DNA of 41,122 nucleotides, taken from Candidatus Babeliales bacterium (GTDB taxonomy: Bacteria; Babelota; Babeliae; Babelales; Vermiphilaceae). The notes below the pieces were generated by a model. That model was given only the letters and a program-made list of their open reading frames with translations. It had not been told where the DNA came from and ran no database searches. Of the stretch, positions 1-41,122 are shown piece after piece. The stretch spans positions 1-41,122 of the forward strand of contig CAVUQO010000001.1 of assembly GCA_963743635.1 (NCBI GenBank), read 5' to 3'. Positions within the stretch are counted from its first letter, which is position 1. The number at the start of each line of letters is the position of its first letter. The translations under genes were made by a program, and so were the position numbers.

Positions 1-85
1 TTGTGTGGAAGATGCTCTATGTGGATTGAGCCCGACTTGATGAGCGAGATCTAATAGTGTCATCCGTCAATCCTTACTAGTTAAA

Positions 86-201
86 AATGGTGGTAATCGT
101 GGAAATGGTGGATTTGACATATCGAGCCTACAAAAAATGCCAACAAAGTTGACGAATGTTTTTGAGAAATAGATAAAAACAAATCCACCACATCCACCAC
201 A
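86..201. repeat. Convergent 9-bp iteron-like repeats (putative origin of the element)
   Basis: aatggtggt-aatcgtgga-aatggtgga at 86-112 faces tccaccaca-tccaccaca at 184-201. tggtggatttg (106-116) and caaatccacca (180-190) form a perfect inverted repeat. The site lies just downstream of the primase/helicase-like gene. Confidence 0.5.
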
Positions 202-209
202 ACAACCGG

Positions 210-2021
210 TTATATTTTTTTAATACACCATAAAGAAGTCCCTTGATGTGTTCCTCGCTGTTCTAAACGAAAACCGCTTTCAATACGATTTTTATAAAGG
301 AGTAATTTCTTTGCTAAACTGCGTTTGTTAATAGCGTCTTTGTTATTATCAGCAGTCAGCTCTGAAAGTGCTTCGTGCAGTTGTTCTTGTGTTTCTTTTG
401 TATCATCATTAATGTTCGTAGCTCGCTCAACGAGATCTTTTACCTTAATAGGTTGATCCCCAAAAAGCTCGTACCACGCGATAAAAAGTGAGGTAAGCAA
501 TAGGCGTATGGGATCTGATTTTTCTATATCTTTTCGACTTTCGCATGGATCGCTCATGCCTATCCATATTATGGCGGTCTAATCCAGTTGCTCCATTCTT
601 CAAATCTGCCAAATGGTTTTATGTTTTGCAGAGGCTTTCCGGCAACATCGTATGCTCTTAAAATAATTAAGCCGGCATTCACTAAGTCAGTTGGATGTTC
701 AGGTATATAGGTACGAAGATCTACTGAAAATTCTCGCTCCTCGGGCCGTTCAATTTGTGGATCGAGCTTACATAATAGAGCCCGCGTTGATATGTCACCC
801 ATAAAAACAAGGTTATTGCCCGTTACCAAGAAAGTTGCATTCGTTAACACTGTTCTGGTTTCATTGCCTCCCAATACGATCTTTATATTCATGTTGTGTC
901 AAAATAGAACATAAAGAGGCGCTCTTAAAGGGCTTTTCTATATTGTCATAGCAAATGATAGGGTCGCCTTCAATGAGAACGGCCATGATACGTTTTTTTT
1001 CCTCAGTTTCATTTTCAGCTTGAGCAATGACACTATTAGCTTTTCCAGTAGCAATCAATGAGACTGTGTCTGCGAGAAGGCTTTTTCCACTTGCCATTTT
1101 AGGAGCAGTGAAACCGAATAGTGGTGCGGTCGCGATAGATTTTCTAACCAGAGCGGTAAGAATTGCAGCTAGAACCACTGATCTACTTGCATCATCTTCA
1201 AAGGGAAAATCTTTAAAGAGAGACAATAATCTCTCTTTGGCGTTCATAGCATCTTGCAATGTAGGTTGTTGGGGGATTTTTTCAAACGTATGATCGCCTG
1301 GAAAGAACAGAAGCCCTGAAGTTGCATCATATCCCGGGCAATCTAGTATAGAGCCATCAACTCTCAATGTTGGTGCATTGATTATTCCCGTTAAAACCGG
1401 TATATTCCATTCCTGTTTTGCAATCAAATATCTGGAAATCCTTTCTGGGCAATCGATTTTTTTCAAGCTCCCAGATCTAGCATCAAATGTTACAAAGTCT
1501 CCTAATTTAGTCAGATGTACCGTTAAGAATGCTTGATCAATTTCTTTTATGACTAAGGCCTTTGGTGCCCTTTTTATTAAGCTTTTTTTAGAATTCGGCG
1601 CATTGGAAATTGTTGTGACTCGTACTAATTTGCCTGAGCGCTGATAAATGTCTTTTTGCTTCAATAAAAGCTTTTCAGCTCCATCTACGGACTCCGGAAG
1701 TTTTGAGGGTTCAAGATAAATTGTGCTTTCAAAAGCTTGTTTTTTTTCAAGGTACGATCTATAAGAAGCCTGCAATTCAATAACTTGAGATGCTTTGACT
1801 TGCTCTAAGCCTTCAATTGGTAATTCCAGCAACTTTTCCCAAGATAGTTTTTCATAGCCAAGTTCCCGTTTTTGGGAGCTAAGATTGCTTTCTTGCTCTG
1901 TTAAATCTTCTTGAGCGGTATTACGAGTATTTTCATAAGAAAAGCTAGTAGGTTCTTTTTTATCTTTTTTTTGATTTGTGGTATTATTTTTTTGCATTAA
2001 AATTCCTGGTTGAGAGCGCAC
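210..2021 (-). pseudogene. Satellite/phage primase-helicase-type P-loop protein, split by two frameshifts (ORFs 861..2021, 569..892, 210..557)
   Basis: Walker A-like APKMASGKSLL and downstream IICYDN. The frames join naturally: YKDR/VLGGNETR near 875 and SNWIR/(S)AIIWIGMSDP near 577. Confidence 0.7.
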
Positions 2022-2048
2022 GCATATCCAATAGGTGCGCTCTGATTT

Positions 2049-2312
2049 TTAACCGATTCTTACTAACTCTTTTGGTATTTCTTGTGTGAAGCTGTGCTGC
2101 TTTTGTGAATTCATGAAGCCATAAGAACAGCGCAATATGAGGTTCTTTGCGTCACTCATGTTTTCAAGAAATGCTGTGTATGACCATGTGCCCTTTGCTC
2201 CCGTTAGAAGTTGTCTTTCTCCCAGAATGAGTCGCCATGGCAAAACAAAGCCTTTCTTTTCTATGGCTTGTCTAAGCTCAAATAGGTAATAGTACAGGTA
2301 ATTGGCCTTCAC
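2049..2312 (-). CDS. Hypothetical protein of the mobile element (possibly the frameshifted N-terminus of the primase gene)
   Basis: 87-aa ORF; its GTG start overlaps the upstream stop (GTGA). Confidence 0.5.
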   Translation of the reverse strand: MKANYLYYYLFELRQAIEKKGFVLPWRLILGERQLLTGAKGTWSYTAFLENMSDAKNLILRCSYGFMNSQKQHSFTQEIPKELVRIG

Positions 2313-2449
2313 GTTGCCCTCTTTTTGTATCTTTGCCGTGCTGTGGGGGTTATACGCTCTCTGCGATCTATCTGTATAAGAACTTGAAAGAATGAAACAA
2401 GGCGTTGTTTCTCTTCTGGGGTAAGGCTCTCTTTTATTGCTGCATTCAT
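2309..2449 (-). CDS. Small hypothetical protein, 46 aa (MNAAIKESLTPEEKQRLVSFFQVLIQIDRRERITPTARQRYKKRAT), below the ORF-track cutoff
   Basis: Translated by hand. It fills the gap between the HTH gene and ORF 2049..2312 with a GTGA overlap. Confidence 0.55.
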   Translation of the reverse strand: MNAAIKESLTPEEKQRLVSFFQVLIQIDRRERITPTARQRYKKRAT

Positions 2450-2470
2450 TGCTACGTCTCCATCGTCCAT

Positions 2471-2740
2471 TTAATTCTCCCGGTCGTCCGCTTGTACTGG
2501 CGGAGTATGTGAAGCATTATTGGTGTTGCCGGAGGGAAGTAACCGATCCTCTAGGAATTCGATCACTGCTTTTTTGGGATATAGAATCTTGTGCCTGAGT
2601 TTGATGAATGCAGGACTATTTGACCGTTTTCTAGCCAGATACGCAGCGTCTATTGATGTGTAAATACCTAGAAACACAAGGTCTTGTGCAGATAGGAACT
2701 CACTCATATGGTCGAGCTTGTCGGATATGGATTTTGTCAT
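2471..2740 (-). CDS. Excisionase/AlpA-like helix-turn-helix DNA-binding protein
   Basis: FLSAQDL...PAFIKLRHKILYPKKAVIEFL fits the HTH_17/Xis pattern; directly downstream of the recombinase. Confidence 0.7.
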   Translation of the reverse strand: MTKSISDKLDHMSEFLSAQDLVFLGIYTSIDAAYLARKRSNSPAFIKLRHKILYPKKAVIEFLEDRLLPSGNTNNASHTPPVQADDREN

Positions 2741-2908
2741 AAGGACCTCTTGGTTTAAGAGGGTTCCTTGGGGGGCTATAAGAGAAATTCGAGATAATTA
2801 TATACAAAGAAATGTACATAATGTATGCTCAGGATACCAACACGAAGGGATCCAAAGTCCCGAATTTAAGAAGGTTATTGAGTTGACGCTCAATAATCTT
2901 CGCTCTTT

Positions 2909-3982
2909 TTAATCCTCAATGGGAACCTCGTTGATTATATTCTTGTAACTTTGGCTAAGTGCGAGCCAGGTTGCCCGCATGGTGTCAGGTTGTACGTGTT
3001 TGATATTTGCATCATTGCTCGCTTGAGTGAACGAATGATTGATTCTGGATCGTGTCAGCGGTCTTCCTTTTCTTGTAATGAATACATAGTTACTGTCTTT
3101 TCGTTGTTCTTGTGTTGATGCGATGTAGTCAGCTAATTTCTTCATGAATGACTCTGGGTAGTCTACGGGTCTTTCATATACAATATTGTTCTTTGTTTGC
3201 GGAAATCTAATGATGTTTTTGTGAAAATCAACTCGATCCAACGTGAGTTCAAGAACATCGGATATTCGTGCGATACCGTAAAACATAGAGAGGGCGATTA
3301 GATAATCTCGATAGTTGTTTTTGGCCAATGCGGCATTGAATTTTTTCAGGTCTTCGAGTGAAAGAGCTTTCCACGTTGTTTTGAGTGTAGAGCGGTAAGC
3401 AGATCTCTTTAGGGATGTTACGGGCTGCACTCTTCTAAACCAGCCATCGGTTATACGTTCGAGATAGATAGTAAATGAGATGTAGCATTCAATGCGTGCT
3501 TTTCTTGCAGCCTCGGACAAATCAGTCATCTGTTCTATATACTCTATGATTGATTTTTGATTGATATGCCTCAATCCACCAACGCTGAAATCCTGTCCAC
3601 TGGAAAAAGTGAGAGGAATAGCATTTCTGTTTAAAAGATCGGTCATATATGATGCATATTTGATACGAGTGTCTTCTTCTAGCCCGTTGAGCCATAGAGG
3701 AGTAATGTCGGTTACGGCGATGTAATCGAGTTCATCATTTAGGATACGTTGAGCCCGCTTGATTGCTTCCCGAAGTTGAAAAACCTTATACGTTCCCTCA
3801 GTGAGTTTAAGGATGGGGAATTGTTTTTCAACGACATGCATTTTTTCTAGCACTATTTTCGTTCTTGCAAGATCTTCTTCGCTCATCGGCGGGATGATAA
3901 TATCCTGCGACAGTTCGAGATACTTATCAAACTCCTCCGGCGAAGGTAAGGACGAGCAAGATTGTTTAGTGAGCATACGCAT
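2909..3982 (-). CDS. Tyrosine recombinase of the chlamydial plasmid pGP7-D/pGP8-D type, apparently catalytically incomplete
   Basis: ARIECYISFTIYLERITDG, NYRDYLIA..FYGIARISDVL (box I Arg) and VFITRKGRPL are present. HxxR reads DTMR, and the protein ends 21 aa after that Arg with no box II H/W...Y. Confidence 0.85.
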   Translation of the reverse strand: MRMLTKQSCSSLPSPEEFDKYLELSQDIIIPPMSEEDLARTKIVLEKMHVVEKQFPILKLTEGTYKVFQLREAIKRAQRILNDELDYIAVTDITPLWLNGLEEDTRIKYASYMTDLLNRNAIPLTFSSGQDFSVGGLRHINQKSIIEYIEQMTDLSEAARKARIECYISFTIYLERITDGWFRRVQPVTSLKRSAYRSTLKTTWKALSLEDLKKFNAALAKNNYRDYLIALSMFYGIARISDVLELTLDRVDFHKNIIRFPQTKNNIVYERPVDYPESFMKKLADYIASTQEQRKDSNYVFITRKGRPLTRSRINHSFTQASNDANIKHVQPDTMRATWLALSQSYKNIINEVPIED

Positions 3983-4014
3983 TCCTTTGGTGTTTTTTAT
4001 AGTTAATGGCGATC

Positions 4015-4043
4015 ACTATACTACTGTTCTCTGTTCTGTGCAA
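4015..4043 (-). promoter_or_regulatory. sigma70-like promoter of the recombinase
   Basis: Minus strand TTGCAC-17 bp-TATAGT, 33 bp upstream of the start codon. Confidence 0.65.
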
Positions 4044-4068
4044 GTTTTACATCACAACGTATATAATT

Positions 4069-4194
4069 TTATTGCGGGACAGGTAACCTGAGTTCTGAAA
4101 AGGCCGTCTGAATGCGTTGCAAACTAAAATCGAATGTGATATCCTTGTTAAGGAATAGGTCTACTAAGGGCCGGAGCTTCTTCATGAAGTTCAC
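4069..4194 (-). CDS. Small peptide of repeat copy 1, 41 aa (MNFMKKLRPLVDLFLNKDITFDFSLQRIQTAFSELRLPVPQ); candidate antisense-controlled toxin or leader peptide
   Basis: GTG at 4194 (or ATG at 4185), with GAGGA upstream inside the hairpin. Ungapped homology to the copy-4 peptide, with synonymous codon differences. Confidence 0.6.
   Translation of the reverse strand: MNFMKKLRPLVDLFLNKDITFDFSLQRIQTAFSELRLPVPQ
4117..4145 (+). promoter_or_regulatory. sigma70-like promoter for copy-1 sRNA, inside the antisense peptide ORF
   Basis: TTGCAA-17 bp-TATCCT with an extended -10 TG. Confidence 0.6.
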
Positions 4195-4237
4195 ACATAA
4201 AATTAGATCCTCTGGAGAAATCCAGGGGATTTTTTTT
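4152..4237 (+). ncRNA. Repeat copy 1 (subtype A): putative ~85-nt structured sRNA
   Basis: Hairpin gagcttc-ttcat-gaagttc; 27-bp core gaagttcacacataaaattagatcctc (4186-4212); terminator atcctctgga-GAAA-tccaggggat followed by a T tract. Confidence 0.6.
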
Positions 4238-4254
4238 ACATAAAAATGCGGTTT

Positions 4255-4283
4255 ATTTTAGAATGAAGTAGGAAGGCTTTTAA
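4255..4283 (-). promoter_or_regulatory. Possible promoter for the copy-1 peptide mRNA
   Basis: Minus strand TTAAAA-17 bp-TAAAAT pointing into the repeat. Confidence 0.35.
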
Positions 4284-4306
4284 GGCCCTACGATTGGAAG
4301 GGGAAA

Positions 4307-5080
4307 TTGTTTATGTTATTGCCAGAAAAATTTAACCAAGGGTACATTATTGAGTGGGTGTATGAAGGGAAAGGGCTTAGAGATTTTACCGATGATGATT
4401 TGCGGTTTATCATACCTCTTGATCAACGATTTAGAGAAAGACAAAGACTTGCAAATGAGCTACGCGAAAAAATTATTAACCCCCTAATAGTTTTGAAGAA
4501 TAAGCACTCTATCTTAAAAGAGGTTTTGATTCGTTCAGAAGAAATCAGTCATAGTTTGCTGTATAAATTAATCGAGGACTCTGCGAGACAAAATATAACA
4601 GATTTTTACGATCTGATGGATAAATTTATTGATTTGCTTGGGCAATATAAAAATAATTATTCACCTTTGTTTAATAAAGACTCTCAAAAAAAACTTCTTA
4701 AGGCTTGCAGTACGCCTGAAAACATTGATAAATACTGCGAACTAAGCAATCTTATCGATCAAAAAAGGAATTACCTATTTTCGTCGTTTAACCAAAATGG
4801 TGAGATCCAAAAAGATAGCTGGTGTAAGCTGATCGATGATGTGAGAGCAAATCGGGATAAAATAAAATCTTATCGCGATAAAGTCGCAAGTCATGCAGAT
4901 GACGAATTAGTTAATTTAAGCTGGAGAGAGGCGGGACAGGCAATAGAATCTTTTCTTAATTATACCTCTGCCATTTCTACAGTTCTTTCGTTCGGTAATC
5001 GCTTTGAAACGGGTCTCTCCGACATTGAACAAATGATTAAAATACTGCGCAGCATATTATTTGAGAAAAATAGAGCATGA
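4307..5080 (+). CDS. HEPN-domain (AbiU2-like) putative RNase
   Basis: Helical-looking protein with YRDKVASHAD (Rx5H HEPN motif); SD aagggga upstream. Confidence 0.6.
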   Translation: MFMLLPEKFNQGYIIEWVYEGKGLRDFTDDDLRFIIPLDQRFRERQRLANELREKIINPLIVLKNKHSILKEVLIRSEEISHSLLYKLIEDSARQNITDFYDLMDKFIDLLGQYKNNYSPLFNKDSQKKLLKACSTPENIDKYCELSNLIDQKRNYLFSSFNQNGEIQKDSWCKLIDDVRANRDKIKSYRDKVASHADDELVNLSWREAGQAIESFLNYTSAISTVLSFGNRFETGLSDIEQMIKILRSILFEKNRA

Positions 5081-5898
5081 AGAATATAAAAGATATAGTG
5101 TTGGTTTTTGTGAGTACGATCTTTATTACTCCGGTGCAGGCAATAACTCTCGTGAAAGATTCCAAAATGTATATTCCCATAGCTCTATTATCTCCTGGTC
5201 AGATTCGCTTTACGCAAGCCAATGTGGATACTAAAGCGGTAAAATTGTCTCGATCTAAGGGACATTATGATAATGGTAATAGTTCCATACAAGAGACCAA
5301 TCCAATTCCCGTTGTTCTGGGTCCTGATAATCTCATCATCTTAGTCGATAGTCATCATGAATGTCTGGCGGCGCAAAAAATTGGCGATACAACCGCACCA
5401 GTCTTAGTGGTTGATGATTTGCGTCATTTAAATAGGTCAGCATTTTTCAAACAGGCGCAGGCCAACAATTATATATATCCTTTTGATTTCATGGGTGATC
5501 TTATGCCGATGTCCGAGGCTGGATGGTATACCTGGAGGCAGATGCAGGATGATCCAAATCGCCTTTTTGCAGCATTTACCGCATGGAAGTGTAGCAATGA
5601 TGGTAAGTGGACCAAAGATCCTAATGCCACGCAGGATCCTGCGTATCCACTTTGGATAAAAAAGGCGCATGAAAAGGTAAAAATTGCTTTTATTGAGTTC
5701 AAAATGGCAACAGTCTTATACCAGGCAGGATTGCGATATGATTATGCTTGGGGAACTAATCCAAATGATGAGCGCGTTGCTCAATTTACCGAGCAGGCAC
5801 GTTCAGTTTTAGTGAAAGCACTCGACGAAGAGCGCATTTCATCGTTTGATCTCATTCCAGAAAAGTTAGCATTGGATGAAATAATAAAGAATCAATGA
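5077..5898 (+). CDS. ParB-like nuclease family protein (ParBc_2-type) with N-terminal signal peptide
   Basis: LSPGQ, PIPVVLGPD, VDSHH and DDPNR motifs; ATGA overlap with the HEPN gene. Confidence 0.75.
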   Translation: MKNIKDIVLVFVSTIFITPVQAITLVKDSKMYIPIALLSPGQIRFTQANVDTKAVKLSRSKGHYDNGNSSIQETNPIPVVLGPDNLIILVDSHHECLAAQKIGDTTAPVLVVDDLRHLNRSAFFKQAQANNYIYPFDFMGDLMPMSEAGWYTWRQMQDDPNRLFAAFTAWKCSNDGKWTKDPNATQDPAYPLWIKKAHEKVKIAFIEFKMATVLYQAGLRYDYAWGTNPNDERVAQFTEQARSVLVKALDEERISSFDLIPEKLALDEIIKNQ

Positions 5899-5972
5899 AG
5901 TGCTCAGTAATGGCGCCTGCATGAAGTTCACACATAAAATTAGATCCTCGCACGAAAGTGCGGGGATTTTTT
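5897..5972 (+). repeat. Repeat copy 2 (subtype B, ~9-bp internal deletion relative to copy 3); would also terminate the HEPN-ParB operon
   Basis: Identical 27-bp core at 5923-5949; hairpin atcctcgcac-GAAA-gtgcggggat followed by a T tract. Confidence 0.85.
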
Positions 5973-6059
5973 ATGCTTAAAAGTGTGTCTTGTTCAGTGC
6001 GCGCAGCTCTCAGTCAGCTTGAATGGTTGAAGCATTTTTGCCTGTAGGCCCGCAGGAAT

Positions 6060-6347
6060 TTAATCGAGGTTATCGAGTTCGAGCTTTTTTCTATTTTTAC
6101 GACGTCTTCTTTTCGCATAAAGGGTATGCTTCCGAGAAAGGGTCCTTTTTGGCTTATTGCGTTGTTTGCCATGCCTTGTGCCACAAATACAGCTATTAGC
6201 CTGGCAAGCACAGGCGCAGCATGAATATGAGGTCTTATTAAGGGATTGGCTTTCTGGAGAATTCTCCAGAAATAGCGGATTCATGAGAGAAATAACAGCT
6301 AATAAGCTGCCAAGCGTCTTACGGGTTATTGCCATTGGATCTTTCAA
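6060..6347 (-). CDS. Small putative secreted protein with a Cys cluster and a very basic tail
   Basis: Hydrophobic N-terminus, CCACACQANSCIC, then KRRRRKNRKK. Confidence 0.55.
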   Translation of the reverse strand: MKDPMAITRKTLGSLLAVISLMNPLFLENSPESQSLNKTSYSCCACACQANSCICGTRHGKQRNKPKRTLSRKHTLYAKRRRRKNRKKLELDNLD

Positions 6348-6487
6348 GATATTTTATTAGCTATATTAAATTTAAGAATATCCGTATTTAGCCTTTTTGA
6401 AAAGAGATAATAGAGCTTTTTCGCTATTTACAAGCATTCTGAGGTATAGATCAAGGAAAGGGGGGACCAGCCCCGTTATGCGTCCTG

Positions 6488-6524
6488 TAATGCTTCGAAG
6501 TGCTGGCTGCGCTTCGAAGCATTA
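6488..6524. repeat. Perfect 13-bp inverted repeat
   Basis: taatgcttcgaag ... cttcgaagcatta. Confidence 0.7.
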
Positions 6525-6631
6525 GCGAAAAGGTGATACAGCGATTAAGTTGCAAAATAGATGAAAAATGAATTATTGATGGTTTTTTGCTTTTGGTAAT
6601 AATTGTTGTAGCTTGTGTCATCTAAAAGTTC

Positions 6632-6714
6632 GAAGTGTGGATAATGACGTCCGGAACTTCATCACGAAGTTCACACATAAAATTAGATCCTCGCACGAAA
6701 GTGCGGGGATTTTT
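6632..6714 (+). repeat. Repeat copy 3 (subtype B): putative sRNA, antisense to an 18-aa ORF at 6618..6674 (MNFVMKFRTSLSTLRTFR)
   Basis: Perfect hairpin gaacttc-atcac-gaagttc; identical core at 6666-6692; terminator as in copy 2. Confidence 0.85.
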
Positions 6715-6842
6715 ATGCCTAAAATTGTTGGATTATGCCTCTCAGAGCGACCCTTTTGCGAAAATATCCAAAGATGGTAAAATGAATGTAAGTATAGGTG
6801 TTATACTTACATTATTTAATAATAAATCCTTAGGAGGATACA

Positions 6843-7187
6843 ATGAATTTAAAAACTATAACAGCAGTAGCACTCAATGTCGTTACGCTTACATGCTTGG
6901 CAACACCAGTAAAAATGCCAGACGAAAAGACGCTCAATAAGAGAATGGCCGATATCGGCATGAATCATTTTGCAGAAAAAACGGGAATCGTAAAGCAGAT
7001 GGCCGGCCAACAAAAAGAAGCTCTTGCAGTTGTAATGGCTGTAGAATTAGCTCTATATGATTATGCAGAACTCGTGAAGAACCCTGCAGTGACTATAACA
7101 GCAAACATGAATAAAAATATGGTTATAGAAGCATTCTTACAGGATCATCCTGAAAAATTACAAGAACTAGCTCAACAGGGCTTATAA
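6843..7187 (+). CDS. Putative secreted hypothetical protein
   Basis: SD aggagg, signal-like N-terminus, and its own terminator. Confidence 0.8.
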   Translation: MNLKTITAVALNVVTLTCLATPVKMPDEKTLNKRMADIGMNHFAEKTGIVKQMAGQQKEALAVVMAVELALYDYAELVKNPAVTITANMNKNMVIEAFLQDHPEKLQELAQQGL

Positions 7188-7214
7188 TAAATAATATTGA
7201 TCCTTGATCATAAG

Positions 7215-7245
7215 AAAGCCTCAGAATTAAAACTCTGGGGCTTTT
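7215..7245 (+). terminator. Intrinsic (possibly bidirectional) terminator
   Basis: aaagcctcaga...tctggggctttt lies between convergent ORFs 6843..7187 (+) and 7299..7433 (-). Confidence 0.7.
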
Positions 7246-7298
7246 CTTGTGCTTAGCAATCGATCAGATAGCCATTAATGGTAGTTTTCTTCAGAGCT

Positions 7299-7433
7299 TC
7301 ATATCCATCTTCTTTTTTCAGCTCTTTCTATCTCCTCAAAGAAGGTTTGAAAGTGATGTAAACTAACGGTATACTGGATCTCTCCGATACGGAATTTGTC
7401 TATTAAGGACCAGAGCTTCTTCATGAAGTTCAC
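7299..7433 (-). CDS. Small peptide of repeat copy 4, 44 aa (MNFMKKLWSLIDKFRIGEIQYTVSLHHFQTFFEEIERAEKRRWI)
   Basis: Homologue of 4069..4194; it is the 3' part of track ORF 7299..7499. Confidence 0.6.
   Translation of the reverse strand: MNFMKKLWSLIDKFRIGEIQYTVSLHHFQTFFEEIERAEKRRWI
7347..7375 (+). promoter_or_regulatory. sigma70 promoter for copy-4 sRNA, inside the antisense peptide ORF
   Basis: TTGAAA-17 bp-TATACT. Confidence 0.7.
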
Positions 7434-7474
7434 ACATAAAATTAGATCCTCTGGAGAAATCCAGGGGATTTTTT
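7382..7474 (+). ncRNA. Repeat copy 4 (subtype A): putative ~90-nt sRNA
   Basis: Near-identical to copy 1 from 7391 onward; core at 7425-7451; same terminator. Confidence 0.6.
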
Positions 7475-7525
7475 GTTGAAAAGACATTAAAATAAGCATT
7501 ACTTTATAGTAGATAAGGGATTTTC

Positions 7526-8104
7526 ATGAAGCGTATGTTATATAACGGTCTATTGGGCCTCTTGATTGGTGGCTCACTGCTCTGCGCAATAAATTCTTTA
7601 GAAAAATCAGCGCATGACACCACTATAATTCGATCTCATATTGAAGCGTATCAGAAAGATAAGCATCATGATTTTGTCGCAGATCTCTTAGCTCGCGATC
7701 CGCATAACTTTCCGGATGCTGATATGGTATCCGATCTTGATAGTGATATTGTTGAAATCAGCCTGCAACTTGAAAATGGTCAGGTTGTTACATGTGTTTT
7801 TAAACAGAAGATATTTATATGTTGTCGTGGTGTCGAATCAATCGGTTTTGTGCGGATTTTTAGTATACCTGAAGCTCAGAGTGGTATGATTGCCCAAATG
7901 ACGGTTAAGAAAGATTTTCGTCGTATGGGCGCCGGTACTCAATTACTCAAGCATGCGATTGAAAGCCTTAAATCTGAAGGTATTCAAGAAATAACAACTG
8001 AGTCTGTGGCCGATAATAAAGCTGCGCATGCATTATATGAAAAAATTGGTTTTGAAAAAATGGCTGAACTGCCAGATAGTTACGTCTATAGAATGCAGCT
8101 TTAG
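7526..8104 (+). CDS. GNAT family N-acetyltransferase with signal peptide
   Basis: VKKDFRRMGAGTQLL (motif A) and NKAAHALYEKIGF. Confidence 0.9.
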   Translation: MKRMLYNGLLGLLIGGSLLCAINSLEKSAHDTTIIRSHIEAYQKDKHHDFVADLLARDPHNFPDADMVSDLDSDIVEISLQLENGQVVTCVFKQKIFICCRGVESIGFVRIFSIPEAQSGMIAQMTVKKDFRRMGAGTQLLKHAIESLKSEGIQEITTESVADNKAAHALYEKIGFEKMAELPDSYVYRMQL

Positions 8105-8122
8105 AAGCGTGCGCTCAAAAAG

Positions 8123-8175
8123 ATGAATTCATAAGTTAAATTAGATCCCTGCAAGAAATTGCGGGGATTTTTTTT
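8123..8175 (+). repeat. Repeat copy 5 (degenerate, third hairpin variant)
   Basis: atgaattcataagttaaattag followed by atccctgcaa-GAAA-ttgcggggat and a T tract. Confidence 0.7.
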
Positions 8176-8263
8176 ACACATTTTCCCCTTTATTGCATCC
8201 GACATGCACAATTTGCTACGTATAAATAAAAATGGCTTACGAACCTCGAAGGGGTCACATATT

Positions 8264-10342
8264 ATGCGTTATTTAAAGCATCTTCTTTTAATCTTATCAT
8301 CTACTTTATGTAGTCCTCTGCTTTCTATGCAGCAGAACATTCCAAAGGGAAAGGAGCCAGCATCAAGCAGTAGGACGACAAGGTCATCAAATAACCAACC
8401 TCAAGCGGACCCCATGGCTTATTATCCAGCTGGTCTCGTTTTTGAAGAGAGCGGAGATTATGAGAATGCTGTTAAAAATTATGAATTGGCAATACAAGAG
8501 AAGGTTAATTACGCTGATGCATGTATCAATTTAGCCAACTTGCTCTCGAAAGGTTTGGGTGCAAAAGCCGATATTCCGAGAGCGATTAAACTTTATAAAA
8601 GAGCAATAGAGAGTGGCCGTATCGATCAGTATTACAATCTTGGACTACTCTATGAAAATCTGCAAGATTATGATCGAGCATTCATAAACTATGAATTGGC
8701 AATAGAAAAAAATCCTAGCTCAGCTGATAGTGCACATCTTAATTTAGTCAATGATAGTGCACGTCATAATTTAGCCAATTTATTTATGTCTGGCAGAGGT
8801 TGTACACGCGATGTTTCTAAAGCCAAGGCGATGCTTGAAGAATTGGCGCGAAAAAACAATGCGTATGCTCTTTATAGTTTGGGTATTGCATATCTAGGTG
8901 GAATCGAAGGTATCCAAAAAGACCCTCAGAAAGGGCGCGATTATTTACTCAAGGCAGAAAGAAAAATAGAGGGTTCAAACGATGAAAGTGAACGGTTGTT
9001 GTATCCTCGAGTACTTATCGCTTTAGGTTCTTTGTCAGAATGGGGAATAGGTACAGGGAAGTCAATTAAAGACGCCAGCACATATTATACTAAAGCCGAT
9101 AGTATAAGAGGAAAAACGCACCTAGCGCGCTTGGTACTAACAGGAAAAGCACGTGGTGATATCGAGAAAGCAAAAGAAGATCTGAAGTCCTATTCACCAA
9201 AGGATGCAGTCGCCGCATATATATATGGCACGCTTTTACTTGAAGAAGGCAAGTCTGAAGATGCGGTCAGGGTTTTTGAGACCATATCCAAGCAAGCAGA
9301 TTTTCCTTTAGTGCTGCTGCAATTAGGCATAGCATCTCACTACGGTGTTGGTACTGTAAAAGATGAGAAAAAGGCACAGGATTATTTTAAAAAAATCGAT
9401 GAAGACGAAGACGATAGTTTTCAATCACCGTGGCTTGCTCGCGGGTATATGAGTCTTTTGGGTCTTGGCGTACCGCAAGATATCAACAAAGGCTTAACGT
9501 TAATAGACAAGGCAAAAGACAAAAAAGATGACGTCTTCTTTTCTGTTGACCAGTTGTTTCCAGCAGTCAAAAGAATACGCGTTGAGTTTGCCGCAAAAAA
9601 TGCTGCAGAGTTGCTTCGAGAGGAGTCTGAGCGAGAAGAAGAGAAAAGGAAGAAGAAGGAAAAGGGCAAGCGTAAGGCTCAGGGCGGCGCAAGCAGTGCA
9701 AGCAGCGCAATCAGCGAAAGCAGTGCAAGTAGTGCAAGCAGCGCAAGTAGTGCAAGTAGTGCAAGTAGTGCAAGTAGTGCAAGTAGTGCAAGTAGTGCAA
9801 GCAGCGCAAGTTCGTCAAAAGTTGTTGAACAGCCTTCTGTGGCATCGCCGGCAGCGTGGAATACGAAATTCATGGTAAGCGATAACAGTTCTGTCAGTAG
9901 TGTAGATCTTGGCAAAAAACAAATTATTATTGATGATCCAAAACGTCATGAGCAGCTTATTGTTAAAATATCAGATCATCCTAACCGTACATTTGCTCAA
10001 ATTGCGACGCTGCGCTCGCGTGAATTTAAAGACATTAAGAAGCTGGTGTATGATCAATGGGTTCTGAAGCGTCAAGGGGAAATGGGAGATCCACTTGATG
10101 CAGAGACTATACATAATCATACCTTTGCGCAGATGCTTGACTACGTCATACAATATGCAGGAAAGTTTATTCCTTTTCTTAAAAGTGGCTCTTCAGAGCC
10201 AAAAGACGAGTTGATAGCCAAGGTTACGCGTCGCGATACGCAGACTAATAAAGAAGTACGCTGTAAAGCTGAGTATACATTCTATGATATGAATGGGCAG
10301 CTCTATGTTTATCACCGTTTATTAAGGCCTGTGCCGGTATGA
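8264..10342 (+). CDS. Sel1/TPR-repeat secreted protein with basic patch, Ser/Ala linker and unknown C-terminal domain
   Basis: Repeated nLa.l...G.G...D motifs. The likely start is ATG 8264 (MRYLKHLLL) rather than TTG 8159. Confidence 0.88.
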   Translation: MRYLKHLLLILSSTLCSPLLSMQQNIPKGKEPASSSRTTRSSNNQPQADPMAYYPAGLVFEESGDYENAVKNYELAIQEKVNYADACINLANLLSKGLGAKADIPRAIKLYKRAIESGRIDQYYNLGLLYENLQDYDRAFINYELAIEKNPSSADSAHLNLVNDSARHNLANLFMSGRGCTRDVSKAKAMLEELARKNNAYALYSLGIAYLGGIEGIQKDPQKGRDYLLKAERKIEGSNDESERLLYPRVLIALGSLSEWGIGTGKSIKDASTYYTKADSIRGKTHLARLVLTGKARGDIEKAKEDLKSYSPKDAVAAYIYGTLLLEEGKSEDAVRVFETISKQADFPLVLLQLGIASHYGVGTVKDEKKAQDYFKKIDEDEDDSFQSPWLARGYMSLLGLGVPQDINKGLTLIDKAKDKKDDVFFSVDQLFPAVKRIRVEFAAKNAAELLREESEREEEKRKKKEKGKRKAQGGASSASSAISESSASSASSASSASSASSASSASSASSASSASSSKVVEQPSVASPAAWNTKFMVSDNSSVSSVDLGKKQIIIDDPKRHEQLIVKISDHPNRTFAQIATLRSREFKDIKKLVYDQWVLKRQGEMGDPLDAETIHNHTFAQMLDYVIQYAGKFIPFLKSGSSEPKDELIAKVTRRDTQTNKEVRCKAEYTFYDMNGQLYVYHRLLRPVPV
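9689..9814 (+). repeat. Coding 9-bp tandem repeat (gcaagYagY consensus, 14 units; mostly Ala-Ser-Ser)
   Basis: Read directly from the sequence. Confidence 0.95.
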
Positions 10343-10384
10343 TCACTCCTTTTTGCATACGGTAAATATGCGGAGACTGAATAA

Positions 10385-10460
10385 ACGAAGCGAGAAGAAA
10401 TTCGGGCGTCAGCCAGACGAAGCGTGCCAAGCCGGAAGCCCTGGATACGCGTAGACTGGG
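10385..10460. repeat. Intergenic palindromic element related to 17243-17290
   Basis: The reverse complement cagtctacgcgtatccagggcttccggcttggcacgcttcg resembles ccgtctacgtttatccgggccttccggctcggcaaactacg. Confidence 0.65.
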
Positions 10461-10466
10461 GATTTT

Positions 10467-11756
10467 TTATCTTTTGTAAAGATCTTGATAATCATCCCAA
10501 GTGAATGGGGATTTTCGAAGGGGGCGATTTGAGGATTCATCAATCATTGCCCATAAATCAATTGAGATGAACCAGTCATAAAATGATCTATAGGTCTGAG
10601 GAAGTTTGTCTATGTTTTGTTTTAAGTAATTTTGCGTATCCTTGCAAGCGACATAAGTCCCTCCTCTTCTTATTTTCGATGTTTCGATATAGGACCGAAA
10701 TTGAGTAACAAATTCCGGTTCCGAGAGAGTAAAACCGTAATCTTGTAAGTCTTCACCGATAGCCAAAATATCAAGCATTGTTACATAACATTTCATACAT
10801 TTATTGCAGTGTGTATAGGACGTATCGGATTTTTTGTGATGGGTACATACGATAAGTTGAGGTTTTGGGATATTTCTTTCTGTGCAAAACGTTGAAATAA
10901 ATTTTATTTTATCAGTTCTTGTCATGGTAAATGTATCATGGTGAACCCGTAATCCCATAGGGGATATATTCTCATCAATGAGCGGGCAAGCCGGTTGCCG
11001 CAAGGTTTGACCATCAGGGAAGATAAAAGTCTGCCACGTAAAACCAGAAGGTATATATAATACTGGTATTCCCTTGGCGTATAAAAAGGGTGCTGCTGCG
11101 CCTACCCACGATAATCCCATACTCGTATCCCAAAACCATTTAGTAATATCGATAGAAGCTTTATCAAGCGATGTAAGTTTTAAGAAATCACGATGATTCA
11201 TGTGAATAGTGTAGAAATTAAAATGGTGCGTTTTAGCAAACTCAACGGCAGTTTCATGCGGATCGTTAAAAGAAATGAGTGTTAAATTTTCATCAAAATG
11301 ACGCAATACGGTAGTCGTAGAATCGAGGCCGCCAGTAAATAAGGCAGCGGATTGAGCATTTTTTTGAGGCGGAGTGTGTTTTACCAGTCGATCTGGTTTT
11401 AGTTCGCCTTCCCAAGAGGTGTTATAAAAAAAACGTTTAAAGAATTCTTTTATTTTGATCAATGAATGATAGAGATCTTCATCCATTTCTTCAATGGTAT
11501 ACTCTTTGCCGGAAAGCCAAATCACCGGAATAACATTGGTGATGAGTGGGATATCCACAATCGATGGGGGAAGACTCTGGATATCTATTTCTTGAGGATA
11601 AGAAAGAAGTAAAGGTTGTCTAACATATTTTTTGCTAAATTCTGCTGATAAATGAAAGCAGACACTATTATCTTTAATTATTTTTGTCCTGATCAATGGT
11701 TCGGATGCATTGATCAGGACTGTAAAGCAAATCAGCAATAGATAGAGCTGGCGCAA
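10467..11756 (-). CDS. PP-loop (adenine nucleotide alpha-hydrolase/QueC-like) protein with signal peptide
   Basis: LFTGGLDST PP-loop and a C...HCNKCMKC putative Zn site. Confidence 0.65.
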   Translation of the reverse strand: MRQLYLLLICFTVLINASEPLIRTKIIKDNSVCFHLSAEFSKKYVRQPLLLSYPQEIDIQSLPPSIVDIPLITNVIPVIWLSGKEYTIEEMDEDLYHSLIKIKEFFKRFFYNTSWEGELKPDRLVKHTPPQKNAQSAALFTGGLDSTTTVLRHFDENLTLISFNDPHETAVEFAKTHHFNFYTIHMNHRDFLKLTSLDKASIDITKWFWDTSMGLSWVGAAAPFLYAKGIPVLYIPSGFTWQTFIFPDGQTLRQPACPLIDENISPMGLRVHHDTFTMTRTDKIKFISTFCTERNIPKPQLIVCTHHKKSDTSYTHCNKCMKCYVTMLDILAIGEDLQDYGFTLSEPEFVTQFRSYIETSKIRRGGTYVACKDTQNYLKQNIDKLPQTYRSFYDWFISIDLWAMIDESSNRPLRKSPFTWDDYQDLYKR

Positions 11757-11773
11757 AAAATATCTTTTCTTCG

Positions 11774-12907
11774 TTAGTTTGAAATCTGTATTAAGTAAGC
11801 ATTGCCATTTTCCAACGTAACAATATTGCTAAAGGGAGGTTCATCAGCAACAGAAGCTTGGATAGAAAATTGAACGTAATCATACGCAGCCAATTCCACA
11901 AGGTTGCTGTAATTGAAGGAGTAAACCCCCGGTACGCTGGCAGAAACGGCTGGCGCTGGCGCTGGTGTAGTAGTACCATTAACGTTGAGGCCAAACGTAT
12001 AATCTGTAGAATTGAATGAATGTTCGTCAGAATCCTCTACTGAAAAATATACACTAAAGTTAATTTGATAGACCCCACTCTGCAGAATCGTGATTGTTGC
12101 AGGTGAAGTTGATATATCCATGTTAGAGTAGAGGCCAGTTGAACTAAATGGGATTGGAACCCAATTGGTATTATCAATATTTATATTTTGTGAAGAAGCA
12201 GAAAGTTGGCCATATGAGCCTGCAGATGTTCCTGCTGGACCAGTAGCGCCAGTAGCTCCGGTAGCTCCTGCTGAGCCGGTTGCTCCGGTTACGCCAGTTG
12301 CTCCTGCTGGACCAGTGGCACCAGTTGCTCCAGGGCCTCCCGTGAATGGTTCTCCGTTAAGCAGTAAGCTGCCATTAACATTCAAAGTTCCATTTATAAT
12401 CTCAGGACCATTAACGGTCAAAGCGGTTACAAGAGCTCGCGTATTAGGAGCGGTAATAATAACGGAACCCTTTACTTTGAGAGTGTTTGTTACCGTCAAA
12501 AAATCCGTACATAGTTTGCAAATCTTTTTAGCTTTATGACTTTTAAATTCGATATTATCGATAGCCAAATCATCGGTTGTAAGTTCTTCTTTATATTCTT
12601 GTAAGATGGATTTTATCTCTGCTGAAATGGCATTATCTTGTAGCGCGAGCGCATGGAGCGATTCATCGATTGCCAAGAGTATCGTGCTGCAAGGGAGCAT
12701 ATCATTGTCATTGCGAATATCATCACACATCTTCTTAAAATGTGATGTCCACGCATAATGCGGCATACCATCTTCAAGCATTAAGAATGCTGTTTGTACT
12801 TGTCTGGTAAGATGCGCAAAGAGCAGGTTATCATTGAGTGCGTCCAATGATGCATGACAACTATTAATAGATAGGCCTAATAACAGATATAAAATTCGCT
12901 TATTCAT
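11774..12907 (-). CDS. Secreted collagen-like protein with a BclA/C1q-like C-terminal domain
   Basis: 13 G-X-Y triplets (12224-12340), followed by ITILQSGVYQINFSV. Confidence 0.8.
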   Translation of the reverse strand: MNKRILYLLLGLSINSCHASLDALNDNLLFAHLTRQVQTAFLMLEDGMPHYAWTSHFKKMCDDIRNDNDMLPCSTILLAIDESLHALALQDNAISAEIKSILQEYKEELTTDDLAIDNIEFKSHKAKKICKLCTDFLTVTNTLKVKGSVIITAPNTRALVTALTVNGPEIINGTLNVNGSLLLNGEPFTGGPGATGATGPAGATGVTGATGSAGATGATGATGPAGTSAGSYGQLSASSQNINIDNTNWVPIPFSSTGLYSNMDISTSPATITILQSGVYQINFSVYFSVEDSDEHSFNSTDYTFGLNVNGTTTPAPAPAVSASVPGVYSFNYSNLVELAAYDYVQFSIQASVADEPPFSNIVTLENGNAYLIQISN

Positions 12908-12996
12908 ACTTCTTCTTCTTTTTTGAAAGGATACGATTTTTTGTACACGTCATTCTATCATTTAGTATGTTTTACTGAAGTTGTCAAAGTGTTCAT

Positions 12997-13070
12997 ACTG
13001 ATCAATTTGTTGCAGATGTTGCGGGTCATGATACCCAGACCAATCAAGACACGCCTTGTATTGCTCAGAT
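12997..13070 (+). pseudogene. Remnant of a paralog of the Sel1 protein's C-terminal domain
   Basis: DQFVADVAGHDTQTNQDTPCIAQ aligns with DELIAKVTRRDTQTNKEVRCKAE of 8264..10342. Confidence 0.55.
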
Positions 13071-13101
13071 TTTTACCTGCTCGGCAATCGGCAACCCGCG
13101 C

Positions 13102-13554
13102 TCAATAGCCTTTTGGGCCATGATAGGCTTCGGAATAAATCCTGCCTCGACGCATTTCCCCAATGATCTGCTTGTGCGCACCAATGATATTCTTGGGAAG
13201 TTGGTCGATACTGAAAAATCGCATGTCATCATGTTTATCTGGCTCATTATTATATGGTGCCGTCATATCCGTAAGATCTACTTTGAAACACAGAATTATG
13301 ACTTCTATTTCACCTTCACGTGCCACACGATGATAGGTATGCGCCAATTGAAACGCCGATTGGGGAATATCAAGGGTTATTTCCTCATGCACTTCACGCT
13401 TAATGGCTTCTTGGGCCGTCTCTCCTTGCTCAACTTTGCCTCCAACCATGCTATAAAGACCTTTGCCGAAAGCCTCATGGCACCGCTGCACCAACAACAC
13501 CTGATTGCCCAAGCATAAAAACGCCAATACATAAAAATTGATAACCATGCTCAT
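13102..13554 (-). CDS. NUDIX hydrolase (paralog of 21094..21525)
   Basis: Nudix box GGKVEQGETAQEAIKREVHEE; NEPDKH motif. Confidence 0.9.
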   Translation of the reverse strand: MSMVINFYVLAFLCLGNQVLLVQRCHEAFGKGLYSMVGGKVEQGETAQEAIKREVHEEITLDIPQSAFQLAHTYHRVAREGEIEVIILCFKVDLTDMTAPYNNEPDKHDDMRFFSIDQLPKNIIGAHKQIIGEMRRGRIYSEAYHGPKGY

Positions 13555-13750
13555 TCCACATCAATTTTGCACAAAAAACATTGATCCTCAGATTGTATTC
13601 CTATACTATTGGCTTATAATTTTTTTTCACTCCTATTTTATGAATTACTTGGATTTAGAAAAACTAATTTCATGCTGCCAGAATATAGCCCGGCTGACGT
13701 GCAGGGTTATGAATTGAATTTATAAAGTATTTTATATCGAAAGAACTACC

Positions 13751-14098
13751 ATGAAGCATGTATTATTATTACTCATAGCGACCAGCTCATGCACATCATT
13801 GATGGGTATGGCAGAACAGAAGCAAATCACTCCGATATTACCTGCCAATAGCACTGCGGCTCGTATGGAAAATATTGAATCGACGCATAACAGCACCACT
13901 CAAGCTACCACTTCGAACAATAGAATAGGTTATTGCGATCGCATATGTTGCGGTGCCATTGCTGCTTGCGTACTGTGCCCCAATTTTACTGCTGCAGTCG
14001 CATGGGATACCGCACACATCATATCTGACCGCAAAGAAAACAAGTGTTATCCGCATACAAAAGAAATCGCCAAATTATGCTACTGCTTCATGCATTGA
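13751..14098 (+). CDS. Putative secreted Cys-rich hypothetical protein
   Basis: Signal peptide; CDRICCGAIAACVLC; ends LCYCFMH. Confidence 0.75.
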   Translation: MKHVLLLLIATSSCTSLMGMAEQKQITPILPANSTAARMENIESTHNSTTQATTSNNRIGYCDRICCGAIAACVLCPNFTAAVAWDTAHIISDRKENKCYPHTKEIAKLCYCFMH

Positions 14099-14154
14099 GT
14101 GCGTCGCGTTTCGAAGGTTAAAACCAAGACAAGATTTCCTTATGAGTCGTATAA

Positions 14155-14434
14155 TAACGCGAACTCGATCTAAGAGCTTATTCCGAAGCGACAGATAATC
14201 GATGCTATCCTTTCCCGTTCGCCCTGAGGAATTTTTCATATGCGCAGCGTAATGAAAAATGTCGCGAATGGGTGCGGGAATAAAATAATCATGCATATAA
14301 CTGAGTGAAAAGCTTTTTTCCTCCGTTACCCATTCGATACCTCGCTTCGCTTGGTCCTCAGGGCGAACTGGAATGATAGTTTTTCTTTATAACCAACCAA
14401 TTTTTTTATTTTTTCTTACGTCGAGTTCGCGTTA
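14155..14434. mobile_element. MITE-like element, 280 bp, with 20-bp TIRs and nested palindromic units
   Basis: taacgcgaactcgatctaag ... cttacgtcgagttcgcgtta (18/20 match, TA ends); internal ccgttcgccctgagga / tcctcagggcgaactgg. Confidence 0.75.
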
Positions 14435-14440
14435 TAATGA

Positions 14441-14469
14441 AAAAGCCCCGATTTTTTTTCGGGGCTTTC
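14441..14469 (-). terminator. Intrinsic terminator of the NUDIX-HAD unit
   Basis: aaaagccccga...tcggggcttt. Confidence 0.7.
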
Positions 14470-15189
14470 TTATTTCAGCTTTAATCCATGCCTGATGAGC
14501 TCTTTCTTGGTTTCTTCCCAATTTGTATGATGCACCGATTTGATGCCGTAGCGATGGGCGCCTTCAACGTTGGTTTTACTGTCGTCCACGAAAAAGCAAT
14601 GTACTGGATCGACGTTCATCTTTTTCACTGCATAATCATAGATTTCAAGAGAAGGTTTGATGGCGCCAGCCATCTGAGGGATTATGGTATTATTTTCATC
14701 AAACAAACTGAAGAAAGAAGGCATCTTCCTTTTTATCAATTCAAATGATGTGGGATCCCAGTTGGAGATAATGCCAACCTCAATGTCATTCGCCTTACAG
14801 GCATTAACGAATGCCGCCCCTTCCTCAATCAGCTCTGTGAGCTCAACCAGCAGTTCTGGGACCAGCACAAATTCAATACCATGCGTGATTAAGGCTCGTC
14901 CATACTCATCGTTGAAAAAACTATCATAAGCAGCGTTGTGGATATGCTCTTTAATCGTTTGAACGATTTCATTCCCCGATCGGGTTCCTAAAAGCCATTC
15001 AACTTTGCAATCAGGGCTGCATACTAATGCTGCGAATTCAAATGCTCGATTAAAGATTTTAATCGGCGCAGCCTGATTGCCTAATAATGTGCTTAACTCG
15101 TGACTTTCTGCTTTGTGTAGATTTGCCTCAGCCTCGCGCAGAAGCACGCCACCCAAATCAAAAATAACGAGTTGTTTCATGCCTGTCAT
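14470..15189 (-). CDS. HAD-superfamily phosphatase
   Basis: IFDLGGVLL, ISNW, KP and FVDD motifs. Confidence 0.9.
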   Translation of the reverse strand: MTGMKQLVIFDLGGVLLREAEANLHKAESHELSTLLGNQAAPIKIFNRAFEFAALVCSPDCKVEWLLGTRSGNEIVQTIKEHIHNAAYDSFFNDEYGRALITHGIEFVLVPELLVELTELIEEGAAFVNACKANDIEVGIISNWDPTSFELIKRKMPSFFSLFDENNTIIPQMAGAIKPSLEIYDYAVKKMNVDPVHCFFVDDSKTNVEGAHRYGIKSVHHTNWEETKKELIRHGLKLK

Positions 15190-15191
15190 TC

Positions 15192-16094
15192 TTACAAATT
15201 CGCATTGATGGCGAATAAGTCGACGTCCATGACATCAGATTGATCTTGCTTGTCCGGAGCTGCGGGATATTGGCGCGGATCGATAATTCTTGCACTAATG
15301 GGTACCATAATCCTACAACTACGCACTATATGCTCAGCAAGCAACTTAACGGTAGGGCTTATTTTGAGATTGTTGATTGGTTCGCCCTTGGCAACTTCCG
15401 TTAAAGGAACCCACAATGTTTGCAAGACTTCACTTTCTTGCGCTTGTACCGTACCAGTAAATGCGCGCGTCATGTAATAATGGCAATAATCGGAAACGCC
15501 ATATCGATTGGCGCGTACACGATTTACCAATGCAATTTTTTGCATATCGGCAGGCTTGATCGTTAACCCAACTTCTTCTTGGATTTCTCTGCATGCGGCA
15601 TTTAAGGCTAATTCACGTGCATCCACTGATCCACCCGGATACATCATGCGGCCTTTCATATTTTTATCTTCGATGACTAACACTTCTTCACCACGGCATA
15701 CTAACACACGCGCGCCTGCGGTTGACGTTGACACGTCAGGCATTGGAGATCCATTTTTATACACCCATTCTGTTTTGGAAGTGTCAGTATAGTGAGGCTT
15801 AAATCCTGCCTTTACCAATGCTACAGCCTTTTGACCCTCTTCATGCGGCAGGTGAACCAGGAATGCATTTCCTTTTTCTTTTTCCTGTAATCCCGCAACG
15901 AACTGTTGTAGTTTCGTGCCTAATTCAGTGGGCTCAATCGCTTGCACATTTGGCCAGATGTTACCAAAATTATCTTTTTTCCATTGCACGCCATTCGTCT
16001 CAGAAACAGTAGCTTCAAGGTTGAGTTGCATGCCGTAACTCAATGGTGCCATTATGGTCGCGATAATAATGGATAGGTAGGTATAGTTTTGCAT
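15192..16094 (-). CDS. NUDT6-like NUDIX hydrolase (pre-Nudix domain) with signal peptide
   Basis: LVKAGFKPH...PGGSVDARELALNAACREIQEEVG. Confidence 0.85.
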   Translation of the reverse strand: MQNYTYLSIIIATIMAPLSYGMQLNLEATVSETNGVQWKKDNFGNIWPNVQAIEPTELGTKLQQFVAGLQEKEKGNAFLVHLPHEEGQKAVALVKAGFKPHYTDTSKTEWVYKNGSPMPDVSTSTAGARVLVCRGEEVLVIEDKNMKGRMMYPGGSVDARELALNAACREIQEEVGLTIKPADMQKIALVNRVRANRYGVSDYCHYYMTRAFTGTVQAQESEVLQTLWVPLTEVAKGEPINNLKISPTVKLLAEHIVRSCRIMVPISARIIDPRQYPAAPDKQDQSDVMDVDLFAINANL

Positions 16095-16121
16095 AATTGA
16101 TTCCTTCGATTTGATGAGTTA

Positions 16122-16574
16122 CTATTTTTTATCAGAAGATCCAAACTTCTTTTCATACTCCTGAATATGCTTTTGCTTTTGTTTTTCCAAGAATTGGGTA
16201 ATGCGATTATTCATAGGCGCTGAAAATTTTGTTATTTCAGCGTGCGCTTCTTCAAGGGATAGCTCTTTGTCTATTGCCTCTCTATTTCCGTTTGTTCTGA
16301 TTATTAATGACGCAACATAATACGAAGATTTATCAGGTTTTTGCAATAGGGCTCCCAGGAGTTCTTGTGCCTGAGGGCAAGAGAGGAGATATGCTCCATG
16401 GCATGTGGCATTCGGATGTTTGTACAGGTACATTTCAACACCACACATAGTTGTTCTTATGTGCGCATGATCCTCCGCACTTTCCTTTTGAAGATACGTA
16501 GCCAAATCTTGATTTTGCATGCTCAAAATAGGCAATGTCATGAATGATAGCAACAGGGCAAGGCTTTTGGTCAT
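16122..16574 (-). CDS. Secreted hypothetical protein, tandem paralog of 16584..17168
   Basis: Shared AED.AHIR..CG.E, Y.LSCP.A and YEKKFGSSDK. Confidence 0.85.
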   Translation of the reverse strand: MTKSLALLLSFMTLPILSMQNQDLATYLQKESAEDHAHIRTTMCGVEMYLYKHPNATCHGAYLLSCPQAQELLGALLQKPDKSSYYVASLIIRTNGNREAIDKELSLEEAHAEITKFSAPMNNRITQFLEKQKQKHIQEYEKKFGSSDKK

Positions 16575-16583
16575 TGGGATTCC

Positions 16584-17168
16584 TTACTTATTGACTTCTG
16601 AGGTATTGTTTTTATCAGAAGATCCAAACTTCTTTTCATAATCTCGAATATTCTCTTGTCTTTGTCTTTCCATGACTTTCGCAAGATGCTTATTCATGTC
16701 AGCAGTGAAAGCGTCCAGTGCTTTCTGTGCTTCTTCAATAGATATATTTTCCACTGTTTTACCCTCAACAAAATCTCCTTGATGTTTTTTCATTTTTAAG
16801 AGGGCAATAGAGTAGGAAGTTTTATCTGATATTTGCATGAGTGTTTTCATGAACTCTTTTGCATCTGGGCAAGAAAGAATATATCCCATAGGCCAGAAGC
16901 CTTTCTTCTCTACTATTATTTCAGTGCCACAAATACTATCTCTAATATGCGCTTGGTCTTCTGCTTTCTGTTTCTCGAGATATTCCTCTAGGGTGACATG
17001 GCTCTCGCCAAAGATTGGCAAGGTCATGAGTGAGAGCATGAGGACAAGTCTTTTTCTACTTCGTAAGGTGCCACACGCCTTAGAGTGTAGCTGAATGCGA
17101 GTGGAATCCGACGAAGCAAAACACTTCGTGGAGTAAAAACTTCGGAGTAAAAGCGAAGACTGGATCAT
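16584..17168 (-). CDS. Secreted hypothetical paralog carrying an in-frame palindromic-element insertion before its signal peptide
   Basis: SD aaagga then ATG 17168; about 37 extra aa relative to the paralog, encoded by ~17056-17163. Confidence 0.75.
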   Translation of the reverse strand: MIQSSLLLRSFYSTKCFASSDSTRIQLHSKACGTLRSRKRLVLMLSLMTLPIFGESHVTLEEYLEKQKAEDQAHIRDSICGTEIIVEKKGFWPMGYILSCPDAKEFMKTLMQISDKTSYSIALLKMKKHQGDFVEGKTVENISIEEAQKALDAFTADMNKHLAKVMERQRQENIRDYEKKFGSSDKNNTSEVNK

Positions 17169-17187
17169 CTGATTTCCTTTCAATATT

Positions 17188-17581
17188 TAACGCGAACTGG
17201 ATCTAAGAACTTAATAGATAAAGAATTATTCCCTATTCCGTTCCGTCTACGTTTATCCGGGCCTTCCGGCTCGGCAAACTACGCCGGACGCAGTCGTCTC
17301 GCGTGCCCTGCGTAGCCTTGGCGAAGCATGGGAGTGTTTTTCGTCTGCGCGAAGCGTAGGAGAAAAATGTGCGAGAGGTTGTGGATAAATAATATTCCTC
17401 ATAAAATTTTAATCATTCCACGCTAAAATATGAATTATTTTATTTAATATCTCTCGCACAATTCTAGCCTTCACTGTGTTCAGGATAGAATCACTCGAGA
17501 CGAACGGAGGAGGGGATTTCGCTTATTTTTTATGATGAGATTGCCATTTAATATTAGCGCGCTTACATCGAGTTCGCTCTA
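17188..17581. mobile_element. MITE-like element, 394 bp, same TIR family as 14155..14434
   Basis: taacgcgaactggatctaag ... cttacatcgagttcgctcta; the right TIR overlaps the TAG stop of 17579..18418. Confidence 0.75.
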
Positions 17582-18418
17582 TTTAGCTGCTTCTTTTTCT
17601 TTCAAATGCTTGAGATATTTTTCTAGTTGCGCATCAGGCATTTCAAGAAGATCAAGTTTGCCTAAAGATTTATACACGGGGAATTTGCCTAAGAATTGAT
17701 AGATTGGATATGTCCATGGATTATTGAGTTTGATCCAGTGGGTTTGGCGTTCTCTCAGTTTGATTAATTCTTCAGGGCCCATGGTATCAATGACGTTCAG
17801 TTCGTGTTTGGTCAGTAAATCAGTTTCTTTTTGTTTGTAGTGCGTATAAGCAACCAAATTTGCAAGGCCAACCAGGCCAACAAACATGCCTGCCTTAGAG
17901 GTTGCGAAGTTGCGCATGTGCGGCAGCGCGCTCATAATTGCATTGCGAGAATATAGCGCAAGTGCACCTGCGCATGCTACGAGCGATGCTTGATTGAGCG
18001 TGTTAAGATTTTGCGTATCAGGATTTTCCGTAGGAATTTCGCTTAAATCACCCGCTTTGATGCGCGAGAGTTGTACTGCGATGGTGGAAACTTGTTCTTC
18101 TTCAGTAAGATAAAGAAAGAAGTTTGGGCGTAAAAGCACAACGCAATTACCAGCCTTTTCTACAAAGTGATCCATGCGTATGGCGGTATAAAATTTTACC
18201 TCATCAGGAGATAAGCCCATTTTTTTGACGGCATTGGTATAGGCTTCGGGAATATTTTCCATCGGCACAGCTTCTTGATACGTATCGTGAACAATTGCTT
18301 CAAATGCTTTGGTGTTGCGATATGTTTCAAAGGTTTGTTTCATCGAATTTGATTGCTCTTCCTCTGCGTACATGATTGCGCAGGTGATAAGAGAGAGCGC
18401 GAAGAATGTCTTTCTCAT
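17579..18418 (-). CDS. Secreted M48-peptidase-like protein lacking HExxH
   Basis: LTEEEQVSTIAVQLSRIKAGD occupies the L..eE..avlaHExxH position; hydrophobic hairpin follows; likely start MRKTFF. Confidence 0.6.
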   Translation of the reverse strand: MRKTFFALSLITCAIMYAEEEQSNSMKQTFETYRNTKAFEAIVHDTYQEAVPMENIPEAYTNAVKKMGLSPDEVKFYTAIRMDHFVEKAGNCVVLLRPNFFLYLTEEEQVSTIAVQLSRIKAGDLSEIPTENPDTQNLNTLNQASLVACAGALALYSRNAIMSALPHMRNFATSKAGMFVGLVGLANLVAYTHYKQKETDLLTKHELNVIDTMGPEELIKLRERQTHWIKLNNPWTYPIYQFLGKFPVYKSLGKLDLLEMPDAQLEKYLKHLKEKEAAK

Positions 18419-18540
18419 TGAGGTTCCTTCATATAAAAGAATTAATTGAAATCGCACTATCATACTTCATTTCTTCAATATATCCAACAGCCTGTTGCGT
18501 GAGGGAGGCATATTTCGCTTTAAAAAAATGGTATAGACGC

Positions 18541-18577
18541 AAAAAAGCCCCGGGATTTTTGCACCCGAGGCTTTTTT
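18541..18577 (-). terminator. Intrinsic terminator
   Basis: aaaaaagccccggg...cccgaggctttttt. Confidence 0.7.
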
Positions 18578-18599
18578 AATTCTTTTTTTTGAATGGCGT

Positions 18600-19100
18600 T
18601 TACAGCTTGCTACGTTTTATATTGCCATTTTTTAAGATGTGCTCAACAATATCCAACGATTCATTAGGCAATGTTGTACGCAACGCATTGTTTTCATATG
18701 CGTTTAAATCAGTCAGCAGACCTAGTTTTGTGGATTTTCTAATGAGGTCGTTTGACCATTCCGCTAAAGGCTTTTTGTAACATTCCATGAAATCTTTTCC
18801 TTCAGGTTGTTCCGAAAGTCTCTTCATGCGATCAAAGATAGCTACATAGACGGCGGCTCTACACAAGCTACTGTCATGCGGCCTATCTGCCATAAAATAT
18901 TCTTGGTCGTGAACGTAAGCCTCGTAGCTAGGCTGCATTTGATGTCCGCCTTCCCATACGTGAACTACAACATTCTTGATATTTCGTTCTTTTATCTTTT
19001 GTTCCCATTCTTGTTTGAGCTTAGACTCTTGGTTGGCACATATCGAGCCATTGAGAGAAACAAGAGATACAACAGACATCAGCATATATTTTTTTAACAT
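18600..19100 (-). CDS. Secreted hypothetical protein
   Basis: Signal-like MLKKYMLMSVVSLVSL; terminator follows. Confidence 0.75.
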   Translation of the reverse strand: MLKKYMLMSVVSLVSLNGSICANQESKLKQEWEQKIKERNIKNVVVHVWEGGHQMQPSYEAYVHDQEYFMADRPHDSSLCRAAVYVAIFDRMKRLSEQPEGKDFMECYKKPLAEWSNDLIRKSTKLGLLTDLNAYENNALRTTLPNESLDIVEHILKNGNIKRSKL

Positions 19101-19467
19101 ACGTATTCCTATCATTTAAACGTTAAACCTACATTATTGAGAGCTCATCTTATCGATAGCCCTATAACACTAGTATGCCTAAAACGCCATTTTTATCAAT
19201 CGAAAACCCCGTAATTAAGGCATTAAACCTGTAATCTTTTCTATGTGAAAGAATATATTCAGGCAATTGGGGACAGTCTGCCCTGTCCCTATCGGTGGGG
19301 ATCAGGGTAGATTTGATACTCGGTGTTTTCAGGGTGGTTTCGCACAATCAGAAGTTCATTAGAACATGCCATTGTTTATACAATCTATTGCTTTCGATTT
19401 ATTCTATTTGGTAACATCATGTTATAATTAAAATAATCGATACCAATAACGTAATGTAGGTGTAAAT

Positions 19468-21063
19468 ATGAAAAATAAATTAGTTTTGATGATGCTATTG
19501 TTTTGCGTAGAAAAAATAGCGTGTATGCAATCTACCGATGAGCAAGTTATTGCTTTTATTGACCAGAACCTTGTTGTGCGAGAATTGCCCAGTTTCGTAA
19601 ATGAAGACGTAGACGATGATGTAACATCCGTTGTATTTCATCCTCATGAACAAAAACTCATGATAGGTGGTGATTTTGGCAATGCCGTGCTCTGGGATCT
19701 TTCGACAAGGCAACGCTTAAAAACACTGAACGATAATCCTTCTTCCTTGAATATACGTGGTCGTGAAGTAGCGCAATATAATCCCATTACCAGCATGAGC
19801 TTTAGTCAGGATGGGAAAAAAATTATGATCAATCATTCGGTAGGTGCTATCTGTAAAGTATGGGATGTGGATGCGGCACAACTTCTTCATACATTGCCTG
19901 CAGCAGGCGTGTCTCGGGACGGTATCATCTCAACTTTCTTTAGCCCTGATGCAAAAAAAGCTTTCGTATGCGACGGTTCCGGCATTGAAATGTGGAACGT
20001 TGAAACAGGAGAAAACATTTATTCCAAAGCATTTAAATTTCTTGAAGTTTCATCAGCCGCACTGAGTCCTGATGGCACACAAATTCTTATAAGCTTATTC
20101 TCAGGCGTTTCTTTATGTGATGTCTCAACATTAGCGCAAATAAAGAAATTTGCACAGACTACACACATCAATTCCGTTGCATTCAGATCCGATGGAAAAC
20201 AGTTCATCACTGGCGATGGAAAAGCGGCTAAAATATGGGATATTCAAAGTCAAGCCGCAGTGCGCACGCTCCCCCATGATTATCCGGTTAAAATTGTTAT
20301 GTTTTGCCCTCCGGGAGATAAAGTAATAACTGCTGCGCGAGATACGGTAAGAATATGGGATGTATCAACCGGAAATGAATTAAAAAAAATTGTTCATGAT
20401 GGCGCAACTGTTCAATCAATGGCTGTTAGTTTTGATGGTCATATATTGGCAACGGCAACGAGAGGAAATAATGCCGGACTAGCTTCACGCGACTATGATC
20501 GCAAAACAAAAATATGGGATCTGAGGGGTTATGATGCGATCCAAAAAGAACTGCTTAAAGCGTTAAAAGCAAAAATTAGTGCACGGACAAACCTTGCGGC
20601 AACAGAAGAGCAATGGCGAACATTTATGAATTTTCCTGAAAATGTACAAGTCATGTTACAAAGATATATTAGCAAACCTGAGAGCTTAAAATCTCCTACT
20701 GAAAAATTAATGGCTGCAGCCAAAAAAGGTGATTTGAATACCATAAAAGATCTGATTGAAAAACAACAAGTAAACCCGCTAACGATAGACAACGAAGGAC
20801 ACACAGCATGGTATTACGCGAAACAACAGCAGCACCATCCTGTGATGCGTTATGCCCAGGAACTTGCTGCCAAAAAAGCCGATCAAGAATGCTGCGTTTG
20901 TTTAGAGAAGGTTGGCAGAACACAATTTGAAATCGGATCGCAAAACTATGAGTGCTTGCATTTTATGTGCAAAGATTGCAAAGGAAATTGGAAATCTTTC
21001 GCTCCAAACCCTAACAATCCGCATGTTCTCACACAACCTGTATGTCCTATTTGTAGAAAATAA
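19468..21063 (+). CDS. WD40-repeat + ankyrin + C3HC4 RING protein (candidate E3 ligase effector)
   Basis: Multiple ..WD repeats; AAKKGDLNTIKDLI..DNEGHTAWYYA; CCVC..CLHFMCKDC..CPICRK. Confidence 0.9.
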   Translation: MKNKLVLMMLLFCVEKIACMQSTDEQVIAFIDQNLVVRELPSFVNEDVDDDVTSVVFHPHEQKLMIGGDFGNAVLWDLSTRQRLKTLNDNPSSLNIRGREVAQYNPITSMSFSQDGKKIMINHSVGAICKVWDVDAAQLLHTLPAAGVSRDGIISTFFSPDAKKAFVCDGSGIEMWNVETGENIYSKAFKFLEVSSAALSPDGTQILISLFSGVSLCDVSTLAQIKKFAQTTHINSVAFRSDGKQFITGDGKAAKIWDIQSQAAVRTLPHDYPVKIVMFCPPGDKVITAARDTVRIWDVSTGNELKKIVHDGATVQSMAVSFDGHILATATRGNNAGLASRDYDRKTKIWDLRGYDAIQKELLKALKAKISARTNLAATEEQWRTFMNFPENVQVMLQRYISKPESLKSPTEKLMAAAKKGDLNTIKDLIEKQQVNPLTIDNEGHTAWYYAKQQQHHPVMRYAQELAAKKADQECCVCLEKVGRTQFEIGSQNYECLHFMCKDCKGNWKSFAPNPNNPHVLTQPVCPICRK

Positions 21064-21093
21064 AAACAAGATTATGCGCCGATCAAATATTTT

Positions 21094-21525
21094 TCACCAA
21101 CCGTGCTCAGAATACCGTATTTTTCTTTGTATACATTCAATGGCTTGTTTGTGCGCAGGAAGGATATTTTCTGGAAGTTGATTGAGTGGGAAGAATCGCA
21201 AATCATCATGCTTGTCTGGTTCGTTATTCTGCGGTGTCGGCATGCCGGTAAGATCTACTTTAAAGCAGAGCGCAATAAACTCTGTTTCGGTTCCTTTACG
21301 ATGAAAGGTGTGTACTAATTCAAATGCACTTTCCGGAATATCAAGTCCCGTTTCTTCATATACTTCGCGCTTGATGCCCTGAAGGGCTGTTTCACCCGCT
21401 GCTACCTTGCCGCCAACCATGCTGTAAAATCCAGCTCCAAATACTTGGTCATTGCTGCGACGCACTAATACCAATTCGTTGCCCAAACATAAAAGGGCTA
21501 ACACATAGAAATTACACATCATCAA
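21094..21525 (-). CDS. NUDIX hydrolase
   Basis: GGKVAAGETALQGIKREVYEETG. Confidence 0.9.
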   Translation of the reverse strand: MMMCNFYVLALLCLGNELVLVRRSNDQVFGAGFYSMVGGKVAAGETALQGIKREVYEETGLDIPESAFELVHTFHRKGTETEFIALCFKVDLTGMPTPQNNEPDKHDDLRFFPLNQLPENILPAHKQAIECIQRKIRYSEHGW

Positions 21526-21657
21526 TCTCCTTTATTATACATAAACGGGTTTTAATCTGAGGTCTACACACCATAAGTATTTGATAGTGTATTGAACCTT
21601 CTATGTATTTTATCAGAAGATTTGATAAGCCGATAATTTTTCATTTGAACTCTTGCC

Positions 21658-22452
21658 TTACGCACTTGCTGGCAAAAATCCTAGAGTTTTGAAAATTTCA
21701 ACCCATTCTTCGTCTGACGTGGCATTTTTGATATAAAAATTTTTTATATGCTCTAAATTCCAGTCATCTTTATAGCTATCATCATTATCAACAGCAACCA
21801 AGGTAATGTTACTGTGAGGAAATTTAGTAAGCAGAATGTCTCTTAACTTAATAATTTCTTCAGGTGTTTGCTTTAAAGGATCTAACTTCCAAGGTCTTGT
21901 GCCTGAGCTTAAACGTATACAATAAACTGCATGCCCTGAATTCAATGCTTTATTTAAACGATCGATTCTTCGTTTATACTTTGTAGCAACGCCTGATACA
22001 TAATCTAAAAAATTTTCCTTTACGTAATCGTTCCTTCCGACACTCTTGTCTGCAGGAAAATCGTGATAAAAAGCAAAGGTATATTTGGTGTTCAGAATGC
22101 GGGTTATTCTAAAACTCAAATATTCAGGATTTAAAAGGTCAAAGAAATCATTTTGTAATAGATCGCAAACGCCTTGAAATGAAGTGCGATTCCAGTCAAA
22201 AGGAAAGGTCGACGATCGCAAATTATGATTTCTCAACATGCCTGCAACGATACAGTTAAATCCCAAACTTATAATGATAGGATCAGAAAAAGTATCCTCC
22301 TCATTGTGTGTAAGTTCTTCTTTTTGTTTTTCCAATGCTACTTCCTTGGCAAGTTGATCTTGCAAGTCCACCGTATTGGCTGAATTTGATTCAACAGACA
22401 GAGCCTGAACTGATGGACAAATCAAAGTTAAAGCAAGCAATAATATTCTCAT
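21658..22452 (-). CDS. DUF1796-type putative papain-like cysteine peptidase with signal peptide
   Basis: ISLGFNC, FPFDW, YHDF and KYKRRIDR. Confidence 0.8.
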   Translation of the reverse strand: MRILLLALTLICPSVQALSVESNSANTVDLQDQLAKEVALEKQKEELTHNEEDTFSDPIIISLGFNCIVAGMLRNHNLRSSTFPFDWNRTSFQGVCDLLQNDFFDLLNPEYLSFRITRILNTKYTFAFYHDFPADKSVGRNDYVKENFLDYVSGVATKYKRRIDRLNKALNSGHAVYCIRLSSGTRPWKLDPLKQTPEEIIKLRDILLTKFPHSNITLVAVDNDDSYKDDWNLEHIKNFYIKNATSDEEWVEIFKTLGFLPASA

Positions 22453-22498
22453 GGTATAATCTCTTCTCGGTTACAGGTGTTAATTCGGTTCACAGAAT

Positions 22499-23911
22499 CT
22501 AGATGGCATTTTCAAGATTGGTTAATGTCTTTATACGAATGTTAGTGTTAGTGTTGACCGGTGTAGCCACTGCTTTAAAAAGCAAACATAATACTTTGGC
22601 TTGATCCATTGGCTCCATTAAACCAACATTATCAACACCGATAAGTCTCATGATAATATGTGATTTAATTTTGTTTTCTATTTCAATATCATCAATAGGG
22701 AACTGTTTTTTAGTGCTTTGTAATAAAGGATCAAGGTAGGAATTAATTAAAAGATTCACTATTTTCTTGCGTCTACCACTGGTCCCAAATCTATTAATGC
22801 CATCAAACATAATAAACTCTTCCTTATTCGATACAGCAATCTGGCGCTTCATAGAGTCAAAATGTTTTTGAACTTCCTTTAACCCTGGAATATCACGAAA
22901 TAGCGTCGGATGATATTTGGGCCTTAGATATGCCGTAAGTACTGCTAGATGTATTATAGAAAGAACAGCATCTCCTATAACATCATTTACTCCCGAATAT
23001 TCACAATCTATGAAGTGAAAGGCTGGATTTTTTGAGGTCACGTCTTCAAGGTACATGTTCATTTCCTGAAAATCACCATGAGATATCGCCATTAAACGAG
23101 GCCTTTTAGGATCTACATATTTCTTAGCAAGCGCTAATAAGTCATGCAATGTTTCTTGATACTCAACACCATCAATAATAAATTTTTTAGCAAGAAGCTC
23201 TTCCCACTCTATTTCAACTCCTGCAAGATTGAGTTTTTTTTGTGCATAAAAACTTTCTACGCGCCCAGATTCTCCGTCTTTTTCTTTGGTTTTTAATCTA
23301 TGATTGTACAGATAATCATTGACGGCTGGCTTGATCGTATATTCTAAAGTTCTATGCGCGAGAGCTGCAATATCGTTAATAATGGTAGCCACAAATGATA
23401 ACGACTCATCTTCTCGCGTGCTTGGATTTTCCAAGAAATTAAACAATGAGCGCTCTCCTGCGGCTTCAATATGAGGCTGCACTACCAATTCCAGATTGTT
23501 TTTGCAAATAACACATTCTGATGCAATAGTAGGCAAATATTGTGATATGAATTCCCCACCATTATGTTCACGTATTCCGCCACCATTTTCATGCAGTTTC
23601 AAAAATTTTTTTCCCGCAGAAGTGTCTGCGACAATAATAATTAAGCTTGATTTGTTATATATTTCCATCACATTATTCGTAACCGAATAGCCGTGCTCTG
23701 TTAACAATGTTGTTATAACCTCTGTGAGGATTTCAGGCTTTTCTTTCAGTTCTTTTATGGAGTACGTAGTTTCGATGGATGTAAAAGAGCACGCAAGCAT
23801 TAATAAGCTACTTAAACAAAAACGGTTATATGATGATATATATTTTGTATCGCATGATTTCATGCAGTCCCCTATCTCATTGAAATGTCTTAAGCGGATT
23901 TTTTTAATCAT
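22499..23911 (-). CDS. APH/choline-kinase-like phosphotransferase
   Basis: FLKL, HGDFQEMN and FIDCE. Confidence 0.7.
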   Translation of the reverse strand: MIKKIRLRHFNEIGDCMKSCDTKYISSYNRFCLSSLLMLACSFTSIETTYSIKELKEKPEILTEVITTLLTEHGYSVTNNVMEIYNKSSLIIIVADTSAGKKFLKLHENGGGIREHNGGEFISQYLPTIASECVICKNNLELVVQPHIEAAGERSLFNFLENPSTREDESLSFVATIINDIAALAHRTLEYTIKPAVNDYLYNHRLKTKEKDGESGRVESFYAQKKLNLAGVEIEWEELLAKKFIIDGVEYQETLHDLLALAKKYVDPKRPRLMAISHGDFQEMNMYLEDVTSKNPAFHFIDCEYSGVNDVIGDAVLSIIHLAVLTAYLRPKYHPTLFRDIPGLKEVQKHFDSMKRQIAVSNKEEFIMFDGINRFGTSGRRKKIVNLLINSYLDPLLQSTKKQFPIDDIEIENKIKSHIIMRLIGVDNVGLMEPMDQAKVLCLLFKAVATPVNTNTNIRIKTLTNLENAI

Positions 23912-23923
23912 GAAAATAATCCT

Positions 23924-25669
23924 TTATTTTGTCGCGGTATAATTAATTAACCCAATAATATCCTGTAGCGAAAGATGTTGTGCTTTTTTATAGATTTCGC
24001 TTGGCAGCTTTCCTTCTTTTGTCATCCATGAAACATAGTCCATATCAATGGTGTCTCCAAAGATTACGGGGAATATTGGCACCGTGAATAGATCAAGATA
24101 ACTAGGATTAAGATCAATGTTTTTGTTTCGCAACCAGGACTGCAGGGATTGTCCAAAGAGAGTTGCGGCATTGCCTACATGCTTAGGATTATCATCTATT
24201 CCAACCATAATTAAGGCATGTGCCTCTTGATTATCGATCTTGATTGGGACCATTGCCAAAAGCTGTTTTGCACCAAGAGTAATATTGCCCGTGGAGTTAA
24301 TAACTATTGAATCTTGCCCAATAAAAGACCCTTGATAAAGATGCGAATCTACAATGGCACATTGATCGGAGATGGTAACATTGTCTGCTATAACACTTTG
24401 ATAAATACAGCAATCTTCTCCAATAGAAGCCGTTGGCAGAATAGTGCTCTGATAACGATCTTTAAATTGATAAATCTTTGAAACTGCGGAAGATGGAGAT
24501 ACGCCATTTTTATAAAAACGAATCGTATCCATGATCTCTTCACGATACGTAACATGTTCATTGCCGCATAGATACATTCTTTTTTCAAAAAAGGTAGTAA
24601 CTATTGAATAAACGCTTCTGTAAAAGCTTATTCTGTTTTCGCGCGTATCACTGGTATTTGGAGTGGGGGTCTGATGTTCAGTTAAACGGAGGGCAATATA
24701 ATCTTCTTGATTCATAAAGAATGGCAAGATGCAATCGCAGGTAAATATTTCATATCCTCTGCTGCTTTGCGTTATAAGATTATTGATTCGCGCAGCGCCC
24801 TCAAGATATTGAGCATACATTGTTGAAAATTCGTTTGATTTGCCCGCAATAATATAGTTATTCGTGAGTTCCGCCCAAATACTTCTTCCTTTTGTTTTCT
24901 CCTCACTGATTATTTTCGTTCGTACTGCATCAGACGGTTTTCTTTTAAAATCAAGAATTTCTCGTGAAATCTGATCCTCAATAATCAATTCAGAACGTTT
25001 TGCTTCAATGGATGAAACAGGATCAACAAAATAGTTAATTCCTTCTTTAATATCAGCGTCAGACAGAAACAATTGATCAGCACCCAGAACGATGAGTCCG
25101 GAAAAGCCCATAGATGCTATTTTTTGGCCTAAGTAATAGCTATTCAAAATTACAAAATAAAGGGTAGTGCGGAATATTTCATGCTCAGTCACTATCGGCA
25201 TCGGCATCAAACATTTATTAACATATATGGAAGATGCTATCATTCTTCTGGCCATGCCGCCCGCTTTAATAATAGCAATGCGTAGATCCTTAAAATCTCT
25301 TTCATGTGCATGATTCAATTCATAACTTTTTTTTACTTCACTGAGTGCACGTAAAAGGCTGCCTGTTGAGCCAATACATTCACCTTTCTCCTCTAGGCCG
25401 GCAATTACAATAACCTGCATATCATTGCGAAATAAGCAGCTTTCTTGTTCTTTCAGTATCTTCTCATAGTAGTTTTTTTCATCTTCATTCCTGGCGGTGA
25501 TCATGAGAATATCAATACTTGGGTGCGGACTTAATGTCTTATCAAGCTCTTTGATAAGAGCATTACGTGTTTTACCAAGTAACTCTTGGAAAAAGATTTC
25601 TGTATTAACGTCGCAAAAAGTCGCGCAACTATAAATGCATAATGCAATAAAAAATTTTGAGAAATTCAT
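23924..25669 (-). CDS. Fucose-1-phosphate guanylyltransferase (Fkp pyrophosphorylase domain)-like nucleotidyltransferase with signal peptide
   Basis: IGSTGS, IIKAGGMARR, NKCLMPMP, a beta-helix-like stretch, GIDDNPK and DLFTVPIFPV. Confidence 0.7.
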   Translation of the reverse strand: MNFSKFFIALCIYSCATFCDVNTEIFFQELLGKTRNALIKELDKTLSPHPSIDILMITARNEDEKNYYEKILKEQESCLFRNDMQVIVIAGLEEKGECIGSTGSLLRALSEVKKSYELNHAHERDFKDLRIAIIKAGGMARRMIASSIYVNKCLMPMPIVTEHEIFRTTLYFVILNSYYLGQKIASMGFSGLIVLGADQLFLSDADIKEGINYFVDPVSSIEAKRSELIIEDQISREILDFKRKPSDAVRTKIISEEKTKGRSIWAELTNNYIIAGKSNEFSTMYAQYLEGAARINNLITQSSRGYEIFTCDCILPFFMNQEDYIALRLTEHQTPTPNTSDTRENRISFYRSVYSIVTTFFEKRMYLCGNEHVTYREEIMDTIRFYKNGVSPSSAVSKIYQFKDRYQSTILPTASIGEDCCIYQSVIADNVTISDQCAIVDSHLYQGSFIGQDSIVINSTGNITLGAKQLLAMVPIKIDNQEAHALIMVGIDDNPKHVGNAATLFGQSLQSWLRNKNIDLNPSYLDLFTVPIFPVIFGDTIDMDYVSWMTKEGKLPSEIYKKAQHLSLQDIIGLINYTATK

Positions 25670-25805
25670 TGATAGGTTTCTTTATAAAAAAAGTGCTTGA
25701 AAAAGGAGCAGTTGGTGATTCAAGATACAGAAATTGAACAAATAGTGAAGCATTAAATCACAGTAAGTGCTTCCTGCAAAACTTGAACTTGTATTATCGA
25801 TGGCG

Positions 25806-25871
25806 CTACTCATTGATATGAAATAGATCAATATCCATAACATCAGATTGATCTTGTTTAAATAACATCAT
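25806..25871 (-). pseudogene. Internally deleted remnant of a NUDT6-like paralog
   Basis: MMLFKQDQSDVMDIDLFHINE* matches KQDQSDVMDVDLFAIN at the end of 15192..16094. Confidence 0.75.
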
Positions 25872-25889
25872 TAGATTGTAATGAGCGAA

Positions 25890-26630
25890 TTACTCCATGA
25901 TGATTGCAAGACCAAGAGCTTCATATGGTTTTTTTATTTTTGTTATTTCTTTTTTGAGATGAGTAACCACTTTCTCCATATCACCTTCGGTCCATTGAAC
26001 TTTCTTATCATTGCCAGTCTGAAGTTCAAATTCACCATTGGTGTTACGTTGCCAGGTAGTAGCTCTCATATCAAAGATCAGCCCAGGAATTGGGCCATCA
26101 AGCGCGACACCTGCAATGTATTGTTTGTTGGGATTACCGCGTCCCCAAATGTGGCCATGCAAAAAACTTGGTTCATGAGGTACGCCGAGTATGGTAGTTT
26201 TTGTTTCTGTATCAAATGCATGTGCATTGTTACCCACCACGGCATTTTGCGCAATAGGAACAATACGGCTATACGTCTCGGTCATCAAGGCGATCACCAA
26301 ACTGAGACCGATTCTTTCTTCTGAACTGTAATCTCGATTTATGGTGGATGCCATAGTGCCATTATGGATGAGTGCTACCAATGAACGATAGCCGCGTTTA
26401 TCAGTAGGATTTATGTATAGTGCATATTCAGAGTTCATATAGCGTGCAAGGGCAATGACTTTTGGATCGGTTAATGTGTAGGGCTGCAGAGCCCAATGCT
26501 TTTCAGGATATGCGCCGGTAAAGTATTTTTTTAATGCATGAGGCGATTCAGAAGATGTGAGATTAATGCTTGTAACTACGCATGCTAACAATACCGCTGC
26601 AGCGATAACGGCCAAGATATGTTTTTTCAT
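25890..26630 (-). CDS. Secreted hypothetical protein, possibly HIT-like
   Basis: GNN...FLHGHIWGRG resembles a degenerate histidine triad. Confidence 0.6.
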   Translation of the reverse strand: MKKHILAVIAAAVLLACVVTSINLTSSESPHALKKYFTGAYPEKHWALQPYTLTDPKVIALARYMNSEYALYINPTDKRGYRSLVALIHNGTMASTINRDYSSEERIGLSLVIALMTETYSRIVPIAQNAVVGNNAHAFDTETKTTILGVPHEPSFLHGHIWGRGNPNKQYIAGVALDGPIPGLIFDMRATTWQRNTNGEFELQTGNDKKVQWTEGDMEKVVTHLKKEITKIKKPYEALGLAIIME

Positions 26631-26814
26631 GATTCGTCCCCTAAAACGTCCCGATAAGATTTAGGCAACATGGTATCAAAAAGAGCGGGTTATGTAAAAA
26701 AAGGGCCTTTGAATACGCAAAAACTTGTCCTTATAGTGACTCTGATTTGAATTGTCATCACCATTTTGCTATTATTCGACCGGTGTAAAAAATGAATCTC
26801 AAAGGAATGTTTTC

Positions 26815-27360
26815 ATGAAAAAAACAATCATCTCAGTGTGCTTGCTCTATGTAGCCAACAGTTGCGCGATGCATCCGACGATTAAGAAATTGGCTGCAGT
26901 TGCGTTGGCAACGAGTCCGGTTACGGTAACGGGAACGTATTACTACGGTAAGACCATACAGGATCAAGCACGGGTGCGTGCTGAGATTGATGCAAAGGAT
27001 CAGGCATGGGCGCAGGCGCAATCCGGCAAGGAAGAAAAAGAGGAGCCATCATCGGTTGAACTGCAGGTGCGGGAAATACAGAGGAAAAAGATCGAGGAAC
27101 AAAACAATAAACAAATATATGCAGTAGATTCGTTCAGAGCATATATTTTTGGTACTGTGTTTGGCGTAATTCCGTTTTTTAATATAGGAATTATCGCTTT
27201 TAAAAGTAACTATTACTTAGACAAATTTGATCGGTGGGCAAAGCATGAACAAGAAGAGCAGGATCTTTGTGATAGTGCTGCGGAATCGGGTTTGTGGAGT
27301 GGCATTTCATTGTATGCAACAGCGCCTCTTGCATTGAAATGTCTGAGGAAATTTAAATAA
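26815..27360 (+). CDS. Secreted/membrane hypothetical protein
   Basis: SD aaagga, MKKTII signal peptide, hydrophobic segments. Confidence 0.8.
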   Translation: MKKTIISVCLLYVANSCAMHPTIKKLAAVALATSPVTVTGTYYYGKTIQDQARVRAEIDAKDQAWAQAQSGKEEKEEPSSVELQVREIQRKKIEEQNNKQIYAVDSFRAYIFGTVFGVIPFFNIGIIAFKSNYYLDKFDRWAKHEQEEQDLCDSAAESGLWSGISLYATAPLALKCLRKFK

Positions 27361-27385
27361 GATCGTTCTAGAATCAAACCAAATG

Positions 27386-27419
27386 AAAAAGGGCTCTCGT
27401 AATTGAGAGCCCTTTTTTT
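27386..27419. terminator. Bidirectional terminator
   Basis: aaaaagggctctc-gtaatt-gagagccctttttt between convergent genes. Confidence 0.8.
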
Positions 27420-27436
27420 GATCTTGCATGAGAGTA

Positions 27437-28942
27437 TCATTGTACTGAGCAGGAGGTAGCGTTTTGGCTGCATTCGCGTTTCAAGCGAGCCTCTTCTTGG
27501 CGAAGCACGTTAAGTTGGGTTTCTTTTTCAGTTGCAGATAATGCTGTACTCGCTTTAATTGTTTTCTTTTCATTGACGATAGCTTTTAATCGCTCAGATA
27601 TTGCAGCAGGCGTGGTTGCCAAGCTGCGAGCTATCAAACTATCTAATACTTGTTGGTCAGTTGGCCTCATTTGCCAAATTTGAACAACACTGTGATACGA
27701 GCGACCCGTCGTACACAAATAAGCCAGGTAGTCACCATCGGGGCTGAACGTTATATCACTCTCCGTAATAGGCGCTACAGAATAAATAGTGTCCACTAAT
27801 TTAAATGCATTACTTTTGGTATCTTTACGCCACATTTTAATGGCCCTCAACGATGAAGGCGCCAGTGATACAAAAAAATTACTATCTTGAGGTCTAAATG
27901 CCAATTGATATCCTTGATCAGCAATGTTGCCGTCAGGAGCTGCAAGTGGGCGAGGATCTTGAAAAGTATCAGTATCCTTTTTTTTGGTTAGCACCGTAAT
28001 TTTACCTTCGTTACGACTAGAATAAAAAAGCTGTTTGTTATCCGGGCTGAAGATCACATGATCGCTTTCTGTTTGAGGAATGGTTTGCGCGAGCTTAAAA
28101 ATAGTATTACCTGATTCTCGAGACCAAATTTGTATTATGCCGCCGGTACAAAAAGCAAGACAATTATTGTTGGAAGACACGGCTATCGAATCAATGACAC
28201 CTATGGGTCCCAAAAAAAGATCTTGTAACTGCGTATACGGATCATTGTTTGAGTTTTGAGACCAAATTTTCACATTTCCATTACGCACATAACCTATCAG
28301 GAGTTTGCCGTCAGGTGAGAACGCAGCACATAGCGTAGATATAGCCAGAGTTTGACCTTCTTTAAAGGTGTTATCATCTTGCAAAGTCCAAATTTTTGCA
28401 TTATCGGATCGTGCTACTATTGGTAGCGTGATAATTCGATCTCCCATTGCATTCATTATCGGTAGAAACGGCTCAGCTCCCATCCCAAGATTTGAAGAAG
28501 ATTGAAAAACTCCGTCATCTCCCAAAGACCATGTCACAAGGGATGGTGATGCATAATCAAAAGCAAACAAACGTTGCCCATCAGGACTAAATCGTATGGG
28601 GCCCGATGATAGTTTTGAATCAATGGTTTGCACCAGTTGAGGCTTAAATTCATCCGGATAGAGACGATAATATTCTCGAGCGATTGTTTCTTGCATAAAT
28701 TCAGGAAGCTCATCAAAACGCGTTGCAACACCTTTCAACTTAAAAGAGAATTTGTTGTCATGAAGTTGCCGTGCGATGACTGTTGTGCTTTGTTCTTCCA
28801 AGGTGCGTACCTGAGTAAGCAGCTCGGCTGATGCTGTTTTCGATGACGATGGAGAACTTGATGATTCCCCAACCTGCATGGCATACATCCAGTAACTTGC
28901 GGCCATCAGCGCGCAGAGCGCTAAACTATTGCTCAATTTCAT
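27437..28942 (-). CDS. WD40-repeat secreted protein with C-terminal CaaX (CSVQ)
   Basis: Repeated FSPDG..L...KIW units; ends SCSVQ*. Confidence 0.85.
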   Translation of the reverse strand: MKLSNSLALCALMAASYWMYAMQVGESSSSPSSSKTASAELLTQVRTLEEQSTTVIARQLHDNKFSFKLKGVATRFDELPEFMQETIAREYYRLYPDEFKPQLVQTIDSKLSSGPIRFSPDGQRLFAFDYASPSLVTWSLGDDGVFQSSSNLGMGAEPFLPIMNAMGDRIITLPIVARSDNAKIWTLQDDNTFKEGQTLAISTLCAAFSPDGKLLIGYVRNGNVKIWSQNSNNDPYTQLQDLFLGPIGVIDSIAVSSNNNCLAFCTGGIIQIWSRESGNTIFKLAQTIPQTESDHVIFSPDNKQLFYSSRNEGKITVLTKKKDTDTFQDPRPLAAPDGNIADQGYQLAFRPQDSNFFVSLAPSSLRAIKMWRKDTKSNAFKLVDTIYSVAPITESDITFSPDGDYLAYLCTTGRSYHSVVQIWQMRPTDQQVLDSLIARSLATTPAAISERLKAIVNEKKTIKASTALSATEKETQLNVLRQEEARLKRECSQNATSCSVQ

Positions 28943-29195
28943 CCTATTCCCCCTCAATAAAAAAAATTATACGATCAAAGGATAGTAAGAATGATTCTTG
29001 GAATGCAAGAATATGAGCGATAATTTTTCTTCATTGCGCTGCATAGTAGTGCACGCAACCATCCTTAACCACTTTATCTTTCATGTATCTTCTCACGCTG
29101 TTTAGATAGCACTTCACGTGCAACAGTATTTTATATTTGAGGGATTGTGGTATCCTGTGAGGCGTTATATTTTTACAAACCAATAGGGATCATCT

Positions 29196-29279
29196 ATGAA
29201 AAGCATACCGTCGCACTGTATTGGCCCTTGGTTTGACACCCACACAACGTGTCCAGTATGCCGGAAGGCATTGGAATAG
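29196..29279 (+). pseudogene. Internally deleted RING-H2 gene remnant
   Basis: SD aggga, then MKSIPSHCIGPWFDTHTTCPVCRKALE*, which is the second half of a RING-H2 finger. Confidence 0.75.
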
Positions 29280-29493
29280 ATTACTCATACTTTATGGGGT
29301 ATAATGAGCCTCGTTTAAAATCACTCATTACAAAATCGGAATAGTCTCTTAGATCAGGTTTGCAAGCCTCTAGTTAGATTTCTTTGGGATTCTCAATAGC
29401 CTTTTTGCTCATTTTCCTGCGCAGTATATTGTTTTGCAACGGCTTTATTGATAGAGTGTCACCTATATTTTATAAAAACGCATAATCAAAAGG

Positions 29494-29793
29494 ATGAATG
29501 CGATGAATAAGCGAATGTTCATGGTTGCGCTTCTCATTTCGGGAGCCACTGCTTTCGGTGCAACGCTGAAAGAGAAACTGGCAGCACATAGTGACAATAT
29601 CCAAACGATGAAGAAGAATGTCCGAGCGGGAATATCAATTCATGCGCAGGAGGAATGTGGTGGTCAGGATAACTGTGAATCGCGTTCAAGTCATAGTGAA
29701 AATATTCAAACGATGAAGCAGAGCGCCCGTGCAGGAACATTAATTCATACGCAGGCGCATTGTGGTCCGGATTGTAGGGGCTGCGGTGAATGA
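29494..29793 (+). CDS. Small secreted peptide with two 35-aa repeats ending in Cys/Gly motifs (RiPP-precursor-like)
   Basis: HS[DE]NIQTMK..RAG..IH.Q..CG twice; 105-bp period (29587, 29692). Confidence 0.75.
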   Translation: MNAMNKRMFMVALLISGATAFGATLKEKLAAHSDNIQTMKKNVRAGISIHAQEECGGQDNCESRSSHSENIQTMKQSARAGTLIHTQAHCGPDCRGCGE

Positions 29794-29809
29794 TAGGAGC
29801 TACGGCTTT

Positions 29810-29865
29810 AACAATCACATTAATTGATTCATGGTGAAAAACCCTGCTTCATTAATGTGATTGTT
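29810..29865 (+). promoter_or_regulatory. Intergenic stem-loop without a long U tract
   Basis: aacaatcacattaat / attaatgtgattgtt, a perfect 15-bp inverted repeat. Confidence 0.6.
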
Positions 29866-29885
29866 CTTTAAACACCAAACAAGAG

Positions 29886-30398
29886 ATGCATTACATGAAA
29901 AAAATAGTATTGGGTTTTGTAGGCATTGCCGCATTAATAACGGTTTCAGTCTATGCCTACAAATATCAGCATAAGCCAAAGCAGGCGATTGACGTTGAAG
30001 GCATATTACATTACCAAATGCCGTACGTCATAGAACGATGCAAAAAAGATCACGGCTACGATGATGAAGATATGGCTATCATTGAAAGAGAGTTGAAGCG
30101 ATATCTGGTTTTGGTGGCGGATAAAAAGAAAAAGGGTGAAGGAACGGGCATGTTCAGTAAACACGTCGACAACTTATGGCATTCATTTATTCTTTTTACC
30201 CGTGAATACGCCGAATTTGGTCATAAATATGCAGGTCGCTTTATACATCATGCGCCAGAAGTTGTTAACATTGAAAATCGAACGCCAGAACAACGAGCGG
30301 AATCGCGCAAGGATTTTCAGGCGTTTGTAAAGAACTATGAAGAGACGTTCAAGGAAGAGATTCACTCAATCTGGTTCCTTGATAAGTGCGAGGCATGA
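29886..30398 (+). CDS. Glycine-rich-domain (GRDP/DUF1399)-like protein with N-terminal anchor
   Basis: ELKRYL...SKHVDNLWHSFILFTREY...FIHHAP. Confidence 0.75.
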   Translation: MHYMKKIVLGFVGIAALITVSVYAYKYQHKPKQAIDVEGILHYQMPYVIERCKKDHGYDDEDMAIIERELKRYLVLVADKKKKGEGTGMFSKHVDNLWHSFILFTREYAEFGHKYAGRFIHHAPEVVNIENRTPEQRAESRKDFQAFVKNYEETFKEEIHSIWFLDKCEA

Positions 30399-30444
30399 AC
30401 ACTGATTTAGTTTGCACCCACTCGCTATTTTTCTTCGAAAAAAT

Positions 30445-30524
30445 CTCGGGGCGAACGGGGGAGTGGATATCCTTTTCCGTTCGCCCTGAGTAGTGCGTAA
30501 GCACGTATCGAATGGGTGACGGAA
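30445..30524. repeat. REP-like palindromic element, same family as the units inside 14155..14434
   Basis: ctcggggcgaacgg / ccgttcgccctgag; gtatcgaatgggtgacgga matches the reverse complement of 14322-14340 (18/19). Confidence 0.75.
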
Positions 30525-30644
30525 CACAGTAATATAGTCTTAATTTCACAATTCGTTCTAATACCAATTTTCTTGATTTCATCCCCCGCACTCCGCTAGA
30601 GTAAAAGCATTAAATACGCCAATCCCCCTCCAAAGGAACTCGTC

Positions 30645-31580
30645 ATGCGCACTACACTCTTATTTTTTGGTATATCTCTTATCGCCCTTACGATCATAGG
30701 ATTTAAAATGCCATTATCCGCAACATCATCAGATAAAAAGTCGACGCACAAAGTAGTATTAATCTCTGGTGCGGCGAGTGGCATTGGCCTCGCGACTGCG
30801 CAGATGTTTCACAAACATGGTTGGAAAGTGTGGGCGGGATATCATGAGCAAATATCGCCTGAGTTGAAAAAGATGGCCGGCATCAGAACCTGCCAACTGG
30901 ATGTTACTGATGATGCGAGCGTCAACGCAGCAATCGCTGCAATCCTCAACGAAGATGGCAGAATCGATGCGCTCATTAATAATGCAGGCTATGGACTCAT
31001 TGGCGCAGAAGAATGCGTTACGATTGATGAAGCACGGCAACAATTTGAAGTGAATTTCTTTGGTGTCTTACGCCTGACACAAGCGGTACTTCCCGCCATG
31101 CGCGCACAACATGCTGGGCACATTCTTAATATCAGTAGCGGCGTTGGCGTCCATTCATTTCCGGGGCTTGGTATTTATTCTGCATCAAAATTTGCATTGG
31201 AATCGATGAGTGAATCATTGGCAGCAACCGTTTCTCCCTGGAATATCAAAGTTTCCATTATCGAACCCGGCTTTGTGCACACGCACTGGGGCAAGCATTG
31301 TACCGTCGGCTCACGCGCGGTTAATGAGCCATTTTATAAGAATCTCACGCAAGGCATGCTCAACATGCTTGCAACGCCGCAGGGCCAACCTGCGCAAGAA
31401 GTTGCTGCATTATTGCTTGAGATCGCAGAAAACCCCGAACCCAATATGCGCTATCAAACATCAAGTGATATGCAGGAATATATCGCGGAAAGACTCGTTG
31501 ATACGACGGGCAACGTCGCTCGCGATGACAACATTGAATATGTGAATCGTTTTATGGTCAAGAAGGGTGATGCGAAATAG
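30645..31580 (+). CDS. Short-chain dehydrogenase/reductase
   Basis: SGAASGIG, NNAG and YSASK. Confidence 0.93.
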   Translation: MRTTLLFFGISLIALTIIGFKMPLSATSSDKKSTHKVVLISGAASGIGLATAQMFHKHGWKVWAGYHEQISPELKKMAGIRTCQLDVTDDASVNAAIAAILNEDGRIDALINNAGYGLIGAEECVTIDEARQQFEVNFFGVLRLTQAVLPAMRAQHAGHILNISSGVGVHSFPGLGIYSASKFALESMSESLAATVSPWNIKVSIIEPGFVHTHWGKHCTVGSRAVNEPFYKNLTQGMLNMLATPQGQPAQEVAALLLEIAENPEPNMRYQTSSDMQEYIAERLVDTTGNVARDDNIEYVNRFMVKKGDAK

Positions 31581-31589
31581 GATTGATGC

Positions 31590-32450
31590 CTATTGCTGCT
31601 GCGAGCCATTGCGCATCAGATTCGGAGTATCTTGCGTGGTGCGGGGATCGACATCACGTCGACATTCTTTGACCGCTTTTTCCATGATAGAAATATATTC
31701 CCCGATAGTGGGATTATCTCTTCCTGCTATTCGCATATCGTGCTTGTCGCTTTCCGGAAGTTGATCTTGCGCTGATTTATAGCGCGTATATGTGTGTTCA
31801 AGCGCCTTACAATATCCCAGCTTTTGCATAGTTTCATATGCTCCTTTTTCAGCTTGGTACTCTTCTTCTCTGCGTATTTTTAATGCATTGCTCCAAAATT
31901 CAAAGCCAAGTTGTACCGTTTTTCCGAGCGCAATGCATCCGACTATAAGAGCAATCGATGAGAGATCATTCATGCGCTGATCAGTAGGAGAATTGTTATA
32001 CTTATCTACTGCCATTTTGGTGAATCCTCCAGCTGCAATACTCAATGATAGCTGAGTCAGTTTTGTCCATGCATTTAATTCACCGTTGTGATTCTCTTTT
32101 GCATGAGTCAGTTCATGGGCAAGTGTTTTGGTATTCGATGCAGTAAGTCCTCGTTCGGTTAGATCATGCATCTTATTTTCATCAAGTCTGAGGATGGCAA
32201 AATGGAAAAACGGAAAGCCGATACTTTCTGCAGTAGCCAATTGATTGCTCGGTAGTGTGGTGTTAATGCAAATAACGGGAACAGAATTTTCCGTATATTT
32301 CTTCATATGATCAATTTCTTTGCGATATTCTTCGCAAGTTCGCATGCTTTTTGGCAGGACGCTGGAAATCCAGCTATCTAAACCTGCATTCAGGGAAGGT
32401 ATGTGAAAGAATATGCTGGCAGCAATAATGGATATGATGCGATTGTTCAC
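31590..32450 (-). CDS. Secreted M48-like zinc metallopeptidase
   Basis: AHELTH and EEYQAE. Confidence 0.7.
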   Translation of the reverse strand: MNNRIISIIAASIFFHIPSLNAGLDSWISSVLPKSMRTCEEYRKEIDHMKKYTENSVPVICINTTLPSNQLATAESIGFPFFHFAILRLDENKMHDLTERGLTASNTKTLAHELTHAKENHNGELNAWTKLTQLSLSIAAGGFTKMAVDKYNNSPTDQRMNDLSSIALIVGCIALGKTVQLGFEFWSNALKIRREEEYQAEKGAYETMQKLGYCKALEHTYTRYKSAQDQLPESDKHDMRIAGRDNPTIGEYISIMEKAVKECRRDVDPRTTQDTPNLMRNGSQQQ

Positions 32451-32465
32451 GGTTTCTCCTCATTC

Positions 32466-33359
32466 TTAGATATTTTTAGTTTCAGCATTCTCAGCCCAAC
32501 GCTCGAGATACTTTGCGCGGGTGAGTAGTGGCGGATGTGGATTCCAATGATCATGTTTGAATTTCATGAAAGAACCAAGTATTGATTTCGCTTGAGGAGC
32601 ACCCATTTCATTGGCAAGAGATTCTCCATCTTCTTGAAAATCTTGCATTTGGGTATTATCCATTTTACGGAAGAAGGTTGCAATGGCACGAGCTAGAACT
32701 GGTTTATCTTTCAATGCTGCATCGGCATCTCTTTCTAAACATTTGAACATGCCAAGTTTGATGGGTATGGCGAGTGTATACAGCGCAGCTGCCAGCGGAA
32801 TGCGCAAGAGTGATCGTGTTATTGATGGCGGGATGATAGACGCTTTTGTAGGAGATAACGCTTCTTTTGCGCAATGCAGCCCGAACGGTATTGAAGCAGC
32901 AATTACCGGGAAATAAGTGAGGTGATTTCTATCGATATGCCGTTTTTCATGCAAAAGTATACCAAGGAAAGCATCATCAGTGAGACTGTCATATCTAATG
33001 GAAGCTTCAATGTCACGAGGGTTTATAATAATAGTGTTATGTGGTGCAGCCATCGCAAGGGGAAAGTATGGATGCTGTCTGATTGTCGCTTCATCGAGAT
33101 CGTTGATTCCATGTTGATGCGCTAATGCTAAAATATTTTCTCGATAGTTCGAGCAGATTGGCAGAGTTTCTTTTTCGATGATATCCATTATTTCTTGCCT
33201 TGCAACGGCACTGTTGTAAACAGGGAGTGCGACAATGGTACTCCAATAGCCGGCAGCTCCGATATAAGAAGCCAGTTTTCTGAATGGAGTTGCCTGAACT
33301 GTTCCCAGCGATCCAATAGTAAGTGCAAGCGCCATAATTTTTAGTATTCGTTTGTTCAT
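32466..33359 (-). CDS. Secreted M48-family zinc metallopeptidase
   Basis: LHEKRH, ERDAD and HPPLLTR. Confidence 0.8.
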   Translation of the reverse strand: MNKRILKIMALALTIGSLGTVQATPFRKLASYIGAAGYWSTIVALPVYNSAVARQEIMDIIEKETLPICSNYRENILALAHQHGINDLDEATIRQHPYFPLAMAAPHNTIIINPRDIEASIRYDSLTDDAFLGILLHEKRHIDRNHLTYFPVIAASIPFGLHCAKEALSPTKASIIPPSITRSLLRIPLAAALYTLAIPIKLGMFKCLERDADAALKDKPVLARAIATFFRKMDNTQMQDFQEDGESLANEMGAPQAKSILGSFMKFKHDHWNPHPPLLTRAKYLERWAENAETKNI

Positions 33360-33653
33360 AATTACCCCATATTTTTTGATAGATTAACAATCTATATATT
33401 ATCATATAGAAAACTTTTGATCAAATGGAGGGCGATTGAAGCCCTCAGGTGACCGATTGGCTTTTGGGCCAGTAATGGGCAGGAAATGGCAATATAAAAG
33501 AGTTTTTTGTCGATTAAGATATCCCAAGACAGCTGTTTCATGCCTGCTGAACCTGGCGCCGGGGGCTGTTGCGTTATGTTTTCAATTTGATAATATTAGT
33601 AGTAGGATAGTAAAAAATTAGCTTTAGCCTCTTTAAACGAAGGAAAAGTACTC

Positions 33654-33950
33654 ATGAAACGCATTTATTTTAATATAATTGCTGCGATGGCAATATGCGC
33701 AGGAACTCAGATGCAAGCAATGGAAAAAAAAGGTACCTCTGCGGCGCAAGCAGCATCAACTGAACAACAAGAGGAATCAGATCGTAAATTTTGTGATGTA
33801 GGTGAATTGTTACGCGAATGGCGAGAACAAGATAGAAAAGAAGGTCGGTTGAGCCTTGATGTCAAACGCACTGCGCAGCAAAAGCTCAATGACGAACACA
33901 TAATAATGTTACGATGGCGAATGCTGGCACGTTGTCAGACTCGTTACTAA
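33654..33950 (+). CDS. Small secreted hypothetical protein
   Basis: SD aagga; signal ending QAMEK; terminator follows. Confidence 0.75.
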   Translation: MKRIYFNIIAAMAICAGTQMQAMEKKGTSAAQAASTEQQEESDRKFCDVGELLREWREQDRKEGRLSLDVKRTAQQKLNDEHIIMLRWRMLARCQTRY

Positions 33951-33972
33951 AAATTTGTATCAAGTTATGAAT

Positions 33973-34003
33973 GACGAGGGGTAGCAATACCTCTCGTTTT
34001 TTT
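33973..34003 (+). terminator. Intrinsic terminator
   Basis: gacgaggggta-gcaa-tacctctcgttttttt. Confidence 0.75.
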
Positions 34004-34008
34004 ATTGT

Positions 34009-34884
34009 TTAACTACTCAGTTCAGCTATTGCTGCCTGCACGTCAGGGTCATGTTCGAATGTCTGATGTTGATTGACCGATTTAAGGGCATCATAGGTGA
34101 GTTTTATGCTTTCATTGATCGTACAATGTGTTTCATGGGATTTGAGATACTGACCTCCAAGCTCTTGGCGACTCTTTTTAAGCCACATCAGCTCAGCGGT
34201 GAGCTCGTTGATATATCCAGCCTTTGCCATATAAAAAGCTGCATGGACGTCAGCGCGCAGTTCTTCTTCAGGTTTTTTTTCTACCGCATCAGGCTTCATG
34301 TATTTCAATACTAAAAAAAGAGGAGCGCTTATCACAGTAGTCGATAACGCGCATTTGCCAGGCAGTTTCAGGTTGGGTAGTAGCTTTGCGTTGATCTTGG
34401 AAGAAGCGTACAAACCAAGCGCGAAAGCCGTAATCACGGTATCATTGTACATTCTTCCATCATCCTGCAGGACGTGATCCATTTCATGATATACGGTATG
34501 AATCTTCTCTCGTGGCCAACCGGGTTCAAGTTCTTTTTCATCTATCAGCATGAGTGAAATCAAAGAAAAATTGTACGTGGTTGCGAACGTGTGCCCACTC
34601 CATTTGTCGTCTGCATCGTTTAGCTTTGCATTGCAAATGAGTACAAATTTTTTAATATCCATCATTTCTTTGGCTTCATCGGCTAGAGCACGTGTATCAC
34701 CTGATGCGCGCCGCCGCTTTGGCACTATGCTTGAAATAAAGGTATCGAGTTTGAGTGTTGGTTTATCATCACTAAAACCAAGTTCTGGATTTTGATAGTT
34801 ATAGGGATACTTCTCGCTTGCATTAACGCACAGCGCGATGCACATAAGGCTCGAAATTATGAGGAATTTGGGATATTTATTCAT
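34009..34884 (-). CDS. Secreted M48-like zinc metallopeptidase
   Basis: YHEMDH and EELRADVHA. Confidence 0.7.
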   Translation of the reverse strand: MNKYPKFLIISSLMCIALCVNASEKYPYNYQNPELGFSDDKPTLKLDTFISSIVPKRRRASGDTRALADEAKEMMDIKKFVLICNAKLNDADDKWSGHTFATTYNFSLISLMLIDEKELEPGWPREKIHTVYHEMDHVLQDDGRMYNDTVITAFALGLYASSKINAKLLPNLKLPGKCALSTTVISAPLFLVLKYMKPDAVEKKPEEELRADVHAAFYMAKAGYINELTAELMWLKKSRQELGGQYLKSHETHCTINESIKLTYDALKSVNQHQTFEHDPDVQAAIAELSS

Positions 34885-35384
34885 CGCTTGCTCCCAATTA
34901 ACATTGTAAACTGATCATAATCGAACTGTACCTGGGCATCTGAATGCTCAAGCACTTTATAACTTTCAGGTGTGTAGGGCGGTGTATTGATTACGCCGAT
35001 AACATATTCCTGATCAGGAATGGTAAAGTGTGCTTTGTTTGGCGGAATGATCACCACATCCCCAACCGATACCTGCTGCACGCGGCCTGCAACTATAACC
35101 GCTGCCGAACCTTGCAATACAAAATAAATTTCGATGCATTCATCGGGATGATAATGAGGTTCTGCAAAAGATAGTTGCCGCATATCGACAATTGCGAGTC
35201 CTTCATCAGGACGATTAAGCATATTAGGAAGTTCATACACGATGCCACACGGCGTTGAGATTGGTGCATAGCCTTGTATCAAATCTTGCCATGGCTTATG
35301 CGCATTAAAGAATGCGTGCCATTGGGAAACCAGTTCATCTAATGGTGGTTGTTTTTTGGTATTAATCATAGAAATTATGTCCAT
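34881..35384 (-). CDS. Cupin-domain protein
   Basis: PHYH..EIYFVLQG..GDVVIIPPNKAH. Confidence 0.88.
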   Translation of the reverse strand: MDIISMINTKKQPPLDELVSQWHAFFNAHKPWQDLIQGYAPISTPCGIVYELPNMLNRPDEGLAIVDMRQLSFAEPHYHPDECIEIYFVLQGSAAVIVAGRVQQVSVGDVVIIPPNKAHFTIPDQEYVIGVINTPPYTPESYKVLEHSDAQVQFDYDQFTMLIGSKR

Positions 35385-35386
35385 AG

Positions 35387-36427
35387 TTATTGATCCAATT
35401 TCGCCAGGAAGTCAGATGCCTGCTGCCTCTGTTTGGCATCGCTGTGAACATTACTGAGTACTGCATTACAATATTCTTTTACTTTACTCAGATCGCGCGT
35501 GACACCCAGACCATTCAAATACATATCTGCAAGTCCTAATTGTGCACATGGTACTATTTCCAAATTATCCTTCTGGGCTGCTACTTGCGTAAATAAACGA
35601 AACGCTTCAGGAAGATCTTGGGGAATTTCGATGTGCTCCTTAAGCATATATGCAAGGTTAGATTGTGCGCACGCTGCCTCTCTGAGATTATCTTTTTGCG
35701 CCGCTACGTACTTGAATATCTTTGCTGCTTTCTCACAATCGTGGGGAATGCTTTTGCCCTCCACCAATAAATAGCCAAGATTATTTTGCGATTGCAGCTG
35801 CAACGTACGGTTATCCGTTTGATTTGCATAAAATGTCTCCCGCCAATAGTCTCTTTTTTCTGGATTATCACTCAAAAGGGCTGCGTAGGTGCACATAAGC
35901 GTATACTGCTCTTCTTTGGAGGTGTACGCATAATAATCAAGCGCCCCGATGGGCAACTTATTGAGGGGATTTTTATAGGTACTTAATGGTTGCAGATTTT
36001 TGAAGGGATATTGGCCAATGACTCCATTATGGAATGCATGCGCATCAAAAATGTGTATAAAAGTGTCTTTTTCACCTTGTGTTAGTACACGCGCAATAAT
36101 ATGATTGTGCTTTTGGGCACGTTTTGCTTGGAGCAATTCGGCGTAGGTTTCCTGTGATAGAGGCTCAGTATCATTTAAATTGAGCTTCTCGGTATAATGT
36201 TTGCGCCCCTTGGTAGCAGTAGTGTTTTTCGGCACAGGCACCAAAATCAATGCAATATTATTGTCGTTGTTTATCGAGAGTGCCGCCGTTTTTTCTGCTA
36301 ATGCTGCAACCGCATTGTTGTTATTACCGTTTGATGATGACCCCTTATCCATTGCCCAGACATCGACGTACGTGCTGAGTAGGATGAGAGATAATAATAA
36401 CTTTTGCATCATTGTTTTTTCTTTCAT
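35387..36427 (-). CDS. Secreted Sel1-repeat protein with unknown N-terminal domain
   Basis: Three Sel1 repeats at the C-terminus (QNNLGY, QSNLAY, QLGLADMYLNGLGV). Confidence 0.85.
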   Translation of the reverse strand: MKEKTMMQKLLLSLILLSTYVDVWAMDKGSSSNGNNNNAVAALAEKTAALSINNDNNIALILVPVPKNTTATKGRKHYTEKLNLNDTEPLSQETYAELLQAKRAQKHNHIIARVLTQGEKDTFIHIFDAHAFHNGVIGQYPFKNLQPLSTYKNPLNKLPIGALDYYAYTSKEEQYTLMCTYAALLSDNPEKRDYWRETFYANQTDNRTLQLQSQNNLGYLLVEGKSIPHDCEKAAKIFKYVAAQKDNLREAACAQSNLAYMLKEHIEIPQDLPEAFRLFTQVAAQKDNLEIVPCAQLGLADMYLNGLGVTRDLSKVKEYCNAVLSNVHSDAKQRQQASDFLAKLDQ

Positions 36428-36448
36428 AAAGATACGGTTATAGCAATT

Positions 36449-36802
36449 TTATTTTGATTCCTGTTTATCCATTATTTCCGGATATTTTTTTGGATCCGCT
36501 AAGCAATACTTTTCGCCAAAACTGTCTGCTTGGTGCTCAGCGATGGTAACAAATTTGCGTTTTTTAAAGCCGCCACGATCCTGACGTTTTTTCTCTTGTA
36601 TCGCAATGATGTCTTGCAGCGTAAAATCATGCACATCGCAGAATGAGGAGATGACTTCCAAAACATCTGCAAGCTCTTCGAGTAATGCTTCTTTTGTTTG
36701 GGCTGCGTGTACTTCTTGCGCTTCTTCCATAAATCTCTTGTACGTTTGATTGCTCCAGAAAATACGGGCATTAGTATACATGAAAGCTCTTTTCGTATCC
36801 AA
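36449..36802 (-). pseudogene. MazG-like/PRA-PH nucleoside triphosphate pyrophosphohydrolase, probably 5'-truncated
   Basis: EEAQEV..EELADVLEV..KRQDRGGF present; the usual N-terminal KL.RD motif is not seen in any frame I read. Confidence 0.6.
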
Positions 36803-36896
36803 TATTTATGCGGCAATTGACACGTTCCGCGTTGGCTCATATTCTCAGCATAAAACCATTTCTGCATATCACACACTTAAACATATAGGACGATCC

Positions 36897-38168
36897 ATGG
36901 CTGTAAATCAAGCTGGCCTTATGAAATATCTATTAACTGTATGTCTCGGTCTATCCTGCGTAATGGTATTCGCGCAAACATCAATCCTTAGCGAATCTCA
37001 AAATTGGGCAGGAAATCAACGCTATAATCCAATCGAAACTTGGGCTCCTCGCACTCAAGAAAAGTTAATTGCGCTGATACAAAAAGCATCTGCCAAAAAT
37101 CACAAAATTTGCGTGCGGAGCGTGGGACACTCATTCAGTGCAATAACTGCAACTGATCAATATTCTTTGAACACAAAGAATATTAATAAGATCTTATTTA
37201 TCGATATTGATCGTATGCAAGTGCGCGCAGAAGGGGGCATTCTTCTGAATGACTTTAACCGAGAAATAGCACCACATGGATTAGCATTACCCAATCTGCC
37301 CGATATTGGCGGTATGAGCTTAGCTGGTGCGGTATGTACTGCTACGCATGGCACCGGAAACTCAGGCACCCTATCTAGTTTTATCACCGAAATTGAACTC
37401 ATCGCCGCAGATGGAACTCTGCATACATTATCTGCAAAACACACGCCAGAAGCATTCAAAGCAGCCTGCGTAAACCTCGGCACATTGGGCGTCATCTATG
37501 CCATAACTATGCAATGTGAGCCTCTTTTTGAGCTTGAATATAGCGAAAAGAAAATGAGTTTACGTGAACTCCTCGCGCATTATACTCAATTTCGCGAAGA
37601 AACAGATTATTTCCAATTTCGTTGGCAATTGAACGATGATATGGTTTACGCAGATTTTTGGAACCGTGTATCAGCAAGTGCCCCCACAACTCCCGGCACA
37701 AGCAAAAAAGTAAGCTATGAAACGTTGCTATTCCATACGGATACTACTCCTGTCATAGCAAGTGAAATTGCAATTCCTATCGATGCATTGCCTCAAGCAG
37801 TTATTATCATAAAAGATCTTGTAACGACATGGACATCACGAGGTTTGATACTTCCTGAAGCATTGTGTCGGTTCGTGAAGGCTGATAAGAATAATTATCT
37901 GAGCCCAACTGCATATGGCGATGTGGTATGTATCAATATAAGCTCCGCTCCCGAAGAGCAATACTACCCATTCTTTAAAGAATTCGAGCAAGCTTTGTAT
38001 GCGTTCCAAGGAAGACCTCACTGGGGAAAGATCAATTTCCTTACTCACGAAATGGCTCATAGCTTATATGGAGAGAATCTTGAAAAATTTATAGAAATTA
38101 AGCACTCTCTTGATCCGAAAAATATTTTTTCTAATGCGTGTGTTAATCAGATATTGGGATTGAAATAG
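36897..38168 (+). CDS. FAD-linked sugar-1,4-lactone oxidase (GULO/ALO family) with signal peptide
   Basis: NWAG, VGHSFS, TATHGTG and RPHWGK; SD agga before ATG 36897. Confidence 0.88.
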   Translation: MAVNQAGLMKYLLTVCLGLSCVMVFAQTSILSESQNWAGNQRYNPIETWAPRTQEKLIALIQKASAKNHKICVRSVGHSFSAITATDQYSLNTKNINKILFIDIDRMQVRAEGGILLNDFNREIAPHGLALPNLPDIGGMSLAGAVCTATHGTGNSGTLSSFITEIELIAADGTLHTLSAKHTPEAFKAACVNLGTLGVIYAITMQCEPLFELEYSEKKMSLRELLAHYTQFREETDYFQFRWQLNDDMVYADFWNRVSASAPTTPGTSKKVSYETLLFHTDTTPVIASEIAIPIDALPQAVIIIKDLVTTWTSRGLILPEALCRFVKADKNNYLSPTAYGDVVCINISSAPEEQYYPFFKEFEQALYAFQGRPHWGKINFLTHEMAHSLYGENLEKFIEIKHSLDPKNIFSNACVNQILGLK

Positions 38169-38195
38169 GCAGCGTTTTTCTCAGCACTTCTATGT

Positions 38196-40165
38196 TTATC
38201 CTTGTCTCGATTGAGTCATAATAGCATCATATATCGCGTGACTGCTTTTCTTGTGATAAGCCCAGTAGCGATCGCCAAAGGACCAGTGCCAATATTCGGT
38301 AGAATAATTTACAAAGCCGACCTTTTCCAATACTTCGCACATAATTTTTCTATACGCTTGTGCTTGCGCTGAGATTTTATCTGAATGGGTAGCCGATAAT
38401 TCGCCGGTCGTATCAGACATCCAATCTTTCACACAAATGCCCATATCGACGATATTTCCTGCATCATCAATTAAATAGATATCAAAGGCACCGCCTGTTG
38501 AATGGGGAGGAATATTGGTTGAGCCATCTTTATTGATAACAGGAGATACAAGCTTAGTAGTTTCTTCAAAACATTGCTCTTGGCTCCATTTTGGATGCAA
38601 CGCGTGCAGCTTTTGATGGCGATCATCAAACAGTTTTTTCTGCGTCGATACACTTCTATAGCTTTCATAGATGCAGAAAAATAATCCTTGCGGCAATAAT
38701 GCCTGGGCCTCTTGCAATTTGGTGTACACGGCCAGACGCATCTTGGTGTAATCCTGATTATCAGGGATTTCAGGTGATGGACCATATGCGATGATTGTTT
38801 GACCTTTTAAATCAATGAGAGGATCGTGATTCTCAATAATGGGCACTTGCACAACGCGCGGATCTGCTATGAGAACTATGGGATTTGATGTAACGTCTGA
38901 ATGCTCTTTAACGAATCGTTTAAGGCTAAATTTACTGATATCAATATTGCTTTTGCCATATATCGCTAATTCTGCGAGGACTTCTCCAATTGCTGCTGAG
39001 TGTTTAAAACCGTGCCCTGAGCAAGGTGAGGCAATAATAACGTTGGAATATTCTGGATGTAGATCAAGAACAAAATTAGAGTCTGGCGTAACGGTATACA
39101 AACATGATTGCGCCTTAAGGCACGTATCAGAAAGTTTTAAATTGTTTTTAATATACGTGTTGTACATTTCATCAATTTCGCTTTGTGTTACTTCTCTGTT
39201 TACTGTATCAGGATCCACCGTTTGGATGTACTGCTCGGTGGCAACCTTCACGCCACCATGTTCACTGTCAACTGCAGGAAATCCATAGATAAAATTTTTT
39301 GATCCATCTGAAAACTCCCATAAAAAAACAGGAAACTTATCGGGAGTAAATAGTTCATAGTTTTCTTTGGGGTCAAACCAATAAAGTACTTGTCGGTATA
39401 CCTTAAACGTATCCGTATAAGATTGTGGTAAAAATGCAGAAATCCATGCGCCGACTGACAGTATCACTTTCTCTGCAGTATATTCTCCACACTCAGTTTT
39501 AACCACGACAGTATTGTCATCGATAGGAATGATTTCAAGAATTTTTTCATTTTTATGAATTGATGCACCATATTTTTCTGCTAGCTGCAGTTGAGTTTCA
39601 ATGCACACCTCTGGATGCAAAAAACCAGCTTTTTCTTCATAGTATCCAATTTCATTTCCTTGAAGGTTAAATTGGGGGAACTGTTCTTGAATATTCTTTG
39701 TTTCTAAGATTCTATGTGCTATTCCAAACTTTTTTGCCGCCTGGATAGTATTTCTCAGATAACGGCTTGCATCATCATCTATAGCGGTACTGTTATAAGC
39801 TCCTAGAGTGATGCCACCGGTGATTGTAAGAAGATTTTTGCCGGTCTCTTTTTCAATTTCGTCCCATATAGCGTAAGAACGAAGAACTAGAGGGGACATA
39901 TTCTTCTCCTTGGGATCCAAGGGCTTGTCTCATTATTCTTGTCTCACCATGAGATGAACCGAATGTATGTGGAGGAGAAAATTGATCGATACCAAGGACT
40001 TTTGATTTCTTTTTGCAAGCTGGTAAAGGCGGCACTGCCCATTGCGCCAAGCCCGACCACAATAACATCAAATTTTTGCATACTTTTCAATCGAGATTCT
40101 TCCATGCATAAAACTATAGTACTATGTAGGCTTATAAGTATAACTAAAAGTCCATTAAATCGCAT
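38196..40165 (-). CDS. solA: Sarcosine/N-methyltryptophan oxidase fused to an M15 (VanX-like) D-Ala-D-Ala dipeptidase; 5' part frameshifted
   Basis: GLGAMGSA, GSSHGETRI and CSGHGFK are spread over three frames; the C-terminal domain has ESYRS, PHSTGGAFD and EYWH. Confidence 0.8.
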
Positions 40166-40195
40166 CTTTTGCCGACTTTATTTAAGGCTTAGTTT

Positions 40196-41078
40196 TTACA
40201 TTTTTTCAAATGTTGCTGCAGTTTTTTGCAATACATCTGAGTTCTCTATTTTATATTCCATATAGTTCCAATGCTCCCTAATCATCTTGAAATTCGGTTC
40301 TTCTATTGGATTAAGATCAGGTACAAATCCCCAAGAACGATATGCCCTGAGTGCATTTTTATTGGTTATGCGCGTGCAAAGAAAAATGCGTTTTATATCT
40401 GGCGCAATATTAAAAATTGAGCTCATAAGCAATTTTCCCAATCCGCGATTTTGCTCAGAAGGTTTAATACCAATTCCCGTAACCTTAATATCACCCTGCG
40501 CATATCCAGGCGCTATAGAAAAATTTATATACCCGAGTGGTGCTTTAGTTGCTTGATCTTTGACCACTACGAAGAAATACAGATCGTTGATAAACGGTTT
40601 AAGGATATCAGGACCATAACTACTGAAATCCAGTTCATGCATTTGCTTTAGATTCGATTGTATTTTGCTTTCAACCAATTTCCAATCAACTGCTTCTGGT
40701 CCATTCTCAAAAAAGGGAAGATATTGCTTCAGATACTCATCCTGCTTTACTGCCTCGGGATGTTCACGTAAAAATTGCAGCTCAACGGTTGCAAACGCCT
40801 GAGATGCAATGTCTGCAATGCTCTTCATGCCTGCAGCATAATCTGGAGATTGTATATCGGTTTTGATCCATTCCAAGACAACAGGTGCTACCCGCTTTAT
40901 CTTTTGCTAAAAATTTACCCGCTGTTTTCACGTGGCTGCTTACCATATTTATCCTTTTGCTCTGATTCGTTTTAAAATATGACGATACACAATAGCCTGC
41001 GATGACGCATGCTACAACAATGATGGCTAATTTATAACGCGGTAATTTGTTGCGCTGAAGTTTGCGAGATTTCATCAC
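40196..41078 (-). CDS. Membrane-anchored GNAT acetyltransferase with one frameshift near 40890
   Basis: QNRGLGKLL and NKNALRAYRSWGF; ORFs 40782..41078 and 40196..40876 join as KDKAG/APVVLEW. Confidence 0.8.
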
Positions 41079-41122
41079 TGTTGGTTCCTATTCTATTCTT
41101 TAAAATTAGGGTTGAACCATGT

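What the first reader, a model, noticed from the sequence alone, without database searches (positions are those of the whole stretch)
4069..7433. Hidden homologous peptides show protein-level selection
MKKLRPLVDLFLNKDITFDFSLQRIQTAFSEL and MKKLWSLIDKFRIGEIQYTVSLHHFQTFFEEI align without gaps, with 14 identities in the first 31 positions. In the DNA-divergent distal part the shared residues use different codons (ttg/tta, cag/caa, acg/acc, gaa/gag), and several changes are conservative (V/I, D/E, F/Y, L/I). The two sRNA promoters sit ~9 bp apart in this alignment, so promoter conservation does not explain the similarity. The ORF track misses copy 1 entirely.
Basis: seen in the sequence. Interest (0 to 1): 0.8.

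Follow-up and report, generated by a model that had tools for sequence, protein, structure and literature searches.

The report
Orphaned tail ends of recombinase genes
The two hidden "peptides" are real relatives and belong to a widespread protein-coding module, but that module is the last ~35 codons of a mobile element's serine recombinase gene, apparently cut off and left behind when the element inserts into the chromosome, rather than a free-standing small gene.

Summary
In detail: two minus-strand frames (4069-4194, 7299-7499) align without gaps, with 14 identities in 31 residues and four synonymous codon pairs. The pair alone is not beyond what its DNA similarity gives: differences by codon position are 12/10/12, other frames score as well, and neutral simulation gives p 0.23-0.49 for identity.

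Comparative data changed the reading. A profile of the peptides matches 62 of 80 genomes of the same family and 101 of 261 of the phylum, with 3-base periodic conservation. But 26 of 43 copies have no in-frame start codon, and conservation begins sharply at one TGG codon.

That codon is where full-length large serine recombinase genes end, overlapping an antisense tRNA 3' end. Modules lie 4-11 kb upstream on the same strand and share 6-8 bases with that tRNA's end. Three intact recombinases carry the module as their C-terminus.

Best reading: attP lies inside the recombinase ORF, so integration orphans the tail. The window's copies are such tails, but no serine recombinase or tRNA lies on this contig.

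The parts
4075..4176 (-). Copy 1 of the recombinase tail module (34 codons, LRPLVDLFLNKDITFDFSLQRIQTAFSELRLPVP). The open frame runs 4069-4194, with an ATG at 4185.
   Evidence: Profile from 28 copies of other genomes: E 4.9e-20, 67.4 bits. Phylum-wide profile: E 7.0e-19.
7314..7415 (-). Copy 2 of the tail module (LWSLIDKFRIGEIQYTVSLHHFQTFFEEIERAEK), more diverged. The open frame runs 7299-7499, with an ATG at 7424.
   Evidence: Independent profile: E 3e-10, 36.1 bits. E 1.0e-14. Its 66-aa ORF is the only one in the protein collection.
4177..4235 (+). Junction plus flanking arm of copy 1: GAG CTTCTTCATGAAGTTCACACATAAAATTAGATCC, then a 12-bp hairpin with a GAAA loop, then a T-run. Nearly base-for-base identical to the arm of copy 2. 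It supplies the in-frame ATG of the minus-strand frame.
7416..7474 (+). Junction plus flanking arm of copy 2 (same sequence as at copy 1).
   Evidence: A contig of run X2 stops fitting the window at 7412, with 221 letters left over (table 8, record 3).
5923..5972 (+). Hairpin/terminator element copy without a tail module, directly behind the ParB-like gene. Its stem variant is GCACGAAAGTGC.
6650..6715 (+). Hairpin/terminator element copy. Its left flank shares CCGGA.CTTC with copy 1's junction. The antisense frame has a stop after 14-18 codons (read by eye).
8128..8178 (+). Most diverged hairpin/terminator element copy, behind the GNAT acetyltransferase gene.
2909..3982 (-). Tyrosine recombinase gene, 86 bases downstream of copy 1 on the same strand. 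It is not a serine recombinase.
   Evidence: Pfam Phage_integrase 5e-18. NCBIfam Xer-like hits, all under cut-off. PHROG integrase.
210..2021 (-). Three consecutive ORFs (861-2021, 569-892, 210-557) matching successive parts of one phage/plasmid primase-type family. This is a broken mobile-element gene that runs towards the contig's start.
   Evidence: phrog_29234 positions 354-639, 639-738 and 746-861; phrog_19930 DNA polymerase/primase.
4307..8104 (+). Plus-strand genes between and behind the two modules: an unknown protein with a weak HEPN/AbiU2 hit (4307-5080), a ParB-like nuclease (5077-5898), an unknown 114 aa protein (6843-7187), and a GNAT acetyltransferase (7526-8104).

Best explanation
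The two 'peptides' are orphaned 3'-terminal coding segments (tail modules of about 31-35 codons) of large serine recombinase (LSR) genes. In this bacterial lineage a family of LSR-carrying integrative elements appears to have its attachment site attP inside the recombinase ORF, about 35-40 codons before its end. Integration at the 3' end of a tRNA gene then splits the gene. The recombinase body stays at one end of the island and now stops 3-18 codons after the crossover, inside the antisense tRNA. The tail lands at the other end of the island, 4-11 kb away on the same strand, fused to the tRNA's old trailer and without any start codon. The protein-like conservation therefore reflects selection on the full-length recombinase (body plus tail), which exists when the element is unintegrated. 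It need not reflect selection on a small free peptide. In the window, copies 1 and 2 are two such tails, each joined at the same position to an identical ~59-base flank carrying a terminator hairpin, and that flank happens to supply an in-frame ATG. Shown: family membership; the protein-like substitution pattern; the frequent lack of start codons; the co-orientation and spacing relative to LSR genes; the short identities with the tRNA end; the in-frame TGG; and intact LSRs that end in the module. Inferred: that the split arises by integration, that excision rejoins the gene, and that the tail matters for recombinase function or regulation. Open: whether copy 1 belongs to a still-complete element whose recombinase lies beyond the contig's start, and why the window's flank is not a tRNA-type trailer.
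For: (1) Family. The profile of the two peptides matches 62 of 80 genomes of the family at E<=1, many at 1e-14 to 1e-6, usually several per genome. A 30-row profile matches 101 of 261 genomes of the phylum at E<=1e-5, in 13 of 21 families. It also matches 165 proteins at E<=0.001 among 1.84 billion representatives; the 150 best listed are nearly all 35-160 aa, with the module near the C-terminal end of most. (2) Coding signature. Information content per codon position shows position 2 > 1 > 3 across codons 4-34 in 26 copies. (3) Not an own gene. 26 of 43 distinct copies have no in-frame ATG/GTG/TTG upstream. Conservation jumps from about 0.1 to about 1 bit at the TGG codon. (4) Link to recombinases. 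A 192-aa ORF in G017 joins the C-terminal part of a recombinase in frame to the module. Its full-length relatives (486-507 aa) have Resolvase + Recombinase + Zn_ribbon_recom domains. They end W-x-x-stop and run into an antisense tRNA: by eye in 9 of 11 full-length frames, and ARAGORN places a tRNA there in 4 of 4 larger loci. (5) Geometry. Of 35 full-length-type LSR hits, 16 have a module within 25 kb on the same contig. In 15 of those 16 a module lies upstream on the same strand at 4.2-11.1 kb. (6) Junctions. In 4 of 4 elements examined, the start of the module repeats the last 6-8 bases of the particular tRNA (Asp CCGCCA twice, Arg CACACCA, Glu GGACGCCA). The complement of the tRNA's CCA is an in-frame TGG codon of the recombinase, so joining at the repeat keeps the frame. 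(7) The sequence flanking the modules in other genomes looks like native tRNA trailers (a CCA...TGG hairpin with GTCTTCGC...CGTCTGG motifs). (8) Unsplit genes exist: P0151 (532 aa) and P0152 (603 aa), both with Resolvase and Recombinase domains, and a 522-aa ORF in G234, all ending in the module. At least 7 of 17 longer fragments inspected carry a recombinase C-terminal region in frame before the module. (9) In the window's own genome, two further modules lie 3.2 and 4.8 kb downstream of tRNA-Glu, and the one whose junction I read (the copy near 239.2 kb) begins with GGGACGC, like that tRNA's end. A decayed LSR also abuts tRNA-Asp.
Against: No serine recombinase gene and no tRNA gene lies on the window's contig. 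The gene next to copy 1 is a tyrosine recombinase. The window's copies have CTC instead of TGG at the junction and no CCA. Their flank is not of the tRNA-trailer type seen in this genome. It belongs instead to a five-copy hairpin element, three copies of which carry no module; the model does not explain that repetition. Both window copies do have an ATG and stay open for 38-41 codons, so translation as small proteins is not excluded. No excised circle, attP junction or empty attB site was observed: in the one search for an empty site, 3 of 5 related genomes held the flank, and in the two I could place the site was also occupied. Only three unsplit full-length genes with the tail were found, and no full-length one appears among the 150 representatives listed. 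The codon periodicity was measured on copies selected with a protein profile in this frame, which favours such a pattern.
Confidence: 0.72

Rival explanations
1. They are free-standing small protein genes. Each would be antisense to a small RNA that ends at the hairpin terminator, for instance a type I toxin-antitoxin-like pair or a small recombination cofactor.
For: Both window copies have an ATG and an open frame of 38-41 codons. 17 of 43 copies elsewhere have some in-frame start codon. Most orphan copies remain free of stops: 38 of 43. A promoter-like site lies on the opposite strand inside copy 2. Gene callers did predict many such short ORFs: 165 representatives.
Against: 26 of 43 copies have no start codon and only 11 of 43 have an ATG. 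The window's ATG lies in the flanking repeat, not in the conserved part. No Shine-Dalgarno-like sequence precedes it (GTGTGAACTTC-ATG), whereas neighbouring genes have one (read). Conservation begins exactly at the recombinase/tRNA junction codon. The module is the C-terminus of intact recombinases. By eye, the sequence is not a hydrophobic membrane peptide of the usual type I toxin kind.
Confidence: 0.12
2. The conservation is at the nucleic-acid level: either the arm of a recombination site bound by the recombinase, or the body of a plus-strand small RNA. On this reading the open frame is incidental.
For: The first codons of the module copy the tRNA's 3' end, so part of it is certainly constrained as DNA. 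In the pair, differences are spread evenly over codon positions (12/10/12). A terminator with three covarying stem variants follows on the plus strand.
Against: Conservation extends over about 93 bases with clear 3-base periodicity, and some columns keep only the second codon base. No Rfam family matches. The same residues end full-length proteins of very different recombinase lineages. From general knowledge, not tested here: 93 bases is longer than the ~25 bp half-sites of serine integrases.
Confidence: 0.08
3. The two copies are only a decaying local DNA duplication, and the protein likeness is chance.
For: Base identity falls steadily from 12/12 to 2-4/12 with distance from the shared repeat. 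Neutral simulations reproduce the pair's identity (p 0.23-0.49). Other frames give equal identity.
Against: A profile built without the window's sequences finds both copies at E 4.9e-20 and 3e-10, with nothing else in the window below 0.3. Relatives occur in 101 of 261 genomes.
Confidence: 0.02

Closest known systems
SSV-type 'suicidal' integrases of archaeal viruses and plasmids (SSV1, pTN3, pT26-2)
   Same: The recombination site lies inside the integrase's own ORF. Integration into a tRNA gene splits the gene into two pieces that end up at the two ends of the integrated element, and leftover fragments mark old integrations. I read passages of the review PMC8371274 and the listing and passages of PMC7253208.
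   Different: [quoted passage not shown] Their split separates a short N-terminal piece from the catalytic part and is thought to inactivate the enzyme. Here the enzyme is a bacterial large serine recombinase. Only the last ~35-40 codons are removed, and the body keeps all three Pfam domains.
Integration-dependent immunity of some mycobacteriophages (attP inside the repressor gene)
   Same: Integration changes the C-terminus of a phage protein because attP lies within its 3' coding part, so the integrated and free forms encode products of different length.
   Different: There the remodelled gene is the repressor, not the recombinase, and the recombinase is a tyrosine integrase.
Large serine recombinases / serine integrases (Bxb1, PhiC31, A118, SprA, SpoIVCA type)
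   Same: The domain order of the full-length relatives is Resolvase + Recombinase + zinc ribbon. They catalyse site-specific integration of mobile elements.
   Different: A survey of 6,207 LSRs and their sites (PMC10083194; passages found with five search terms) does not mention tRNA in its main text (0 occurrences), and none of the passages returned mentions an attP inside the recombinase ORF. Its supplements were not read. My searches found no paper describing a serine recombinase gene split by its own integration.
Displaced 3' fragments of tRNA genes at the far end of genomic islands (Islander-type islands)
   Same: A short direct repeat of the tRNA's 3' end marks both island ends, and arrays of such scars build up next to tRNA genes (abstract of PMC4383910 seen in the listing).
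   Different: The conserved scar here is not the tRNA fragment (only 6-8 bases). It is about 93 bases of protein-coding sequence that belong to the recombinase.

Membership tests
C-terminal tail module of large serine recombinases (family defined here) | Sequence homology to the module that ends intact recombinases | tested here: met
   Copy 1 scores E 4.9e-20 and copy 2 scores 3e-10 against a profile of 28 copies from other genomes. The same module ends P0151, P0152 and the G234 ORF.
C-terminal tail module of large serine recombinases (family defined here) | A serine recombinase gene 4-11 kb downstream on the same strand, abutting a tRNA gene | tested here: not met
   No LSR match on contig C1 and no tRNA in the window. 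Copy 1 lies 4.1 kb from the contig's start, so the partner could lie beyond it. For copy 2 the interval holds only plus-strand genes.
C-terminal tail module of large serine recombinases (family defined here) | The module begins with TGG (the complement of the tRNA's CCA) and is flanked by a tRNA-type trailer | tested here: not met
   The window's copies have CTC at that codon. The flank is the five-copy hairpin element, unlike the trailers of this genome's 34 tRNA genes. Elsewhere, 22 of 43 copies start with TGG.
Self-splitting ('suicidal', SSV-type) integrases | The attachment site lies within the integrase's own ORF, so integration partitions the gene | tested here: inconclusive
   This is inferred for the family from junction repeats, the in-frame TGG and unsplit genes. 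No excised form or empty site was seen.
Self-splitting ('suicidal', SSV-type) integrases | Tyrosine recombinase of the SSV family | tested here: not met
   The partner enzymes are serine recombinases: Resolvase, Recombinase and Zn_ribbon_recom domains.
Type I toxin-antitoxin (small toxic peptide plus antisense RNA) | A translatable small ORF with a conserved start, encoding a hydrophobic membrane peptide | tested here: not met
   26 of 43 copies have no start codon. The consensus WRPLVDxFRNxxIxFxFSLQxIQTxFS is not a membrane helix by eye. AlphaFold gives two short helices at low confidence, pLDDT 64.6.
Type I toxin-antitoxin (small toxic peptide plus antisense RNA) | An antisense RNA is expressed | not testable with these tools
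   No RNA run holds the stretch. Only consensus promoter and terminator matches are available.
Known RNA families (Rfam) | A match at gathering score on either strand | tested here: not met
   0 matches in the whole window. In 3900-8300 all 11 matches found with the E-value threshold are far below their gathering scores.

The most novel reading that the evidence does not exclude
A whole lineage of bacterial large serine recombinases carries attP inside its own reading frame. Integration at tRNA 3' ends would then swap a conserved ~35-residue C-terminal tail for a few tRNA-encoded residues, and excision would restore it. This would be a bacterial, serine-recombinase counterpart of the archaeal 'suicidal' tyrosine integrases. 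The tail swap could act as a built-in switch that gives the integrated and free forms of the enzyme different activity, stability or directionality. The startless but intact orphan tails scattered in about 40% of the genomes searched would be the stored second half of that switch.
Probability: 0.5. Interest if true: 0.75.

Novelty: new variant of a known kind. Interest (0 to 1): 0.62.

Why it matters
First, it explains a class of short conserved ORFs that gene callers either miss or mis-call as hypothetical small proteins. 165 such cluster representatives were found, and the module occurs in 101 of 261 genomes of this phylum. Second, if the split-and-rejoin reading is right, self-splitting integrase genes are not confined to archaeal tyrosine recombinases, as the reviews I read state. 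Third, it would make a specific question about serine integrases testable: does a detachable C-terminal tail change directionality or stability? Fourth, the orphan tails together with the tRNA-end repeat give a simple marker for delimiting integrated elements in these small, poorly annotated genomes.

Tried and rejected
The hairpin pattern was scanned in 60 relatives and found only in the window's genome. In genome contigs it gave 38 loci. 37 are ordinary terminators that match by chance; one (L025, titled a Candidatus Dependentiae MAG) has a near-identical hairpin but a different context. A degenerate 21-mer scanned in metagenome contigs gave 5 chance matches without the hairpin. Rfam and ARAGORN on L025 and the window found nothing. 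A word-based protein search with the two peptides returned only the window's own 66-aa ORF, so that search alone would have wrongly suggested that no relatives exist. No RNA holder was listed among the sequencing runs, so expression could not be examined. Laying contigs of 4 DNA runs showed only short contigs and no joint at the modules. An integron-like reading of the five hairpin copies beside the tyrosine recombinase was considered: the repeat has no attC-like ends by eye, the recombinase scores far below every NCBIfam cut-off, and I did not pursue it. AlphaFold on the 34-residue module with 30 rows gave pLDDT 64.6, too low to use. The window's primase-like ORF shows no significant similarity to cargo genes of two other elements. 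The search for an empty attB in five genomes of one genus found no unoccupied site. Pfam on the 192-aa fusion ORF alone gave no family.

Full report
**1. What is in the window**

On the minus strand there are two open frames. One runs 4069..4194 (41 aa from a GTG; ATG at 4185). The other runs 7299..7499 (66 aa; internal ATG at 7424). From the shared ATG they align without gaps.

Both frames begin inside a plus-strand repeat present five times within 4 kb, at 4186, 5923, 6666, 7425 and 8128. The repeat has three parts:
- a conserved stretch, GAAGTTCACACATAAAATTAGATCC;
- a 12-bp hairpin with a GAAA loop, whose upper stem occurs in three mutually compensating variants;
- a T-run.

These five copies are the only ones in the 1.45-Mb genome. 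Only the copies at 4186 and 7425 carry the peptide frames. Those two copies are identical from the T-run through the ATG and three further codons, and they diverge beyond that point.

**2. The pair alone does not show protein-level selection**

- Differences fall 12/10/12 on codon positions 1/2/3.
- The claimed frame has 19/44 identical residues. Other frames of the same block reach 20/43, 21/43 and 19/44.
- dN/dS by Nei-Gojobori is 0.42, but it rests on only 18.5 synonymous sites.
- I ran 20,000 neutral simulations that keep the local identity profile. Identity of 14 or more arises with p 0.23-0.49. Four or more synonymous pairs arise with p 0.15-0.39. The BLOSUM score arises with p 0.065-0.12. 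An open frame arises with p 0.18-0.32.
- The word-based search of 5.8 billion proteins returned only the window's own 66-aa ORF.
- Exact-pattern scans of public genomes and metagenomes gave only chance hits, apart from one similar hairpin in a MAG titled Candidatus Dependentiae.

At this stage the finding looked like a decaying DNA repeat.

**3. Six-frame searches of related genomes reversed that view**

A profile of the two peptides matched 62 of 80 genomes of the same family at E<=1. Many matches reached 1e-14 to 1e-6. They were mostly stop-free, usually several per genome, and often 1-2 kb apart.

The fetched copies share the consensus W-R-x-L-V-D-x-F-R-N-G-x-I-x-F-x-F-S-L-Q-x-I-Q-T-x-F-S.

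A profile built only from 28 copies of other genomes finds window copy 1 at E 4.9e-20 and copy 2 at 3e-10. Nothing else among the window's 1578 frames scores below 0.3.

With a 30-row profile the module is found in 101 of 261 genomes of the phylum at E<=1e-5, in 13 of 21 families. It is also found in 165 representatives among 1.84 billion proteins.

Across 26 copies, conservation is 3-base periodic: position 2 is highest and position 3 lowest. Several hydrophobic columns keep only the middle T. This is the signature of selection on a protein. One caveat applies: the copies were picked with a protein profile in this frame.

**4. It is not a gene of its own**

- Of 43 distinct copies, 26 have no ATG, GTG or TTG between the preceding stop and the conserved part. 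Only 11 have an ATG.
- Conservation starts abruptly at one codon, TGG in 22 of 43 copies.
- In the window the ATG lies in the flanking repeat, and no Shine-Dalgarno-like sequence precedes it.

**5. What the module belongs to**

In G017 a 192-aa ORF runs in frame from a coiled-coil-rich region (…EVEEKRQLIKLVLQNLRL…KPFD…) into the module. That ORF matched 51 of 80 family genomes.

Its full-length relatives are proteins of 486-507 aa with Resolvase, Recombinase and zinc-ribbon domains. They are large serine recombinases.

These full-length genes end W-x-x-stop at exactly the point where the module would begin, and they run straight into the complement of a tRNA gene. ARAGORN places tRNA-Asp, tRNA-Arg, tRNA-Asp and tRNA-Glu there in the four larger loci I fetched. 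In all four, the complement of the tRNA's CCA is an in-frame TGG codon of the recombinase, 3-18 codons before its stop.

**6. Geometry and junctions**

Of 35 full-length-type recombinase hits, 16 have a module within 25 kb on the same contig. In 15 of those 16 a module lies upstream on the same strand, 4.2-11.1 kb away. One has only an opposite-strand module. The other 19 have none at the threshold used, and several of these lie within about 2 kb of a contig end.

In the four elements examined, the module begins with a copy of the last 6-8 bases of the particular tRNA at the other end: CCGCCA for Asp (twice), CACACCA for Arg, GGACGCCA for Glu.

The DNA on the outer side of the modules in other genomes looks like the native trailers of tRNA genes, a hairpin that pairs CCA with a downstream TGG. 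The same trailers appear behind many of this genome's own 34 tRNA genes.

This is the layout expected if attP lies inside the recombinase ORF and the element integrates at the tRNA's 3' end. The recombinase body stays next to the tRNA, and the tail is carried to the far junction next to the old trailer. Because TGG is in frame on both sides, rejoining at the repeat restores one ORF.

**7. Unsplit genes exist**

- Two database proteins end in the module: P0151 (532 aa) and P0152 (603 aa). Both have Resolvase and Recombinase domains, and their bodies are very different from each other.
- A 522-aa ORF in G234 also ends in the module, with no tRNA within 12 kb.
- At least 7 of 17 longer fragments inspected carry a recombinase C-terminal region in frame before the module.

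So the tail is a genuine C-terminal part of such enzymes, and it is more conserved than the rest of the protein.

**8. The window in this light**

Copy 1 (4075-4176) and copy 2 (7314-7415) are two tails.

Downstream of copy 1 on the same strand lie a tyrosine recombinase (2909-3982) and a primase-type gene broken into three ORFs (210-2021). That gene runs to the contig's start. The contig is only 41 kb, so a serine recombinase and tRNA could lie just beyond it, but none is on the contig.

Elsewhere in the same genome a decayed serine recombinase abuts tRNA-Asp. Two more modules lie 3.2 and 4.8 kb behind tRNA-Glu, and the one whose junction I read (near 239.2 kb) starts with GGGACGC, like that tRNA's end.

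Several things do not fit neatly:
- The window's copies have CTC, not TGG, at the junction, and there is no CCA.
- Their outer flank is the five-copy hairpin element rather than a tRNA-type trailer.
- Three copies of that element carry no module.
- One unoccupied copy (6650-6715) shares CCGGA with copy 1's junction. The hairpin element may therefore be a secondary target, but this is a guess.
- A contig of an unrelated soil run fits the window up to 7412, the junction of copy 2, and then continues differently for 221 letters. Because the flank is a repeat, this could be an assembly effect.

**9. Rivals**

- *Free-standing peptide genes.* These are not excluded for the window's two copies, which do have an ATG. 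The family-wide lack of starts and the exact coincidence with the recombinase/tRNA junction make this unlikely as the reason for conservation.
- *Purely nucleic-acid constraint.* This explains the first few codons, which copy the tRNA end, but not 93 bases of periodic conservation.
- *Chance.* This is excluded.

**10. Comparison with what is known**

The closest described system is the archaeal SSV-type 'suicidal' integrase. Its att site lies in its own ORF, and its gene is split on integration into a tRNA gene. The review I read says such recombinases are found exclusively in archaea, and they are tyrosine recombinases.

The logic also resembles integration-dependent immunity of mycobacteriophages. 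That comparison is recalled, not read here.

My searches found no report of a serine recombinase gene split by its own integration, and no paper that holds both 'Dependentiae' and 'serine recombinase'. The large LSR survey does not mention tRNA in its main text; its supplements were not read.

I therefore rate this a new variant of a known kind.

**11. Limits**

No excision product and no empty site were seen. No expression data exist. The function of the tail is unknown; the structure prediction was too weak to use.

Noticed in passing
window 4186-4235, 5923-5972, 6666-6715, 7425-7474, 8128-8178 (+): Five copies of a ~50-base element: a conserved single-stranded part, a 12-bp hairpin with a GAAA loop in three mutually compensating stem variants, and a T-run. 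Each precedes a plus-strand gene or follows one. It is found nowhere else in this genome or in 60 relatives. It could be a terminator family, a small-RNA 3' module, or a secondary attachment site.
   Followed up: partly
G000 contigs C2 and C3 (tRNA genes listed): Many tRNA genes of this genome are followed by one of two stereotyped trailers (TTCATTTTT...AAAAATGAATGG or GTCTTCGC...CGTCTGG). These form a hairpin that pairs the encoded CCA with a downstream TGG. The same trailers flank the tail modules in other genomes.
   Followed up: partly
window 210-2021 (-): Three adjacent ORFs match successive parts of one primase/helicase-type phage family (phrog_29234). This is a gene broken by frameshifts, at the contig's edge.
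   Followed up: partly
window 4307-5898 (+): A two-gene unit with overlapping stop and start codons: an unknown 257-aa protein with a weak HEPN/AbiU2 match (E 0.0065, under cut-off) and a ParB-like nuclease (PF08857, 1.5e-17). It is possibly a defence-type cargo pair.
   Followed up: no
window 9742-9779, inside the Sel1/TPR repeat protein gene 8159-10342: A contig of run X6 skips 36 bases within the run of SAS repeats. This is a length polymorphism of the serine-alanine repeat.
   Followed up: no
window 7412/7413: A 727-base contig of run X2 fits 6907-7412 with 4 differences, then continues for 221 letters that do not fit the window. The break is exactly at the junction between tail module 2 and its flank. 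It may be an assembly effect at a repeat.
   Followed up: no
L066 (G075:C34) 2168-2285 (-) and 5743-5860 (+): Two identical tail modules in inverted orientation, about 3.5 kb apart and pointing outwards.
   Followed up: no
L065 (G001:C34) 1796-4964: Three tail modules 1.5 kb apart, each behind a bidirectional-looking terminator, with ankyrin-repeat genes between them on the other strand. Two of the units are a tandem duplication at 85-92% identity.
   Followed up: partly
L055 928-1170 (-) and L062 915-1157 (-): An 80-aa ORF whose sequence, from recall, looks like a GIY-YIG family protein (untested). It lies about 330 bases before the tail module in two unrelated genomes.
   Followed up: no
L064 (G000:C3:236500-243500): The genome's other two tail modules sit among paralogous GNAT acetyltransferase genes and a pair of paralogous ~130-aa genes not searched against any family library. 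The window's copy 2 likewise precedes a GNAT gene.
   Followed up: no

Follow-up and report, generated by a model that had tools for sequence, protein, structure and literature searches.

A five-copy repeat with a conserved terminator hairpin beside a decayed mobile element in a Candidatus Babeliales bacterium

Several bacterial systems place short repeats between small genes. Type I toxin-antitoxin loci such as Helicobacter aapA/IsoA and E. coli ldr/rdl and ibs/sib occur in several copies, and type I toxins are hydrophobic or membrane-active peptides. The attC sites of integrons fold into a long, imperfect hairpin with inverted core boxes at its outer ends. Genomic islands split a tRNA or tmRNA gene, restore the gene and leave a displaced fragment, as part of PMC4383910 describes, and 27 identical nt inside a 4.5S RNA gene make up the att core of a phage, as part of PMC12540744 reports. 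Furthermore, in phage SPbeta a protein of the MrpR/YopR type has a recombinase fold and is accompanied by a repeat, as described in part of PMC10516654.

We analysed a stretch of 41,122 nt (the window) from a Candidatus Babeliales bacterium (GCA_963743635.1, contig CAVUQO010000001.1, positions 1 to 41,122, forward strand). It contains five same-orientation repeats separated by unrelated small genes (Table 1). We propose that the repeat is a + strand RNA 3'-end module, which would form small-RNA genes in copies 1, 3 and 4 and terminators in copies 2 and 5, and that this arrangement may have arisen by insertion; we put the chance that all these parts hold jointly at about even.

Table 1. Coordinates of the five repeat copies and the neighbouring genes in the window
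Feature	Position	Strand	Description	Score and folding
Primase/helicase-like gene	210-2021	-	Broken into three ORFs (861-2021, 569-892, 210-557)	
Tyrosine-recombinase-like gene	2909-3982	-	357 aa; divergent from the array	
Copy 1	4117-4240	+	Full-length unit: weak promoter-like site 4117-4145, HP1 4174-4192, core 4186-4212, terminator stem-loop 4205-4232, T run	83.8 bits; -32.9 kcal/mol, z -4.63
Two-gene operon (copies 1/2)	4307-5898	+	257-aa protein, then 273-aa ParB-like nuclease (ParBc_2)	
Copy 2	5920-5986	+	5'-truncated unit	82.5 bits
Stretch between copies 2 and 3	5987-6575		No recognisable gene	
Copy 3	6576-6728	+	Full-length but diverged unit: promoter-like site 6576-6603 (9/12), HP1 6654-6672, core 6666-6692, GCAC-allele terminator	75.1 bits; z -5.82
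114-aa protein (copies 3/4)	6843-7245	+	No known family; own terminator 7214-7245	
Copy 4	7347-7477	+	Full-length unit: promoter 7347-7375, HP1 7413-7431, core 7425-7451, terminator 7444-7471; predicted RNA of ~93 nt	81.8 bits; z -5.34
GNAT acetyltransferase (copies 4/5)	7526-8104	+	192 aa	
Copy 5	8122-8178	+	5'-truncated and diverged unit	70 bits

The repeat family and its predicted transcripts

On the + strand, the 27-nt core (GAAGTTCACACATAAAATTAGATCCTC) has exact matches at 4186, 5923, 6666 and 7425. No further site was found in the window when as many as 3 mismatches were allowed, and 100 shuffled sequences gave no match at all. Copy 5 is degenerate (76% identity to copy 1 over 51 nt, 8128-8178), but all five copies share the 11-mer AAATTAGATCC without a mismatch. 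Copies 1 and 4 form one sister pair, with 89% identity over 98 nt in one alignment and 93% over 87 nt in another, and copies 2 and 3 form the second (94%). These exact-match and alignment searches bore out the first-pass annotation, which had placed the core at these four positions and a degenerate copy after them, with a GAAA hairpin and a T tract following every core. The repeat family is thus confirmed.

The terminator has the same form in 5 of 5 copies: a stem of 12 pairs, of which 5-6 are G-C, capped by a 4-nt GAAA loop, and then a T run. Intrinsic terminators have a G+C-rich stem-loop with a T run behind it on the transcribed strand, and all five copies as well as the one homologue found outside the window (L013) show this form. 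All 72 cells of the hairpin alignment are paired, and four pairs have changed on both sides in a compensatory manner. Covariation is 0.444 compared with 0.190 in shuffles, 0 of 500 of which reach it, and shifting the partner by 1-3 columns as a control lowers the pairing to 22-60%. Two invariant stem positions hold G.U pairs that are workable on the + strand only. The folding z scores are -3.0 to -5.8 on the + strand and -1.0 and -1.3 on the minus strand, where copies 1 and 4 were folded. The pairing, the compensatory changes and the fold scores support in silico one half of the earlier reading, that the + strand gives a structured short RNA. The terminator occurs as three alleles: copies 1 and 4 have TGGA/TCCA, copies 2 and 3 have GCAC/GTGC, and copy 5 has GCAA/TTGC.

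The family had been described as one that was not recognised, and the Rfam search agrees with this: no match reached the gathering score over the entire window or over L013, and the sub-threshold matches (11 and 9, respectively) scored 10-27 bits against gathering scores of 39-180. The outside homologue comes from a Candidatus Dependentiae MAG and keeps the terminator stem-loop and T run but not the palindrome described below. A lineage-specific module is the best explanation of the repeat.

Copies 1, 3 and 4 have an additional 5' hairpin (HP1) and a promoter-like site upstream. The promoter of copy 4 (TTGAAA-17-TATACT) matches the consensus at 10 of 12 positions and is joint best of the 31 sites in a scan of 2800-10500, a region in which such sites are common (31 found and 20.1 expected). 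Promoters had been claimed for copies 1 and 4; that of copy 4 is indeed strong, but the one of copy 1 (TTGCAA at 4117-4122, 17 nt, TATCCT at 4140-4145, with TG at 4137-4138) is present but weak, matching at 8 of 12 positions and falling below the scan's listing. Since the preceding 114-aa gene ends in a separate terminator, copy 4 can be regarded as a stand-alone promoter-terminator unit. Because of the extra hairpin and the upstream promoter-like site, the best reading of copies 1, 3 and 4 is that of paralogous, stand-alone small-RNA genes with predicted transcripts of ~85-105 nt. Copies 2 and 5 have no such upstream part. The homology of copy 2 begins at CATGAAG, ~20 nt past the stop codon of the ParB-like gene (5898), and copy 5 starts ~18 nt past the stop codon of the GNAT gene (8104); each is the sole terminator-like site behind its gene, and they look like the predicted terminators of these genes. 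The core may act in trans; against this, no sites complementary to it were found elsewhere in the window.

A unit might also act in cis on the gene downstream, as a 5' leader based on a terminator. Copy 4 would fit this, with a promoter, an RNA of ~93 nt ending in a terminator and a gene 52 nt further on, and the sub-threshold Rfam matches, which are driven by the terminator, are to leaders (Leu, PyrG, PyrR and His). However, these leader matches reach 17-27 bits against gathering scores of 49-124, no conserved antiterminator pairing was seen by eye (the candidate partner is placed differently in copies 1 and 4 than in copy 3), and copies 2 and 5 are without the upstream part. We consider cis-acting leaders distinctly improbable.

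Short open reading frames on the minus strand

The first-pass annotation read the locus as a type I toxin-antitoxin-like family, in which a + strand antisense RNA covers the ribosome-binding site and start codon of a minus-strand peptide. The minus-strand features on which it drew were found: the predicted + strand RNA spans GAGGA-13 nt-GTG AAC TTC of the minus strand, the GTG is replaced by ATG in copy 5, and copies 1 and 4 have ORFs of 41 and 44 aa. As in aapA/IsoA, ldr/rdl and ibs/sib, the unit exists as several paralogues, and the predicted short structured RNA would overlap a possible start region of the opposite strand. To the right of copy 1 there is also a minus-strand promoter-like site (4283-4255, 9/12).

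Unlike in those loci, the ORF is not conserved and shows no sign of purifying selection, and the peptide is not hydrophobic and had no homologue in the search given below. In the frame proposed, the ORFs of copies 1-5 are 41, 21, 18, 44 and 5 aa long. Copies 1 and 4 differ at 17, 15 and 15 sites in codon positions 1, 2 and 3, respectively, and of the first 19 codons 8 have changed, every one of them non-synonymously. Neither peptide has a membrane segment, because the maximal 19-residue Kyte-Doolittle means are just 0.56 (copy 1) and 0.43 (copy 4); the GRAVY values are 0.03 and -0.41. Relatives of the peptides in other genomes were not found either, as the 66-aa frame containing the 44-aa peptide matched only itself at E <= 0.001 among 1,835,955,588 representatives. 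No minus-strand promoter-like site was found in the scan just to the right of copies 2-5, and 13 nt is a long spacing between a Shine-Dalgarno sequence and a start codon. The absence of a conserved minus-strand ORF among the copies is thus shown, and we regard a type I toxin family as extremely improbable.

The recombinase-like neighbour and the genes between the copies

The mobile element that had been placed beside the array is right in outline, with the recombinase-like gene and the broken primase/helicase-like gene lying directly to its left. The three primase/helicase-like ORFs match consecutive positions (354-639, 639-738 and 746-861) of the 887-position PHROG profile phrog_29234. In the recombinase-like protein Asp replaces the His of HxxR (RATW is aligned with RHTF of XerA), and only 21 residues follow the Arg, so that the GH...Y segment with the catalytic tyrosine is missing. 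In the family alignment, this His is replaced by Asp or Glu in 12 of 13 members, which end 21 to ~35 residues after the Arg, and only P0015 is complete (TPHVLR...GH...Y). None of the nine NCBIfam matches of the 357-aa protein reaches its cut-off (best 60.9 vs 220 bits). The AlphaFold model (mean pLDDT 79) matches XerA (E 1.5e-7), YopR/MrpR (3e-4) and also SroF. The neighbouring mobile element is decayed.

Between the copies, the first cargo protein (257 aa) has a weak, sub-threshold match to HEPN_AbiU2. The cargo genes carry promoter-like sites of their own in the scan, and no integrase was found inside the cargo pieces between copies 1 and 2 or copies 4 and 5. The stretch between copies 2 and 3 holds a perfect 13-bp inverted repeat (6488-6500 and 6512-6524).

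With its recombinase fold and missing catalytic residues, the 357-aa protein resembles MrpR (YopR), for which part of PMC10516654 describes such a protein together with its repeat, SPBRE; in both cases a short repeat is scattered between mobile-element genes. By analogy with MrpR on SPBRE of phage SPbeta, the protein might be a DNA-binding regulator that recognises the core in front of its own gene and of every cargo gene, with TGAAGTTCA, or TGAATTCA in copy 5, as the putatively bound palindrome. The altered residues and short C-terminus of the aligned family, the structural matches and the position of every unit, 50-160 nt upstream of a + strand gene, would all agree with such operators. Unlike the 15-bp DNA motif of MrpR, however, the array repeat is a strand-specific RNA hairpin module of at least 56 nt, to which binding is putative. 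Neither the strand-specific G.U pairs nor the compensatory stem changes would be explained by a DNA operator, and the palindrome is not retained in L013. An operator role is quite unlikely in our view.

The divergent recombinase-like gene followed by same-orientation repeats between unrelated small genes also recalls integrons, and the repeat might serve an active recombinase as attC serves an integron integrase, for capturing and shuffling cassettes. In contrast to attC arrays, there is no integron integrase match above cut-off, the tyrosine segment is missing, and the repeat forms a perfect hairpin of 12 bp, with GAAA as its loop and a T run behind it, and lacks outer AAC...GTT inverted boxes. 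Moreover, each repeat contains a terminator and the genes have their own promoter-like sites; such strong intergenic terminators would block a common promoter. We consider an active integron-like platform very improbable.

Small-RNA genes as candidate insertion targets

The reading that we favour, insertion into small-RNA genes, starts from where the truncated copies begin. Copies 2 and 5 start at the centre of the HP1 palindrome (GAGCTTC-TTCAT-GAAGTTC); their homology to copy 1 starts at 4180 and 4184, in or next to its 5-nt spacer. HP1 of copy 3 is a perfect 7-5-7 palindrome, and the palindrome in copy 5 reads ATGAATTCAT. The module would comprise an unpaired A/U-rich core (UUCACACAUAAAAUUA) and then the 12-bp GNRA-capped intrinsic terminator. 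Small promoter-bearing cargo may have recombined into the 3' half of such genes, which would have left a regenerated target (copies 1 and 4) and a displaced 3' fragment (copies 2 and 5), with copy 3 as a possible unoccupied version of the target. As far as layout goes, this combination of full unit, cargo and truncated unit is present twice, in copies 1/2 and 4/5, and it suggests insertion scars in what are probably small-RNA genes. The TGGA/TCCA allele is found in the full copies that precede cargo, which fits the insertion pattern. We also count as fitting the invariant core, with no substitutions among four copies, compared with the adjacent upper stem, which varies at 8 positions, and the recombinase-like and broken primase/helicase-like genes directly to the left.

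The arrangement is similar to that of Islander-type islands and of the phage phiEf11 att site in ffs, in which a full gene is followed by foreign DNA and a direct repeat of the 3' part. As in the parts of PMC4383910 and PMC12540744 that describe them, an identity block (27-33 nt here) reaches from the point of crossover as far as the RNA gene's end, and a recombinase gene lies near one repeat. Unlike these islands, the array has inserts of only ~0.65 and ~1.7 kb without an integrase, and its target is an unclassified small-RNA-like unit with three paralogues within 3.3 kb. Several points count against insertion. The only recombinase-like gene in view lacks the tyrosine segment and lies upstream of copy 1, outside the cargo pieces, the cargo-side flanks of copies 2 and 5 are dissimilar, and the sole outside homologue is a single copy on a 7.4-kb contig without an integrase.

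The copies could also have arisen by ordinary local duplication of small-RNA genes, with no site-specific insertion, in which case the truncations would be chance deletions that were kept for terminating the upstream genes. The simple sister pairs, the lack of an active recombinase in view and the cargo-side flanks of copies 2 and 5, which are not alike (35% of shuffles score equally well), are in line with this. Similarity past the T run is marginal, being reached by 5.7% of shuffles for copies 1/4 and 1.8% for copies 2/3. However, the homology of the two truncated copies breaks off at the palindrome centre, at points no more than ~4 nt apart, and the terminator alleles track the full-then-cargo pattern. 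We regard duplication alone as unlikely.

A bolder version of the insertion reading is that the array is a new cassette platform, in which small promoter-bearing cargo without an integrase would insert site-specifically at the palindrome in paralogous small-RNA genes and bring a replacement core and terminator that restore the small RNA. Integration and excision would then depend on an enzyme acting in trans, either a full-length relative of the recombinase-like protein or a different one. We consider this unlikely; if it is true, an uncultured symbiont lineage would have an integron-like device for gene capture in which small-RNA terminators take the place of attC sites.

A strand-specific terminator repeat

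The array is an unclassified repeat of putative small RNAs and terminators, next to a mobile element in decay. Its 27-nt core, GAAGTTCACACATAAAATTAGATCCTC, is exact at 4186, 5923, 6666 and 7425, every time on the plus strand, and a fifth, diverged copy follows (copies 1 to 5, see the table). The core has no other site in the 41,122-base window at up to three mismatches, and shuffled sequences gave 0 matches. Each core leads into a 12-bp stem with a GAAA loop and a T run, and all five copies contain the 11-mer AAATTAGATCC without a mismatch. Identity is 93% between copies 1 and 4 (87 nt) and 94% between copies 2 and 3 (67 nt); copy 5 shares 81-83% with the others. The repeat is confirmed as the first-pass annotation had described it, with the 27-bp core, the degenerate fifth copy, the GAAA hairpin and the T tract.

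The stem was compared in the six known copies, five here and one on contig L013, which comes from a Candidatus Dependentiae MAG. Every one of the 72 cells (12 pairs in six copies) holds a standard pair, and four pairs are changed on both sides (TGGA/TCCA, GCAC/GTGC, GCAA/TTGC). The covariation score was reached by none of the shuffles, and sliding the 3' partner destroyed the pairing. Moreover, two invariant pairs are G.U and become C.A mismatches on the opposite strand. Plus-strand RNA folds with z of -3.0 to -5.8; among the minus strands, those of copies 1 and 4 were folded and gave z of -1.0 and -1.3. The structure belongs to the plus strand and is a strand-specific terminator module. Copies 1, 3 and 4 also carry an extra 5' hairpin (HP1), GAGCUUC-UUCAU-GAAGUUC, with GAACUUC in copy 3, immediately 5' of the unpaired stretch ACACAUAAAAUUA.

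Rfam gave 0 matches for the whole window at gathering level and nothing above threshold for 3900-8400 at E up to 5. Relaxed matches were weak and terminator-driven (17-27 bits, against gathering scores of 50-124). A role of the repeat as a leader or attenuator fits poorly with these relaxed scores and with the fold of copy 3. No tRNA or tmRNA was found in the window or L013, no trans target of the core was found within the window, and the plasmid collection had no DNA match to 3000-9000, nor to copy 1 in distant mode. No small RNA is known to have been described from this lineage, which appears to be Dependentiae-like, and a literature search returned no relevant result.

We scanned 185,579 species genomes for AAATTAGATCC, a gap of 10-20 nt and GGGGATTTT. 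Since this pattern includes both stem halves, terminators are enriched among its matches. There were 33 loci with one match apiece, and 32 of them were unrelated terminators or coding sequence, with the upstream core in none. The other was L013, a 7.4-kb contig, where 13 of the 14 variable stem positions are as in copies 1 and 4, the loop is GGAA and the covariance score is 65.7 bits, against at most 45.5 for the other loci. The unit is single and lies between two plus-strand genes; its upstream part bears only a loose resemblance and lacks HP1. The contig has no recombinase-like gene and no gene in common with the window proteins. Whether filtered or not, a search with the covariance model, built from the six copies, gave no additional copy in either the window or L013; an ordinary terminator accounts for its 23-bit match at 18538-18594. 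The scan and L013 together therefore point to a young, narrowly distributed module. Upstream of the L013 unit, a G+C-rich stretch of about 140 nt (690-830, plus strand) includes GGATTCGAC; Rfam, tRNA and tmRNA searches of it found nothing, and its fold is not significant (z -0.93).

Full-length copies, truncated copies and small reading frames

Copies 1, 3 and 4 are full-length and have the look of small-RNA genes. The promoter-like site of copy 4, TTGAAA-17-TATACT, scores 10/12 and is joint best of the region, and the preceding 114-aa gene has a separate terminator. Copy 4 therefore stands alone as a unit of about 93 nt with a promoter and a terminator, and without a conserved ORF. Copy 3 has a 9/12 site at 6576-6603. 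Of the two promoters that had been predicted, that of copy 4 is the 10/12 site, and that of copy 1 reaches only 8/12, with an upstream TG. Copies 2 and 5 are truncated, and their homology begins at CATGAAG and ATGAA, respectively. Each lies about 20 nt past a stop codon, that of the ParB-like nuclease gene (copy 2) or of the GNAT gene (copy 5), and is the sole terminator-like site behind that gene; these copies end cargo genes, as we call the genes between the copies. PADLOC gave nothing significant on the cargo. No family match was obtained for the ORFs that lie between copies 2 and 3, or for the small ORFs to the left of the integrase-like gene.

The first-pass annotation had read the array as a type I toxin-antitoxin-like family, with minus-strand peptides and a plus-strand antisense sRNA. 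Its 41-aa (copy 1) and 44-aa (copy 4) minus-strand ORFs exist in the frame it gave, and neither peptide has a hydrophobic segment. In that frame, the ORFs of copies 1-5 encode 41, 21, 18, 44 and 5 aa. The differences between copies 1 and 4 fall on codon positions 1/2/3 in the ratio 17/15/15, and in the well-conserved first 19 codons all eight changed codons alter the residue. An alternative minus-strand frame, with ATG 9 nt from GAGGA, encodes peptides of 16 to 27 aa whose tails are unrelated. A 66-aa frame containing the 44-aa peptide matched only itself among 1.84 billion representative proteins. Variable lengths, non-synonymous changes and the lack of a hydrophobic segment and of a homologue argue against a type I toxin family, and the toxin-antitoxin reading is not supported by the sequences. 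The small-RNA half of that interpretation is plausible, given the plus-strand structure and the promoter-terminator layout. A plus-strand ORF of 18-19 aa (MKFTHKIRSS...) was also dropped: only copies 1, 2 and 4 have it intact, its start codon is ACG in copy 3, and it stops after three codons in copy 5.

Two features of the surrounding DNA were also recorded. A perfect 13-bp inverted repeat, TAATGCTTCGAAG, 11 nt, CTTCGAAGCATTA, lies at 6488-6524, in a stretch between copies 2 and 3 that lacks a recognisable gene. The 10-mer GCCGTCTGAA, which we take to be the Neisseria DNA uptake sequence, occurs once, at 4103-4112 just upstream of copy 1, most likely by chance.

The recombinase-like gene and its neighbourhood

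The mobile element that had been proposed beside the cargo was borne out in outline by a recombinase-like gene and a broken primase/helicase-like gene left of copy 1. The 357-aa recombinase-like protein matches Pfam Phage_integrase (E 5e-18), and its AlphaFold model (mean pLDDT 79) has XerA as best structural match. In the plasmid collection, its nearest named relatives are chlamydial plasmid integrases (32% identity). The family is small: 14 proteins were found, the closest 64% identical, and one member is named from a Candidatus Dependentiae MAG. In a profile alignment to XerA, the family-invariant RATW falls on RHTF of the HxxR motif. The His is replaced by Asp or Glu in 12 of 13 aligned members, and in the same 12 the chain stops 21 to about 35 residues past the Arg, without reaching the GH...Y segment. 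The one canonical member is the most distant, P0015, in which TPHVLR is followed by GH and by a Tyr at the canonical 32 residues; the chlamydial plasmid protein keeps TPHVLRAT and 46 further residues. Since the GH...Y segment is missing and the His is replaced, the window protein is most likely unable to act as a canonical recombinase, and its family may be a recombinase turned DNA-binding protein.

The three ORFs of the primase/helicase-like gene match consecutive parts of one profile (354-639, 639-738 and 746-861) and are therefore a broken gene of a decayed mobile element. In chlamydial plasmids, integrase genes likewise adjoin a DnaB-like helicase gene. As the window is apparently a complete contig, the far end of the element lies out of view.

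The recombinase-like protein may instead bind the repeat as a regulator. The model is MrpR of phage SPbeta, which binds the SPBRE repeat according to PMC10516654, and MrpR structures are among the fold matches of the 357-aa protein; however, such a regulator would leave the RNA-level signals unexplained. An active integron-like platform at the repeats fits poorly with the integrase-model scores, the promoter-like sites of the cargo and the absent tyrosine segment.

Elsewhere in the window, the many eukaryote-like repeat proteins are typical of bacteria inside protists. The only named relatives that a search gave for the HIT-related protein are from bdelloid rotifers (Adineta, Rotaria, Didymodactylos), where it is fused to a phosphoglycerate-mutase-like domain, which hints at exchange with eukaryotes.

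Repeat copies and genes of the window
Feature	Position	Strand	Remarks
Copy 1	near 4117-4240	+	full-length
Copy 2	near 5920-5986	+	truncated
Copy 3	near 6576-6728	+	full-length
Copy 4	near 7347-7477	+	full-length
Copy 5	8122-8178	+	truncated
Recombinase-like protein	2909-3982	-	357 aa; directly left of copy 1; tyrosine-recombinase fold
Broken primase/helicase-like gene	210-2021	-	three adjacent ORFs; one PHROG profile, 887 positions
Sel1/TPR	8159-10342		eukaryote-like repeat protein
Collagen-like with BclA C-terminal domain	11774-12907		eukaryote-like repeat protein
WD40 + ankyrin	19468-21063		eukaryote-like repeat protein
WD40	27437-28957		eukaryote-like repeat protein
Sel1	35387-36427		eukaryote-like repeat protein
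NUDIX hydrolases, three	13102-13554, 15192-16094, 21094-21525	-	within 9 kb, HAD hydrolase gene adjoining
HIT-related protein	25890-26630	-	PF22088, E 1.4e-69

A possible insertion history

We infer an insertion history for copies 1/2 and 4/5. The proposal builds on these two pairs, in each of which a full copy, cargo and a truncated copy follow one another; copy 3 is also full but lacks a truncated partner. An element would integrate into the 3' part of the RNA gene and supply a replacement 3' end. In its favour, copies 2 and 5 lose homology at points no more than about 4 nt apart, at the centre of the HP1 palindrome. The full copies before cargo have one terminator allele in common (TGGA); in copy 3 and both truncated copies the allele is of the GCAC/GCAA type. 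Furthermore, four copies have an identical core, but eight positions differ in the upper stem that adjoins it. A matching pattern is described for insertions into tRNA and tmRNA genes (PMC4383910) and for one in the 4.5S RNA gene with a 27-nt core (PMC12540744). However, a working integrase is absent from view and the tiny cargo pieces carry none, and the cargo-side flanks of copies 2 and 5 show no significant similarity. No remnants of a second integrase gene were found near copies 3 and 4. The array may also be a product of duplication alone, with the truncations due to chance.

None of these readings bears on a long-standing open question. The family without the catalytic tyrosine adds a second candidate to the recombinases that have become DNA-binding proteins. 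If the RNA reading is true, the repeat is an unclassified small-RNA family that is not in Rfam, found in this form in one of the 185,579 scanned species genomes. If the insertion proposal is true, small-RNA genes would be landing pads for very small cargo pieces, an intermediate between classical tRNA-gene islands and integron cassettes.
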